A stretch of DNA of 64,000 nucleotides from Antedon mediterranea (Eukaryota; Animalia; Echinodermata): positions 7,869,812 to 7,933,811 of the forward strand of contig NC_092675.1 of assembly GCF_964355755.1 (NCBI RefSeq), written 5' to 3'. The translations under genes and the position numbers were made by a program. This document shows positions 1-64,000 of this stretch, one piece after another; within the stretch, counting starts at the first letter, position 1; every line of letters starts with the position of its first letter. The notes under the pieces are model-generated. The model was given only the letters and a program-made list of their open reading frames with translations, did no database searches and was not told the DNA's origin.

Positions 1-171
1 ATCTCATTCAAATTATCGGATAAATGGGATAATTTTTAACCCTTTTAACTGATGGACAAAGCATTGTGATTGGGCACCTGGTTGTTTGGTGATTAATGAT
101 CATGTACACTTTAGTGGTTAAAAAATTAATCGATAATTATATTGTGGCTTCGGAAACTCTCTAAGCATTAC

Positions 172-3100
172 CTTGTTCTTCTTCATCTTTTTTCTTTTCC
201 TCTTTGTCGTCTGTTTTTTGTTTCTTGTTCTTTGAGGCGCCAAATATTCTTTCTTTTGCATGCTATAGAAATATAATAAAACTTTTCAACAACAACAAAA
301 AATGTGTTCATGATGCCAAACACTATTAAGGGTTTATTTAATCAATTAATGATATGTAATAATGATATCTTATTAGAGAGCCTTTATATTTGGTAAACAG
401 AGGTGGACATTTTAACATGGGGTACCTAAATATACTGTTGTAATAAATATTCATTCATGTAATTGTATATCTCAAATACAGTTAGTACTTGATGAGTTTA
501 TCAAGGCTCTTTCTACCAATGATGATATTTTTGGCAAACAGACGTGGACATTTTAACATGGGGTACCTAAATATACTGTTGTAATATATTTTGTACTGTA
601 TATCTCAAATACAGTGTTATGGTAAAATTCTTTACCATATTGTTTGTTGTCATGACTAAAAATAAAATGTTTTGATTTAATTTACCATAAACATTGTGTT
701 TGCTGCATCTAAATAAAGCCAACCAGAGTTCTGTCCAAACTTTAGCTCACTTGATCTATAACAAAAATACAGTAACTCCAAACAATTACAGTATTAATAT
801 TTTCCCAATTGTAGACAATTTACAGATTATAAAAGCATTGTTAAGTTTACAACTATTAGAGTTGTACATGGCACATCACTTGCTTTGTCTCAAAACTACT
901 CAGACTTGGTATAGTCTATACTACAGATATACCCTTTCACACCAAAACTCCGGAGTGATCTCCGTAGACACCCTGGGGTTTATGACCATTAAAAACTCCG
1001 GAGATACCTCTTTCATACCAACCTAGCAACACCATGGTTTATAAAATAAAATTGTAAATGTCGCCCTATATTTTGTTTGTTTATATAGCGACCATCATTA
1101 GAATAATTAATTAATTAATTTAATAATTATTTTCAAAAGCCTCAGAAGTCATAATGTTTTATTGATACTACTTATTATTTTATAGACCCGCTATATATTT
1201 TGTACAAATAAGTAATTTTAAAATAAAACTAAAGCAATAAGTGATCGTGTGAGGATGACCTGTTGACCTCAAAACTCCTTTTACACCTAAACACCGGTGT
1301 GTCCCCGCAATTCACCCTCCGGAGAACATTCAGCTGTTGAACCCCGCTGTTTTGAACTCCGGAGTTGTTTGATTTTACCTTTCACACCAAAACACCGAGG
1401 CGTCAACTCCGGAGGGTCGCCGGAGTTTTGCTTTTGGTGTGAAATGGTATTAGATAGCAACCCCTTTACACACACAGCAAACAATAATATGGATACAGTT
1501 TTAATATTTCAAATGACAGGATCTAAATTGTTATTGTTACCTGAATGTGTTTAAATAATTATAGAATGTGATGCAATCATACTGAACAAGATACTGTAGA
1601 AGTAGACAAAGAAGCTTTAAATCAGCCACCAACTGCCTTGTTTTACCCGTCTAAAAAATAATAAGGTAAAATTCACTGTATCAATAATAATCTGCTCAAT
1701 TCTTGGATCTTAATCCTGTGGTTGCATTCACTAAAGCTTGGTTCCCACTAGAACGTAACGCAAGGACGTAAACGCAACGCAAGCGTTTTAACCAATGACA
1801 AGCGAAGTTATAGACAGTTAGCAATCACAAGCGAATAAGCCATCGCTTGTGATTGGTCAATTCGCTTGCGTTGCGTTTACGTCCTTGCGTTACCTTCTAG
1901 TGGGAACCAAGCTTTATCAAAATATCTCCCTTCCTGTGGTCGTATTCACCAATCGAAATAATCTCCCTTAAACAGAGATGTTTACTGTAATATCTCTATG
2001 CTTATACACTATTTCAATTAAGTCAATACATATTTAAATAGTTTTTGTAGTTAGTGTATTCTCTACTTACCAGCTGATGCCAAACTGGATCCAGTTGGTG
2101 CTTGATGAGTTTATCAAGGCTTTTTCTACCAATGATATTCTGAACACAAAGGGCATCTGCATCCAGCTAAAAAGTAACAAAGATCCTCCTTAATAACACA
2201 CAATAAGTTCAGAAGAAAGCCATAAATAGTCTTTTAAAATTTCAAAATATACCATAAAAAAAGAACTTTCAAATTGGCCTAACATGACATTTTAAAATTT
2301 GTAATTATTACGGTAATTAGTATATGGACCATCACAATTCCTGTGATGTTTTATACTGTATTGAGATCATTGAGAATGACACAATACAAAAACTTCCACT
2401 GTACAGTGTATGAAATAACATACAAATAATTAATGTTTATGAGTGTAATGGTACAAATATGAGGTGAATGATGAAAGGTTAGATTTCAACGAGGCAAGTT
2501 GAATACGAGTTGATATTTAACCTTTCATCATTCACCAAATGCAATTATTTGTATTATTACATGAATATAATACATTCATTATTTGTTTTATATAACATCT
2601 AAATAGATTCCTCTAATTTGAATCAAATAAAAGTTAGGCCTAGCCAAGGCCTACATTTGATTCACATTGATTAAAACAGTAACATTTGCTTTTTAATAAT
2701 TATATTAAATATTATTATTTATGGATTTTATAAATGCACCTACACTGTAGTGTTAATTACCCATGTCAACAAACGACCAAACAATCCCAGGTCTAGCAAG
2801 GTTAAAAAGCCTAGGCCTAGCCTGATACTAACTAACCATTTATCATTTACCTCATGCCATTACTTGTGCCATTACACACATAAGCATTCATTATTTGTAT
2901 AATAATTTACCATAGGATTGTATCTTTTAATCTCTTGAAGACAAGCATTAATGATGTCAAGAATTGATGATTGTATGGCTTGCATTCGTGCTGTCATGCT
3001 AAGCTGAAGCTCAACAACATCTGGCTAAAAGCAATAAAAAGAAGAAAGAAATAAGTGGTTATAAGGAATTGTAGCTTGGTGGGTAAATCTTGTCTGACGC

Positions 3101-6100
3101 TTGAAACTTTATTTAAAGCTCTGTCTACACTACTGTATCTAACTAGTTCGATAAAAAAAGTGTGATGTGCCCAAATATGGTAGGGATATTCCAAAATATG
3201 GTAGTGATATGACATCATTGTGTTCATATATGGGCATATCACAAGTTTGATAGTGTAGACTTAATATAATAGAGAATCTTGTGTGGCAATCGTCAGTAAT
3301 GTGAATATAAAACTAAAGTGTCTCAATCTTTTGATTAATAACCTTTAACCTCTTACCTGATTTCTTTCTAAAAACGAGTTAACTGAAGCATGAAATCGAG
3401 GCCAGAGATGAAGTTTGCGGACAAACAAGCTTTTCATCACATGATCAATGTTACAGAAGCCAGATGAAAAGGCTTGTGGTTGGTCAGAGAACGCTTTTAT
3501 AAATCCTGTCTTGTTCTTCTCTCGATACAGCCGTAATATGAAGGATTCTTGATGACTGTTGATAATCCTAAAACCAACGTAGCAGTGTGAATAAGTTAAG
3601 CTGTATCAAAACATTGGTTTGTCTAACTTTTTTTTAAAATTTCATATGTATCAAACAGCGAGTAACTTACCAATTACAGGATGGATAAACTATTTTCAGA
3701 ACCTATTGGTATGAGCCCGCACTGGCTAAAACCAGAGGCCCCGGAGCTTACAGGGGCCCCTGAGCAGGTCCCAGAGGAAAAAAACAGGCATTAAAATATG
3801 CCGAAAAGGGCTAAAAACATCAGAGGCATCGAGCGTGGGAGGGCCACTTAGGGTCCTTAAACTAGGGGCCTCAAGCCTCTGTGTTATGCCACTGACAATT
3901 TTATTATTGATTGTGCTTATAAACAAAGTTTAATTTTAGGAAGTGGAGTTGAAAATGTTGTGAGGAACAACTCTGGCACAAGGTCAGGATTGAGCCCTAG
4001 ATGTAGGGATTGGAAGGCAAGCACATCAACCACCAAGCTACAGCTCTACTACATTATGTAGAGTAAGCATAATATTGTTTTCATTTGTAACTTTACTTAT
4101 GTGCTTTTGAGACAAGAATGCCAGATACTAGATGAGCAGGTATACGGTCAGTTAATAAGTCCACAACAAGAATACGTGAAGTGATAAAGAGAACTCCACC
4201 TTCTAAGTAAACAGCTTGTCTGCAAAATAAACATACCACAAATCAAATTTTTTCTTATTTTCAGTAATGCATATGTATGGAATCGAATGCAAACTCTCAC
4301 AAATTACACAAATGTTTCGCTGAAAAGTTAGGAGTCTTCCATCTGTTTTGGCCTCACAATTGATCGAAAAGTGGGTGAATTTCAGAAGAAAAAAAAATAT
4401 CAATCCGCGCGCAATGCATTTTGGGATTTATAGCGGGCCGCTATAATTATTAGAATCAACTTATTTTTCACATTTTTAACCATTTAAAGACAAAAAAAGT
4501 TATCGCAATAGGACCATATAGTATTATTTTTACATTAAATATAGTTTGTGATCTTAAATATTAGATCTAAAAAACGTAGGGAAGGTGTCTTTAAATATTA
4601 GGAAAGTGATTGAAGATATAATAATTTCAATTTTCATTTTTTCAAAACACAGTTGAACTCTTCTGAAAGCAGACTCAAAAACCAAAATATCCCAAATAAG
4701 AATTTTCTCACAATAAAGGAAATTTATGAAATATCCCATAATACCTTTGTTTCACACTGTACTCATTGTTGATAACCTTTGGTAAAGACTTTACCTCTTT
4801 GCTTATTAATTCTTCAATTAGGTAATTCTGTGAATGAAAAAGAAATCAAAATGGTCAGTCACACATTCAAATGGCACTGTAATTTGCTTGTAAAGCTCTG
4901 TCTACACTATCAAACTTCATGTGAAAAAAAAGTGTTATGTGCCTAAATATGGTAGTGATATAGCATCATCATGTCAATACAGTATATGGGCACATCACAT
5001 TATTTTGTCACATAAAGCTTGATAGTGATAGACAGGGCTTTTATTTATAATTAGGACTACAAACCCAACAAATAATTCAATATGTTTGATGATAATTTTA
5101 ATCGTACAAACATTCAGAATTATTGAAGAACTTATTAATTGATCATGTCAGTATCTGCCCTAACTGCTTTCTTGGGCTTGAGCCTAACCCTAGCCTCTAT
5201 AGTGAAATATCAGTAGTCTAGAAGTAGTGACATCAGGCTAGTTTTCTGGAGGTTGTAGGTTTGATTCCCACCCAAGAATTACTAGTATGGTACTCGCAAA
5301 TTTGTTTAATTAATTACGTCTGAGAAAGGCAAATCTTCTGATTCGGTGGTTTATATAATTAAACTACACAACCCTGAGTTCTGAATAAATAGATAAATAA
5401 GGCAGGCTATTATTTCAAAGTTCAAAACAAAGGGAGATGGCAATTTGATAAAGTGTAGGGTTGAAAGGTTAACCTCTTCATGACTGCTTGTGTTGAGAAC
5501 AAGAACAAGATTTCCAGGGTCACTGTACAATTCTATGAAATGCAGTAACAATCTTTCTATTCCAAGACCCCTAAATGAAAAAAAAAACAGCACTGTAATT
5601 TATTAACAAATAAATACACATCTAATCCATCTAAGGTATTAAATTCATATTTTTTTCTGACCAAAACCTTGTTATGTTTGCAATTAAATTTGGGTTTGAA
5701 AAGAAAACCACACTAAAATAGTTCTGTTGACATTTGCATTGTCAGGAGAACAGGAGTTAGGAGAACAGGAGTTGGGAGAACATGAGAGGATTTGGAGTGC
5801 ACTTCCCATACTGTTGTGGGAATTTTGAATACAGATCACTCCGGCCGCGCTTCACTCCGGCCGCGCTTCAATCCGGCCGCGGTTCATTCCGGCCGCAGCT
5901 ATGGAGCGCCCAATGAGTCTTTTACAACCGAGACACGTTTTTTTGTAGAGAATCAAAATAAACATTTGTAATCATACAGTATATTTTTTCTCTTTCAGGA
6001 TCACAACAACATCGCAAGTGTTTTAAATTAGGTCTAATGCTAAAACAAAATAATTTATGTGTTGTATCCAATTAAATGTAATAGGCTAGTATATTAATTG

Positions 6101-6910
6101 TAATGTGATTAATTAATGTAATTTATTGCAATGTACCCTATATGTCATATTATGTTTATCATATATAAATTAAAATATAAAATCATTGTAAATTGGACTG
6201 TACAAAAATAATATATTAATTCTTGATACAATTCCAGGTAACATTAATTACACGGATATTTGATTATTTGAAATAAATTAATATTGTAAATATTGTTATT
6301 ATTAACTATAACAAACATCAATAATAATTGATCATTTGAAATAAATTATTAACTACAATTAGTAAGTATGGGTACTGGCAAGATAAAGTGTTATAAAAAT
6401 AAGGGTTTTAACAAATTTTTAATGTTAATAAATGTAAAGCTATAAAAATAAATGTACATTAAATAGAAATTAAATAGTGTTATTCAAGCGGGTATTTGAT
6501 TATTATTTTATTATTGAATTTAATTAAGTTAAGTTTAGTTTGAAAGAAAAAGCAGTTCCAACTTCTTTGAATGTTATTGTTAATGAAAAAAGTAAAATTG
6601 TTGCTAATAAATATTCAACTAGTTCCATTTAAATTCACCAAGAATTTGTTATAATACTGAACAGTATAGAAAACGTACAGGAAGTCAAATTGAATAGCGG
6701 CCGGAGTGCATACCATCGCGCTAAACTGATACGGCAGCCGGAGTGAAGCGCGGCCGGAGTGATCGGCTACCGGAATGAATTTTTAATGTGTAGTTCTGAT
6801 GTATCCCTCCACTAAAAAAAAAAACCTGTTTGCATTTACCGTGCTGAAACAATAAGTCCATCCTCATGGAACAGATCTAAAAACATCTGCTTTTCATATT
6901 CCAGCAGCAT
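172..6910 (-). CDS. ERCC4: DNA repair endonuclease XPF (ERCC4), N-terminal helicase-like half; gene continues beyond window start
   Basis: Ten GT-AG exons with consistent phases: 6910-6840, 5570-5474, 4827-4745, 4219-4097, 3567-3357, 3024-2911, 2166-2071, 1650-1541, 755-686, 262-172. Translation [32 protein letters not shown]...[24 protein letters not shown]...[23 protein letters not shown]...[20 protein letters not shown]...QLDPVWHQL...QYDCITF...[11 protein letters not shown] closely follows recalled human XPF motifs. Confidence 0.96.
386..614. repeat. Local ~90-bp intronic duplication flanking a copied ERCC4 exon fragment
   Basis: AAACAGA(G/C)GTGGACATTTTAACATGGGGTACCTAAATATACTGTTGTAATA...ATCTCAAATACAGT occurs at ~386-482 and ~526-614. 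Confidence 0.75.
929..1450. mobile_element. Non-autonomous TIR element (~520 bp)
   Basis: Ends ATACCCTTTCACACCAAAA / TTTTGGTGTGAAATGGTAT are inverted repeats, with repeated subterminal AACTCCGGAG motifs. Confidence 0.7.
1735..1913. mobile_element. MITE family A (TIR AGCTTGGTTCCCACTAG), PIF/Harbinger-like
   Basis: Long TIR AGCTTGGTTCCCACTAGAACGTAACGCAAGGACGTAAACGCAACGCAAGCG and its complement, flanked by TAA/TTA. Other copies at ~13147, 35576, 37402, 38203 and 63454. Confidence 0.85.
2421..2598. repeat. Long palindromic dispersed repeat (family E)
   Basis: GGTGAATGATGAAAGGTT...AACCTTTCATCATTCACC fold-back; a second, cleaner copy lies at 15049-15364. Confidence 0.75.
3117..3260. mobile_element. 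MITE family B (TIR AGCTCTGTCTACACTATCAAAC)
   Basis: AGCTCTGTCTACACTA...TTTGATAGTGTAGAC with internal CCCAAATATGGTAGTGATAT repeats. Confidence 0.75.
4894..5039. mobile_element. MITE family B copy
   Basis: AGCTCTGTCTACACTATCAAAC ... TTGATAGTGATAGACAGGGCT. Confidence 0.8.
5834..6771. mobile_element. Non-autonomous TIR element (~940 bp) with GC-rich 17-bp subterminal repeats
   Basis: Left end has about 4 copies of (CTT)CACTCCGGCCGCG starting GATCACTCCGGCCGCG. Right end has the inverted AAGCGCGGCCGGAGTGATC. The interior is very AT-rich. Confidence 0.75.
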
Positions 6911-8164
6911 TTTATGTCTTGATTCTGTATAAAAAATTGTATTTATTATCTTATCAACCCATCATAAAAGCAATCCTTTATAGTTAGCAATTTTAATTTT
7001 TGCAAAAATAAATCAAGTACTTCACATTTTTAAATTGATTTAAATATTACACTGCACTTTGCAGAAAGTAGAGCTGTTGCATCAAATACTACTACTACTA
7101 GGTCTAGGCCATGTCAGCATGTTCCCTCACATGCGAAGATATGCAATTTGGTTGCTTTTTATAGATTTGTGAAGTCAGGCCTAGGCCTAAGGGCTAGGCC
7201 TAGTAGTATATCTGTGACACACAGTCTGTGTTACCTACTCTAGCTAGTACAGTACTACCAACCTGGCTTTATGAGGCATTATGATCAATAATTCTTTACC
7301 TTGTTTTACTTAATTGATTTTCATATACAGTATACTTGAAGTATCGACTGGTCTTATTGCTATTAAGTACTTCATAAAAAGATATTTTATTACATGAAAA
7401 ATGTTGTACAGTATTTTTGTTTTCTCACATGTTGGTCAACATGCTCGAATAGGTTTCAAACATTTTATGCTTGATTAGTTTGTCACGCTTGGTTGACTTC
7501 CTGTTCTGGCACACGGCGGCATGTTTTTGTTTTTTGTTTGTCTCGGAACAGATTTTGTATTTAAAAGGTGGCAAAAATAAGTATTATGTGCATATAAATG
7601 TAGTAATAGGGTCTAGGATAGTAATTCAATAGAGTTATATTATTAAAAATCGATAAAAACAAATTGTTATTCCACTGACACAACATAGCCTGCCCTAGCT
7701 AGGTAGACTAGCCTAGCCTAGGCTAGGGCTAGCCTAGGCTCCTAGGCCTAGGCCTACTACTACTTTAGTAGTAGTAGGCCCCAGTCTTGACGAATCCTTC
7801 CTATTTACACCATGCATGGATGGACACCCCACTGATGACTTTTCATGTAATTTCGGTCGCACTTCATATCATTGGTCGCAGTATATGAAATGTGCTAAAA
7901 ATAGAATAGACCCTAATAATCCTACTTCTTCGCAAACTTTATATCAACAAATCCTACTTCTTCTACTCCCTACATATAAAGTACCAGTAATTAAAATTGT
8001 ACTCCCTGGCGACTATTATAATGACCTAAAGTCTAGGTAGGCCTACTACTCTGTAAAAAAAAAATTGTGATAAACAGTGATTACAGTTTTATTGGTACGT
8101 AAATATTGATTGATGAGAATGAGATGACATGTTATTTAATAATACAGGTATATAATGTAAAAAA
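6911..8164. promoter_or_regulatory. Putative shared divergent promoter/5'UTR region of ERCC4 and the kelch gene
   Basis: Head-to-head ATGs about 1.25 kb apart. Both ATGs have splice acceptors just upstream, implying non-coding first exons in this interval. ETS-like ACTTCCTGT near 7496 and a dense AGGCCT/CTAG cluster are present. Confidence 0.5.
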
Positions 8165-10998
8165 ATGAGTTCAGCAGTTGCAAGCATTGAATGGCTGGAT
8201 CGATGTCCAATTGGAAACAAGCCTAGTCCAAGGTAAATTCATATGCTGACCATATTGTGCATGTTTCAATAATAACTTGTCATTCATAAACTTTGTCTCA
8301 TAATTGGCTTTGAATTTACATGCATGAGTGCATACATTTAAAAATAAAATGTCTATACATTTTCATAGTGGTAAATTTGTTCAAGAAAACATATTTTGAA
8401 ACCAAGATATTACCTTGAGTAGAGCTTAAACATGAATTAACTGTTAATATTGAAAGAGAAAGACAAAAAACAGTAATAACTAAAAACTAGTAAAACATCT
8501 AAAATGATGTAAAATATGGTAAAACTACTTGGTTTTGATGAATTATTATATCATATTTATCAGTGAATCATTTACACATTTCATATTTTTTATTTATGTA
8601 TTGCAGTGGATTGAGATTTATTCAGCTTTTAATTATAAAATATAAAATTGAAAGAAGAGTTAATTAAGTTAACTTTAATTTTTGTTTAAGTTGTTAAGCA
8701 GCTAGAGTGGATTGAAGTAAAGCAGTGTGGTAGCATCCCAGATTCAAGAGATGGCCATTCTCTAAGGTAACTTAAGAAATAAATTTAAATAAAAAATGAT
8801 AAAGAATAAATAATATAAAGCTTGGTCTACACTATAAAACTAGTTTTACAAAAAAAGTGTGATGTGCCCAAATATGGTGGTGATATTGGAAAAGCAGCAA
8901 CCACTTTTGGAAGATTTCGTGCTTGTGTATGGAACAACCACCATAACCTTACCATCAAATTGATGATACATTGCATTTGTCCTGTTATATTGCTCGGAGT
9001 CCTGGACATGCACCACGTATCGTCATCAGGAGAAAAGACTAAACTATTTTCACTTTCGCTGTCTGCGCTCTATCTTACTGTAGGTGTGCTTGTGTACCAA
9101 TAGTGTTGTGTTGTCAATTATTAAAATAATTTTCTATGGTGAACTGACTCGACCACGTGGACGGATGATCTTTTTTTTTTAATATTCCCACTGGTTCTTC
9201 TACCAGCAGAGTAGTTTATAAATCTAATAATTGCTGATGTTTTTTACTTTTTACTGTATAAAAATAATTTAACAAATCAATGAACCCAACTCATCCGTAG
9301 AAGAGAAGTACTTAGCTTAGTTAAATAATATTTTGGGCCTGAGGTTATCATCTGTCATGACTGGATTGGGACATATATATGCCCAAATATGGTAGTGATA
9401 TGACATCATCATGTCCATATATGGGCACATCACATTTTTTTTTGTCACATAACTTTTTTGATAGTGTTGACAGAGCTTAACAAATAATAAAGAATATTGA
9501 TAATATAATAAAGAATATTAAAAAAGAAAAGAAGAAATGATAGATCTGTATAAGACATAAATCATTTATTTTACATAACTTTAGTATACTTATCGCATAA
9601 AGTGTAATCTAAATATGAATTCATTCATGCACTTACTTTTGCAGTTCTATCGGCAGTGACTTGTACTTGCATGGTGGGAAAAACCACCCAGATGCGAAAA
9701 AATGTCTACCAGGAACCTTTAAATTTGACACAGGTATTGAAAAAAAAGATTTTCTATTCAAGAATTTTCTTGGTTAAATTGTAATGCTAATAAAATGATG
9801 ATATTATTACATAAATCCCCTAGTCTATACACCCAACATAAGCACCCAACACAACCATGATCCTGTCCAATCATAGTTGAAAATATATTATTGGGAAAAC
9901 TTTTATGGAAGACCAGATTTTCAAGTCAGTGGAGAATTACATGTACAGTACTTTCACTATTACTTTCTCTATAGTTTTACTGACCCCCTTTTTTTTTTTT
10001 TTTTCATTTATTTCGTCTCACTTATAACAAAAAAAACAAACAATAGAGAGAGACAGGATTCCCAAAAGCGAACTAAATCAAACCATCAAGTTTTGATTGT
10101 ACCTATTAACAATAAAATATCAATTTTGTCTCGATTTTCTTACTATAGTCAACCAGCACTGGGTCAAATGCGAAAGAAATGGACCTGAACCAATGACCTT
10201 GTGTCATGACACAGCAGTCGCTCGTGGCAACCTGTATGTTATTGGTGGAATAATACACGGTAAAGCTAGTAACAACATTTATCTGTTTCAGCCTTCGTCT
10301 TCAACTTGGACATTGTTGCATACGCATGGTGAAATTCCAACTCCGAGGTATTTCAAAATGTAGTAAATTCATTTAATTTTTTTATTTTCCACACATTGTA
10401 CAAATTAGAACAGATATTTATACTTTAGAAAAGAAAAAAAATACAAAGAGGACAATGTGTGAAAGGAGATAAAAATATGTAATAACTAGAGGGTACTCCG
10501 AGAGTACAAACCTCCGCCTACTGTAAAATTCCCCTACATAAAATGCCCCTGAATATTTTTTTTTTACATTTTTTTTATTAGTTCTAAGTGTAAATATGTT
10601 AACTGCACACTACAAAGTTGTGGATGACAGTGTGGTGTAATGGTTATGTATCCAGCCTCTCACAGTTGAGATCGCTGGTTCAAGTCCCACTGAGGTTTTT
10701 TTTTATTATTTTTTTATTTCTTTTTTTTTAGCTTTTTGTTGACCTTGATCTTTGACCCTGACCCTTCAAAATTTAACCACAATTATATGATGTGTCATTG
10801 ATCATTGTGACTAAGTTTTGTGAGAATCGGATAAAAACTGTGGTCTCTAGGCAGTAAAATAGTTTTTTGTTAGTTGTGACCTTGACCTATGACCTTTTCC
10901 CCTCAAATTCGAACTCGTCCAAGCTTTTGGGGCATAGATCATTGTTGCCAAATTTGGTGAGAATCGGATAAAAACTGTGGCCTCCAGGCTGTTCACAG

Positions 10999-11029
<31 letters not shown>

Positions 11030-14000
11030 AACACCCAAACATACAGGGCTGAAAATATAACCTCCTTGGCGGAGGTAATTACTTTAAGCATTGACCACCT
11101 AAACAGTTGTCGACATGACAAGTAAACTAAAAGCTATATGATAAAAACAAATAATAAAAAAAGAAAACAAATAACATTGTGAATATGAATGGGATCATAT
11201 TATTATGCCATAATAGTTAAAACTTACTAATACAAGATTATTATTATCAACAAAACAGAAAAAAAGATTGTTTAAATATAGATAAATAAGGAAATGTAGT
11301 CCTTAATTAGTGATTTCTAATAAGTGATTTTGAAACTGATTCCTATATTTTTTACTTCAAATGAAGTTTCAGAGAAAGTAGTAATGTGTTTATTTTTTCA
11401 GATGTGACCACCGATGTAGTGCTGTTGACTCACGAATATATCTGTTTGGTGGTTGTCATGGATACCAGTTGTTCCTTAATGATCTGTATGTTCTTGATAC
11501 AGGCAAGTAACTTCCTAGTCTAGGTTCTAAACTGTGTTTCAACGTAATATTAGTAAAAAGATAAATATTTTGGCACATATGGCATTTCATATGTGTAATT
11601 CTTGTTTCCAGACTAAAATCGAAACGCTGTCTGGTGGAATAACATAAAAAAGATATGTATCTACAGATTTGGGGCAAGCCAAGTAAATTCCAAACAACTG
11701 TCTGTGATATCTTAGTGTGAACAGAGTTTTTAAACAGAACGTGTGACAAAATCATCAAAAATAATAAAAAAGTATTTTGTAAATGTTATAATATACTGAT
11801 ATTACATTTTTTTTATATAAAATTGATTTATATGTTTTGCCAGATAATCATATACTGAGAACATCGCACCAGAAATTTTGAAATGAAGATTTTATTGTAG
11901 TTATTATTACTATAAATAATGTGTAATGTTCTTTCTTATCGTATTATCAATAGATAGTCTTGTTTGGACAAAGCCAGAGGTCAAAGGTGAAGTACCTTGT
12001 AAAAGAGGATCACATTCATTTACAGCACACTCAGATAAGGTATTGATGTGGATTATTGTCATATTGCCAAAGTAATTATTTACAGTAGTGGTTGGAAGAG
12101 ATACCATGTTTGTTGGGAAATCAAAAAAAAGTTATAGTTATACAAATACACATGATTTAGCCGTAATTGGTTATTCAAGTTTTTCCCCACTCTCTTAAGG
12201 GTCTTTCACACCTGTACCGGTCCGGTGCCGGGAAAATCCAATCGAACGTCAATGTTTCGTTTTCACGCGGCTATGTGCATATCGATTGGCGCATAGCCGC
12301 ATGGAGCGCCATGAAAACGAAACATTGATGTTTGATGCGCCGGACCATAACCGTGCCGGAACAGGTGTGAAAGACCTTTTATACTTATTTGTAAATATTT
12401 CCATGTGCATATAATGTAATTAAAATCAACAACCATTGCACGCAAATACTGTACAGCCATTAGATAATCACAGCAAAAAACTGATTGGCTTAAAGTTTTA
12501 ACCACTCACAATCACTCATGGACCTATGCTTGTCTTCCAATCCCAAGGTTCAGGGTTCAATGCTGACCTAGTGCCAGGGTTCAATCCTGACCTAGTGCCA
12601 GGGTTGTAACTCAAGACTCTTTCATCTCCACTCCCTAAGCCTTAGTTTATAAGCAGGATAAATTATTAAACAGTTTATCCATCCTGTAATTGTCGAGTTA
12701 CTCGCTGTTGGATGCGTATGAAAAGAAGATAAATTATGAAATTGTTTATCCATCCTTTAATTAGAGAGTTACTTGCTGTTGGATGTGTATGAAATAACAA
12801 ACAAATTTGTAAATGTGTTTTGTAATAGATAATTGTTTTTGCATTATGTTTTTGTTTGAAGGACTTGTATGTATTTGGTGGTTTAGGTGTTGTTGGTACA
12901 TCGGATGTCATATTGAATGACCTCTACAAGTTGAGCATTGACACATTAAAATGGAAGCAACCATTCTTCATCTCTGAGCCACCAACTAATCGATTCAATC
13001 ACTCGGCAATTATTTACAAAAATCATGTAAGATCTTGTTATTAAATGTAAAATGTATTCAATCAAAAATGTAACTGGTTCATGTACAAACATAAGAAAAA
13101 ACTACTCTGTTCCCAGGATCTAGCCCTTAATCTTGGTTCCCACTTAAGCTTGGTTCCCACTAGTGACGCAACCTACGCAACATAAGAAAATTCCCTTCCA
13201 ATAATTGTGTTTGCTCCCGTCTGCGTGAAATCACACTTGTGATTACGCAATACAGCACTTTGCGTCGATACGTCGCTGCGTTACGTTGCATTGCGTTCTA
13301 GTGGGAACAATGGAAGCATGAAGCAATTTATTTTTTTCAATCACAACATGATGGATCATCCAAACTGTCACTTGTGATTGGTCAACTTGTTTTAGTTAAA
13401 GTTAAGCTGCAGTATAATTATCAACAAAAGTTTGAATTCCTGTCATTATTAGAGTTAGACTTTAATTAGTAGAGTAAAAGCTTACTTGTTGTCCTTAAAT
13501 GATGCAATTAATTTTTCTGTGAGAAAGACCTCAAATCAAATTCTGATTTTGAAAAAGATTCCAGTTTTTTGTTTTCATTTTTTCGAGCGAGTCTGTAGCC
13601 GAGCAGTTAAGACAGTGGAACTGTAATTACATAGCCATAACATTGGCAAGGGTTCGAGGCTCATTCGCTCCATGGTTCTGGTGGTAGAACAAGTCTTTTC
13701 AGATAAGGACTATAAACCATATGTACAAAGAACCTAGTACATATTTCGAGTAGGTGTTACCCCGGTGTACTGGTACACACACAGCCACTGATCATAACTG
13801 TGCCCTCAGAAAGACCAGCCTTTGACTAAAAAGGTTACCCAGTATAAATAAATTTCAAATTTAACATTTTATGAGAGTTGACTGCATATCAGAGTAAAGT
13901 AAATGATCCCGACCACTTGAATAGATTGTTCATTTTTTCTATTTTTACAGTTATACGTTATCTATGGCACCAATGAAGATGATGATTTGTTCGACGTAAG

Positions 14001-14424
14001 TGTTACACGTCTTATCAATCCATCACAACGAAAGCCATGTGAGTTTTTATTCTTTAGTTTTTTTCTACTTTATCTTTATTACCTTTACAAAGTACTTTAC
14101 TTTATACATTAAAACCCCTCTTAATGGGCACCCCTATTAAGCAGACACTTTCTGTTATAACAAACAATGTATAATATATGTTTTAACACACTGGTCAACC
14201 TCTATTCAGGGGACACTTTCCTTTGAAATTAGCAAAGAGTATGTATGTTTTAACACTACTGTACAGCCAGTCCTAATAAAGGAAAACTTAGTTGAGTCTT
14301 GAATAAAATTTCTACTTTATTTGTGATACTAAGATTTTAAAAGTATTTTTCTTTGCTTTCTTTATTAGTAAAATTACCACCAGATGAAGTCCACTCTTTA
14401 CTTCAAAAAACCAACAAAAGATGA
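8165..14424 (+). CDS. Kelch-repeat beta-propeller protein (RABEPK/KLHDC-like); exon 1 to exon 2 junction is out of phase
   Basis: Exons 8165-8232, 8691-8766, 9645-9733, 10149-10347, 11402-11502, 11954-12039, 12862-13026, 13951-14038, 14369-14424 (TGA). Kelch motifs: PDSRDGHSLSSIGSDLYLHGG, LCHDTAVARGNLYVIGG, PTPRCDHRCSAVDSRIYLFGG, PCKRGSHSFTAHSDKDLYVFGG, PTNRFNHSAIIYKNHLYVIYG. Exons 2-9 splice in frame. Confidence 0.85.
8819..9477. mobile_element. MITE family B copy interrupted by a ~490-bp insertion
   Basis: Left arm 8819-8887 and right arm ~9379-9477, with TAA on both sides. Confidence 0.75.
8888..9080 (+). mobile_element. RTE-clade LINE ORF2 C-terminal fragment (degenerate)
   Basis: GKAATTFGRFRACVWNNHHNLTIK, then after a frameshift VLLYCSESWT...HQEKRLNYFHFRCLRSIL, typical of RTE reverse-transcriptase C-termini. 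Confidence 0.75.
10484..11078. mobile_element. Helentron-associated non-autonomous element (HINE/DINE-1-like)
   Basis: Begins AACTAGAG. SubTIR ACCTCCGCC (~10510) is complementary to the terminal hairpin ACCTCCTTGGCGGAGGT (~11060-11076). Internal GACCTTGACC repeats, duplicated GAGAATCGGATAAAAACTGTGG and a (CA)n microsatellite. Related copy at 58253. Confidence 0.7.
12198..12377. mobile_element. MITE (TIR AGGGTCTTTCACACCTG)
   Basis: GGTCTTTCACACCTGTACCGG ... CCGGAACAGGTGTGAAAGACC inverted ends. Confidence 0.75.
13131..13310. mobile_element. MITE family A relative with duplicated left end
   Basis: CTTGGTTCCCACT occurs twice; right end CTAGTGGGAAC. Confidence 0.65.
13588..13860 (+). mobile_element. 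tRNA-derived SINE
   Basis: A-box-like TAGCCGAGCAGTTAAGAC and B-box-like GGTTCGAGGC; body ...GGTGGTAGAAC...GATAAGGACTATAAACC. Reverse-strand copy at 59340-59605. Confidence 0.7.
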
Positions 14425-14658
14425 TGTGATTTTGTTTTCATTTAGTTAACCTCTATTTTTATTAAGTTTCTCAACTATTACAGCAAGCAACACATTGTTC
14501 ATAAAAAAAAAATCATTTTTATAGAGGGAATAACACATGTTGTTTAAGCATTTAAAAAAATGATTTATACAAATGAAAATGTTAACATTTTTAACCACAA
14601 TTATGTTTAAAAATAAAAACAAAAACCATGAACTATAAACTGCAAAAGAATTTCGAAT

Positions 14659-17600
14659 TTAGGTTTTTACTTTCGTTTCAACTGCCAGATCTTTCTTTTC
14701 ATCGTATCTGGTTTCTTTTAATTCAACTGTCCCATTAAAACCATTGTTATAGTGTCCTCCCGACTCTACATCATTTTGTTCCATTTTCTTATCCTGGTCA
14801 TCTGATTGGTTTAAGATATCTTGCGACATGTGGTTGACAATCCCTGCACCAATTGAGTCTCCCTCTACGTTGACAACGGTGCGAAGACGATCTCTAAAAA
14901 GTATAAATACAGAATGTTGTGTACACTATCAACCAAGAATGGCAATTCTATTGACATCTTCAAACAGTTGCTGAAAACCTATCTATTTCGCATAGCATAT
15001 GAAATGATGTAATTTCTACCTGTTCGGTCTTAATATAATATAATATTATACAAATAATGAATGTTTATGAGTGCAATGGTACAAATAATGGCACGAGGTG
15101 AATGATGAAAGGTTATATCAACGAGGCAAAGCCGAGTTGATATAACCTTTCATCATTCACCAAGTGCCATTATTTGTACCATTACACGAATACAAAACAT
15201 TCATTATTTGTTTTATATAACATCTAGACGTTTTTTTTTCGTACACAAAAATGTTTCAAAAAGTACTATTTAACGATCGTTGAATAGTGCGTACTATTGC
15301 ACGCCATGTGACCCACATTCGTCCAATCAAATGACAGGAATTTATATAGGTGTTATATAAAACAATTTATATAGCGCACATATCCACTAAAAGTACTCAA
15401 GGCGCTAATACTTCATTAATACCATATGCCTCAGCAAAAAGGTATGATTTTAATGATTTTTTAAAAGAATTAATTGTATGGCAATGTCTAATCCATTCAG
15501 GAATGTCATTCCACAGACGCGGAGCATTAATAGAAAAAGCACGATCTCCAAATGAGTGATGAGATTTCGGTTGAAATAAAAGCAACTTATTGGATCGTAA
15601 ATTACATTTAGGAGAGTATAAGCCCAGCATATCAGTCACATGTAGCGCTTTAGAGAAATTTATTTTGTTAAGCGCAAAAGACAATTATTAGTCTTTTTTA
15701 CATTCAAATATCCCTGTGTTAAAGTAACGAGTATTGTTTTGTAATTTATGTACTTTTTTATTGATCCATAAAACATAGTAGCAGGGCTAATAAAAGACTA
15801 TATAACAACTACAGTAGTGTTTACATTCTGTTAAATCTTAATAGTATCTATTTATTGCGAATGATAAGGTTGATGATCTCTTCAGTAGCAGCAGTTCTAC
15901 TAAATAACAGATAAACTATTTATAAATCACATATATTTGTGTGTTAGGTCTGTGATGAAGCTTGTCGATTCTGCACACAATTCTTGTTACTGTATCTCCA
16001 TAATAATAATAAATATTCATAATTTGTCCAGTATTCTAATAATACAGTATCATATATTTATCACAACTTGTATTATTTTAGGTTAGGATATGCCTATGAT
16101 ACTGGGGTCACATTTGATCTGTATGTGACACTATAAATACAGGACAGATAATGCATACAGTATAACGAGAATCGGTCGGATAGATTGTAAATACTAGGTA
16201 ATTACTAGGCTCATGGAGGAAATATATTTCCTCCATGCTAGGCTTTAAGCTCTGTCTACAATATCAAACTTTATGGGACAACAAAACGTGATGTGCCTAT
16301 ATATGAACATGATGATGTCATATCACTACCATATTTGGGCATATCACTACCCTATTTGGAAACATCACACTTTTTTTGTCACTCTAGTTTGATAGTGTAG
16401 ATAGAGCTTTACTTACAAAATAAAATCAACTGCTAAAATCAGTGCAATGTCATTGGTTGGTAAGTTCACCGCTGTCAGAACAATCACCATTGTCACCAGA
16501 CCCGCTTGAGGAATTCCAGCAGCTCCAATACTAGCAAATGTAGCCGTCAAACTGATGGTGATGATCTGGCCAACGTTTAAAGGAATGTTATTTATTTGTG
16601 CAATGAAGATAGCCGCAACAGCCTCGTACAGTGCCGTGCCATCCATATTGATTGTTGCACCGATTGGAAGCATGAAGCGGGACACTCGTCTGTCGATTCC
16701 ATTCTTTTCTTCCAGACATCGTGTTGTCACGGGCAGGGTTGCAGAACTGAAAAGATTCCGAAAACGGAATTTGAAATAGGTACCAATTCTTTGCAACATT
16801 TGTTACACCATGGGCCTCTAATTTATAGGTTCATGAACACAAAATGTCAAGCTGATTCTTCCCTGAGCATATTAACGCTAAAATGTGGGACATTTTCATA
16901 CCAGAACTGTTTCACGCAAGCATTCATGTAACACGTTTTCGGGAATTGATTACTTCGTTTTTATAATGAAGGACTGCAGAAAACCTGTGAAGAACTCTTA
17001 CCTCGATGATGTTCCAAGAGCCGTCATGAAAGCCGAAGAAACATTGATAAGAAATGCATATGGATTCTTCCGTGTGAACACAAAGTACAGCAGAGGAAGG
17101 ATGATGAATCCGTGTATGAACAGACCAGCTACGACAGTTCCCATGTACGCGCCGAGTTTTGCAAATAATTCTCCCCAGTCTTCTACCTCGATCATACTTC
17201 CTGTTATCAGAAAAAGAATGCCAATTGGAGCATACCTGAAATTAAAATAAACAGAAGGTTATTGCGGCATTTCTATACCAAGGAATATAAATTAGTACTG
17301 GACATTTCACTTTTAAGTGAACAGGGAAGTTATACACTTTTCCGTCAAATTATCAATTCTTCTGGGATGCAAACACTTGAAAATTGTATCTTCATGCTAA
17401 AGTCTATACATACAACATTTTAATAATACATACCACATAATTACTGTTACTAATTTCATAATTGCTTCGTTAGTAGCACCAAAAAAATTGACGACAACTT
17501 TTCCATCTTCCCCAACACGAGCAATCGCTACACCAAATACTATAGCAAAGACAACAATACCAAGGATGTTCATGCTATCTGACATAACACCAACATATAG

Positions 17601-20600
17601 AGTTGCCGCTGTGGAGTTAGTATGATAAACGATGACGTAATCCATTCCCGTGTTGACGATCATTGCCATCGTCTTTTCAAGTTCGTGAACCTCTTTTGTA
17701 AGAGATGCTATCTGGTTAAGTTCTTCCAAATCACCAGTTAAAGGAGATGAGCTTAGAGTCATGAGTTCAATCATAATTATGTTCATTCTCTTTAAGATTG
17801 CATTTATGTCAGTCATGACGTCATAACTGTTTGCTTTTTCTATGTCAAGTAAGTAAAGTAAATTAACAGTCATGTGCATTGAACTCATTGTAAGATCATT
17901 TAGATTCAATGAACTTTTGATATCTATGACATGCATTGACGTCATAGTCATATTCATCATGATCGTCATGATTTCATTGATTTCAACAAATGACGTGTTC
18001 TTGCCGCTTTGTTCGATGACGTCAATCAGACTTCCACTGACGTCATTCACATCTCTCATTATTTGATTGATCTGATTATAATCGATCATGAAAAAGACCT
18101 CATTGATTCCATTCAGAGTTGAACTAAGAGCAACAGCTGAGTCCTGCATTGCTGTGGCAGGGACAGGCGACAACCCGACTAATCTAACCATCTCCCGCGC
18201 TGTTGAAACTAGTAAAAATGATAACTCTGTTGATTCGTTGCTAAGCATCTTCATCTCTGATTCGCTAACGAGATCATCACCGGTTAGGCCTATCTCAGTT
18301 AATTGCGTCTGCAAAAGGTCGCGTTTATCGGAAGTATGTTTCATAAGCAGATCCAGTGATGTGGTCGGTGTTAGAAGATCTTCTCTAACGTTATCTACAA
18401 ACACCAAACTCGAGTCAACCTCCTGCAGAAAGACATCCATGTCAGCTCGTACCTCCACATAAGACAAGCGACTGGAGTTAAAGTCTGCCATTTTCTTGCC
18501 AATGATCATCAAACTACCGTTAATGGCAGAAAGTGAAGATGCAACAGAAACACCAGAACTGATCATTAGGTTTGAAAGATCGTCAGAACTTACTGGTTCT
18601 ATGGCTTCTTCTTGCATTTCAGTTTTGTACTGGAAATATAACCATATTTTCTTTACAACATAGAGTCAATTATAATCATTATATGCGTGCTAGCTTAGTT
18701 GTGCATTGAACTTCTACACCAGGATGACTATCTCTTTTGAAAGAGTCTAAACCTTTTTAAAAACCTCCTATTTCAGAAGGCGTAAACCCCGTTATAAAAT
18801 CGGGAGATATTTATTTCATTGTGAAACATACAGTGATTAAATTATACCCATATATATAAGTTCTTAAAGTTATAAAATTCCCGATTTAGGAGCAGATCCT
18901 TTATCGAATCGAAAGCACAAGCTATGATCAACCAGGTCTACTTACCGTCCTGAAAGTTGCTTCAACCAGATTTGACGGAAACATGCTCCTAAAGATACAA
19001 CGAACACATTTCAATCAAAGATTTATTTATTTGACACATTTTCTAATTATTGCTATTTTACTCTATTTTTAACATTTTCTATATTATTTTAATTTTTTTT
19101 AAACACACAAATTACATTCTTCAATTCACTAAACAAAAGTTGTGACCGTTACGTCATGAGTTCGACCAGCTGCGGTTAATACGACTATCTTACAGTAACA
19201 TCTTTGTAAAATAATTGCATTCGAATCAATCGATGATTTTATCGTCTAATCGACATAAGATAAATACAATTAAGTATGTTTTTCGTTTACATTTCATCGG
19301 TTTATCGGTATTGCTATTGTGATATTTCTATCAGACTAACATGCTGCCGCCAAATGTCGTTTACGGAAACACAATGTTTACGTTAGATTATAATTCTATG
19401 GAAACATTACTATGTTGTATGTACAAACATGTACAAGGTTTGATTTTCGGTGATTCCCCCAAAATGTTTTAATAGTCAAAATATTTGGTTATTTGAATGT
19501 TTACAAACAAACACATTTTTTTAATAAGCAAGAACAAGATATTTTAAAGGTATATGGATAAAATTATGAATGGTATTTAATCGGTATAGAATCTACATAT
19601 TATTACTAAATTGGTCGCGTAATTTTACGTATCTCCTCCGCGCGCATCATCTAATTTCGACTACCACCACCATGTGCACTTTTTTTGTGTTGATTTCCGT
19701 AAGCAGCTGTTGTTTTATTATTCTAATACTTCACAATTCTATAAATAGCAATTTATATTTTATCATTGAAAAGTTTTACACTGCCGCCGACTGATTGAAA
19801 GAGTTCAACGTGCATGTCCCTCTCATGCACGTTGTCACTTTCTGATACGCATCCTAAATTAATATTCACACAGTACGATTTCTTTAGCGTCTTTTATTTT
19901 TGTTCCATATCCTGTATTGCTTTCATTTTTTAGCTTACAGATATTTCAAAGTGAAGGAATACTTCGTGTATAATAACATCAATGGCCGTAAATAGTTCCG
20001 AAATTTATTCTTGACAATTTTTTTTTTGTCAGAGTACTTTTATCAGGGAAGAGTGCGCTTTTATTATGCTTACTCATCCTATGCGAATTAGTATATAACC
20101 ACATATTAAGGCAGAAAAGGGTTACTGCTAGTATTTCTTATTTACTTTGATTGTTTAAATACCGTAAAGCTAACACTAATTGTACAAACGACGGGTAATT
20201 ATTTAAAAAGTGCGACAGGTCATAATTATTACAAAGTGCGACGTCTCAACAAAGTGCGACGGACAATTATTTAAAAAGTGCGACAGGTCATAATTATTAC
20301 AAAGTGCGACGGACAATTATTTAAAAAGTGCGACAGGTCATAATTATTGCCAATTGCGACGGCTCAGTTTATAATTACAAAATGCGACAACCCAACTTAT
20401 TATAAAGTGTGAAATCTCTAAGTCATATTAGTATACAGATCAACAGCACAGTTGTTAGAGCGACGTTCAGTTATCAAAGTTCCATTATAGTTACATTATA
20501 CTATAATAATTACACATTAACTCTAACGTGTATTGGGTGTTTACTATAAAATTAACAACGGCAAATATTGTTAACAAAATAAACATTTGTTTTTGTTTTA

Positions 20601-21450
20601 TTTTCACTCTTTTTTCCAATTTAATGTTCTATTTTATTTCTACCATGAAAACTTTTTAATAGATACTTGTGGAATATATCAACATGTTAAATCTAAGCAG
20701 AAATGTTGGAATATAGATGTGAAAAAAGAAGCACGACCTCAGCAATCGTTAATCGTTATTGCAATAGAAAATACAAAATGGAATTACTCCAGAAGACGGT
20801 TGTAGCATACGTGAAGACATTCCCAATTCACAGTTTCTGTTTGGAAACCCATGCACATACCACAATTAAGCCTTAATTTACTCTAACATTAAAAAAATAT
20901 AAGAGAGAGACTATTTTTGCACACCACCTATGCCCATTCTCTGAAAGTCGTCTTCTTAACATGAATAAAGTACACTAGCCTACCTTATGAGATCCATGAA
21001 GGCATAAGCTGTCCCAACAGACGCTTCCTCCTCTGAACTCTCACCAACATCTCCACTTATTTCACCAGGTCTTATCGTAAGCACCAACAAAATCCCGAGA
21101 AAAACGGCGATAATTGTTGTCGAAATGTAATAAACCACTGCCCTGATTCCCAGCTTTCCAGACATTGACGAATCCAACGATGCTAGGCTGGAAACCAAAC
21201 TTGAAAAAATCAAGGGTAGTATCATCATCTTTAACATGTTCATGAATATATCGCCAGGAAAGGATATGTAGTCAATTTGCTCTGGAGTAAAATCAAATAG
21301 TTTGCCGAATAACCAACCGAAAAAGAAACCGAGGATTACGGATGAAATCAACAGAATTAATAGAATATTTTCTTTGCTGATTTTGCACTGTTTCCCTTTT
21401 TCATCGTCGCTGTCTTTAAAGACATACTCATCTTTAGACCCGAGTGCCAT
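14659..21450 (-). CDS. SLC1 family excitatory amino acid (glutamate/aspartate) transporter, ~834 aa, with giant extracellular insert
   Basis: Exons 21450-20984, 18988-18946, 18629-17434, 17235-17002, 16746-16417, 14893-14659 (TAA), 2505 nt in frame. Motifs: [57 protein letters not shown] (HP1), [19 protein letters not shown] (TM7), [15 protein letters not shown] (HP2), [18 protein letters not shown] (TM8). NMDGT plus the TM8 Arg indicate acidic substrates, as in EAATs. The vertebrate paralogue cannot be assigned. Confidence 0.95.
15049..15364. repeat. Long palindromic dispersed repeat (family E), fuller copy
   Basis: ~160-bp near-perfect fold-back centred on CAACGAGGCAAAGCCGAGTTG, plus a second inverted pair TGTTTTATATAACATCTA / TAGGTGTTATATAAAACA. 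Confidence 0.8.
15397..15640 (-). mobile_element. L2/CR1-group LINE 3' end fragment
   Basis: [36 protein letters not shown]....[12 protein letters not shown], a characteristic L2-type ORF2 C-terminus. A smaller similar tail lies on + at ~14945-15000. Confidence 0.85.
16248..16408. mobile_element. MITE family B copy
   Basis: Both TIRs present, with TTA direct repeats on each side. Confidence 0.85.
20197..20412. repeat. Tandem AATTATTACAAAGTGCGAC-type repeat
   Basis: About 8 variants of ATTAT(T/A)(T/C)AAA(A)GTGCGAC in SLC1 intron 1. Confidence 0.75.
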
Positions 21451-22259
21451 TTTCAATTGTGGTGGACGAGTATGCACGTCGTGTACGTAATCTTCCTTTA
21501 TTCTTTTTCTAATTCAACACCAAAATGTGTTAACCCGCTGTTGTTTCACTTTTGTCGAGATAATGATATCATTAATTTATGGAAAGACAATATGAAAGTC
21601 TTCATAAATCAGCGATAGGGACGGAACGTTTGCAATAGCCATTGGCTGAGGTTGTAGATAACAACTTAAGTAGGCTATCTTTATTGGTCAGTAAAAATCT
21701 CAAAGCTTTATTCTTTTATTGACATTATTTTGGTTAAACATCTCGGCAATGATTCTGTTTACAAGCCAAATTTAATCAGTTACTGAACAACCGAACGCGT
21801 TTCAATATTATACACCTATTTATTAGTCACAGGTTCAATTGGATTGGTCGATTATATGTTGTGTCCATACTTTGTCTAACGTCTATTTACATTTTGGCAC
21901 ACTCGGGAGTGGCATGTGTGCTTATAGATCAACGTATGAGAAAGAGAAGGCTTTCTCATGTGTTGGAGTGAGTTCAATTTTGACTATTTTTAATATTATT
22001 TTGAGATGATTAAAACACACAATTAATATTAAAAAAGCAATCAGATCGCACGCTACATTATATTTCTAGAACATGTACTGTTTTTTTTAAAAGAAAAAAG
22101 TGTTTTTTTAAATGTCAATGAGGTGGATCACCGATCAGTTTTTGTGTTTAATAACATGTTTTCTTCTATTCCAACTTTTCTTCTTATCTTTTATTATGTT
22201 TTGATACAAACAAGAACATGTTTAAAATACCAAAAGACAACACCAATATTATGTGTGCT

Positions 22260-25200
22260 TCTATATATAAATTTACGTAAGGGCAAAATTCGGTAAATCG
22301 CGCTTTACTTCTAGAATTTTTACTCGATGGTATATAAAGTTGGTTCGTACTTTCGGTACTGATTTTAACCACCTGATGTACCCCTGTTTCCTAATTAAAT
22401 TAAGTTAGATAATTAGTTATTGACGATTAAAACGAATTTAGGTTCAACGATTTGCCCCAAATAGGGGTGTTTTTCGATCGTGGTATACACTGTCTAATGG
22501 ATGTCCATCTTGAAAAATACCCACCACAAAAATGCGAGGAGGCTTCGCATTTTTCTATCTCCTCCTACGATAATTGTTTTTAATGGCTGAAAACCGGTTG
22601 AACAGCTAGAGTACAGCATCATAATGTTGAAGACAGGCCGATTTTCTTTACAAAATACTATTTTGATAGATTTAATATACGTTTATAGAAATGTATTGAT
22701 TTGCAATGAATGAAACATTCCAAATTATTGCATACCTCCATGGTTTAACACAAGTAGGTAAATTTATAGACCCTTGGAGAATAAACAGAAATAGTATTGT
22801 TATGCTATACAATACTGCAAATAGGTATTAACCACTTTTGATCGCCATTTGAATCAAAAGTGTGTTGGTACTGTTAGATATAATATAAACAAATATACTA
22901 ATAAACTTTATCACTGTGAGTGTGGGTAGTCCCTACTTTTAGATTATAAACACATAATAATATAATACTTTATTACCGTCAGTTGTTTCTCAACGTTTGT
23001 ATTAATTAATAATTACAAAAATATAAACGTATTAGTGGTCTTTAAATGTACTTTACTATGTCAATCGACCATGAGACAGTGACAGTTTCAATAAAGTATT
23101 AAATCGGAAATGTTTTACTCTATTTAGTGGTATATTATTTATAGGCCTATACAAAAAATACTTCGTTAATGATTGGATAATAAAGAAATATAAAAAATAA
23201 TTTAACAAAATTGGGTTTGTTTAAATGAGTCCAAATAACAAATTTCGACTCATTTTGTGACAAGTTTCTAGGTGTTAATTTTGGTTGACTACATAAATCA
23301 TTGTGTCTACTTATTTGTTTCTGTAAACGACAATGTTTTATAGTCCTGCCGTACGTACATTTGAAATCGCCAGCTTTTTACGCTGAAATTACTATGTATT
23401 CGAGAACCATCTGTGGGCACGAACTAGATGGTACGCGAGCGAAGTGAGCGTACCATCTAGTCTATATATAAATTTACGTAAGGGCAAAATTCGGTAAATC
23501 GCGCCTTACTTCTAGAATTTTCACTCGATGGTATGTAAAGTTGGTTCGTACTTTCGGTACTGATTTTAACCGCCTGATGTAACCCTGTTTACTAATTAAA
23601 TTGAGTTAGATAATTAGTTATTGACGATTAAAACGAATTTAGGTTCAAAGATTTGCCCCAAATAGGGGTGTTTTCCGATCGTGGTATACACTGTCTAATG
23701 GATGTCCATCTTGAAAAATACCCGCCAAAAAAATGCGAGGAGGCTTCGCATTTTTCTATCTCCTCCTACGATAATTGTTTTTAATAGCTGAAAACCGGTT
23801 GAACAGCTAGAGTACACCATCATAATGTTGAAGACAGGCCGATTTTCTTTAAAAAATACTATTTTGATAGATTTAATATACGATTATACAAATGTATTGA
23901 TTTGCGATGAATGGAACATCCCAATCTCTCAGTCTGCCAGAGTTTGGTTTAACACAAGTACTGTAGGTAAATTTATGAGCCCTTGGTTTAACACATACGG
24001 TAGGTAAATATATGGGCCCTTTGAGAATAAACTTGCAATACTTTGACAATACTGTAAATACCTATTAACTATTTTTCATTTGAATCGAACATTTCTTACT
24101 CTGAATGTTCGTACTGTTAGATGTAATATAAAAATATATACAAATAAACTTTATTACTGAGACTGTGGATAGGCTCTACTGTTAGATATACAAATAAACT
24201 TTATACTGACAGTTCCTTCTCAACGTTTGTATTAATTAATAATTACCAAAAATATAAACGTCGTAGTGGTGTATCGTGACATGTACTTTAATATTTCAAT
24301 CGATTAAGACAGTGACAGTTTTAACAAAGTATTAAATCGCAAATGTTTTAGGCCTACTGTATCTAGAGGTATATTATTTATAGGCCTATAAAACATGAAC
24401 AAAATATTTCGTTACTCAGTGGATAAAGAATATATTTAAAAATTGTTCCTCTTTGTACCTATCCGCTTTCCCATCCCTCAACCCTAATGTTACATAGCGA
24501 GGAGGCTTCGCATTTTCCTATCTCCTCCTACGATAATTGTTTTTAATAGCTGAAAACCGGTTGAACAGCTAGAGTACACCATCATAATGTTGAAGACAGG
24601 CCGATTTTCTTTAAAAAATACTATTTTGATAGATTGCTAGAGTACACCATCATAATGTTGAAGACAGGCCGATTTTCTTTAAAAAATACTATTTTGATAG
24701 ATTTAATATACGATTATACAAATGTATTGATTTGCGATGAATGGAACATCCAGTTTGGTTTAACACAAGTACTGTAGGTAAATTTATGAGCCCTTGGTTT
24801 AACACATACGGTAGGTAAATATATGGGCCCTTTGAGAATAAACTTGCAATAGGTTCGGAAAATGTTAAAAACCAATTTCTATTATTTGAATCGGTAAACA
24901 GTTTCCATTTATTATACATTGATAATGAAACATGAAATATTCCTATTTATGTCCCTCGAGGTTCATTACAATTTATATTTAGTAGTCCCACGGACTTCAT
25001 CTTAGCCACTCCCTCGAGTGCTAAGGCCAAATTTATGATACCTTACTTTCTATGTAAGTTTAGTTACAGTTAGTTCTTGACGATAATACAACGAATTTAG
25101 GTTACACCCTTCGGCCGCGAAAACGTTTCTGTACAAATATGATACCGATTGGCTTTATTTCATTCAACAGCGACCATAATCTCGCCAATTACAGGATAGA

Positions 25201-27299
25201 TAAACTATTTTATTATTGATGTGCTTATAAATTAAGACTCATGTAAACAGCTTGATTACATCATTTTACAGACAAACGAAACTTTTTTAAACCTACTGTT
25301 TCAATAACTGAGTATAATACTGTATACGTTTTCATAAGTAAGTGCATATACATTTTCGTGTTTTCATTGACGAGATTGTAATAGTAACTTCAGTAACTAT
25401 TACAGTACTTATTAATATACGACACAAGACAATTGTATCTGACAGGTACGTACATTATTCTAAAAAATAAGTCTAGATAGATCCCTTGGGCGTCATAAAT
25501 CACAGGCCAACAAATCAGTACTCATGACAGAAATTCGACCCAGTTTGGTTCACACAAATGTTTACAGGAAGTTCAACACCACAACCGATGATTTGCCCTA
25601 AATATTTAGGTAGACTACAGTTTAATTTTTCACTGAATAGGAGCTTGAATTTTCGATTTCCATTTCGCAGAATGTCTAGGTCTATTTAGTTAGTTTGGTT
25701 CTTATAATATAAATACAATCAACTTTATTACTGCGGTTCCATCACCACCACCACGTGCCGCCGCCCAATTCCCGTACATACATTTCCATTTCTCCCTAAT
25801 TTCTTTAATCCACATAAATTAATTGTCCTTTATGGAATCCAGTATTGGTTTTGTTGTTTCTATTTCTGAATACCCCAATTAGGGGGACACTTCCGTTTTT
25901 GTTTAGTGTCCCAAAAAAGTCCCCGTCCGTGGATTCTACTGTATTCGAGAACCATCTGTGAGCACCCCTAGATGGTACGCGAGCGAAGCGAGCGTGCCAT
26001 CTAGTCTATATATAAATTTACGTAAGGGCAAAATTCGGTAAATCGCGCCTTACTTCTAGAATTTTTACTCGATGGTATATAAAGTTGGTTCGTACTTTCG
26101 GTACTGATTTTAACCACCTGATGTAACCCTGTTTACTAATTAAATTAAGTTAGATAATTAGTTATTGACGATTAAAACGAATTTAGGTTCAACGATTTGC
26201 CCCAAATAGGGGTGTTTTCCGATCGTGGTATACACTGTCTAATGGATGTCCATCTTGAAAAATACCCGCCGCAAAAATGCGAGGAGGCTTCGCATTTTCC
26301 TATCTCCTCCTACGATAATTGTTTTTAATAGCTGAAAACCGGTTGAACAGTTCGAGTACAGCATCATAATGTTGAAGACAGGCCGATTTTCTTTAAAAAA
26401 TACTATTTTGATACATTTAATATACGTTTATACAAATGTATTGATTTGTGATGAATGGAACATTCCAAATTATTTGGTTTAACCATACAGGTATAGATTT
26501 AGATTTATGGGCCCCCTTGGAGAATAAACATAAATAGTATTGCAATGCTGTACAATACTGTTAAGGTATTAACCACTTTTGATCGCAATTTGAATCGCAA
26601 ATTTCTTACTGTGAGTGTTGGTACTGTTAGATGTAATATAAAAATATATACAAATAAACTTTATTACTGTGAGTGTGGGTAGGCCCTACTGTTAGATTAT
26701 AAACATATAATATACAAATAAATAAACGTTATTACTGACAGTTGCTTCTCAACGTTTGTATTAATTAATAATTTAAAAATATATAAACGTCGTAGTGGTG
26801 TATCGTTACATGTACTTTACTATTTCAATCGACTATGACAGTGAGAGTTTTAACAAAGTACCGTATTAAATCGTAAATGTTTTACTGTATTTAGTGGTAT
26901 ATTATTTATAGGCCTATAAAACATTAAAAACAATATTTCGTTACTGAGTGGATAAGAATATATTTTAAAATGTTTCCTCTTTGTACCTATCTTCTTCCCC
27001 CATCCCTCAACCCTTAATGTTACATACAAAACACAAATTGGGTTTGTTTAAATGAGTCCAAATAAAAAAATTTGACTCATTTTGTTTCTCTCTCGGAAGT
27101 AATTCTCAGGGTGCTAATTTTGGTTGACTACATAAATCATTGTGTATATTTATTCGTTTCTGTAAACGACAATGTATTATAGTCCTGCGGTACGTACATT
27201 TGAAATCTCCATTTTTTTCTCGCTGGAAATACTGTGTATTAAGAACCATCTGTGGGCACGACCTAGATGGTACGCGAGCGAAGCGAGCGTGCCATCTAG
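22260..27299 (+). mobile_element. Head-to-tail array of three non-autonomous Helitrons
   Basis: Units 22260-23460, 23461-26004 and 26005-27299 each start TCTATATATAAATTTACGTAAGGGC and end with the hairpin CTAGATGGTACGC..GCGT(A/G)CCATCTAG. Junctions are exact CTAG|TC; the 3' flank is T. Confidence 0.85.
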
Positions 27300-27609
27300 T
27301 TTGAATAATAATAATTATTATTTTATGGTGTCTAAAATTAATGCTTACACGGCACAGCTAGCTAAAATTAGGTTAGGAAGTCTAGTCCATCTTGGTTATA
27401 ATAGGAAGTTAGAGGATTATTTTGATACTGAAACGAGAAAAGCAAAGAAAACGTAGTAGGCATATATATGCTACTGTACTGAGTGCGTCATAAATTAAAA
27501 AATAATGAGCATAAAATAGAAGAGTAGACCTGAATAATCTAAATTAGACTGTAAACTTGATTACATCACAATGTTCATGTTGTTTAAATCAGAATACATT
27601 CAAACCCTA

Positions 27610-27885
27610 AAGGCCAATTTACACTGACGAGCGGTAACAGTATTAAAAGTATAGAATCTATGGTATTACTTATGACCATTTACACACAACGCGGAGCAGA
27701 TTCTACGTGGGACAAGCTACGCGGTTTTCCGTTGTCCTTTTAAAGGTCAATTTACACAGACGAGCGGTAACGGTGAACAAAACTAATAACAGAATCTATG
27801 TTACTTCTTATGACTATTTACACTAAAAGTGCGCTGTCGAATTCTACGTGGGACAAGCTACGCGTTTTTCTGCTGAATTGGGCTT
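27610..27885. mobile_element. Degenerate MITE with tandemly duplicated ~130-bp arm
   Basis: AAGG(C/T)CAATTTACAC(T/A)GACGAGCGGTAAC...TTCTACGTGGGACAAGCTACGCG occurs twice; ends AATTGGGCTTTA. Confidence 0.6.
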
Positions 27886-27924
27886 TATTTAGGATACACC
27901 TACTGTCAGGACCTAACCCAGCGA

Positions 27925-28240
27925 GCGATATTTCTTTTCGTACATAGTTAAGGACCCTCATGAAAAGTTACAAAATAAACATGAATATTCATTAGTCATA
28001 TCCATAAGGTGTAACGTAAGAATTGAGCCAACTACAATTTTCGCTTTCTGTCGAGTCATCTGTGTAGTCGAGTGGATAAGATTATGGATTTAAATGTCGA
28101 TGTATGGGGTTTGAATCCCATGAGCTACTTCTTTTACTTATAGCGAAAGCACAGAGAGATTGTTTAGAGGGTTAGGTTTTGTTTAGTTATATTTAGGAAG
28201 TAGTTTGGCTATCTTTAACATGGGATCCCCAGTACGAAAA
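27925..28240. mobile_element. Dispersed repeat with TIR-like ends and tRNA-like core
   Basis: Reverse-complement copy at ~39365-39680 (ATATCC..GGTGTAACGTAAGAATT...TGTGTAGTCGAGT(G/A)GATAAGA). Confidence 0.7.
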
Positions 28241-28619
28241 CAAAAATCGCACCCGGTGACCTAACAAAGTGTCCATCTATTCTAATTATAGATGTTTAAG
28301 TCTTTTTGGCCAAGTATTATAAACTTCTTCTGTTTACCGACCGTACACAAATTCATCATCAGGGTTTATACAGTACAGTAGGTCTATTTTGAAAAAGCTG
28401 GAGAGGTTGTGAAACCAGGAATAAAATGGCTGAAGAAGATATATTTTTGTTTAGAGTTGAGGACCCCACATCCTCTTGAACTTGCTTATGCATTTAAATT
28501 TTGTTTAATGTCATATTGTTCAATAACAAGTTGTAAAAGAATATAATAATTCTGAGTAATGAAGAAAATAAAATGTTATTCTAGACAAAAGCTTTTATGA
28601 AAATTTATTATAAGTTGTC

Positions 28620-29526
28620 TTAATCCACAACAATTCCCTTCTTCTTTAGTTCCTTTTTTTTTCTTTTTTCCTCTTTCTCAATGTCAGCTAACATCTGTTG
28701 GAACCTTGGGTTTCTTGGATCTATAGCATAACCCATCTTTTCTTTAGCTTCTTCTAGTAGCCTCTGTCGCTTTTCCTTTGCTGCTTCTTCCTCCGCAAAT
28801 TTCTCTAATTGTTTTTTCTTGAAATCTTTAATCAATGATGGCATCTTCTTCATGCCATCTTCAATTGCCTTGGCTCTAAAAAAAAGGAAGGAATTAAAAG
28901 GTGATAATCTACATATTAATTAGTATTCTAATTCCCTGGTCAAACCTAACATAAATGATTAGTAAAAAAATGCATTACCGGAATTATAAATACCGTGTAA
29001 TAAAAAATTAATACATCATACTCAATATCAATTATAATTTATAATAATTCTTGTACAACAATAACAATTGTTCAACAAAACAATGAAACTAAAACTTTGG
29101 TTTTTACTTTGCAAGTTCTTTTTGCTCTCTTTCTTGTTTTTCGATTAATAATTCGTCCTGCATTTGTTTCAGTGAGGGTTCAAATTCTAAATCCTCTTCA
29201 GTTCTGGCTTTTAACTCTTCTTTTGTGGGCCACATGATTCCTGGATCAATGCCCGATGAAGCACCTTCCTTCGCATACTTTCTTCGTATTAGACTTAATC
29301 GATAATTCGGGGTAGCCGTATATGTCCTAGTTTTAAGAAATTCATCTATTTCTTCAATCCCGTTTTCTGGAACCATTAACACGTTACTTCTACAAGTAAG
29401 GGGCCTAGCCGTCTCATGCCATGCAGTCTTGGCCCGCCGGAATGGCCCAACAACTGCGCTCGTCACCCTTCTTTGCTCCATATAAGTTCTTCTAGAAAGA
29501 ATATTCAAACATATGCACAATGTCAT
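28620..29526 (-). CDS. GADD45GIP1: GADD45GIP1/CRIF1 (mitoribosomal mL64), 224 aa
   Basis: Two exons, 29526-29108 and 28875-28620, in phase. Motifs KYAKEGASSGIDPGIMWPTKEEL...EPSLKQMQ and GYAIDPRNPRFQQMLADIEKEEKR match CRIF1. The basic N-terminus is compatible with a mitochondrial presequence. Confidence 0.92.
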
Positions 29527-30017
29527 ATTGTATGTTGGAAATATTTATTTTCCGAATATGAAAGCTTATAAAATACGACAGATTAGTCCCCAGACACTTT
29601 AGCTAGGCCTACAAAACAAATTTAGGTCTACACATGCTTTTCGAGTCGCCGTCAATCGATAGGTCAAAGTTGAACAATTTGTTTATTATGAGAGGGCGCT
29701 ATGTAGTGTAATTGTTGCCAGTTAATTAGTAGACTTTATGATTATTTTTTTATCATTTTTGCACAGTTACTATTGTCTAGCGTTGGTTTACCTTTACTGA
29801 ATATTAAAATATAAATGTGGATGACTATACATAATGAAAATGTATGTAAATATTATATTAATACATGAACATTAACTTTAAAATTATGTATAGGCCTACG
29901 CATTGACTGTCTGGCAAATCTTTGTTGTTCTTCCTCATTATGCATTATGTTGATTTCTGTGAACAGAGACGAACAGGTCGAGGGAGGAACTAAATTAATT
30001 ATACAAAATATATTAAA
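29527..30017. promoter_or_regulatory. Putative bidirectional promoter GADD45GIP1/TMEM59
   Basis: Divergent start codons separated by only 491 bp. Confidence 0.6.
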
Positions 30018-33000
30018 ATGGCTGAACTTGGCGACAAGAAAGGCCTTTTAATTGTTTATGCAACACTTATATTTATAATAAGTGTGCTTGTTAGGTCAAA
30101 TGCTGCTTCTGAATTGTTTGATTCTGTCCTAGACGACGTGAGCAGTTGCTCTGAGACCTGTGAAAACACATACCCAATGCACACATATCCAGAGGTACGT
30201 AGTCTTTTAGTAGGCCTACAACCAACAGTAAAGAGTACTTTGACCTTGTTTTGATTTCATATTTTTAAGTTGTTCACAATAAATATATATTATTGAACTA
30301 TGTTCTTTATTTAATTAGCAGGTTTCAAGAACAAATGAATGGTTTTATACTATTTTCAAATGCCTATCTATATATAGTATTACAAACTGTCATTAATAAT
30401 ATAAATAGTAATACATTTAAAGTAAACCCTGGAAATGAAAACAGCACTGTCGACTGATATATATATAGCCATAGAGATATTATAGTTATATAAGCCTAGA
30501 GGATAATCAACTGAACATTTGTGTTATTTTAAAACGGTTGTTATTATTTGGAATATAAAATAAAGTGCAAAATGATGCTCAGTTGTTTTCTAGTTTGACA
30601 TTATTTTATTATTTTTATTTGTTTTCTAATGATTTTCGCGATCGGATTTAATTTTTAGAATGATAATTTGGTAGCATGTGAACGTGGATGTCGTCTTTTA
30701 TCTATTGTTGAATTCGCCAATGAGGACCAAACAGATTTGAACAGCACATTAAAAACATGTGAAGGTGGTAAGTATAATTTAAGTTTAAAAGTTACATAAC
30801 TTCTATTTTCTACATAAACTGTATATTAGTATTGTAACAGAATAACCAAATCCAGAAAATAATATTTATTACATTAATTTAATATTTACCTAATAGCCTG
30901 CAATGAAGCATATGATACAAATGAAGATGGAAACTTTGCATGCAGCCTGGGATGCAAAAGTCAATTACCATACATCAGACAACTAAGAGAACAGGTACAA
31001 GATATGTCTTAATGATATAAGATTATCAGATCAGGGAGTTTTACCACTCCCTAATCAGATATTATTGATATCAGAATGGGGTCAGAGTCAGTATTATGGG
31101 AGGTAAAAACATGTAGTGTCTTTACACACTGTTTTACCCAACAACCTGTCCCTTAATAGGGTTGGCCATAGTTTGAAATTTATACCGTATATCCTCTTGT
31201 ATACAGTAATTCCACCTCTCTAAAACACAAAATGGGGCCGACATTGGGGGTGGGACTATACCCGAAAAAAGCCTGGTTCAGGGAAAAACAAATTATCAGT
31301 AAGCACTTCTTGTAAAACCTCATCGGAACTGGCTAAGAGAGGTCTACATCCATATCAAAAGTCAATACTGGAACTATACATGAGGATATGTATGTTTGTG
31401 AAATCAGGCATGATTAGAGGGTGGGATTGCACCCGAGGATATACAGAATTTTGTCTGGTTTATTTAGCAGGGAAGAGCCCCTCTAATACCAGTGTTCCTT
31501 GAATAGGGTTGTCCCAAAGACTGGCCCTACTTTAATTATATATTAAACTTGATCACTGCACATAACAAAAAGGCAGCGAAAAAAAAGGAATGAACAGGTG
31601 ACAAGCACCTCTATCCACATCCCCATTAAAATAGACATAAAAGTAACAATAGTATATATATTAGGTATTGATTGATTGATTAGATATTAAAAGGGTGAGG
31701 AGAAACATTTAATAATTTTTTATTTTTTATTTTATTAGTATGCAAACATGGAACCAGTCATTCATATGTTAACTCCGTTGCTGATGATGCAAAATATGTA
31801 CCATGAGGTTTTGGACAATGCTCATGGAATGATGATGAGTTCTTTTTCATTGTTCATGCAATCAGATGATGGAGTGGTCTATGTGTTTGAGTCACAACCA
31901 AAACTTGACACCTTTACTTATCAACCAAAATATGAAGACCAACCCTTAGGTACTGTAAACTTAAGGTTTAATTTAATTTTAAATAATAATTATTCACTAA
32001 TTACCCACATATTGTCAATTCCCTTGATATCTGTTTACTTATTTCATACTTGTAAACTGGTCCTTTTTAAACATTTTTTTAAGATTACTTTAGATGCAGT
32101 GGTTGAGGATGGTTTATATAGCAATATAGCAATTTAAATTGAATGAAATCAACCTCCTTCATTTCCTTCACACTTTTATTTATTCAGCACACTTTATTAA
32201 TTTACTAAAGGTATCAAATATTTAACCCTTTAAAACAGATTTGGACACTCTGGTGGACATGCCCTCATATGACAGCAGTTATTCCGGCAACACTGATTGG
32301 TTAACATGTGTCTCGTACCGTTCTGGACTCCCTGAATGGCTCATCTCTCTTATTTTGTTTTTGTCGTCTGCTTCCATGATCTGGCTTGCGTTTGCATCAT
32401 GTTCAACCAGTAAACCACACAGAGTTATTACTCCAAAGGTTTGTGAAAGTATTTTTTAATACTTTGATAGTCACTTATACTGTATCTTAAAAGCCTTGAT
32501 AGTATTGGTTGGAAGTAAAGAGGTTTCGCAACTCTACGAATATGATAATAAAAACGGATACGTCACACACACATATTCGTTTTCGTAAGCCAGTGAAAAT
32601 CTGTTTTGCATGGCAACGAAATATTGAGGGTGCCGTCCTAAATATGACTGGTGTAAATTTTTACGCGAAGCGCAGGTACGTGTTGCTTGGCTGCCTAGGC
32701 TTAACATAACATCAAAGCGAGTGAGGACTGCTATTTATCAAAATTGACCTGGCATTTTAGTAAATTACTTTCAATAAATCTATAATTATGTTATAATCAT
32801 AAATCATTCCTGATTCAAATGCAAAATAGATCAAAACCTATACTTGTTTTGTAGTTACGAATATGACTAGTTATAATTTTACAAACATGAAATTGGAATC
32901 AGCTAAAAAATTTCACAAATGTGTGACGTATCCGTTTTTATTATCATATTATTCATAAGGTTGCGAAACCACCCTAGTATTAAGCTCTGTCTACACTATC

Positions 33001-33358
33001 AAAATGTGATGTGCCCATATATGAACATGATGTCATATTACTACCATATTTGGGTACATTACATTTTTTTTTCAAACTAGTTTGATAGTGTAGACAGAGC
33101 TTTACTAAAATAGCTATCTACAGTATGTCTGTCATTTCCAACAGCTTCTATTTCCTCAAGTGATTGAGGTACATTATTGTTCTCATTGTGTAAATTTGAT
33201 TTTCTTTGTTTTAGAAAACATACAAGTACTTAGACCCAGAGTGGGAAGACCTAATGAAGAAGTACCCTGTGTGTGTTGCAGAATCATTTGACGAGAGTAC
33301 AATGGCGGAACCACTGCCACTGAAGGTGGACATTCCACTCAACAACACAAGTATATAA
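30018..33358 (+). CDS. TMEM59: Transmembrane protein 59 (TMEM59/BSMAP family), 312 aa
   Basis: Exons 30018-30194, 30659-30767, 30897-30994, 31739-31949, 32239-32438, 33215-33358, 939 nt in frame. Signal peptide; FDSVLDDVSSCSETCENTYPMHTYP; ACERGCRL; ACSLGC; QSDDGVVYVFESQP; WLTCVS followed by a TM helix; C-terminal AEPLPLKVDI. Confidence 0.93.
32522..32975. mobile_element. Non-autonomous TIR element (~450 bp)
   Basis: GGTTTCGCAAC...TATGATAATAAAAACGGATACGTCACACA is inverted at TGTGTGACGTATCCGTTTTTATTATCATA...GTTGCGAAACC. Confidence 0.8.
32983..33101. mobile_element. MITE family B copy
   Basis: Both TIRs present, with TTA direct repeats. Confidence 0.8.
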
Positions 33359-33984
33359 TTCAATTGCAATAAATTATATTGACTGCATTACTGGATAATA
33401 ACAATGGTTGTGAATTAAATTGTTGTTTTCGTTAATACCGTACTATTAATACTGTGATTCCTTTTTCTGCATTTAACCAGAAAAGAGTGACTATAATAAT
33501 CCCTGATTAAACCTGATAAAGCATAATAGATTGTATTGTGCTGTCAGTATTCTTTTAAAAATTTGTTTCAAAAATATTGTAAACATTTTAACTTTTAAGT
33601 ATTTTGTAAAATTTACCATTATTTGATATATTATAATTTGGGGTATTCTATTTTGTGTAGTTACAATTTCAATTTTAGATAATGTTTTTCTTTTAATAAA
33701 GACTCTTCTTTTAATTAGCACAAATACTATGTGGTCTTTAATAATTATTTCTAAATGCTTCTTTTATTTGAAAAGAAAATCATCTCACAGATTCAAATTA
33801 ATTAATTAAATTTCAGTATATCAACGGGCAGTTTAGAATTCATGTTCTGTGCCTGTTGTGTTTATTTATATAAACATAAATATTATCAATCTCATTGGCC
33901 GTGTATACTAGTATAGTTATGTGGGTTGTGGTCGTGGAAGCAGCTATTTGTATTCCTGTGACTGCCATATGTGTGTTTGCATAA

Positions 33985-34145
33985 ACCCTATTAAGTGGAC
34001 AACAACATTGTCCCCTTAATAGTGGTGTCCTTTGAATAGGGGTTGGTCGAAGTGTTAGATATATATTTCCCCTTCTTTATTTCATTAGAATGTATCCCCT
34101 GGATGGGGGTGTCCCTGGATGGGGGTGTCCCTGAATAGGGGAGAA
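33985..34145. repeat. Dispersed GGGGACAC/GTGTCCCC repeat family (MITE remnant)
   Basis: CTATT(A/C)A(A/G)GGGACAC-type motifs recur at ~14105-14230, 25870-25945, 38160-38450, 39170-39345, 42525-42570, 59640-59760 and 60470-60555; some ends read TACAGT/ACTGTA. Confidence 0.5.
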
Positions 34146-34593
34146 GAGGAAAGGAAATTAGTTTAGTCCTACCTGGTATTATGGACATTGCATTCTGAAT
34201 GCGTTTCAGGCTGAAGGGTTCTGGTGATATTTATAGTAAATTAAACTAATATATTTATTTATGATATTTTAACATCTATAAATAAAATCTATAAACATTA
34301 ATTTGGTAAAAGGTACTCACTAGCATTACTGTACGATAGCCTATGTTTAACATTAGTTGTTACTGGTATTGAACTTTTAATTTAAGTTTTAATTTAATGT
34401 GGTAGCGCAATAATTTTCTTTACCATTTTACTATATTCTAAATGTAATCAATGTGAGACAAAAACAACGCAATGTACTTTGCCCTATAGATCCACCTTAA
34501 CAACTTTCTGAACCATAAAACAATAACATATTGAAACTTAAGGATAACAACAACAATATGCTCTGATATCAGTACTATAGACGTTATCATTAA

Positions 34594-34903
34594 AGATGTA
34601 TTTTCCCCCTGAAAAAATAATGATTAAACATTTTTGTTGTTGAATATACCATTTTAATGTCACATAATATTTATCCACTTTGACCAAAAATTAAATCGTA
34701 AAAAAATGTATTTACCTGAAAAAACTGTAATTTAAAGCAAAAAATAGTCAAATTGGCTGCCAGCCAATGAATTTAACCATTTGTTTTGTCATTTTATAAG
34801 TGAAAACATTATTTTTTTTTTTCTACGGAAGTGATTACCTTTATTAAAACTACAAAATAACCTATTCAAAGTCATTTCATGTTTTTGGGGGGACAACACA
34901 TCT
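34594..34903. mobile_element. Non-autonomous TIR element with TTAA target duplication (Kolobok-like)
   Basis: TTAA|AGATGTATTTTCCCC ... GGGGACAACACATCT|TTAA. Confidence 0.7.
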
Positions 34904-35575
34904 TTAAATTAAAACAAACTTAATAAGTACTTATTACTTGCGTTTACCTTTTTAGAAACCATGCTCTATGTACCCTTAGAAGAGGCATTTTACTTCTAGC
35001 AATTATCATCCAAACAATTTATTTTTTAATTCTTAAAATAAAGTATAATACTCCGTAGTGTGTTTTTTTTGGTTTGATATTGTTAAGTTTTTTTAATAAG
35101 GGTTTCACTAAACGTATTCCATGTTTTATTGGCGCTAAATCGATTTTTCTTGATACCGTAATCAATCAATATTAAGAGACATCTTAATTACGATATTTTT
35201 GAGAGGAAAGAGAATAATTATTAATTATAAGTAAGTGGCTTCCCTGTTGCCGTGATACAATTTAAATCCAAAGAGTTTTACTCTACACGAATTTAGGATT
35301 ATCTAGGCGTACGTACTTTAGTCACCTTCCTGGTATTTAAGAATATTAAAAACTGTTAAATGCATTTAAGAGCCGACATCAATCAAATTCAATAATTGGA
35401 TATGGTCGCATTGCTGCATGATTGTTTTTACGTGAGAAAATCAAATGTTCATGCAGTAGGCTGATAACCGTTACACAACCAGCGAGCCATTTTAATTACA
35501 GTATGTTGACAATTTGTAACAAATAGACCCTATAAGACCGGTTCACACATCGCCTTTGGTGTGTATGAAAACTAA

Positions 35576-35990
35576 AGCTTGGTTCCCACTAGCACGTAAA
35601 GCCTGGTTTCCATAAAATCGCTACACCGTTTCCATTGAAATCGCTACACGCGCAAATGTCGCCGACGCGCATTGGGGAGGTCTCCCCGATTCATCGCAGA
35701 CAAATCGGCAAAGTTCAACCATGTTCAACTTTGCCGATTTTGTCGGCGATGAGTCGTATACGCGTGTACCAAAGAATATTTAGCGCTCGCGTACTAGATC
35801 CCCGATCAATTCTAGCGTTTCCATAGAATCGCTACGCTCTGTCGGCGACAGCAGTCGGCGACACGGTGTAGCGATTTTATGGAAACCAGGCTTAACAAAA
35901 GGACGTAAACGCAACGCAAGCGTGTTAACCAATGATAAGCGACAGTTCGAATAATCAATCGCTTGTGATTGGTCAATTCACTTACGTTAC
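35576..35990. mobile_element. MITE family A copy carrying a nested MITE
   Basis: Family A left arm is interrupted after CACGTAA and resumes at CAAAAGGACGTAAACGCAACGC. Confidence 0.8.
35600..35892. mobile_element. Nested MITE (TIR AGCCTGGTTTCCATAAAATCGCTACACCGT), TAA TSD
   Basis: Perfect ~30-bp TIRs with TAA on both sides. Confidence 0.88.
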
Positions 35991-37401
35991 TTTACTTCAA
36001 CAGATGACCACAGCGTCGACTAATACCTGAATGCACATCCTAATCCTAAATTAAAACATGCATTTCAGGGAATTTATTAAAATTTAAGTTAATTTAAGTT
36101 TATCTTTACTGTGGTATTTTTGTAATGTAAGAGAATACTATTAATAATGGTGGATTGAGTTATTTTTGTAGTATTGTTGTATGGTCATAGGTACAGTACA
36201 GTGTTATTTACATGGCTGTACCTAGATGCATTAGTTACTGCAATAAAAATAATACATTATTCAGAAACCGTGTGTATACTTTATTTGGACATCTTTGCAT
36301 AAATTTCACACAGAAACTAAAAATATCACAATAATTATAAATACATATAATATAATAATTAAATTAGAAATATATATTTAAAATATCAACTACACTGTAC
36401 TATGTAAATGTGACGTCAGACTACGTATTGTCCCGAAATGTGTTTTAGTTTGAATTACATCAAGACAATCGTATTGCCTTGATTACATGAAGTAGGCCTA
36501 TAGTTGTTGTTTTTTTCTATGAATGGAATATAAAACCAAAAATACTACTATTAACATTCTACATTATGCTAGTAATAAAAAAGAAACAAACATTGTTTGC
36601 GTATATACTTCAAATTAGGCCTAGAATTCTGTTTAGGCTTAGTTATTAACCCGGTAAGTTAGCTCCAACCGGTATCCAACTGTGTGCTTGAAAGCAACTT
36701 ACCCCCGGGTAAATAGGTAAGCCTGAAAGCTGAACTGGGCAAAAGACTATTAGTGTCGGCTGGTATCTTGTTTATATGAATATCGTGTATATTTTTTGTT
36801 AAAGCAAACTTTGATTTTATTTCATATCTTGATAAATAAGGAATGAAAAAAAATATGTTGCCATTTTTTCTAAAGACATTTAAAGGACCAAATTCAAGAT
36901 AGCCGCCAACATTCAAATAACCTTATTTAAAATCAGAATATTACCAATAACACAAAAGAAAAATGGCAACATAATTTTTTTATTACTTTACATCCTAAAG
37001 ACACTAAATCAGCTGGAATTTTGCTTTTAACAAAAAATGACACGAAATTACATAGTGACCTACATTATATTGTCTACTTATGGTTAGACAGGCCCATTTC
37101 AACAATTGTGTCTATATTATATTATATAAATCGATTATGTAGATACGACTTTGCTGGTTACCAAGAAACCACCTTTGTACACGCTTTTCTTTGAAAGTAT
37201 TGTATAATATCTGTCTATGCTTACAGTATGTTCGTCCTTTCAGAAAGTAGAATGATTAAATTCGAAAAATGATCGCAACAATAGCCTCATTATTACATTA
37301 TTACTACACTTTATATTCGTAAATGGAAGATAACGAATAGGCCTAGGCAGGGAAATAATAATGATTTTATAATAATTAGGCCTACGTTTAAAGAAACTAA
37401 A

Positions 37402-37558
37402 GATTGGGTCCCTGTAGGACGCAACGCAAGGACGTACGCGCAACGCAAGCGAATTGACCAATCACAAGCGAAAATTCGGATAATCCATCGCTTGTGATTG
37501 GTTAAATTGCTTACGTCGCGCTTACGTCGTTGCGTTACGTCCTAGTGGGAACCAAGCT
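37402..37558. mobile_element. MITE family A copy
   Basis: TAGGACGCAACGCAAGGACG...CCTAGTGGGAACCAAGCT|TAA. Confidence 0.8.
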
Positions 37559-37999
37559 TAAGTAACGTTTTGTTAGCTTTTATATATTATTATTATTATT
37601 ATATGCAATAAGATAGGCCTATGATGTGATGTTATATAATAATGACGTAATATTATATTATCAGCTAGTGTGTTTGAATATATCATTGTAAAAAAGTGCA
37701 TATAGGCCTACACAAATTATTTACCGTTACCTCGCGTGTTTTACAATAGTATTATTAACAGCAGCTATTTGATTATACGAAACATTAAGCAGCAGATATG
37801 TTTAGCCATTGGATTTCGAAAAACAACCTTCTGTTTTGTGGTGAAATATTTTAAGTTACCAAGTACGTCAGTCGATAATCTGTTCACAGCGACCTCTATC
37901 ACAATTATCGATTTGATGATACTGTACGTTATTCCATTTAATTTGATTACAGTTTTATCTTAATTATCATTAATATTATTCTTGTGCTGTTATGAAGTC

Positions 38000-40900
38000 C
38001 TATTCGTTGTGAATCATCTTTCGAAACTCGCCGTTTTTCAAGAGGGCCACAAGATTCTGCATGTTGGAAGACGAAGACTGACTTGTACCACTGTTCACTT
38101 CATTGTGAATGCGCTGTAAAAAAAAAAAGTTTAATCAATCCCACCCGAATACAATAAAATACATAGGGGACACCTACAGGACTCAGCAAAATGTCCTCTA
38201 AAACTTTCCATTAGGACGCAACGCAAGGACAAATGATTTTACCAATCTCAAGCGATGGATTATTCGAACACACGCGTGTGATTGGCCAACTCACTTGCGT
38301 TGCGTTTACGTCCTTGCGTTGCGTCCTAGTGGGAATCAAGCATGACTTGAGAATGTTCCTCTTAGTGTTAAAATGCCCCTCGTTCGGTCAAAGCTCCTTA
38401 TAGGCGTTTTCACTAAAAGGGTGTGTCCCAATGGCTAGGTTTCTAGTGTAGGCCCTATATGTACCTTCGTCATCATCATCATCATTGTTAGTAATTTGCA
38501 TAATCATCTTTTTAGTCATTTAGTATCATATTATACATAACATTAAGTAAAATTAGGGTATATTCACAAGACTTATAGTTGTTATTGACGTTAAGCTGTA
38601 AGTATAATACAAGATATAATACCTATAGCTAGGACAAAGCTTACCTGGCTAATGACCAGGAAATTTCGCTTATTCCGAGGCCTCCTTTTAAGAAAAGGAA
38701 CTCCCCATTTGTGCATTGCAAACTCACAGAGCAAAAGAAGGAATCCCGTAAGTATACCTAATATCAGCATTACTATTAATCCTGCAAAATAAAGTTTTAG
38801 TATAAATATGAAATAATAAAAATAATAATATATCCGAAGGCAAGTTACTGTAAAAATTACAATGCTGAGGATATCAGTGGATCTCAAATAGAGATAAAAA
38901 ATTAAACAAACACTGAAAATATGACAATGCTGGGGGTATCAGTGGATCTCAATGGAGATAAAAAATAAATAAACACTGAAAATATGACAATGCTGGTGGT
39001 ATCAGTGGCTGGAACTCAATGGAGATATGAAATAAAATAAGGACTAAAGCTAAATCAAAACGATAAAAAAAAAACAAGAACAAATTGTAGAGCTTTTTGG
39101 GCAACAGAAGCTTTTCATCTGTACAAGTGAAATAATAATAATAAACATTACGTAATAGTATACACAGAACCCTTTTATTGGGACAGCTCATTCAATCAAG
39201 GAGGAGACCCCTATTTAAGGGAAACACACGAGGAGGAGCAGTATGTTTTAAAACTGCAGCCATTTAAGATTACAACCCCCCCCCCCACCCCCTTATAGGA
39301 CACTTTGCCGCGTCCCCGGAGATGTCCCCTTAATGTTCAACTGTAAGTGTCCCTGCAGCGTTTTTTTTTCGTACTTAAGTTGGGGACCCCATTTGAAAGA
39401 TAGCCGAACTATTTCCTAAACATAACTAACTCAACCCTCTAAATAATCTCTCTCTCACTCTATAAAGTAAAAGAAGTAGTCGAACCCCATACACCGACAT
39501 GTAAAGTCCATAGTCTTATCTACTCGACTACACAGACGGCTCGACAGAAATTGTTTGATTAGCGAATTGTAGTTAACTAAATTCTTACGTTACACCATGG
39601 ATATGACTAATGGATATTCATGTTTATTTTGTGATTTTTCACGAGGGGTCCCCAACTTATGCATGAAAAGAAATATCGAGTCCCTTCACCCTTTTTTCTA
39701 AATTATCTTTTTACTCTATTACAATATTATTAGCCCTACTAAATACAATTCTATGTTCTTTAATTGGGTATCTGGGCGTACTTTCTTTACTCATCATCGC
39801 AATATAGGCCTATATCGGCGTACAAAATCAGAGTAGGCACGTAGTTTTACCTATAAAAGCGTGTTCGAGTAATGGATCATGTTTACCATGTAAATGTTCT
39901 ATAAGATATACCTGTCACGTGTTTAACTGTCACACTGCTATCATTACCCCCAGTTTGGGGATTTAATACGTCCTCTTTTAAACAACCTATAGAATCGAAC
40001 CATTTCCGGTGAAGCTGTTCCAGACGTCCATCCATCTCATATTGAAGTAGAATTGTTGATAAAGGCGTTTTTAATGTGGAACCTAATAAACCAATGGGAA
40101 AGAATATGATGTCACACTATTAACCATACTATAATAATCAATCAGTTAAAACACTTTTTGGTATAAACATTGTTTTTAATCGGAATCTTCTATTTTTATA
40201 TATATCTGTTTTTGTGGAAGATGGTTTTATTGTTTTTAATTGAATATTTTTATATATTTTATCTGTATTTATATAAATGAAATATTCAAATTTACTCCCA
40301 GTGAGACACAGATGTCTCTTTTATGTGTTTTTGAATACTTAAGTGAAATGAAACATCAGCACGGTATTACAGTTCATATATTCAAATCTATGAGTGTCTC
40401 TGTCCTATTCATCGACTCTTCTTTTTCAAAAGAATAAATTTCATGAATCCACCACTGAGCTGCACAGTATTATCTCATTATACAAATCAGTATACTCATA
40501 ATATTATTATTGACCTCGTACTCACCTTATTTATATTTCATAGCATTAGAATAAAATCAAATTATACCTGATTAACACTCATAATTAAATTATAATTCTC
40601 TTCAGTCGAGGAGAATCGCCAGGGGCGTGACACAGATGGCACTAAACTCGTTATAAGGACCTACATTAGGAAGACCTTTACAAAACGATGCTTGAGCTCA
40701 ATGAGTTATCTAAACATAGTGGTATTAGAGGAGCAGAAATTAAAATTAAATTGATCCTTAATTTCCGGTAGTAGACCCACTGTTTTCCATGTCATGATGT
40801 CATTTCACAGTTTACAGTATGCTTAGGCCTACATGCGTTTATTTGTCATTATTTACTTGTTTTCATGTTTATCTGTTTCTCTTTTTCTGTTGATTGTTCG

Positions 40901-43900
40901 CTTAGAGGCGCCCTGCATTTTACATTATATTACATTATATATAATTATATATAGGCCTATATCATTATATTAAATATGACATTTATTTTTATTAAATTAA
41001 ACTGTATTATTATTATTATTTGTGTGTGACCATCACTGTAATTTTTGCCTTTATATTACAACTTCTTACACAAAAGTATGTTTCATTTATTTATTTGGGT
41101 CTAAAGATCCAGTTTTAAGGTTTCAAAATGTTTGTCAAACGGCGACGCAAAATATATAGCTAATATTGTTAGCTATCATAGACTATTGCTATATTATTAA
41201 TTTTGCTATTAATAGGCGAACCTAGCTAATTTTTAATATGTATTTTTAGCTTTTATCGCCCATCTGTGACGATCACCTTAATTTCAGAACACATTCTAGA
41301 TCACTCGTCAATTACGAATTCAATGCTAATAGTTTTATTTTACAGCATGACGTGTAGTGAAAGCAATATTATTTACCTGATAAAAAAAAGCATAAATAGC
41401 AAACGAATATAAAGCTCTGTCTACACTATCGCACTAGTTTGACCGAGAAAGTGTGAATTTCTCAAATATGGCAGTGATATGCTCAAATATGGTAGTGATA
41501 TGACATCATTGTGTCCATATATGGGCACATCACATGTTTTTGTTACATCAAGTTTGATAGTGTAGACAGAGCTTTAGACAGGCCTAGAAAGATGTTAGAG
41601 TCGTCACGGAATATATTAAATGCAGACTTCTTGCATATAAACTGGTGTACTTGAATGGAATATTTCTTAATGCTCACATTAATTTGTCTACGGCCTTCCA
41701 ATTGTTTATTTACATACATTCAACTAATGTTTTTAATCGCGTGCAACGCGACTCTACAGTAGTAGTCGGTTGGTTGGTTGGTCGGTCGGTAAACACTAAC
41801 TTGAGCACGCGACTGCAGCCATGTCTATGGCCTTGTTAACAATAATAGACGTACATAATACTAAATGTTAAATTGTATTGGTATTACTATGCACAGCCCA
41901 GGGAAGAACAAACATGAATTGAGCCTCTGTGCATGGTTAAATAAAGTTGAATTGAAATTAACTGAATTGTGAATAAATTCAAGTTAGCGACTTACCTTTA
42001 GGTAGGCCTATCCCAAAACCTTCTTCTCCAAAAGAACTACCGACACTGACAAGTTTGCAATCAGGGTCATTGGACATCCTATAGTCGATTATTGGTGAAT
42101 CATACAAAAACACGTCTATGTCCCCATTCCTTGTTGAAAAGGAAACGATTTTAGCTACTGAAATACGTGATAAGCAAGCCTGACATTTGTTTTTTTTTAA
42201 TAGAGGCCTATGATATTCTAAGTTGACTCTGTGTATGATACCCTGACTCTGGCCCAATATTTCAGTTGACTATGTGGCCTAGAGTTGACTAGAACGACAT
42301 GCATCTTTACCAGATTTCAATGTGGTTTGATTAAAATTCTGAAGACCTTTTCTTTCCTCAGGCGGGTCTTGCCAAATCACTGACTAAATCAGTTAGATCC
42401 ACATTATAAATAATTTGCGAGATTACCAAGTTATTATTAAGCGTACTGTATGTGTGTCAATTCTGGGAGCAAACAAGGATTTGAACCTAAGACCTTGTAA
42501 TTATTCATACCGCCAACCTATTATATGTACAGTTAGAACATCAGGGACACCTCTATTTAGAGGATACTGTACCGCTATCTCGTACTATCTGCAGTAATTA
42601 TTTGTGAAAACATGATTTTTAAAAATACCTTAAACTTTGAATAGCTTGCTCTGTTGAAGGCTGTACAAAATCGTCCATAAATCTATCGAGGCCTGGGTTC
42701 AACCTAGCTAGATAGGACTGAATGCTGCTACCCGTCACAGTACCAATGTTAATCTCTCCAGTTGGATTTCTCAACTATAAACATTTTAAAACAATAACAA
42801 ACGTTTCTATCAATATAATTGTTGTGTAGAAAGATGTTTTGCCAAACTCTGACGTAATCGTACCGAATGTTTAGTACATTTGAGAATAGTTGTGAAAAAC
42901 ATTACCTTTTTTCTCGGGTGGGATATTCAATTTGTGCGAGTTTGATGAAACTACGTCAGTTATTACGCGAGTACGGTAATATACATAATAATACTAATTA
43001 TTATTATTATCCTACTGTATTGTATACCAAAAGAATAAATAACAATATCTATGCAAATCACACCGATTTCTGTACAGTGTCGTATCTAACATAACGACAG
43101 GATATACGGATCTGTTGATATGTCCCTAGACAAAATATCATACGAGAATCGGATGCCTTTAAGTTTAAAAGGATGTTTGGTGTAGGAGTACTATCAGTGT
43201 ATAATATATTGATATTTTATGCTATAGTATTAATACTTTCTGTTTACATTCCAACGTGTCATTAATATGCAATGAACGTCAAAAGTGGCTTATTTAACAT
43301 GTTAATGCCGACAATTAGTCTAAAAATAACAATCCATTTTTATAACTCATTACGTTTCAAGTCGTCACATTATTTACACGCGTCATATGAATTGCCTCAG
43401 TACTGACATTATTTTAATATCTTTCGGTCTAAGAAAATACACCATGCACAAGTGAATAATGGTATTAAGTACCGGTAATATATAAGAGAATTTAACTAGG
43501 TAATTCGAGATCAATTGACTTTACCCGAAGCCTAATGTTTCATTTGACCTAGGCCTATGTAAATGTAAAATGTATAATTTAATGAACAGCCGTCACAACT
43601 TACAATTTTATATTGAACATTGTCTTTAATTTAATTACAAAAAAAGATAGTTTAAGCCTTATAATTTATTGGTCCGTGGTTTAGGATTTGCTTGTCTAGA
43701 CATACAGGTAAGCCGGCATTATGTAAAATACATGCATTTTCAACTGGCAATTTTGGAAGGCAAAATTTAAGTTTTCTTATATTGTCCGTATTACCATACT
43801 TTTAGTTTTAGATGGTAATACAACTGTGATTTTTTCTAATAGTAGCCATATTAATGTAATGTCGTCCTTCTGTTGGATTGAACCATGCAATTTAGACAAA

Positions 43901-46900
43901 ATGGGGAACAACAGCTTGCTGAGATGTGCACAGAGAGTTTCTATTAACATGGATTACTTTATATTTTTAAACTATAACATACGGTAATAGCATATTTACG
44001 TTTTTTTAGACGATCGACGACCTAACCTTTACACGCATATTGCGTCGTCTGGAACCCGCCATGTGGAGTAAAATGTTTTCAGTATCACTATGACTTAACT
44101 AGTTCCTATGTCTATAGGCCTAGGTGTTGCAAATCGAGAGTTATCTAAAAAAAAAACTAACCTTAGGGTCATGTATTCCATCGATCTGTAAATACGACAT
44201 CTGTCCTGCTAAGAAGGCAGCCAAGTTAGCTGTGTAACTTGCGAAAAATATAACAGAAAATCCGCCCCACATATTTAATAAAGTTCTACTTGTCATACAC
44301 TTTGGTGGTTTTGTTCGTACAGTATGGCAAAATAATATCGCAAATGTTATATTTAAGGCAGATGGAAAACCAAATATATACTTTCTATTTCGGCCACCCG
44401 GATGAAGTCCATACGGACTGACCCATTCGAAGACCGTTATGGCAAATGATATAACAATGGCGGACATGAAAATAGTCATCCATACATATCCGTCTAATGG
44501 GGCAAGAAAGGCACCGAAAGTAAGCTCCCGTTTTTTCTTAGCAACCAACGCAGAAAAACCAGAATGGAAGAATGGCGCTGTGAAGTCTATGACCTCACTA
44601 CGTTCCAATGTTATACTGAAGGAAGAAATGGCAATATCTGCTTTTCCGTAGAGAAGATCTCCAACCATTCCATTCCAGCTGCCGTTCTCTAAAGCGCCAT
44701 GATTTTTATCTGCAACGAGATACAACTCATAGGTAATTTCTAGATCACGACTGATGTCGTTTAAAAGATCAACACAAAGTCCCAAACAACATCGTCTATT
44801 GGCGGTGGTGATGTTATCCTCTGACACGTGTGTCTTCAGTCTATGGATCGTTCTGCTAATATCCAGACGATCGTCATCCATTGTCGTTTCAATACACATT
44901 GCGCCAGTAACGCAGTCAAAGTCTTCAGAATCTGTTTCTGCGTAATACAAAAAAGGCTTTTCTACATTTGTAGCAACTAGAATACTATGAGTATCAATAC
45001 CAAATGGACGGTCTTTTTTGCCTGGCCATACTAGCGTATCAAGTATTAAGACTCCGTTATCCCATTGTCCAACACCTTTCCACTGTATGCTAGAATTGTT
45101 TTTTAAATCTGCCATTAAATTCAAAATACGATAAGACGCATCGGTTAGATCGCCATCTTGATCAAAATTCACATTTCCTGTAATTCCATTAAATGATGTC
45201 TCTAGTAATTCCCTTAACGATAAAAATGAAAAAGAACTTGAATTAGAAACTAAACTACCTAAAATATGAAATAAATGAACATATTTCCTAAGTGTTAGAC
45301 TAGTTTGAGTACCGTGTGTATCTGCTGCATTAGTAAGGGCATGTGGCGCAGTGTGTTGGACGTTCGACTACTGATCGTGAGATAGCGGATCGAATCCAAC
45401 TCTGTCGCATTGCTTGTTTCCTTAGGCAAGATACTTTACTTACGTTTGCCTCTCTCCACCCAGGTGTATAAATGGTTGCCCGGTTAGATCAAGACACAAC
45501 TTTGCGCCGATTACTAGCTGCATTATAGGAGTATACGTGTTTGATATAAAAATAATATTAGAGGTTTTACAACATTAGGCGCTATATATTTCCATAAAAA
45601 GAATAAATATCGTAAATTTTTAAACGAAGAAAAACATAGTTTATTAAATGTTGAATTTTCATAGTTCAATATTGCTGAGTTTTAAGAGTCATTTGGGCTT
45701 ATTGAATTACGTTATAATATTACTATCGTAACGTATGAGCATAATGCTATCTTAATTGACCTATTGTGAAGTTTGAGATTTGTTGTACGCTGGAGAATAG
45801 GAGAATTATGCGTATCTGGTGCCTGCGTTTCATGAAAAAGATTCGAATGTCTACTGATGTATACACATTGATTTCCATATATGATTGCATAGGCATTATG
45901 CGCATATCAATGCAGCGCATAATTCAGTTCTTAAAATAAAGACTGTTTCATTGGTGGTTATCTGCAAAACGTGAATAAAAAAAATGAAAATTGAGTGAGA
46001 AAGTTACGAAATATAGTAATATGACTAACTAATCGAAAGCTTCCTATAAGATGAATTGAAATATGTTATTATAAAATGTACTAGTAGGAATCCACTATAG
46101 TAAATTAATTGATAAAATCTTTATTACTTGGTAAAATGCTTCCAACGCATTTTTCATGTATACTTCTTTCTTATTCTTTTGTATGCAAAGTTTATTGATA
46201 TATTATGCGATGATTCATTATATTCCAAAATAAAAAGATGAATGTGATAACACTCATTCATCTTTTTATTTTGAAATATAATCAATAATCACATAATATA
46301 TCCATAGCAACAAAAAAAAGGCGAATCGTACAGATGATAGCAAACAAAAAAGTTGTTGTAGTTGTACAAAATTAAAGAAAAAAAAAGAGAGAATTTACAC
46401 TTTTTTAGAAACTGAAAATTGACTTTCTCATGAACTCATCAAACTGATGGAACATTATACATGCTAGCACTACAATTTGTAGGCTATTTCACCAGCAAAC
46501 GCAAGGAATTGTTATACCATACTTTCAATGATTAGTGCTCTTATTATACGTCCACAATTTTCAAGATTTCGTCCTGATAACATGCCTATTTATTTTCAGA
46601 AAAATCGATATATTGTGGACGTCACAACGATTATTAAAATCTCGAATTATCTGTATCTTCAACATGGGCCAAAATATTACATAGCACGTCCTCTGTCGCT
46701 CTCTGTAACTTAGAAAGTATTTCTGAACGCTAATTTATTTTTATTATTATGTATTTACCGATTTAAAAAAACAAACAAAACAACTTACCTATATAATACT
46801 ATACCATTGTTATTAGATCTGCCTGTGCTCACTACTGCTTCGTGGCAATCAATATTATTTAAACTAACATTTACCGTAGTAAGAGCTTTTGTCATAAGTG

Positions 46901-49900
46901 TTTTTATATCTTGAAAACTGTCATTTACATTTCCACGTTCTTGAAGCATTAATGATATTAGGCCTTCGGGGTACCGAACTAATATACTTTCATTGGAAGT
47001 TACTACTGACTCTGTTGCTATTAAAGCGTATCCGTTACTAAGAACATCAGTTTGTTTTGCAATTTCAAAAAGAACCGCTGCTTCTTCTGGAGTGCAATGA
47101 ATAATCACTACACGAATATTTTCAATTACTAATTGTCTCAATGCATTTACAACATCCTCTCCGTCCTCTTTGATTGTGAAGTAATCAACAAAATCCCAGA
47201 CGGGTGAAGACCTTGTTAAATTCCTAAGTTCTTCAACAAAAAGTTCGGTTGATGATGATCGACTACCAAGAAGTGCAAATCGATAGAGGGCGTAGCGTCG
47301 AAGAAGACTCAAAATGACCTCTGCTTGCTTAGCTTCAGACGTTGCAAAACGAAGAAATAAAGGATGGACTTCCTACAAAATAAAAGAAGATAATACTATT
47401 TAGTTGAGACTTGAACAAATCTACATTTTGTATTTGAAGTACTCCTGACGATTACGTATAAATGGCCATAGACAAACCATAGTTATTATTGATTGTAAGT
47501 GGAGCAGTAGACTTCAACAATGAAGTTTGCTCCTAAATGGAAGAAGAAGTTAAAAAGTGGTTGAAAGAATTTGGAAAATCATACTACACCAATTATGATG
47601 GTGATGATGATATATCAGTATAATATTAATGACCATAATTGATGTCCATAACAATAATGCATTGTAATGTAATGTTTATTGCTGCATATTAAAATACGGT
47701 ATATCGTATAGCCTACAGTAATACATTTCAATATTTCCATGTACCTTCTCCATATTTACGCTAAAAGAACGCCAAGCGATCTATTACCAGCGATCTATTA
47801 TCGACTGCATGATGCTAAATAAATCAGTGGCGGCGTCGAGATTTAACTAATTTTTTGTTGTATTTTTTATATTTGCGATATTGATTTTACTTCTAAATAA
47901 ACAAAATATTCACAATTACTATCGATATTGTAAATAGCATTAGCCAAAAATATATTTCAATATAGTTTGTCAGGCTCTGAACTATACATGTTGTAATGAA
48001 AGGTCATAAACAAGCAGCCTGCATTTTACGATCAGTAGTATAAACAGGTATTATTATAACTTGTTAAAAAATGTTCGTAATTGATTAAAGAACACTGTAT
48101 AAAATTATACTCTTTTCACTCTAGAATTTAACGACGTTCATAAGCTTAGTATGATCAGGGAGTTGTTATTATGATATACATTCCATTATCATTCGCAATA
48201 TGTAAATGTTGTTTCCAGTAATTATATTCTGCATACATATTAACATTGAAATGCAACAACAAAGTAATAAAGCAATTGTGCATTGCAAATAAGCAATATG
48301 TTTTAATGTGATATCACGGTTCTTTATGATGTAACAAGATGATTCAGATAATGTTATATTTGATCAAAATAGTACAGTCGACGTTCTTACTAATTTACTT
48401 TATGTTATCAAAAATACTAGTTAGAAAATGTTAGCATGTTTAAGATATAGTTCGCCTGCTTTGCTTGTTCATTTAAAATAGGCCTATCGCATTTGTTTTG
48501 GAAATCTTATTTTACCGTTGTCTTGATGTCTTTATAACATTTTTTTTTCGATCTAATTTTTGGTCCAACTGAAAACAACTATTGCACCATTGAAATGGCA
48601 TATTCAAGAACAAAAGTTGTAAAAATGATTTTGTTTAGGGGGACATTCTTTAAGGAAAATGATCACAATCGTCGCCGCCTGCAATAAACGATTTCACACG
48701 CAGAGAGCGAAAGCCGTAAACTTGCCTAGGTCGTCTTAGGCCCATGTTCTGTAGATAAACAATGAACTGTCGGATTTGACGACCAATGAAGCGTGGCGGG
48801 TGGTAACATTGCTATGTAGATTATGAGTAGGTGCTACGCATCAATAATTAAGATTATTAACAATAGCACATATGAATTCTCTAGAATCGTACTTTGCTTA
48901 TCATTATTAAGGTCGTACAAAAATACTATGGTGGAATAAGGAATTGTTATAAGAACAAAAATGATTGCGATTGAGTTTGACACTTATATAATAGTGAATA
49001 AAGTATAAAGAATACTCCCATGGCAAATGGATACTATACATCCAGGGTTAATCATTTGAAGAAGTACTTAACGAAGATCGTTAGAATTCGAGACTATAAA
49101 TTCTCCTGACTATTATATTTGTCAATGTGATTCTGCTAATGAGAAGGAATTTATAATATTCATCCTTGATATATGAAAATCCAATTACTTTTGTAAATGC
49201 TTTTGCTTCAAAAAATGTTAATATCGGCGTTATTGTTGAAGTTATCGCAGCACCAATTGGTGAGTGAACATGCACAGCTAGTAAACTCATTACTCTCAAT
49301 TTGTAAGTTTGAATTAACGTTGCTCCAATTGAACATAACTCACGTCCTTCCCGTGCACATTCATATGAAAATAGAAAATGTTAACAAACTACCAGTAAGC
49401 TGTTTAAAACATGAGGCCTCTTTATTATTTATATGCCATCAAATTCATAATTTAACCGGACAAATTCAGTACTATATTGGTTGAAATATGTGATTAATTG
49501 CTATTGTACTGAATTAAAAAATAAATACAATATTTAGGCCAATAGATAATAAACAACAATTAATTTATCTTACTACTGTATAATTTTTTATGATAGGTAA
49601 TTAACATCATCCATGTTAGTATTTATATTCTTATTATTTATTACCAAAAAAACCAAAAAAACAAAGACCACTAAAAGTTGGTAGGAATAAAAGGAAACTG
49701 AATACTTGTATTTCCCATTTGCCCAGAAGATAAACGATTATCATAAATATATCAAAAATTGTTGTCTGTTAAATTGCATTATTTGCTTGGCCTAGTACTT
49801 TTTTTTTGTACAGAAATTTAATGTGAAATTCGTTTAACAAAAGTGTAATAAGTGGGCATCCTCTGTCTTTTTCAAATCTTCTTTTAAAACCAAAATCTTT

Positions 49901-52900
49901 CGTTACGTTACTGTTTTTGATATTGTAACTCTGTGACGGAACGATGCCTGCTCTAATACAAAAAAAATCTACAGGTTCAATAATCATTGTTCATACTGAA
50001 ACGAATGTCATATAGTTATCATAAAATTAATTATTTTACTAGCAATATTTAAATATGTTTGTTGATTTTGAAAACGGACAATACTGTAAATCAATAATAA
50101 ACTGTTACGCTACTTCGTTTAGTCTGCCTCGCGATTGGTAGGCATACTAGCAGCAAAATATGATAACAATAGTCACACTGAATGGCATCTGCGGGCTGGC
50201 TCAAATTATGCAATATGCTTAAGTAGATGGTATGATAGAAGAAAACACAGGGGATGAAACTGAATCATACTAGGTATAACATTTCAACTAAATAGGCGGT
50301 TATTGTGTAAATAATTGCTTTATTGTAACACACATAGCTATATAAGAAACAGCAAATGAAAATAGTGCACATTTAATAACTGAAACACACCTCTGGGATT
50401 AAACACTTGTACTCTAGGTACCAAGGCCTCAGTATTTAGGGCTTGCAGTAGTATAGACGATTGGGAAATGTCTATACTAAGATAACAGTTATTGTTAGTA
50501 CGGTATTTAGTCGCCTCTAATCTAATGTATGTATAGATATTATTTCTTAAAAGATGTGTCTTTCATACATGTATCTTAGACAGTGAGGACATTTGAGTCG
50601 CTGCGTACCCACAGGCTAGGGAAAAAACACCCTACCCCACTCTTATCGGATTCTCGATGCTGTATCTCACACATAATAATTGTTAGCAGCAGTATCATTA
50701 GGCAAATTTCGTGATACAGTATCTCATGTGCATCGCATGTGATGCCTGTATCATAATTATATTAAGGATTAAACTTGTATATAATAGGTGTTAAGAACAC
50801 ATGACTCTGTATTACAGTAAGTCAGCTGTAGAGCATGAATCAGTGTTATTAACAGTATACAAGCTGAAGTTGTAACACAATATAAGTATCTGGGCAACAT
50901 GATTGATAATAAATTAAACTGGAACCCCAATGCTGATAAATTAGCTGCCAAATGTTACTAACGTCTTTATTGTTTAAGAAAAATGAATAAGTTTAATGTA
51001 GGCCTATGTAATGTTTTGATGAAACTGTGTTATGAATCTGTTATACAATCTGTACTCTGTCTTTGCTGCATTGTTTGGGGTAAAAGTATTACCACCAAAG
51101 CCAATTACAATAGACTGAATAGGGTAGTGAAGACAGCTAGCAAAATTTTAAACGTAAACTTAGGCTAAAACCCTTAAAAAAACATGTGCAATGATCTTGT
51201 AGGCCTAAATAAGAAAATTAAATCTATTATCGCTGATGAAACGCATGGAGAGATTATAGTTAATAAGTCTGGTAGATTAAGAATAATGCGTATTAAAACA
51301 ACTCGATTTAGGAATTCCTTTCTACCTTCAACAGTCAGTGTATTTAATAAAAACAAACCTATAGATAAGATAGAATTTTCATTGTTGGAACATTTTTGGA
51401 ATTTTGCAAGTGTTGTAAAACTTTTTTCTATCAATTAAGTGTATTCTTTTTCGCAACAAGAAGACAAATTTCATACTGTACTATGTTGGTTTGTATGACA
51501 ATAACAGAATTATTCCACTGAGTAATGTTGGTATCGATAACCAGCCTCATAGTCAAGTACAGTCCTACACACAGTCCTAATTTGTTGATTAATTTAGTTA
51601 TCATAGCAAATTGCCGTTTGTTTGCGACAAGGCAATCTTTCAAACAGCTATATTAAAATTACTATACACAGAACACACTGTTTGTAATGACGTTATTGAC
51701 TATTTTTACGCGCATAAAGTAATTATAATTTTTGTTAGATGCATGCTTTGTCCGCCAAAAGTAATTCATAATAAGGATGTCGGTAGGATTTCAAATGAAT
51801 ATATAAGCATTATTAACGAAAGAAATAACTTATTTTATTTCAGTTAATGGACAAAATATACACTTGAATTGGAGTGTGTCCCCAGAGTTTTTTTTTATTT
51901 AAATAAGCATAATCTACGACGCTGATGTGTTATTAAGACACTTTGCTGAAATTTAATAATAATGTGAATTTACAGTATTACATTTAACGGAAATAGACAA
52001 ACTCTAAACCCTTCAGCGAAATGTTGAATATTGTAAGATAGAACGTTTAAGTATGTGTTGCTACTGCATGCATCCCCATTGGTTATCAAACTGACCTGCA
52101 TTTTATAGGGTGGTTATAAACTACGGTAACTTTGAAAACCGCCATGGTAATGAGTATCTTCCTCGTGTATGTTAATGCACAAACGATCAAAATTAATAAT
52201 AATAATATAATAAGATATATGCAAAGAAGTTCACATTGTAGTCCATCTTAATTATCTTAAATACCAAAGGACTGCTGCCTATATTATCATATTATTCATT
52301 ATGTATTAATTATCTAATTAGGAAAATTGATTGGTTTCTATATGCTTAGGTAATAATAATTTAATATTTATATTTAATATTAAAATTGTGAATATTAGTA
52401 TATATAACAGACTATATACTGAATCGAATCTGCTAGCTAGTGCCCCAGATTCCTGTGTAACAGTGCCAAATTCATTATTTATCAAATCATTGAAAGTCAT
52501 ACCTTTACTATTCAAAATATTTTAATCAATAAAATTATTGTTGAATTATAGAGAGAAAAATATAGATTTTAAATTGCTAACCAATTTTTCAATTTTACTT
52601 AAAACGTCTGTTACTGAAAGCAACATGAAAAGGTATAACAACCAACGTTATTCATTTATTGAAAATGAAATCGATGAAAATTTCCCAGTATAGTTGGCCA
52701 TAAACTGTAATAACTTAAAATTTGCCGTTTCATATATTATTTATCTTTAGAATATTATAAATTATATTTGTATTTATAAATCGTCTGTAGAACTGTCACA
52801 GTTTATAGTAGCAACTATTTTATTCATTTCCTGAAAATGAAATCGACGAAAAGCACCAGTTTTGCTATTCATAAGCGTTAGCCCAAAAGCGGTAGCCCAT

Positions 52901-55900
52901 TATGCGGTAGCCCATAAGCGGTACGGTAACCCATTACGCAGTAGCCTATAAGCGGTAGCCCATAAGCGGTAACCCATCACGCAGTAGCCTATAAGCGGTA
53001 GCCCATAAGCAGTAGCTCATTGTGCGATAGCCTATAAGTGGTATCCCATAAGCGGTAGCCCATAAGCGGTAACCCATTACGCGGTAGCCCTTAATCGGTA
53101 GCCCATAAGCGGTAACTCATTACGCGGTAACCTATAAGCGGTAGCCCATTATACGGTAGCCTATAAGCGTTAGCCCAAAAGCGGTAGCCCATTACGCGGT
53201 AGCCTATAAGCGGTAGCCCTTAAGCGGTAACCCATTACGCGGTAGCCTATAAGCGGTAGTTTATAAGCAGTAACCCATTACGCGGTAGCCTATAAGTGGT
53301 AGACTATAAGCGGTAGCCCATAAGCGGTGGTCTATAAAAGCGGTTGTCTATAAGCGGCAGCCCATAAGCGGTAGCCCATACGCGGTAGCCCATAAGCGGT
53401 AGCCCATAAGCGGTAGCTTGTTTCATAATAATATTTGTTATCTTTAGAATAAGTATACATAATTAAAATCTATAATAATTATTATAATAATACGACGGTT
53501 CTTTCACTGTTTGCATAATTCATGAAACCTTTACGTATTCAATTATATTCGTTATTGGCTTTTAATTGAGTAATTATATATTAAGTAATTTTGAAATTAG
53601 AGTGAGGGCTTGAACTTAGACAGCCTTGGGCTTTGTAAGTGCTGCAATGTTTTCATTGGTAGGCATAGGCATACAACAAAACACGATGGTTTAAACATGG
53701 TTAAAACAAACTATTACTCCCCCTTTTACAAAAGTACAGAAGCTAAATCAACAATAGAAAGTGTGGAGTGGATTTTTCGGCGAGGAGGATTCACCATGTT
53801 TGCACAGAAAAAGAATATCATTGACCCTGTCCTCAAGACGACTTCAAGTTAGGCCAGTTGCAAAAAAATCTAATGATCATACACTTCAATAATTTTCGAT
53901 ATAGTTTCCCCTATGTTTCATAATTTTTGGGATTTTATTTGTGTCACACCAGGTTGTTGAAAATAAATACTTTCTTATCAGTGGGGGAATAGTTCAAATT
54001 ACACAGTAGAATCTCTATTCTTCTGTACACAAATTATGTTGTAAATAGAGAGGCATTTTTAAAAACTGTGAAAAATAAACGGTTTGGTAAAAAATGTTAT
54101 CAGATGACTAAATATAGGTAATATAACTTGAATCTTACATTTCTAGTATTTTTATTTAACTTTATTTTCATGTTATAGCAAAAATTATCCACCGTATATC
54201 CACTATCTTTTTTTCACCTTCTAGAAAGTCACAAGACATGTTAGTACATTACGCTTAACTATCCTAACTACTGAAAAAAAAGTCTTCCTGGTTTTTATAG
54301 CAGAATTTTGCACAATTTTGTATTTGACCATTTTAAGGGAAATTCATGTTTTTCGTCTTGATTTCTATTACAAATATTTGATTTATTGTACAATTAACCA
54401 GATATTATATTTAAAATTCATGCCTGTACCTGAGCCTCAGATATAGACTCTCGATTGAATCAAATGGTATAATTGTCATAGGCTTTTCCATAACATCACA
54501 GGGTTAAACAAAAAAGCTGAATCGGTCACATAATAATAAGTCGAGATGATAATAACATAATAACATCTTCATAATTATTATGTTGATTTCATGATAACGG
54601 TATCTATATATAACCTCTCCGGCCCTATTGAACTTATATTCACTTAGCACTTGCAAAACATGTAGCATTTTAAATATATTGTAATAATATCAAGGCTACT
54701 GTGTCTTTTGACGTACTCGTGTGGGTAGTTTCTCATTCATTTTAATCAAAATCAATACATTTACAGTTTGAGTTGTCAAAAACATATTGAATTGAAAAGT
54801 ACTGTTTGAGCGTTTAGCTAGCCTGGATCCCACTAACATTAATCCACCAAAGCAAAAATATGGTAGACAAGACAGAACTGGTTACACATAAAATAGACTT
54901 GGCCAATCAACTTGGCAGGCCTAGGTCTTTTGAAAATGTCAACAAAAATATTAAGCATGTTTTATCTGGTGGTGACACGAGCCAATATAATAATATTAGG
55001 TTCACACAATATGTCAGTTGTTTATTAATAATATAGTGTATCATACATAATTTAATGTTACGCAACAGTACCGTTGTAACGTACTGCAGCGGCAGGGGTT
55101 CTTGACACGTATGGTTCATTTGATAGGCCTGGCCCACTTGTATTAGCAGACCATTCACTAACATACACTCAACTTGAGGATGTAATTAAGCTTTAGTAAA
55201 CAGTCTTTATTTTGAATGGCTACTACAGTTAATAACAATTCATATGAAAATATGTTAAGCAACAGTGGGGATAAAGTGGTGAACCATCGATCGATGAACA
55301 TGCGTTTCACATTATTTTGTATTTTAATGTGTGTTCTATTATAAGATAACAAATTAAGATACACATACACATACTATAGTGTATAGTTTTAGTTTGTAAG
55401 GCCTATAGACAAGTATCAATCGATCAATCAATCAATCAATCATCAAACATTTAATTCTTCTTCTTTCTAACATAAACAGTCTTTTCTTTTATTTTTAACC
55501 TCGTTCTTCATTTCGAACCTTGTAAATCACTCCCCACAACAAAGTCCCAAATTGAAGAAAACAAGTTTTGGCTAACTTATTAAAATGAGATGTTTCGTGC
55601 AATTGTCATACGGAGTCCATGCGCGTATAATAGGCTCTGTTATTCGAGTAAAATGATAAGGTATCAATATGGTTCTATGTTACTACTGTATTAAAAGGAA
55701 TTACTTTTTTAATCAAATAAAAACACAGAGTAACAATTGTTACCCTATATGAAATAGTGATACCATTTTTATAAATTAAAATTATAGGTTCGTTGCCTTA
55801 GCGTCATATCTTATTTAATCGAGGAGTAAAAGTAGCCTTACTTAATGTCTTGATAGGGTGTGGCGAAGACCCACTAATCATAATGAATCTTCTCCCAAGA

Positions 55901-58900
55901 GTCATGCTTCGCTATTTAGTTGCAATATTGATGTGTGACAGAATTATAGAACTTGAATAATTGTCGATTCTAATCTACAATTCCTTCACTTATTACTAAC
56001 AAATTACTTGCCAACGGGATGAATAATGTGAGCTCGAAAACGAGAAGCCTTTAAAGACTTTGATAATTCTATAAGTATTTTATAGGCTTAGAATAATTGT
56101 TGTCTATACTTTTTTCTCTATCAGTAACATAAGCCTTAATAGGCTACTCATAGCGGAGTTTCAATATCAACATTTTGTAATCATCGGACTGATGAAACAC
56201 TTTGTGTTTAATGATTTAAATTATAATCTTGAAATACGTGCTGTGACTTTTAAAATATAAGATTTCTATACACAAACAAAATAATTTAACACATTTTTAA
56301 ACATTAATCATTTCTTGAGCAATGCGCTGACATTAATCTCATAACGAAGGTGTTTCGTGTTTTACCCATCGTACACTTAAACTAGATCATTATTCTACAT
56401 ACGCAGGTGATGGTTAGTCGATTAAATTGTTGATATAATTGCATTGATCTGTTCATAATAAGGTTTCCATTTCATTCAAATCCCAATATTTCTGTATGTT
56501 GAATCGGATAGTTTAGAAAACTCCGCACGTCAGCAACACCCCTTATGGGCAACACAGCCAGACGAGGCGGGTAGGATGATTTTTGGGGAGGTGGGAATTG
56601 ACTTCACAATGTCAGAGTGGTATTACACTTTACAACCAAATTAGCGAAATACAATACATAGGCTGTTAATGCTGTGTACGATTTGATCAGGCTGTATTAT
56701 GCTATGCTATTTGGACGATGTGTGAAACAGCGATTTTTTCCCCCGTAAGGCTACCCGAGTTCCTTAAATCGGTTCATATCGGATGAACTCGGTGGAATGT
56801 TTCAAGTAGGATTTGTTTTCGAACATGAACCCTAACTTTGTCAATAACTCAACAAATTATCCCCCAGTGGAAATTGTATTTCTCGTTCTTACGCATCACA
56901 GTGTTATAGGATACAGAATCTACCGAGTGCATCCGAAACTAACCGATTGAAGAACTCCCGTACGGAAATAATAACGGCCAGATATCTGTCCGTTCACATA
57001 AACACCATGGAATCAGACGTCGCATTCCGAAAATATAAATCTATATCTGTTAATCATTCTACTGGTATCGATTGTATAATCCGTGGCAATATGCTTTGAA
57101 TTTTGATTATACTGTGATTAATGTACAGTATTTGTTAGACACGTGTGCTAATTTGCATACAGGAGCATGGCAATAACCAGTGAATAGTGATTTGAATTAA
57201 TTTAAATAAATTCCACTTGATCACTTTTAATCATTCTTAATTTCAATTACTATAATGATTTTATTTTATTGATTGCTTCAAATAATATTTCTTGCATCAT
57301 TTTGTTTGCATAGTTCAATTAATTTCACTAACGATCTTTTTTCCATATCCATCATTGACAAATAATTAAATGTAATCTCGATAACAATTACTAAAACTGA
57401 ACATGTATAAAATGATAAGTCGTATACCATTTATACATTTCATTTATTGCAGTATTATAACTATACTAGATGACTTAAAGTTCTATTCTTTGGAATTAAA
57501 ACAAATAAACATTTTACGTTTTGTTATGGACAATGGGCAAAAATTCGCATGCTGTCCAAATTGAATAGGACTACATTTTGTATGAAATATTTTCGTTAAA
57601 ATAGAAGTTCTTTCATTAATTGAATAGGCCCTATTAATCTCTCGATTAGTGTTGCGTTGTGTGATTCCTACAATGCACACATATCGTAAACATTTTGTAG
57701 GTCCTTTGATTACATCCAGTTTGGTATTTGATTTTAATGATCAAATGAACGTCAAACGAACCGCCTATTATCAATATATGTTCCTGCTTCCATTTAATGT
57801 ACGACTAATTTAGAAAAAGGCTTTATCTACCTCTAAAAATTAATAACAACCAAAACAAATTAAGTTAAAAATAAATGAATGAATGAATGCAAAATAAAAA
57901 CGCACTTTGCTCAATTACTCAAAAGAGCTTCCTATTTCTAAGCCATTATCAAAGTGTATGAATGAGTCTTTACTATTATGTATATTCATACGATTAAAAA
58001 TACTTTTTAAACGATTTCATGTTTGTATTGCGTTGATTCGAGAAATGAGTTTCTTTATTTTTTATATCAATAAACATATTACTGTTTAACGATTATACTG
58101 TGTTTGTGCATACACCTTTTTTACCCCAATATTACGCCACATGACAGTCCTCATTTTAACCTATTTTTTTAACTTGATTTTATATTCACATTTCTATAAT
58201 AATTGGACAAAAATTTAGTGTAACCCTTTAAGTGGATTTTTTACATTTTTTAAACTAGAAAGCCACTCCGATAGTGCATACCTCCACCTACTGTAAAATT
58301 CTTCTACATAAGATTTCTCCTGAAAAAACAAATACATGTGTCTTAATGCTGTCTTTGATTTATATTTTCACCACAAGCATGTGTATGCGAGTTTGGGTAA
58401 ATGTTATGTAATCAGCCTTTCAACTAACAATAGTTTCAGTTGACTAACAAAGAACAGGAACGCCAAAATCAAACGGGTGAATTTGAAATCGTTTTTGTTT
58501 TAAACTAGGCCCTACTCGTATAAAAAAGCATGTACAATAAATCATTTTGTGTTTTAAAATTACAAATCACAAATTATAACTCTTGCCTCTTGTAGAAAAA
58601 TGAAGTTCTCGAGGAAATGCAATTTCAGTTTCATCTTTTAACACTTTAGCAGGTATGAAAATAATACTAAAAAGCGGTCCAGAATTCGGACCGTGGTCCG
58701 GATTGCTTCCAACATTGAATGTAGTGGTCCTTGGCCACATATCTATCTGTATTTTTATTTTGGTAAAGATCTTGAAATAACTTTTTGAGTAATCCTGCTA
58801 ACAAACAGATACACACGCGATTGATTGGCGCGTAAATCACAAGTCAGACAATGCTGTTATATATTTAAAACAATGGTAAATGGCTGTTCCAATTACCACC

Positions 58901-61415
58901 TCTCATCTTTCGTCCGCTTTAATAAATTCATTTGATTTTGTCAACATGGAATTTAGAGCAATTGCAGTTTGATTGTTTACCAACTTTAAGTAGACATAAC
59001 TGTAAATGCATAATTCTATTAATAGCATCAACAGCAATAAATCGGAAGGTCTTTAAACCAATTATTGTTTATTGTAACTTTGAAAAAGTAACGACGGTGA
59101 ACATTTGTTTGTTAAACTACATTTAAATAAAACACCATCATGATGGCAATACATTTTGCAAGGCATTTAGAGCAATTATTTATATATCGTAAAAAAAAAA
59201 AAAAAAAAAAAAAATTCAAATGAGAAATATTACAGGAGTGGAATCGTTATCATGGACAAGTTATGATTTACGTGGAGATAGAGTAGATAATTGGATGGTT
59301 GCACAGTAATCTGTAGATAGACAAAGACATGATTGATGGAATTGAATTGAATTGAATTAAAATATTTCATTTTTACTGGGCGACCTCTCAGTAAAATACT
59401 GGTCTCCCAGAAGGCCCAGTTATGATCAGTGGCTGTGATGTACTAGTACATCGAGGTAACCACCTACATGTCTCGAAAGACTAGGTTCTTTAAAGTACAC
59501 ATGAGCTAGATGTGTACACACTGGACCTACGGTTTATAGTCCTTATCCGAAAAGACTAGTTCTACCACCAGAACATGGAGCGAGTGAGGCTCGAACCCTT
59601 GCCTCCTCAATCACGAATGTCCGAAGTTAATTTTTGAGCACATACTGTAGAACGCCTATTAAGGGCACACCTTTGGGACGCACCAAAAGGTTCACATAAT
59701 AGGGGGCCCCTGAATATATTTCCATTCTTTCGTTTAACAGGGAAGTGTGTCTGTTTACAGGCATATGAAGAAAAAAAATTAAGTGACATAAAACGTTTGA
59801 AAGTACTGTATAGTCAGAAATTGTGAATTTTATATATGATCAATCAAACAAGATTAATTATTATATCTCTGTATACAAAAATAGAACTGTATACCTGTAT
59901 ATTGTTGTAACAATAATAATAATAATCGCTGCTGCAGACCGTAATTACAATACAGTAATAAAGTAAATAATACATTCTGCACGCGCATGATGACAATAGC
60001 TTTATACGAATAATATAAAAACATGGAATATGTAATGTTGACAAATACCAGTTGCGTCTATTAATAGCAAAACATTTGGTTAATACTCTGGATATTAAAC
60101 ATGTAAGGTTGATGTTCTATGTTGATACTATTTCATATAAAAATATACTTAATTTAACATTGAAATGTGTATAAATAAAAAGTGTCTTTAGCTGGAATCG
60201 TTTGGAAAGCGGTTTAGGGGTCTCTATATTTATTATAGTATACGTATTATTGTCCACACGTGTATTTTCCGAGGTCTGGACCAACGACTTAACGTCCCAT
60301 CCAAAGGAAAGGCAATGAGAGTACAATGATATAAATGAGGCAGGTCTCGAACCTACGTCATTTATGCTTGGTATGGTATCAACTGATTCCATTGCAGGTG
60401 GTGTTTACGTACGCCATCAAATATGTTAATGAAATACAGGGATACTTGTATTCATGGAAAACGTTGTAACATTAAACCTTCGCCTATTCAGAGGAACTAA
60501 CACTACTTTGTTTGTTGGGCCCGAATGACGTGTCCCTTGATTGAAGTACTATACTTCTTCATTAATGACGACTGACATTTATGTACGAATGCAATGCAAG
60601 TTTGATTGCAGTTTTATGTTGACATTATGATATATTTTTTCCGATCAAGTTGATTGAATTACTCTTTCATGACATAGCGTAATCTCAAAGGAGACAAATA
60701 GAGCATACCTCTTCGATATTTTACGTTGTCATTATTTAATTTAAACTACATCTAGGCCAATGAATAGTTTCCAATTAGGCTAGTTTCCAGATCCATTTAA
60801 CTTAGATTTAACTGAGTATAATCGCTCCGAGGCGTTACTGTTTCTTGAATAAGAGAAAGTAATTGTACTGTGAAAAAAACAATAAACCAAAAGACATAGG
60901 ATGGTTACGGCTATATGGTGCCATCTAGCTGTCTGTGGTAGGCCTACAACTACTCTCATTAGGTGCAAGTACCGCGTTAAATGCAAATATCATTATTGAT
61001 ATTAAATTGTGTCGCTCGTGCACGGCAATGCACTTTACAAAGCAATAGAATAATGCATACAATATACTGTATATTAACTTACCCTATCCGAGTAAATAAG
61101 AGACCGGCAGCCAATTCCAATAATTGGAATATCTAAATAGGTAGCTGTCGTTGATAATGTATACAAAGACTTATCATCAACGGCAGCACCAATTCCAACA
61201 ATATTCGTATCATCTTTCGTTAGGTTGCATATTTTATTTGCTAAGAGACCGGGATTTTCCGCAACTTCTGCCAAAATTGCATGCGAATTGACGACATTTG
61301 GGAACTGGCTTTCACCGCTATTCTTCGTATACAAGACAACTTGTCCCGATGCCCAGCAGGTTGATGCGACAATAATGTGCACATTTATAAATATTTGTAA
61401 GAGTAAAGCCATCAT
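38000..61415 (-). CDS. NMDA-type ionotropic glutamate receptor subunit, GluN3 (GRIN3)-like, ~889 aa
   Basis: Exons 61415-61083, 47372-46789, 45212-44162, 42774-42629, 42129-41996, 40082-39912, 38781-38645, 38113-38000 (TAG), 2670 nt in frame; intron 1 is ~13.7 kb. Signal peptide and ATD; S1 RRCCLGLCVDLL...SWNGMVGDLL...[47 protein letters not shown]...TVRTKPPKC (GluN3-like); M3 SYTANLAAF; S2 FLYDSPIIDY...DPDCKL; post-M4 ISQ|RIH. Confidence 0.93.
38203..38341. mobile_element. MITE family A copy
   Basis: ...TTGCGTTGCGTTTACGTCCTTGCGTTGCGTCCTAGTGGGAATCAAGC. Confidence 0.75.
38852..39035. repeat. ~60-bp tandem repeat (about 3 copies) just upstream of the M4 exon
   Basis: ACAATGCTG..G.TATCAGTGG.TCTCAA..GAGATA..AAATAAA occurs three times. 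Confidence 0.75.
39365..39680. mobile_element. Second copy of the 27925 repeat
   Basis: Inverted ends TTTCGTACTTAAGTTGGGGACCCC / GGGGTCCCCAACTTATGCATGAAAA. Confidence 0.7.
41413..41573. mobile_element. MITE family B copy
   Basis: AGCTCTGTCTACACTATC ... GATAGTGTAGACAGAGCT. Confidence 0.85.
45337..45520 (+). mobile_element. tRNA-derived SINE with conserved central domain
   Basis: TGGCGCAGTG A-box-like and GGATCGAATCC B-box-like motifs, then TCCTTAGGCAAGATACTT...CTCTCCACCCAGGTGTATAAATGG, resembling central domains of invertebrate SINEs. Confidence 0.7.
46195..46305. repeat. ~110-bp imperfect palindrome
   Basis: ATTATATTCCAAAATAAAAAGATGAATG-loop-CATTCATCTTTTTATTTTGAAATATAAT. Confidence 0.7.
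50860..51350 (+). mobile_element. LINE (Rex-Babar/L2-group) ORF2 C-terminal pseudogene fragment
   Basis: QYKYLGNMIDNKLNW..NADKLAAKC.*RLYCLRKM...YESVIQSVL..CIVWG...RLNRVVKTASKI...SGRLRIMRIKTTRFRNSFLP, with stops and a frameshift. Confidence 0.8.
52869..53417. repeat. 14-bp GC-rich minisatellite (~39 units)
   Basis: Consensus AGCCCATAAGCGGT with variants such as AACCCATTACGCGGT and AGCCTATAAGCGGT. Confidence 0.9.
58253..58820. mobile_element. Degenerate HINE-like element related to 10484-11078
   Basis: AACTAGAAAGCCACTCCGATAGTGCATACCTCCACCTACTGTAAAATT start; GTAATCCTGCTAACAAACAGA near the end. Confidence 0.55.
59340..59605 (-). mobile_element. tRNA-derived SINE (same family as 13588), with (TTCAA)n tail
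   Basis: Reverse complement matches GGCAAGGGTTCGAG..CTCGCTCCATG.TTCTGGTGGTAGAAC...GGATAAGGACTATAAACC; ATTGA repeats at 59341-59357. Confidence 0.7.
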
Positions 61416-62130
61416 GTCAAATTGTACCTAGACATTGTCACTGGGTATCCCAATTTACGAGAAACTACAATCGCGTATTTTCCTGTACTTAAATATCCTG
61501 TTAAAAAAAGTCGGTCACCACATAACCATGTTAAATAAGTTCTCTTGTCGGTGTCTTTGAAGTCACATCATGCGATTTAAAAAAGACACCACGCTTCGTG
61601 TTCTTGCTTAAATAAATCTTTAAATCTATCGAACGAATAAATCACCATGTTTTGAAAAGTAATAAATATCGGAAAGAAGTCAAGCAAATAAAAATATAAT
61701 TTGTAAGGTATACGCGTCGTCAGAGATGCAGATAAATCGTAAACCCGTGCGGAGCATACAGTGACTATCGTCGTTATAAGAGCAACCCGTTGCGTTCTAT
61801 TTTCTCAATTACCAAACGCCCGCTAGCGGTAATAGTACAAACAGCAGCAGCAAACACTATCGTTTAAAAATTAGCCAAAGTGACAATTTCACTCTCACAA
61901 TTTAATAAACACGTAAATATGTGTACTATTAGTTCAATTTCCACATCACAGACACGTGACAGAATGAAATACAACAAAACCTCCTTAATATGCGTAATTA
62001 AAAGGCTTCCAATTTATGTTTCTGATAATTATTAATATATTCATATCATAAATACTGGTACGAGATGGAAATTGATATAAAAAGTACAAAGTACTAATGT
62101 ATTGGTAAGTAGGAAACGATAATGACAACA

Positions 62131-62880
62131 AATAATGTGTACATCAACATGAAATAATAAGGCATATCATTATAAGTTTAGATAAACCAAACAATTCTTA
62201 GAAATTATTATTAATAAGGCCTCAACAATAATGACACCAAACGTGAAATAATGTGTACATCAACATGAAATAATAAGGCATATCATTATAAGTTTAGATA
62301 AACCAAACAATTCTTAGAAATTATTATTAATAAGGCCTCAACAATAATGACACCAAACGTGAAATAATGTGTACATCAACATGAAATAATAAGGCATATC
62401 ATTATAAGTTTAGATAAACCAAACAATTCTTAGAAATTATTATTAATAAGGCCTCAACAATAATGACACCAAACGTGAAATAATGTGTACATCAACATGA
62501 AATAATAAGGCATATCATTATGAGTTTAGATAAACCAAACAATTCTTAGAAATTATTATTAATAAGGCCTCAACAATAATGACACCAAACGTGAAATAAT
62601 GTGTACATCAACATGAAATAATAAGGCATATCATTATGAGTTTAGATAAACCAAACAATTCTTAGAAATTATTATTAATAAGGCCTCAACAATAATGACA
62701 CCAAACGTGAAATAATGTGTACATCAACATAAAATAATAAGGCATATCATTATGAGTTTAGATAAACCAAACAATTCTTAGTAGAAATTATTATTATTAA
62801 TAGGGCCTCAACAATAATGACACCAAACGTGAAATAATGTGTACATCAACATGAAATAATAAGGCATATAATTATGAGTT
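62131..62880. repeat. 116-bp tandem repeat, ~6.4 near-identical copies
   Basis: Units start AATAATGTGTACATCAAC at 62131, 62247, 62363, 62479, 62595, 62711 and ~62833. Confidence 0.92.
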
Positions 62881-63453
62881 AAAGCGAACAATTCGAAGAA
62901 ATTATGATTATTAATATTAAGCCTAAATATAAGCATATAATTAATTACATATTCAATTTTTTGTGGGTGACATCTTACTCATATGAGAAAATATTTCCAC
63001 CAACCAGTTCACTTTAAATCCATCATCCGATGAATTGATATTGAAATAGAGACGCTGTAGGCCCACAATCTGACAATATCAATTACAGATGCAACAAGGT
63101 TTTTTTGTGTGGGTAATTCTATTATTATATTAATGTATTATTATTGTATAAATATCGTTTTATTATACAATGAGTATTGTATCATACTGTCGTTGCATCC
63201 CAAAGTATATAGGCCTAGGCCACCTTCGTTTGAACACAGTGAACATCGCCTGAATGCATTGCTATTGTAACTAAATAAGATTACCGATGAAAAATATAAT
63301 ACTAATATCGCTCTGTAATTATTTTCAGATAATGAGATTAACTCGTGGATGATTGACCCAGTAAGTAAGCAGCATGTAGAATTCTACATGGTGAGTTTTT
63401 TGGTTGAGCAGCTGGGTCGAGAACGAGTCATCATCATCAACAAGTCATCGTAA

Positions 63454-63530
63454 AGCTTGGTTCCCACTAGGACACAACGCAAGGACGTAAGACGCAACGC
63501 AGGCGAATATTGACCAATCAAAAGCAATGT
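63454..63530. mobile_element. Truncated MITE family A left arm
   Basis: TAA|AGCTTGGTTCCCACTAGGACACAACGCAAGGACG, abutting a LINE fragment. Confidence 0.7.
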
Positions 63531-63938
63531 ATTACATGATCTGTTGACTGTTTATATGGCGTATAATAAATAAGACCTATTTTAGAATATGCTGCCCCTG
63601 TTTGGCATGGCGCTATCACTAAGGAAATGTCCAAGTCTATTGAAAAGGTACAAAAGAGAGCATTGCGTATCATGCTAGGTAACAACTATTTGTGCTATGA
63701 TCATGCATTGTCTGTTACTGGTTTACCTACTCTTGTTGAGAGAAGAAACAAACTTGTGCTGTCTTTCGGGGAAGGCTTATTAAAATCCTAGCTGTTTATA
63801 GAAATACTTCCCCCTCTTCATAAGCCAGCTCGGTCTCTCAGATTCAACCGCTTTCTAGAAGTACCTCATTGTAAAACCAGCAGACTTAGGTCGTCTCCAG
63901 TTCCCACCATGGTGGATATAATTAATAGGCACCACTAG
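63531..63938 (+). mobile_element. CR1/L2-group LINE 3' fragment
   Basis: IRPILEYAAPVWHGAITKEMSKSIEKVQKRALRIMLG...YDHALSVTGLPTLVERR...PHCKTSRLRSSPVP, with frameshifts and stops. Confidence 0.85.
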
Positions 63939-64000
63939 CTCTTTTTTAGATATGTAATAAGTGAATGTTTTAAGGTTTTTTATTCATCTATGTTTTTAAT

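Follow-up and report, generated by a model that had tools for sequence, protein, structure and literature searches.

A predicted helical domain in the TM4b-4c loop of an echinoderm-wide subfamily of SLC1 transporters

Our analysis showed that the window, a stretch of 64,000 nucleotides of Antedon mediterranea DNA, carries an SLC1 gene whose TM4b-4c loop runs to 352 open codons (17574-18629, minus strand, from YKTE to GVMSDS), and that a homologous loop of 354-375 residues is found in named records of 13 further species and in all five echinoderm classes, that is, in feather stars, sea urchins, sea cucumbers, brittle stars and sea stars. We propose that the long-loop protein belongs to an echinoderm-wide SLC1 subfamily with an EAAT-type transport core, in which the extra 300 loop residues would, by prediction, form an N-glycosylated helical bundle of two lobes. 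We are confident that this domain is real and part of the main protein, and our leading reading of its main role, to which we give a probability of roughly 45%, is the binding or anchoring of an extracellular partner. The TM4b-4c loop is the one eukaryote-specific extracellular part of SLC1 proteins; its role is poorly understood and it is mostly disordered in the solved human structures. A phylum-wide domain of 35 kDa predicted to fold within this loop would amount to a natural experiment on the loop's capacities, and would offer both a rigid handle for cryo-EM and a molecular character dating to the echinoderm stem.

The window protein, of 834 aa, was joined from six minus-strand exons, and all five introns are GT-AG:

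20984..21450, minus strand: coding exon 1, with the ATG at 21450; TM1-TM4a; Pfam SDF PF00375, E 6e-26
18946..18988, minus strand: exon 2, 43 nt, TM4b; as long as its 43-nt counterpart in human SLC1A1, A3, A5, A6 and A7
17434..18629, minus strand: exon 3, 1196 nt, the entire TM4b-4c loop and TM4c-TM5; corresponds to an exon of 293 nt in human SLC1A3
17002..17235, minus strand: exon 4, 234 nt, TM6 and HP1 with the serine-rich motif
16417..16746, minus strand: exon 5, 330 nt, TM7 with NMDGT and YEAVA, HP2 and the start of TM8; equals the vertebrate 195+135 exons
14659..14893, minus strand: exon 6, TM8 with DRLRT, C-terminal tail and stop

The Pfam SDF family (PF00375) is matched by three of the exon products (E 6.3e-26, 1.1e-08 and, for exon 5, 1.6e-40). 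Exon 3 has its AG acceptor in phase 0 and its GT donor in phase 2, and single-exon ORFs of other echinoderms end, as it does, at the IMW/VIMW boundary. Its composition is exon-like (GC 0.39, against 0.40-0.47 in the other exons and 0.30-0.37 in the introns; GC3 0.41 in the exon 3 stretch and 0.40 in the remaining CDS), and no tandem DNA repeats were found in it. Independent DNA contigs from five runs of the species, which cross introns and have no joint within 16420-19020, cover it unbroken and without indels, and the sole variant that they list within the loop (17847) is synonymous. The loop frame stayed open in none of 20,000 base shuffles of the stretch, and the other five frames contain 10-43 stops. 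Frame, shuffles and splice sites thus agree with the original prediction of 352 open codons within one 1196-bp exon in correct phases, and its description of the rest of the transporter as intact also holds, with six GT-AG exons and all EAAT-type motifs present.

The loop is laid out as follows:

18606..18626, minus strand: outgoing beta-strand of the predicted ancestral hairpin stalk (from the model; compare the EAAT2 hairpin in PMC9372063)
18477..18593, minus strand: conserved neck, loop residues 13-51, two helices; a candidate contact surface
18000..18467, minus strand: predicted helical lobe A, residues ~55-210, five helices; the best-confidence part, with invariant D63 and F67
17619..17999, minus strand: predicted helical lobe B, residues ~211-337, four helices; invariant P296 and near-invariant L241, N256, Y259 and D262
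17586..17606, minus strand: returning beta-strand of the ancestral hairpin stalk, directly after the NST sequon (17618-17610)

Of the 38 positions with the strongest conservation, nine fall within residues 17-33 of the neck, and the monomer model is unsure there. As originally described, the window loop is free of Cys and acidic (50 Asp/Glu against 20 Lys/Arg), and all six of the sequons named in that description are present, at loop positions 37, 51, 131, 211, 226 and 338. The proposal of an insertion of about 350 aa was correct as to the 352-codon loop and too large as to what was gained. The loop exon of human SLC1A3 is 293 nt (in the rows of supplement S5 of PMC2873418), which puts the net gain in exon 3 at 903 nt, or 301 codons, and the ordinary loop already includes the two base beta-strands and the last sequon, so that not all 352 codons are inserted. 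A hairpin is indeed what the TM4b-4c loop of EAAT2 forms, according to the passages on this loop in PMC9372063.

The public model of the window gene, RefSeq XP_071953414.1 (Antedon mediterranea), is identical to it letter for letter, minus 307 loop residues that are removed as an intron:

17673..18593, minus strand: 921-nt in-frame stretch (GTAAGT...AAAAG), an intron in RefSeq XP_071953414.1 that cuts 307 residues

This deletion is probably a prediction artifact, since the acceptor is weak, with 7/20 pyrimidines where the five real acceptors have 10-16, and most homologues could not form it at all: the residue aligned before it cannot end in AG in any of the non-crinoid rows or in XP_033113919.1 of the feather star Anneissia, and of the two sequences that permit it, the window and XP_033119814.1, the latter is without the donor valine. 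Exon 3 also contains 66 in-frame GT/AG pairs that would leave a loop of normal length, four of them with the RefSeq donor, so that a homology-guided predictor could invent an intron. Alternatively, the 921-nt stretch might be an exitron, spliced out in some or most transcripts of this crinoid as a switch from the 834-aa capped form to an ordinary EAAT of 527 aa. The RefSeq record has exactly this junction, its donor at 18593 is a perfect consensus GTAAGT, its length is divisible by three and the 527-aa product would retain a loop of 45 residues and the two strands of the hairpin; we nevertheless consider an exitron improbable, given the pyrimidine-poor acceptor, its impossibility outside the two crinoid sequences, the abundance of chance GT/AG pairs and the fact that no second short record of the long-loop clade was returned in the homologue searches. 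In a sea cucumber, four Logan contigs (3033-4077 bp) each encode the complete 863-aa protein across conserved intron sites (the genomic model in the same cluster is interrupted at the GTSS/S intron site, and genomic ORFs extend only to the ends of exons 1 and 3), and the domain is therefore present in spliced RNA of this animal. On the matter of splicing, a counterpart of the insert of the original prediction is contained in the spliced sea-cucumber contigs; most of the insert itself is removed in the RefSeq model of the window gene. Databases label the long-loop proteins as ordinary EAAT-like or uncharacterized and this RefSeq model deletes the domain, so that annotation hides it. Both the phylum-wide occurrence of the domain and the public model that splices most of it out had escaped the original prediction.

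Long loops (354-375 residues) make up 24 of the 132 measured, all of them belonging to records of echinoderms or to clusters of such records; the remaining 108 have 30-124 residues (median 57), and that of the window has 357 by the same measure. The long loop with its domain is absent from all non-echinoderm animals sampled, and no description of it was found in the literature searched. Word searches with the insert only returned Anneissia and Acanthaster, the others being recovered by a full-length query and by a profile search, which covered 1.84 billion proteins and gave 11 SLC1 matches and one weak coiled coil. Compared to the two Anneissia japonica proteins (XP_033119814.1 and XP_033113919.1), loop identity is 66% and 68% (349 positions, 3 gap columns), that of the membrane parts 84-92% and that of the C-terminal tail 18-19%, and 6/6 sequons of XP_033119814.1 lie at places matching the window. 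Between classes, loop identity is only 19-27% and core identity 69-92%; the loop rate is about 4.4 times the core rate (tree length 7.85 vs 1.80), and evolution of the loop is fast yet gap-poor. Loop BLASTP between classes gives 52-104 bits, compared to at most 25 for 50 shuffles each. The insert is thus found in close and distant orthologues alike, and its absence from close orthologues, originally named as a refutation, does not apply. In a tree built on the core without the loop (10 long-loop rows, two hemichordate rows), the long-loop rows form one clade (support 96/91), whose sister group is the short-loop hemichordate orthologues (100/98); a grouping of the long-loop rows with short-loop crinoid paralogues was rejected (p-AU 0.0026). 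The hemichordate orthologues (Glandiceps talaboti P0016 and Ptychodera flava P0017) have the same motifs as the long-loop proteins, but unlike them an ordinary short loop without trace of the domain. This sister relationship places the loop enlargement, as far as the core sequences tell, as a single gain in the echinoderm stem. The long-loop gene is duplicated in crinoid, urchin and sea-cucumber genomes, one Anneissia copy being altered in HP2 (Q to D), and short-loop SLC1 paralogues (P0020, P0021) are present in the same animals.

The transport core is EAAT-like in its motifs. Those of HP1, TM7, HP2 and TM8 are intact in each of the 15 listed proteins with a long loop, NMDGT and a serine-rich HP1 are of the EAAT type, and DRxRT (TM8) and YEA (TM7) occur in the window and in every long-loop row aligned to the EAAT1/EAAT3 chains. 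The TM8 arginine of DRxRT binds the side-chain carboxylate and the TM7 glutamate of YEA is the proton site; in ASCT proteins, a Cys or Thr replaces the arginine and Gln the glutamate, and ASCT2 is a neutral amino-acid exchanger. The window protein does not fit the ASCT branch, since it keeps both the TM8 Arg and the TM7 Glu; it scores 397-430 bits against ASCT chains and 467-515 bits against EAAT chains. Vertebrate EAAT1-5 (SLC1A3, A2, A1, A6 and A7) have in common with the long-loop proteins the Pfam SDF family, the core fold (TM 0.95 for EAAT3 9p4x, 0.91 for EAAT2 7xr4), the motifs [32 protein letters not shown] and DRxRT, the exon pattern 43 / loop / 234 / 195+135 and also, in the passages on the loop in PMC9372063, a glycosylated loop on a beta-hairpin at TM4b-4c. 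The EAAT trait of a short, distally disordered loop is not shared (357 residues against 30-124, and predicted folded): the EAAT2 loop has about 58 residues (Cys184-Asn241) with a disordered distal part, whereas that of the window has 352 and a predicted 11-helix domain. The long loop is a variant feature and no bar to SLC1 membership. TM8 reads NVEGD in the window vs NVLGD in the EAAT1/3 rows, a difference not tied to the domain, because short-loop hemichordate and crinoid proteins have NVEGD too. None of the vertebrate EAAT subtypes is a one-to-one orthologue of the long-loop gene in the core tree. The subfamily also does not match SLC1A8 or SLC1A9, in keeping with the novelty originally suggested: these are vertebrate lineages with changed last-exon sizes and loop exons of 208-223 + 100 nt, and no large loop exon appears in their rows in the supplement of PMC2873418. 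ASCT2 (SLC1A5) has the same fold and loop position (region C), its syncytin-1 and suppressyn complexes (8ouh, 8oui) being among the fold matches, but a lower sequence score than the EAATs against the window protein. Its region C has about 22 residues, compared to 352 in the window loop, and, in the experiments on this region in PMC8220723, the distal part is dispensable for syncytin-1 binding; deleting the protruding part did not do away with the interaction, and to call this loop the established syncytin-1 docking site, as the original prediction did, was an overstatement.

AlphaFold2 models the loop domain as 11 helices in a two-lobe bundle (pLDDT 72, pTM 0.72; residues 51-200 mostly 79-97), and on this model it is likely to be a folded helical bundle. 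The original proposal of a helical, glycosylation-rich ectodomain in the extracellular loop fits well with these results, the insert being constrained and predicted to be folded, not disordered. In the full-length model, made for the Anneissia orthologue P0003, comparison with the PDB recovers the SLC1 scaffold and transport domain fold with HP1 and HP2 (core against human EAAT3 9p4x: TM 0.95 by target length, rmsd 2.7), and beta-strands are found at 171-181 and 510-520; its pTM is 0.49 and both connectors (179-202, 494-511) are of low confidence, so that the placement of the domain is undefined in this model. The domain had not been recognized originally, and the searches agree: there was no Pfam family at threshold, no match among PDB sequences (the profile finding designed or generic coiled coils only, best E 0.00066), none in the ESM Atlas and none by Foldseek against the PDB and viral sets at E 0.001. 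Such blank sequence and fold searches do not show the fold to be new. The one non-SLC1 profile match, P0154 (143 aa; profile E 6.3e-5, and 92.5% in a pairwise hhalign comparison that followed its selection out of 1.84 billion), was set aside as a relative: it is probably a heptad coincidence, since below threshold it also hits 33 unrelated families of coiled coils in Pfam. Internal duplication of the lobes (hhalign probability 1%, best sub-block pair 8.8%) and an origin of the domain in a duplicate of the transporter core (0.1%) were also rejected.

The fold comparison bears on whether the domain could be a sensor or lid, binding a small molecule, an ion or a lipid at a conserved polar site to alter bowl access or transport rate, as in a regulated transporter or transceptor. 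Lobe A superposes on the cyclodeaminase 1o5h (Z 13.3, rmsd 3.2, 149 aligned, 9% identity), the TTYH2 ectodomain 7rtu (Z 9.3) and the sensor of the chemoreceptor McpZ 8f7n (Z 8.7), all ligand-binding bundles, and despite some 25% overall identity a few polar loop residues are invariant or nearly so over the five classes (K46 and D63 in 13/13, N195 in 13/14, N256 and D262 in 12/14, Y259 in 11/14). However, the superpositions are of a generic level, because their Z scores lie within the tool's stated helical-bundle range at 3-14% identity, the residues that are conserved may serve as structural contacts between helices, and the domain is on the scaffold, which in SLC1 proteins moves little during transport. 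A sensor is thus a possible but doubtful role. The FTCD cyclodeaminase, talin rod and TTYH ectodomain bundles each fit one lobe (Z 9-13, 116-150 residues) with generic scores at 3-9% identity, none covers both lobes well, the best Z (13.3) does not exceed the scores of unrelated rows, and the fold comparison gave no evidence of their kinship with the domain.

By analogy with the family, the long-loop protein would assemble as a homotrimer and take up glutamate or aspartate, coupled to Na+, by an elevator mechanism. EAATs are further marked by Na+/H+ co-transport, K+ counter-transport and an uncoupled anion current. The predicted hairpin stalk would join the bundle to the scaffold domain, three bundles per trimer would stand above the outer bowl and the conserved neck may pack against the two sister copies; on a static scaffold, the domain need not move in transport. 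In our leading reading, the domain would act as a docking surface that anchors the transporter to the matrix or a neighboring cell surface, or recruits a regulator. The passages on the loop in PMC9372063 place it on the scaffold and suggest that extracellular or luminal proteins associate with it. Against a binding role, the loop is fast, its 19-27% identity between classes being less than expected for a surface with one conserved partner, and there is no partner, expression site or fold relative indicating function. More tentatively, the three-copy crown could be a receptor or adhesion module through which extracellular binding would position or gate the uptake of glutamate. The protein would then be a hybrid of transporter and receptor, perhaps linked to a tissue found only in echinoderms, whose 300-residue ectodomain of no traceable source would have been gained at the echinoderm origin and kept throughout the history of the phylum. 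A tie to the skeleton or to mutable connective tissue was considered, and no evidence for it was found; an electrostatic, cation-concentrating role was set aside, as the ionic strength of seawater would screen the charge (net -20 to -31 in 13/13 loops, of which 12 are Cys-free).

Glycosylation may point elsewhere. All 13 proteins carry 4-7 sequons per loop, those at loop positions 131 and 338 being found in 27/36 aligned rows (a redundant set), and together with the quick but gap-poor evolution this would suit a shield or stabilizer, a glycosylated cap that guards the bowl against proteases, toxins or viral attachment proteins, or aids folding or surface delivery, without a specific partner. 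In the parts of these papers that concern the loop, that of ASCT2 is needed for protein level and discussed as a possible hindrance to viral Env access (PMC8220723), and EAAT2 N206S hampers surface localization (PMC9372063). A shield, however, needs no conserved 11-helix fold, fixed length or invariant residues over the age of the phylum, and the short-loop paralogues P0020 and P0021 work in the same animals, which makes it an unlikely main role compared to the binding of a partner. That the protein is only a non-transporting surface receptor or adhesion protein, as its large ectodomain, the duplications in crinoid, urchin and sea cucumber and the HP2 change in one Anneissia copy might suggest, is very hard to reconcile with a core that is 69-92% identical between classes and keeps all of its substrate, sodium and proton motifs.

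Our analysis showed that the EAAT-type SLC1 gene on the minus strand of the window belongs to a real, phylum-wide variant of these transporters, apparently undescribed, whose enlarged extracellular TM4b-4c loop is predicted from modelling to form a folded ectodomain. The six-exon model encodes 834 residues and every intron is GT-AG:

21450-20984, minus strand, coding exon 1 of the SLC1 gene
18988-18946, minus strand, coding exon 2
18629-17434, minus strand, coding exon 3
17235-17002, minus strand, coding exon 4
16746-16417, minus strand, coding exon 5
14893-14659, minus strand, coding exon 6

The original prediction of 352 open codons was borne out at 18629-17574: no shuffle out of 20,000 remained open, 10-43 stops interrupt the other reading frames, and the GC and GC3 of the loop are exon-like. 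The loop is also Cys-free and acidic as proposed (0 Cys, net charge -30), with all six listed sequons present, and contains 29 Met. DNA contigs from public runs span exon 3 unbroken, with 0 indels and one variant in the loop, which is synonymous. The internal exons measure 43, 1196, 234 and 330 nt, and those of human SLC1A3, as given in supplement S5 of PMC2873418, 43, 293, 234 and 195+135 nt; the 1196-nt versus 293-nt sizes thus correspond to a net gain of 301 codons within a homologous exon.

The RefSeq model of the same Antedon mediterranea gene, XP_071953414.1, is identical to the window protein over the initial 182 and the final 345 residues; the 307 in between are missing from it, removed as a 921-nt in-frame intron (18593-17673). 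That RefSeq carries exactly this intron, with a perfect GTAAGT donor, could reflect an exitron switch, in which the stretch is spliced out as an alternative form. However, its acceptor is pyrimidine-poor (7/20 pyrimidines vs 10-16 in true acceptors) and impossible at the aligned codon in every non-crinoid row and one Anneissia copy, and the RefSeq pair is one of 66 in-frame GT/AG pairs in exon 3 that would leave a normal-looking loop. Moreover, four Logan contigs of 3033-4077 bp each contain a whole 863-aa sea-cucumber protein (2,592 coding nt), domain included; in that cluster the genomic model is interrupted where the intron follows GTSS, and in a related sea cucumber the genomic ORFs run only to the ends of exons. 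The most plausible interpretation of the contigs is that they are spliced transcripts with the domain. We therefore place a prediction artefact well ahead of an exitron, which seems improbable.

Of 7,994 candidates, a query with the insert alone matched 1, a protein of the crinoid Anneissia japonica. For this match and its cluster mate, identity to the window is 66% and 68% across the loop and 84-92% across the membrane parts; the C-terminal tail, at 18-19%, was our internal control for free sequence. Among the best 120 of 5,086 matches to a full-length query, extended by cluster look-ups, the long loop occurs, apart from the window, in 13 species with named records: the crinoid Anneissia japonica; Lytechinus variegatus, L. 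pictus, Strongylocentrotus purpuratus, Diadema setosum and D. antillarum; Holothuria leucospilota and Apostichopus japonicus; Amphiura filiformis; and Asterias amurensis, A. rubens, Acanthaster planci and Patiria miniata. Loop length is 354-375 residues in 24 of 132 loops, all of the long-loop group, and 30-124 in the other 108, these 132 being the loops measurable by a motif pattern (proteins it missed are uncounted) and hence a sample of animal SLC1 proteins that falls short of a complete survey. Loop identity between classes is 19-27%, with alignments that span the whole loop at 52-104 bits versus no more than 25 for shuffled sequences. A profile built from nine loops gave 12 matches at E 0.001 among 1.84 billion representatives; 11 are this SLC1 loop and the twelfth is a weak, short coiled coil.

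There are at least two copies of the long-loop gene in Anneissia, Strongylocentrotus and sea cucumbers (pairs P0002/P0003, P0129/P0130, P0005/P0125 and P0164/P0174); some of these pairs could be haplotigs, and KAJ8040325.1 (P0005) seems to be an annotation fusion of two tandem genes. The Anneissia copy P0002 has an HP2 Q to D substitution and other core changes, which may alter substrate handling.

The full-text literature searched, including by six accession numbers, which matched no paper, held no description of the subfamily or domain; subscription journals and most supplements lay outside this search, and an earlier mention is possible. In the accessible parts of these papers, PMC2873418, on vertebrate SLC1, does not use the words 'loop' and 'extracellular', PMC12588293 describes glutamatergic neurons in juvenile urchin with EAAT and SLC1 unmentioned, and PMC12189403 names an urchin transcript SLC1A2 with no linkable accession, its first supplement having no SLC1A entry.

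The origin of the domain was addressed with a midpoint-rooted tree of 29 loop-excised cores (P0019, P0023 and P0029 were dropped because the cutting pattern failed), a set that includes just two hemichordates and neither amphioxus nor tunicates. The 10 long-loop rows form one clade (96/91), with a branching order that follows class phylogeny, sister to the two short-loop hemichordate proteins (100/98). The short-loop paralogues of crinoids fall outside this clade, and their forced inclusion was rejected (p-AU 0.0026). On its simplest reading, the tree would imply one gain of the domain in the echinoderm stem. Urchin-, sea-cucumber- and brittle-star-like genomic ORFs stop at the same exon 3 boundary, placing the domain within one exon in those groups too; in sea stars the ORFs are interrupted after LNRQ, which suggests an intron gained later in that class. 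Tree length is 7.85 for the loop versus 1.80 for the core. Neither an internal repeat nor likeness to the transporter core was found in the domain, which is thus without a traced source.

An AlphaFold2 model of the domain (36 rows) has 11 helices, a mean pLDDT of 72 and a pTM of 0.72, with good confidence at about residues 40-210, moderate to 330 and poor at both ends. Structural matches divide it into a first lobe at about 55-210 and a second at 211-337. The top match is the cyclodeaminase bundle 1o5h (Z 13.3, rmsd 3.2, 9% identity over 149 aligned residues); talin, designed bundles and others score within 1-2 Z units of it, a level rated as generic for helical bundles. Foldseek of the model against PDB and viral libraries found nothing at E 0.001. 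The helices are without exception amphipathic, and their mean hydrophobicity is below that of membrane spans. Of the 38 well-conserved positions, 9 fall in loop residues 17-33, a part where the monomer model is unsure, as might be expected of a segment ordered by sister-subunit contact. In a full-length model of the Anneissia orthologue (pTM 0.49, connectors uncertain), the core matches human EAAT3 (TM 0.95 by target) and the domain lies between strands 171-181 and 510-520; the two strands at the loop base are ancestral loop and not part of the gain.

The HP1, TM7, HP2 and TM8 motifs are intact in 15 of 15 long-loop proteins listed, so that these proteins are expected to take up acidic amino acids coupled to Na+, and a receptor that has given up transport is very improbable. 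According to PMC9372063, the same loop of human EAAT2 is a beta-hairpin that projects from the scaffold domain and ends in a disordered, glycosylated tip; its association with extracellular or luminal proteins is suggested there. The domain would similarly sit at the hairpin tip, carried on the static scaffold, where it could be large without blocking the elevator. The conserved sequons at loop positions 131 and 338, found in 27 of 36 rows with some redundancy among them, would agree with an extracellular place. We put first, at a probability of about 0.45, a docking or anchoring crown; a sensor or lid is a less likely role, and a shield or stabiliser is rather unlikely. Use of this loop by Env/syncytin-1 for docking to ASCT2, earlier taken as established, is weakened by PMC8220723.

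The window also contains the following:

44141-61427, minus strand, ionotropic glutamate receptor gene (Lig_chan-Glu_bd, Lig_chan and ANF_receptor domains), ~23 kb from the transporter gene
29104-29544, minus strand, exon of a GADD45GIP1/CRIF1-like gene (CR6_interact)
31739-32137, plus strand, exon of a TMEM59-like gene (BSMAP)
10097-10363, plus strand, exon of a Kelch-repeat protein

The receptor gene is presumably NMDA GluN3-like, judging by its motifs. In human, SLC1A6, GADD45GIP1, TMEM59L and GRIN3B are all on 19p13, and SLC1A7 is near TMEM59 on 1p32; the SLC1/GADD45GIP1/TMEM59/GRIN linkage would be old and conserved. Intron 5 contains high-copy repeats at ~15040-15530 and 16245-16411 (contig depth 10^5-10^6), and 15397-15684, which had no Pfam match, resembles the 3' end of a LINE-type element. 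Intron 1 carries a short tandem array at 20249-20389 (period 24-26/50). The short-loop SLC1 paralogue P0021 (XP_071951935.1) is probably on the same chromosome as this gene, since its contig and that of the RefSeq model have equal lengths (31,698,884).
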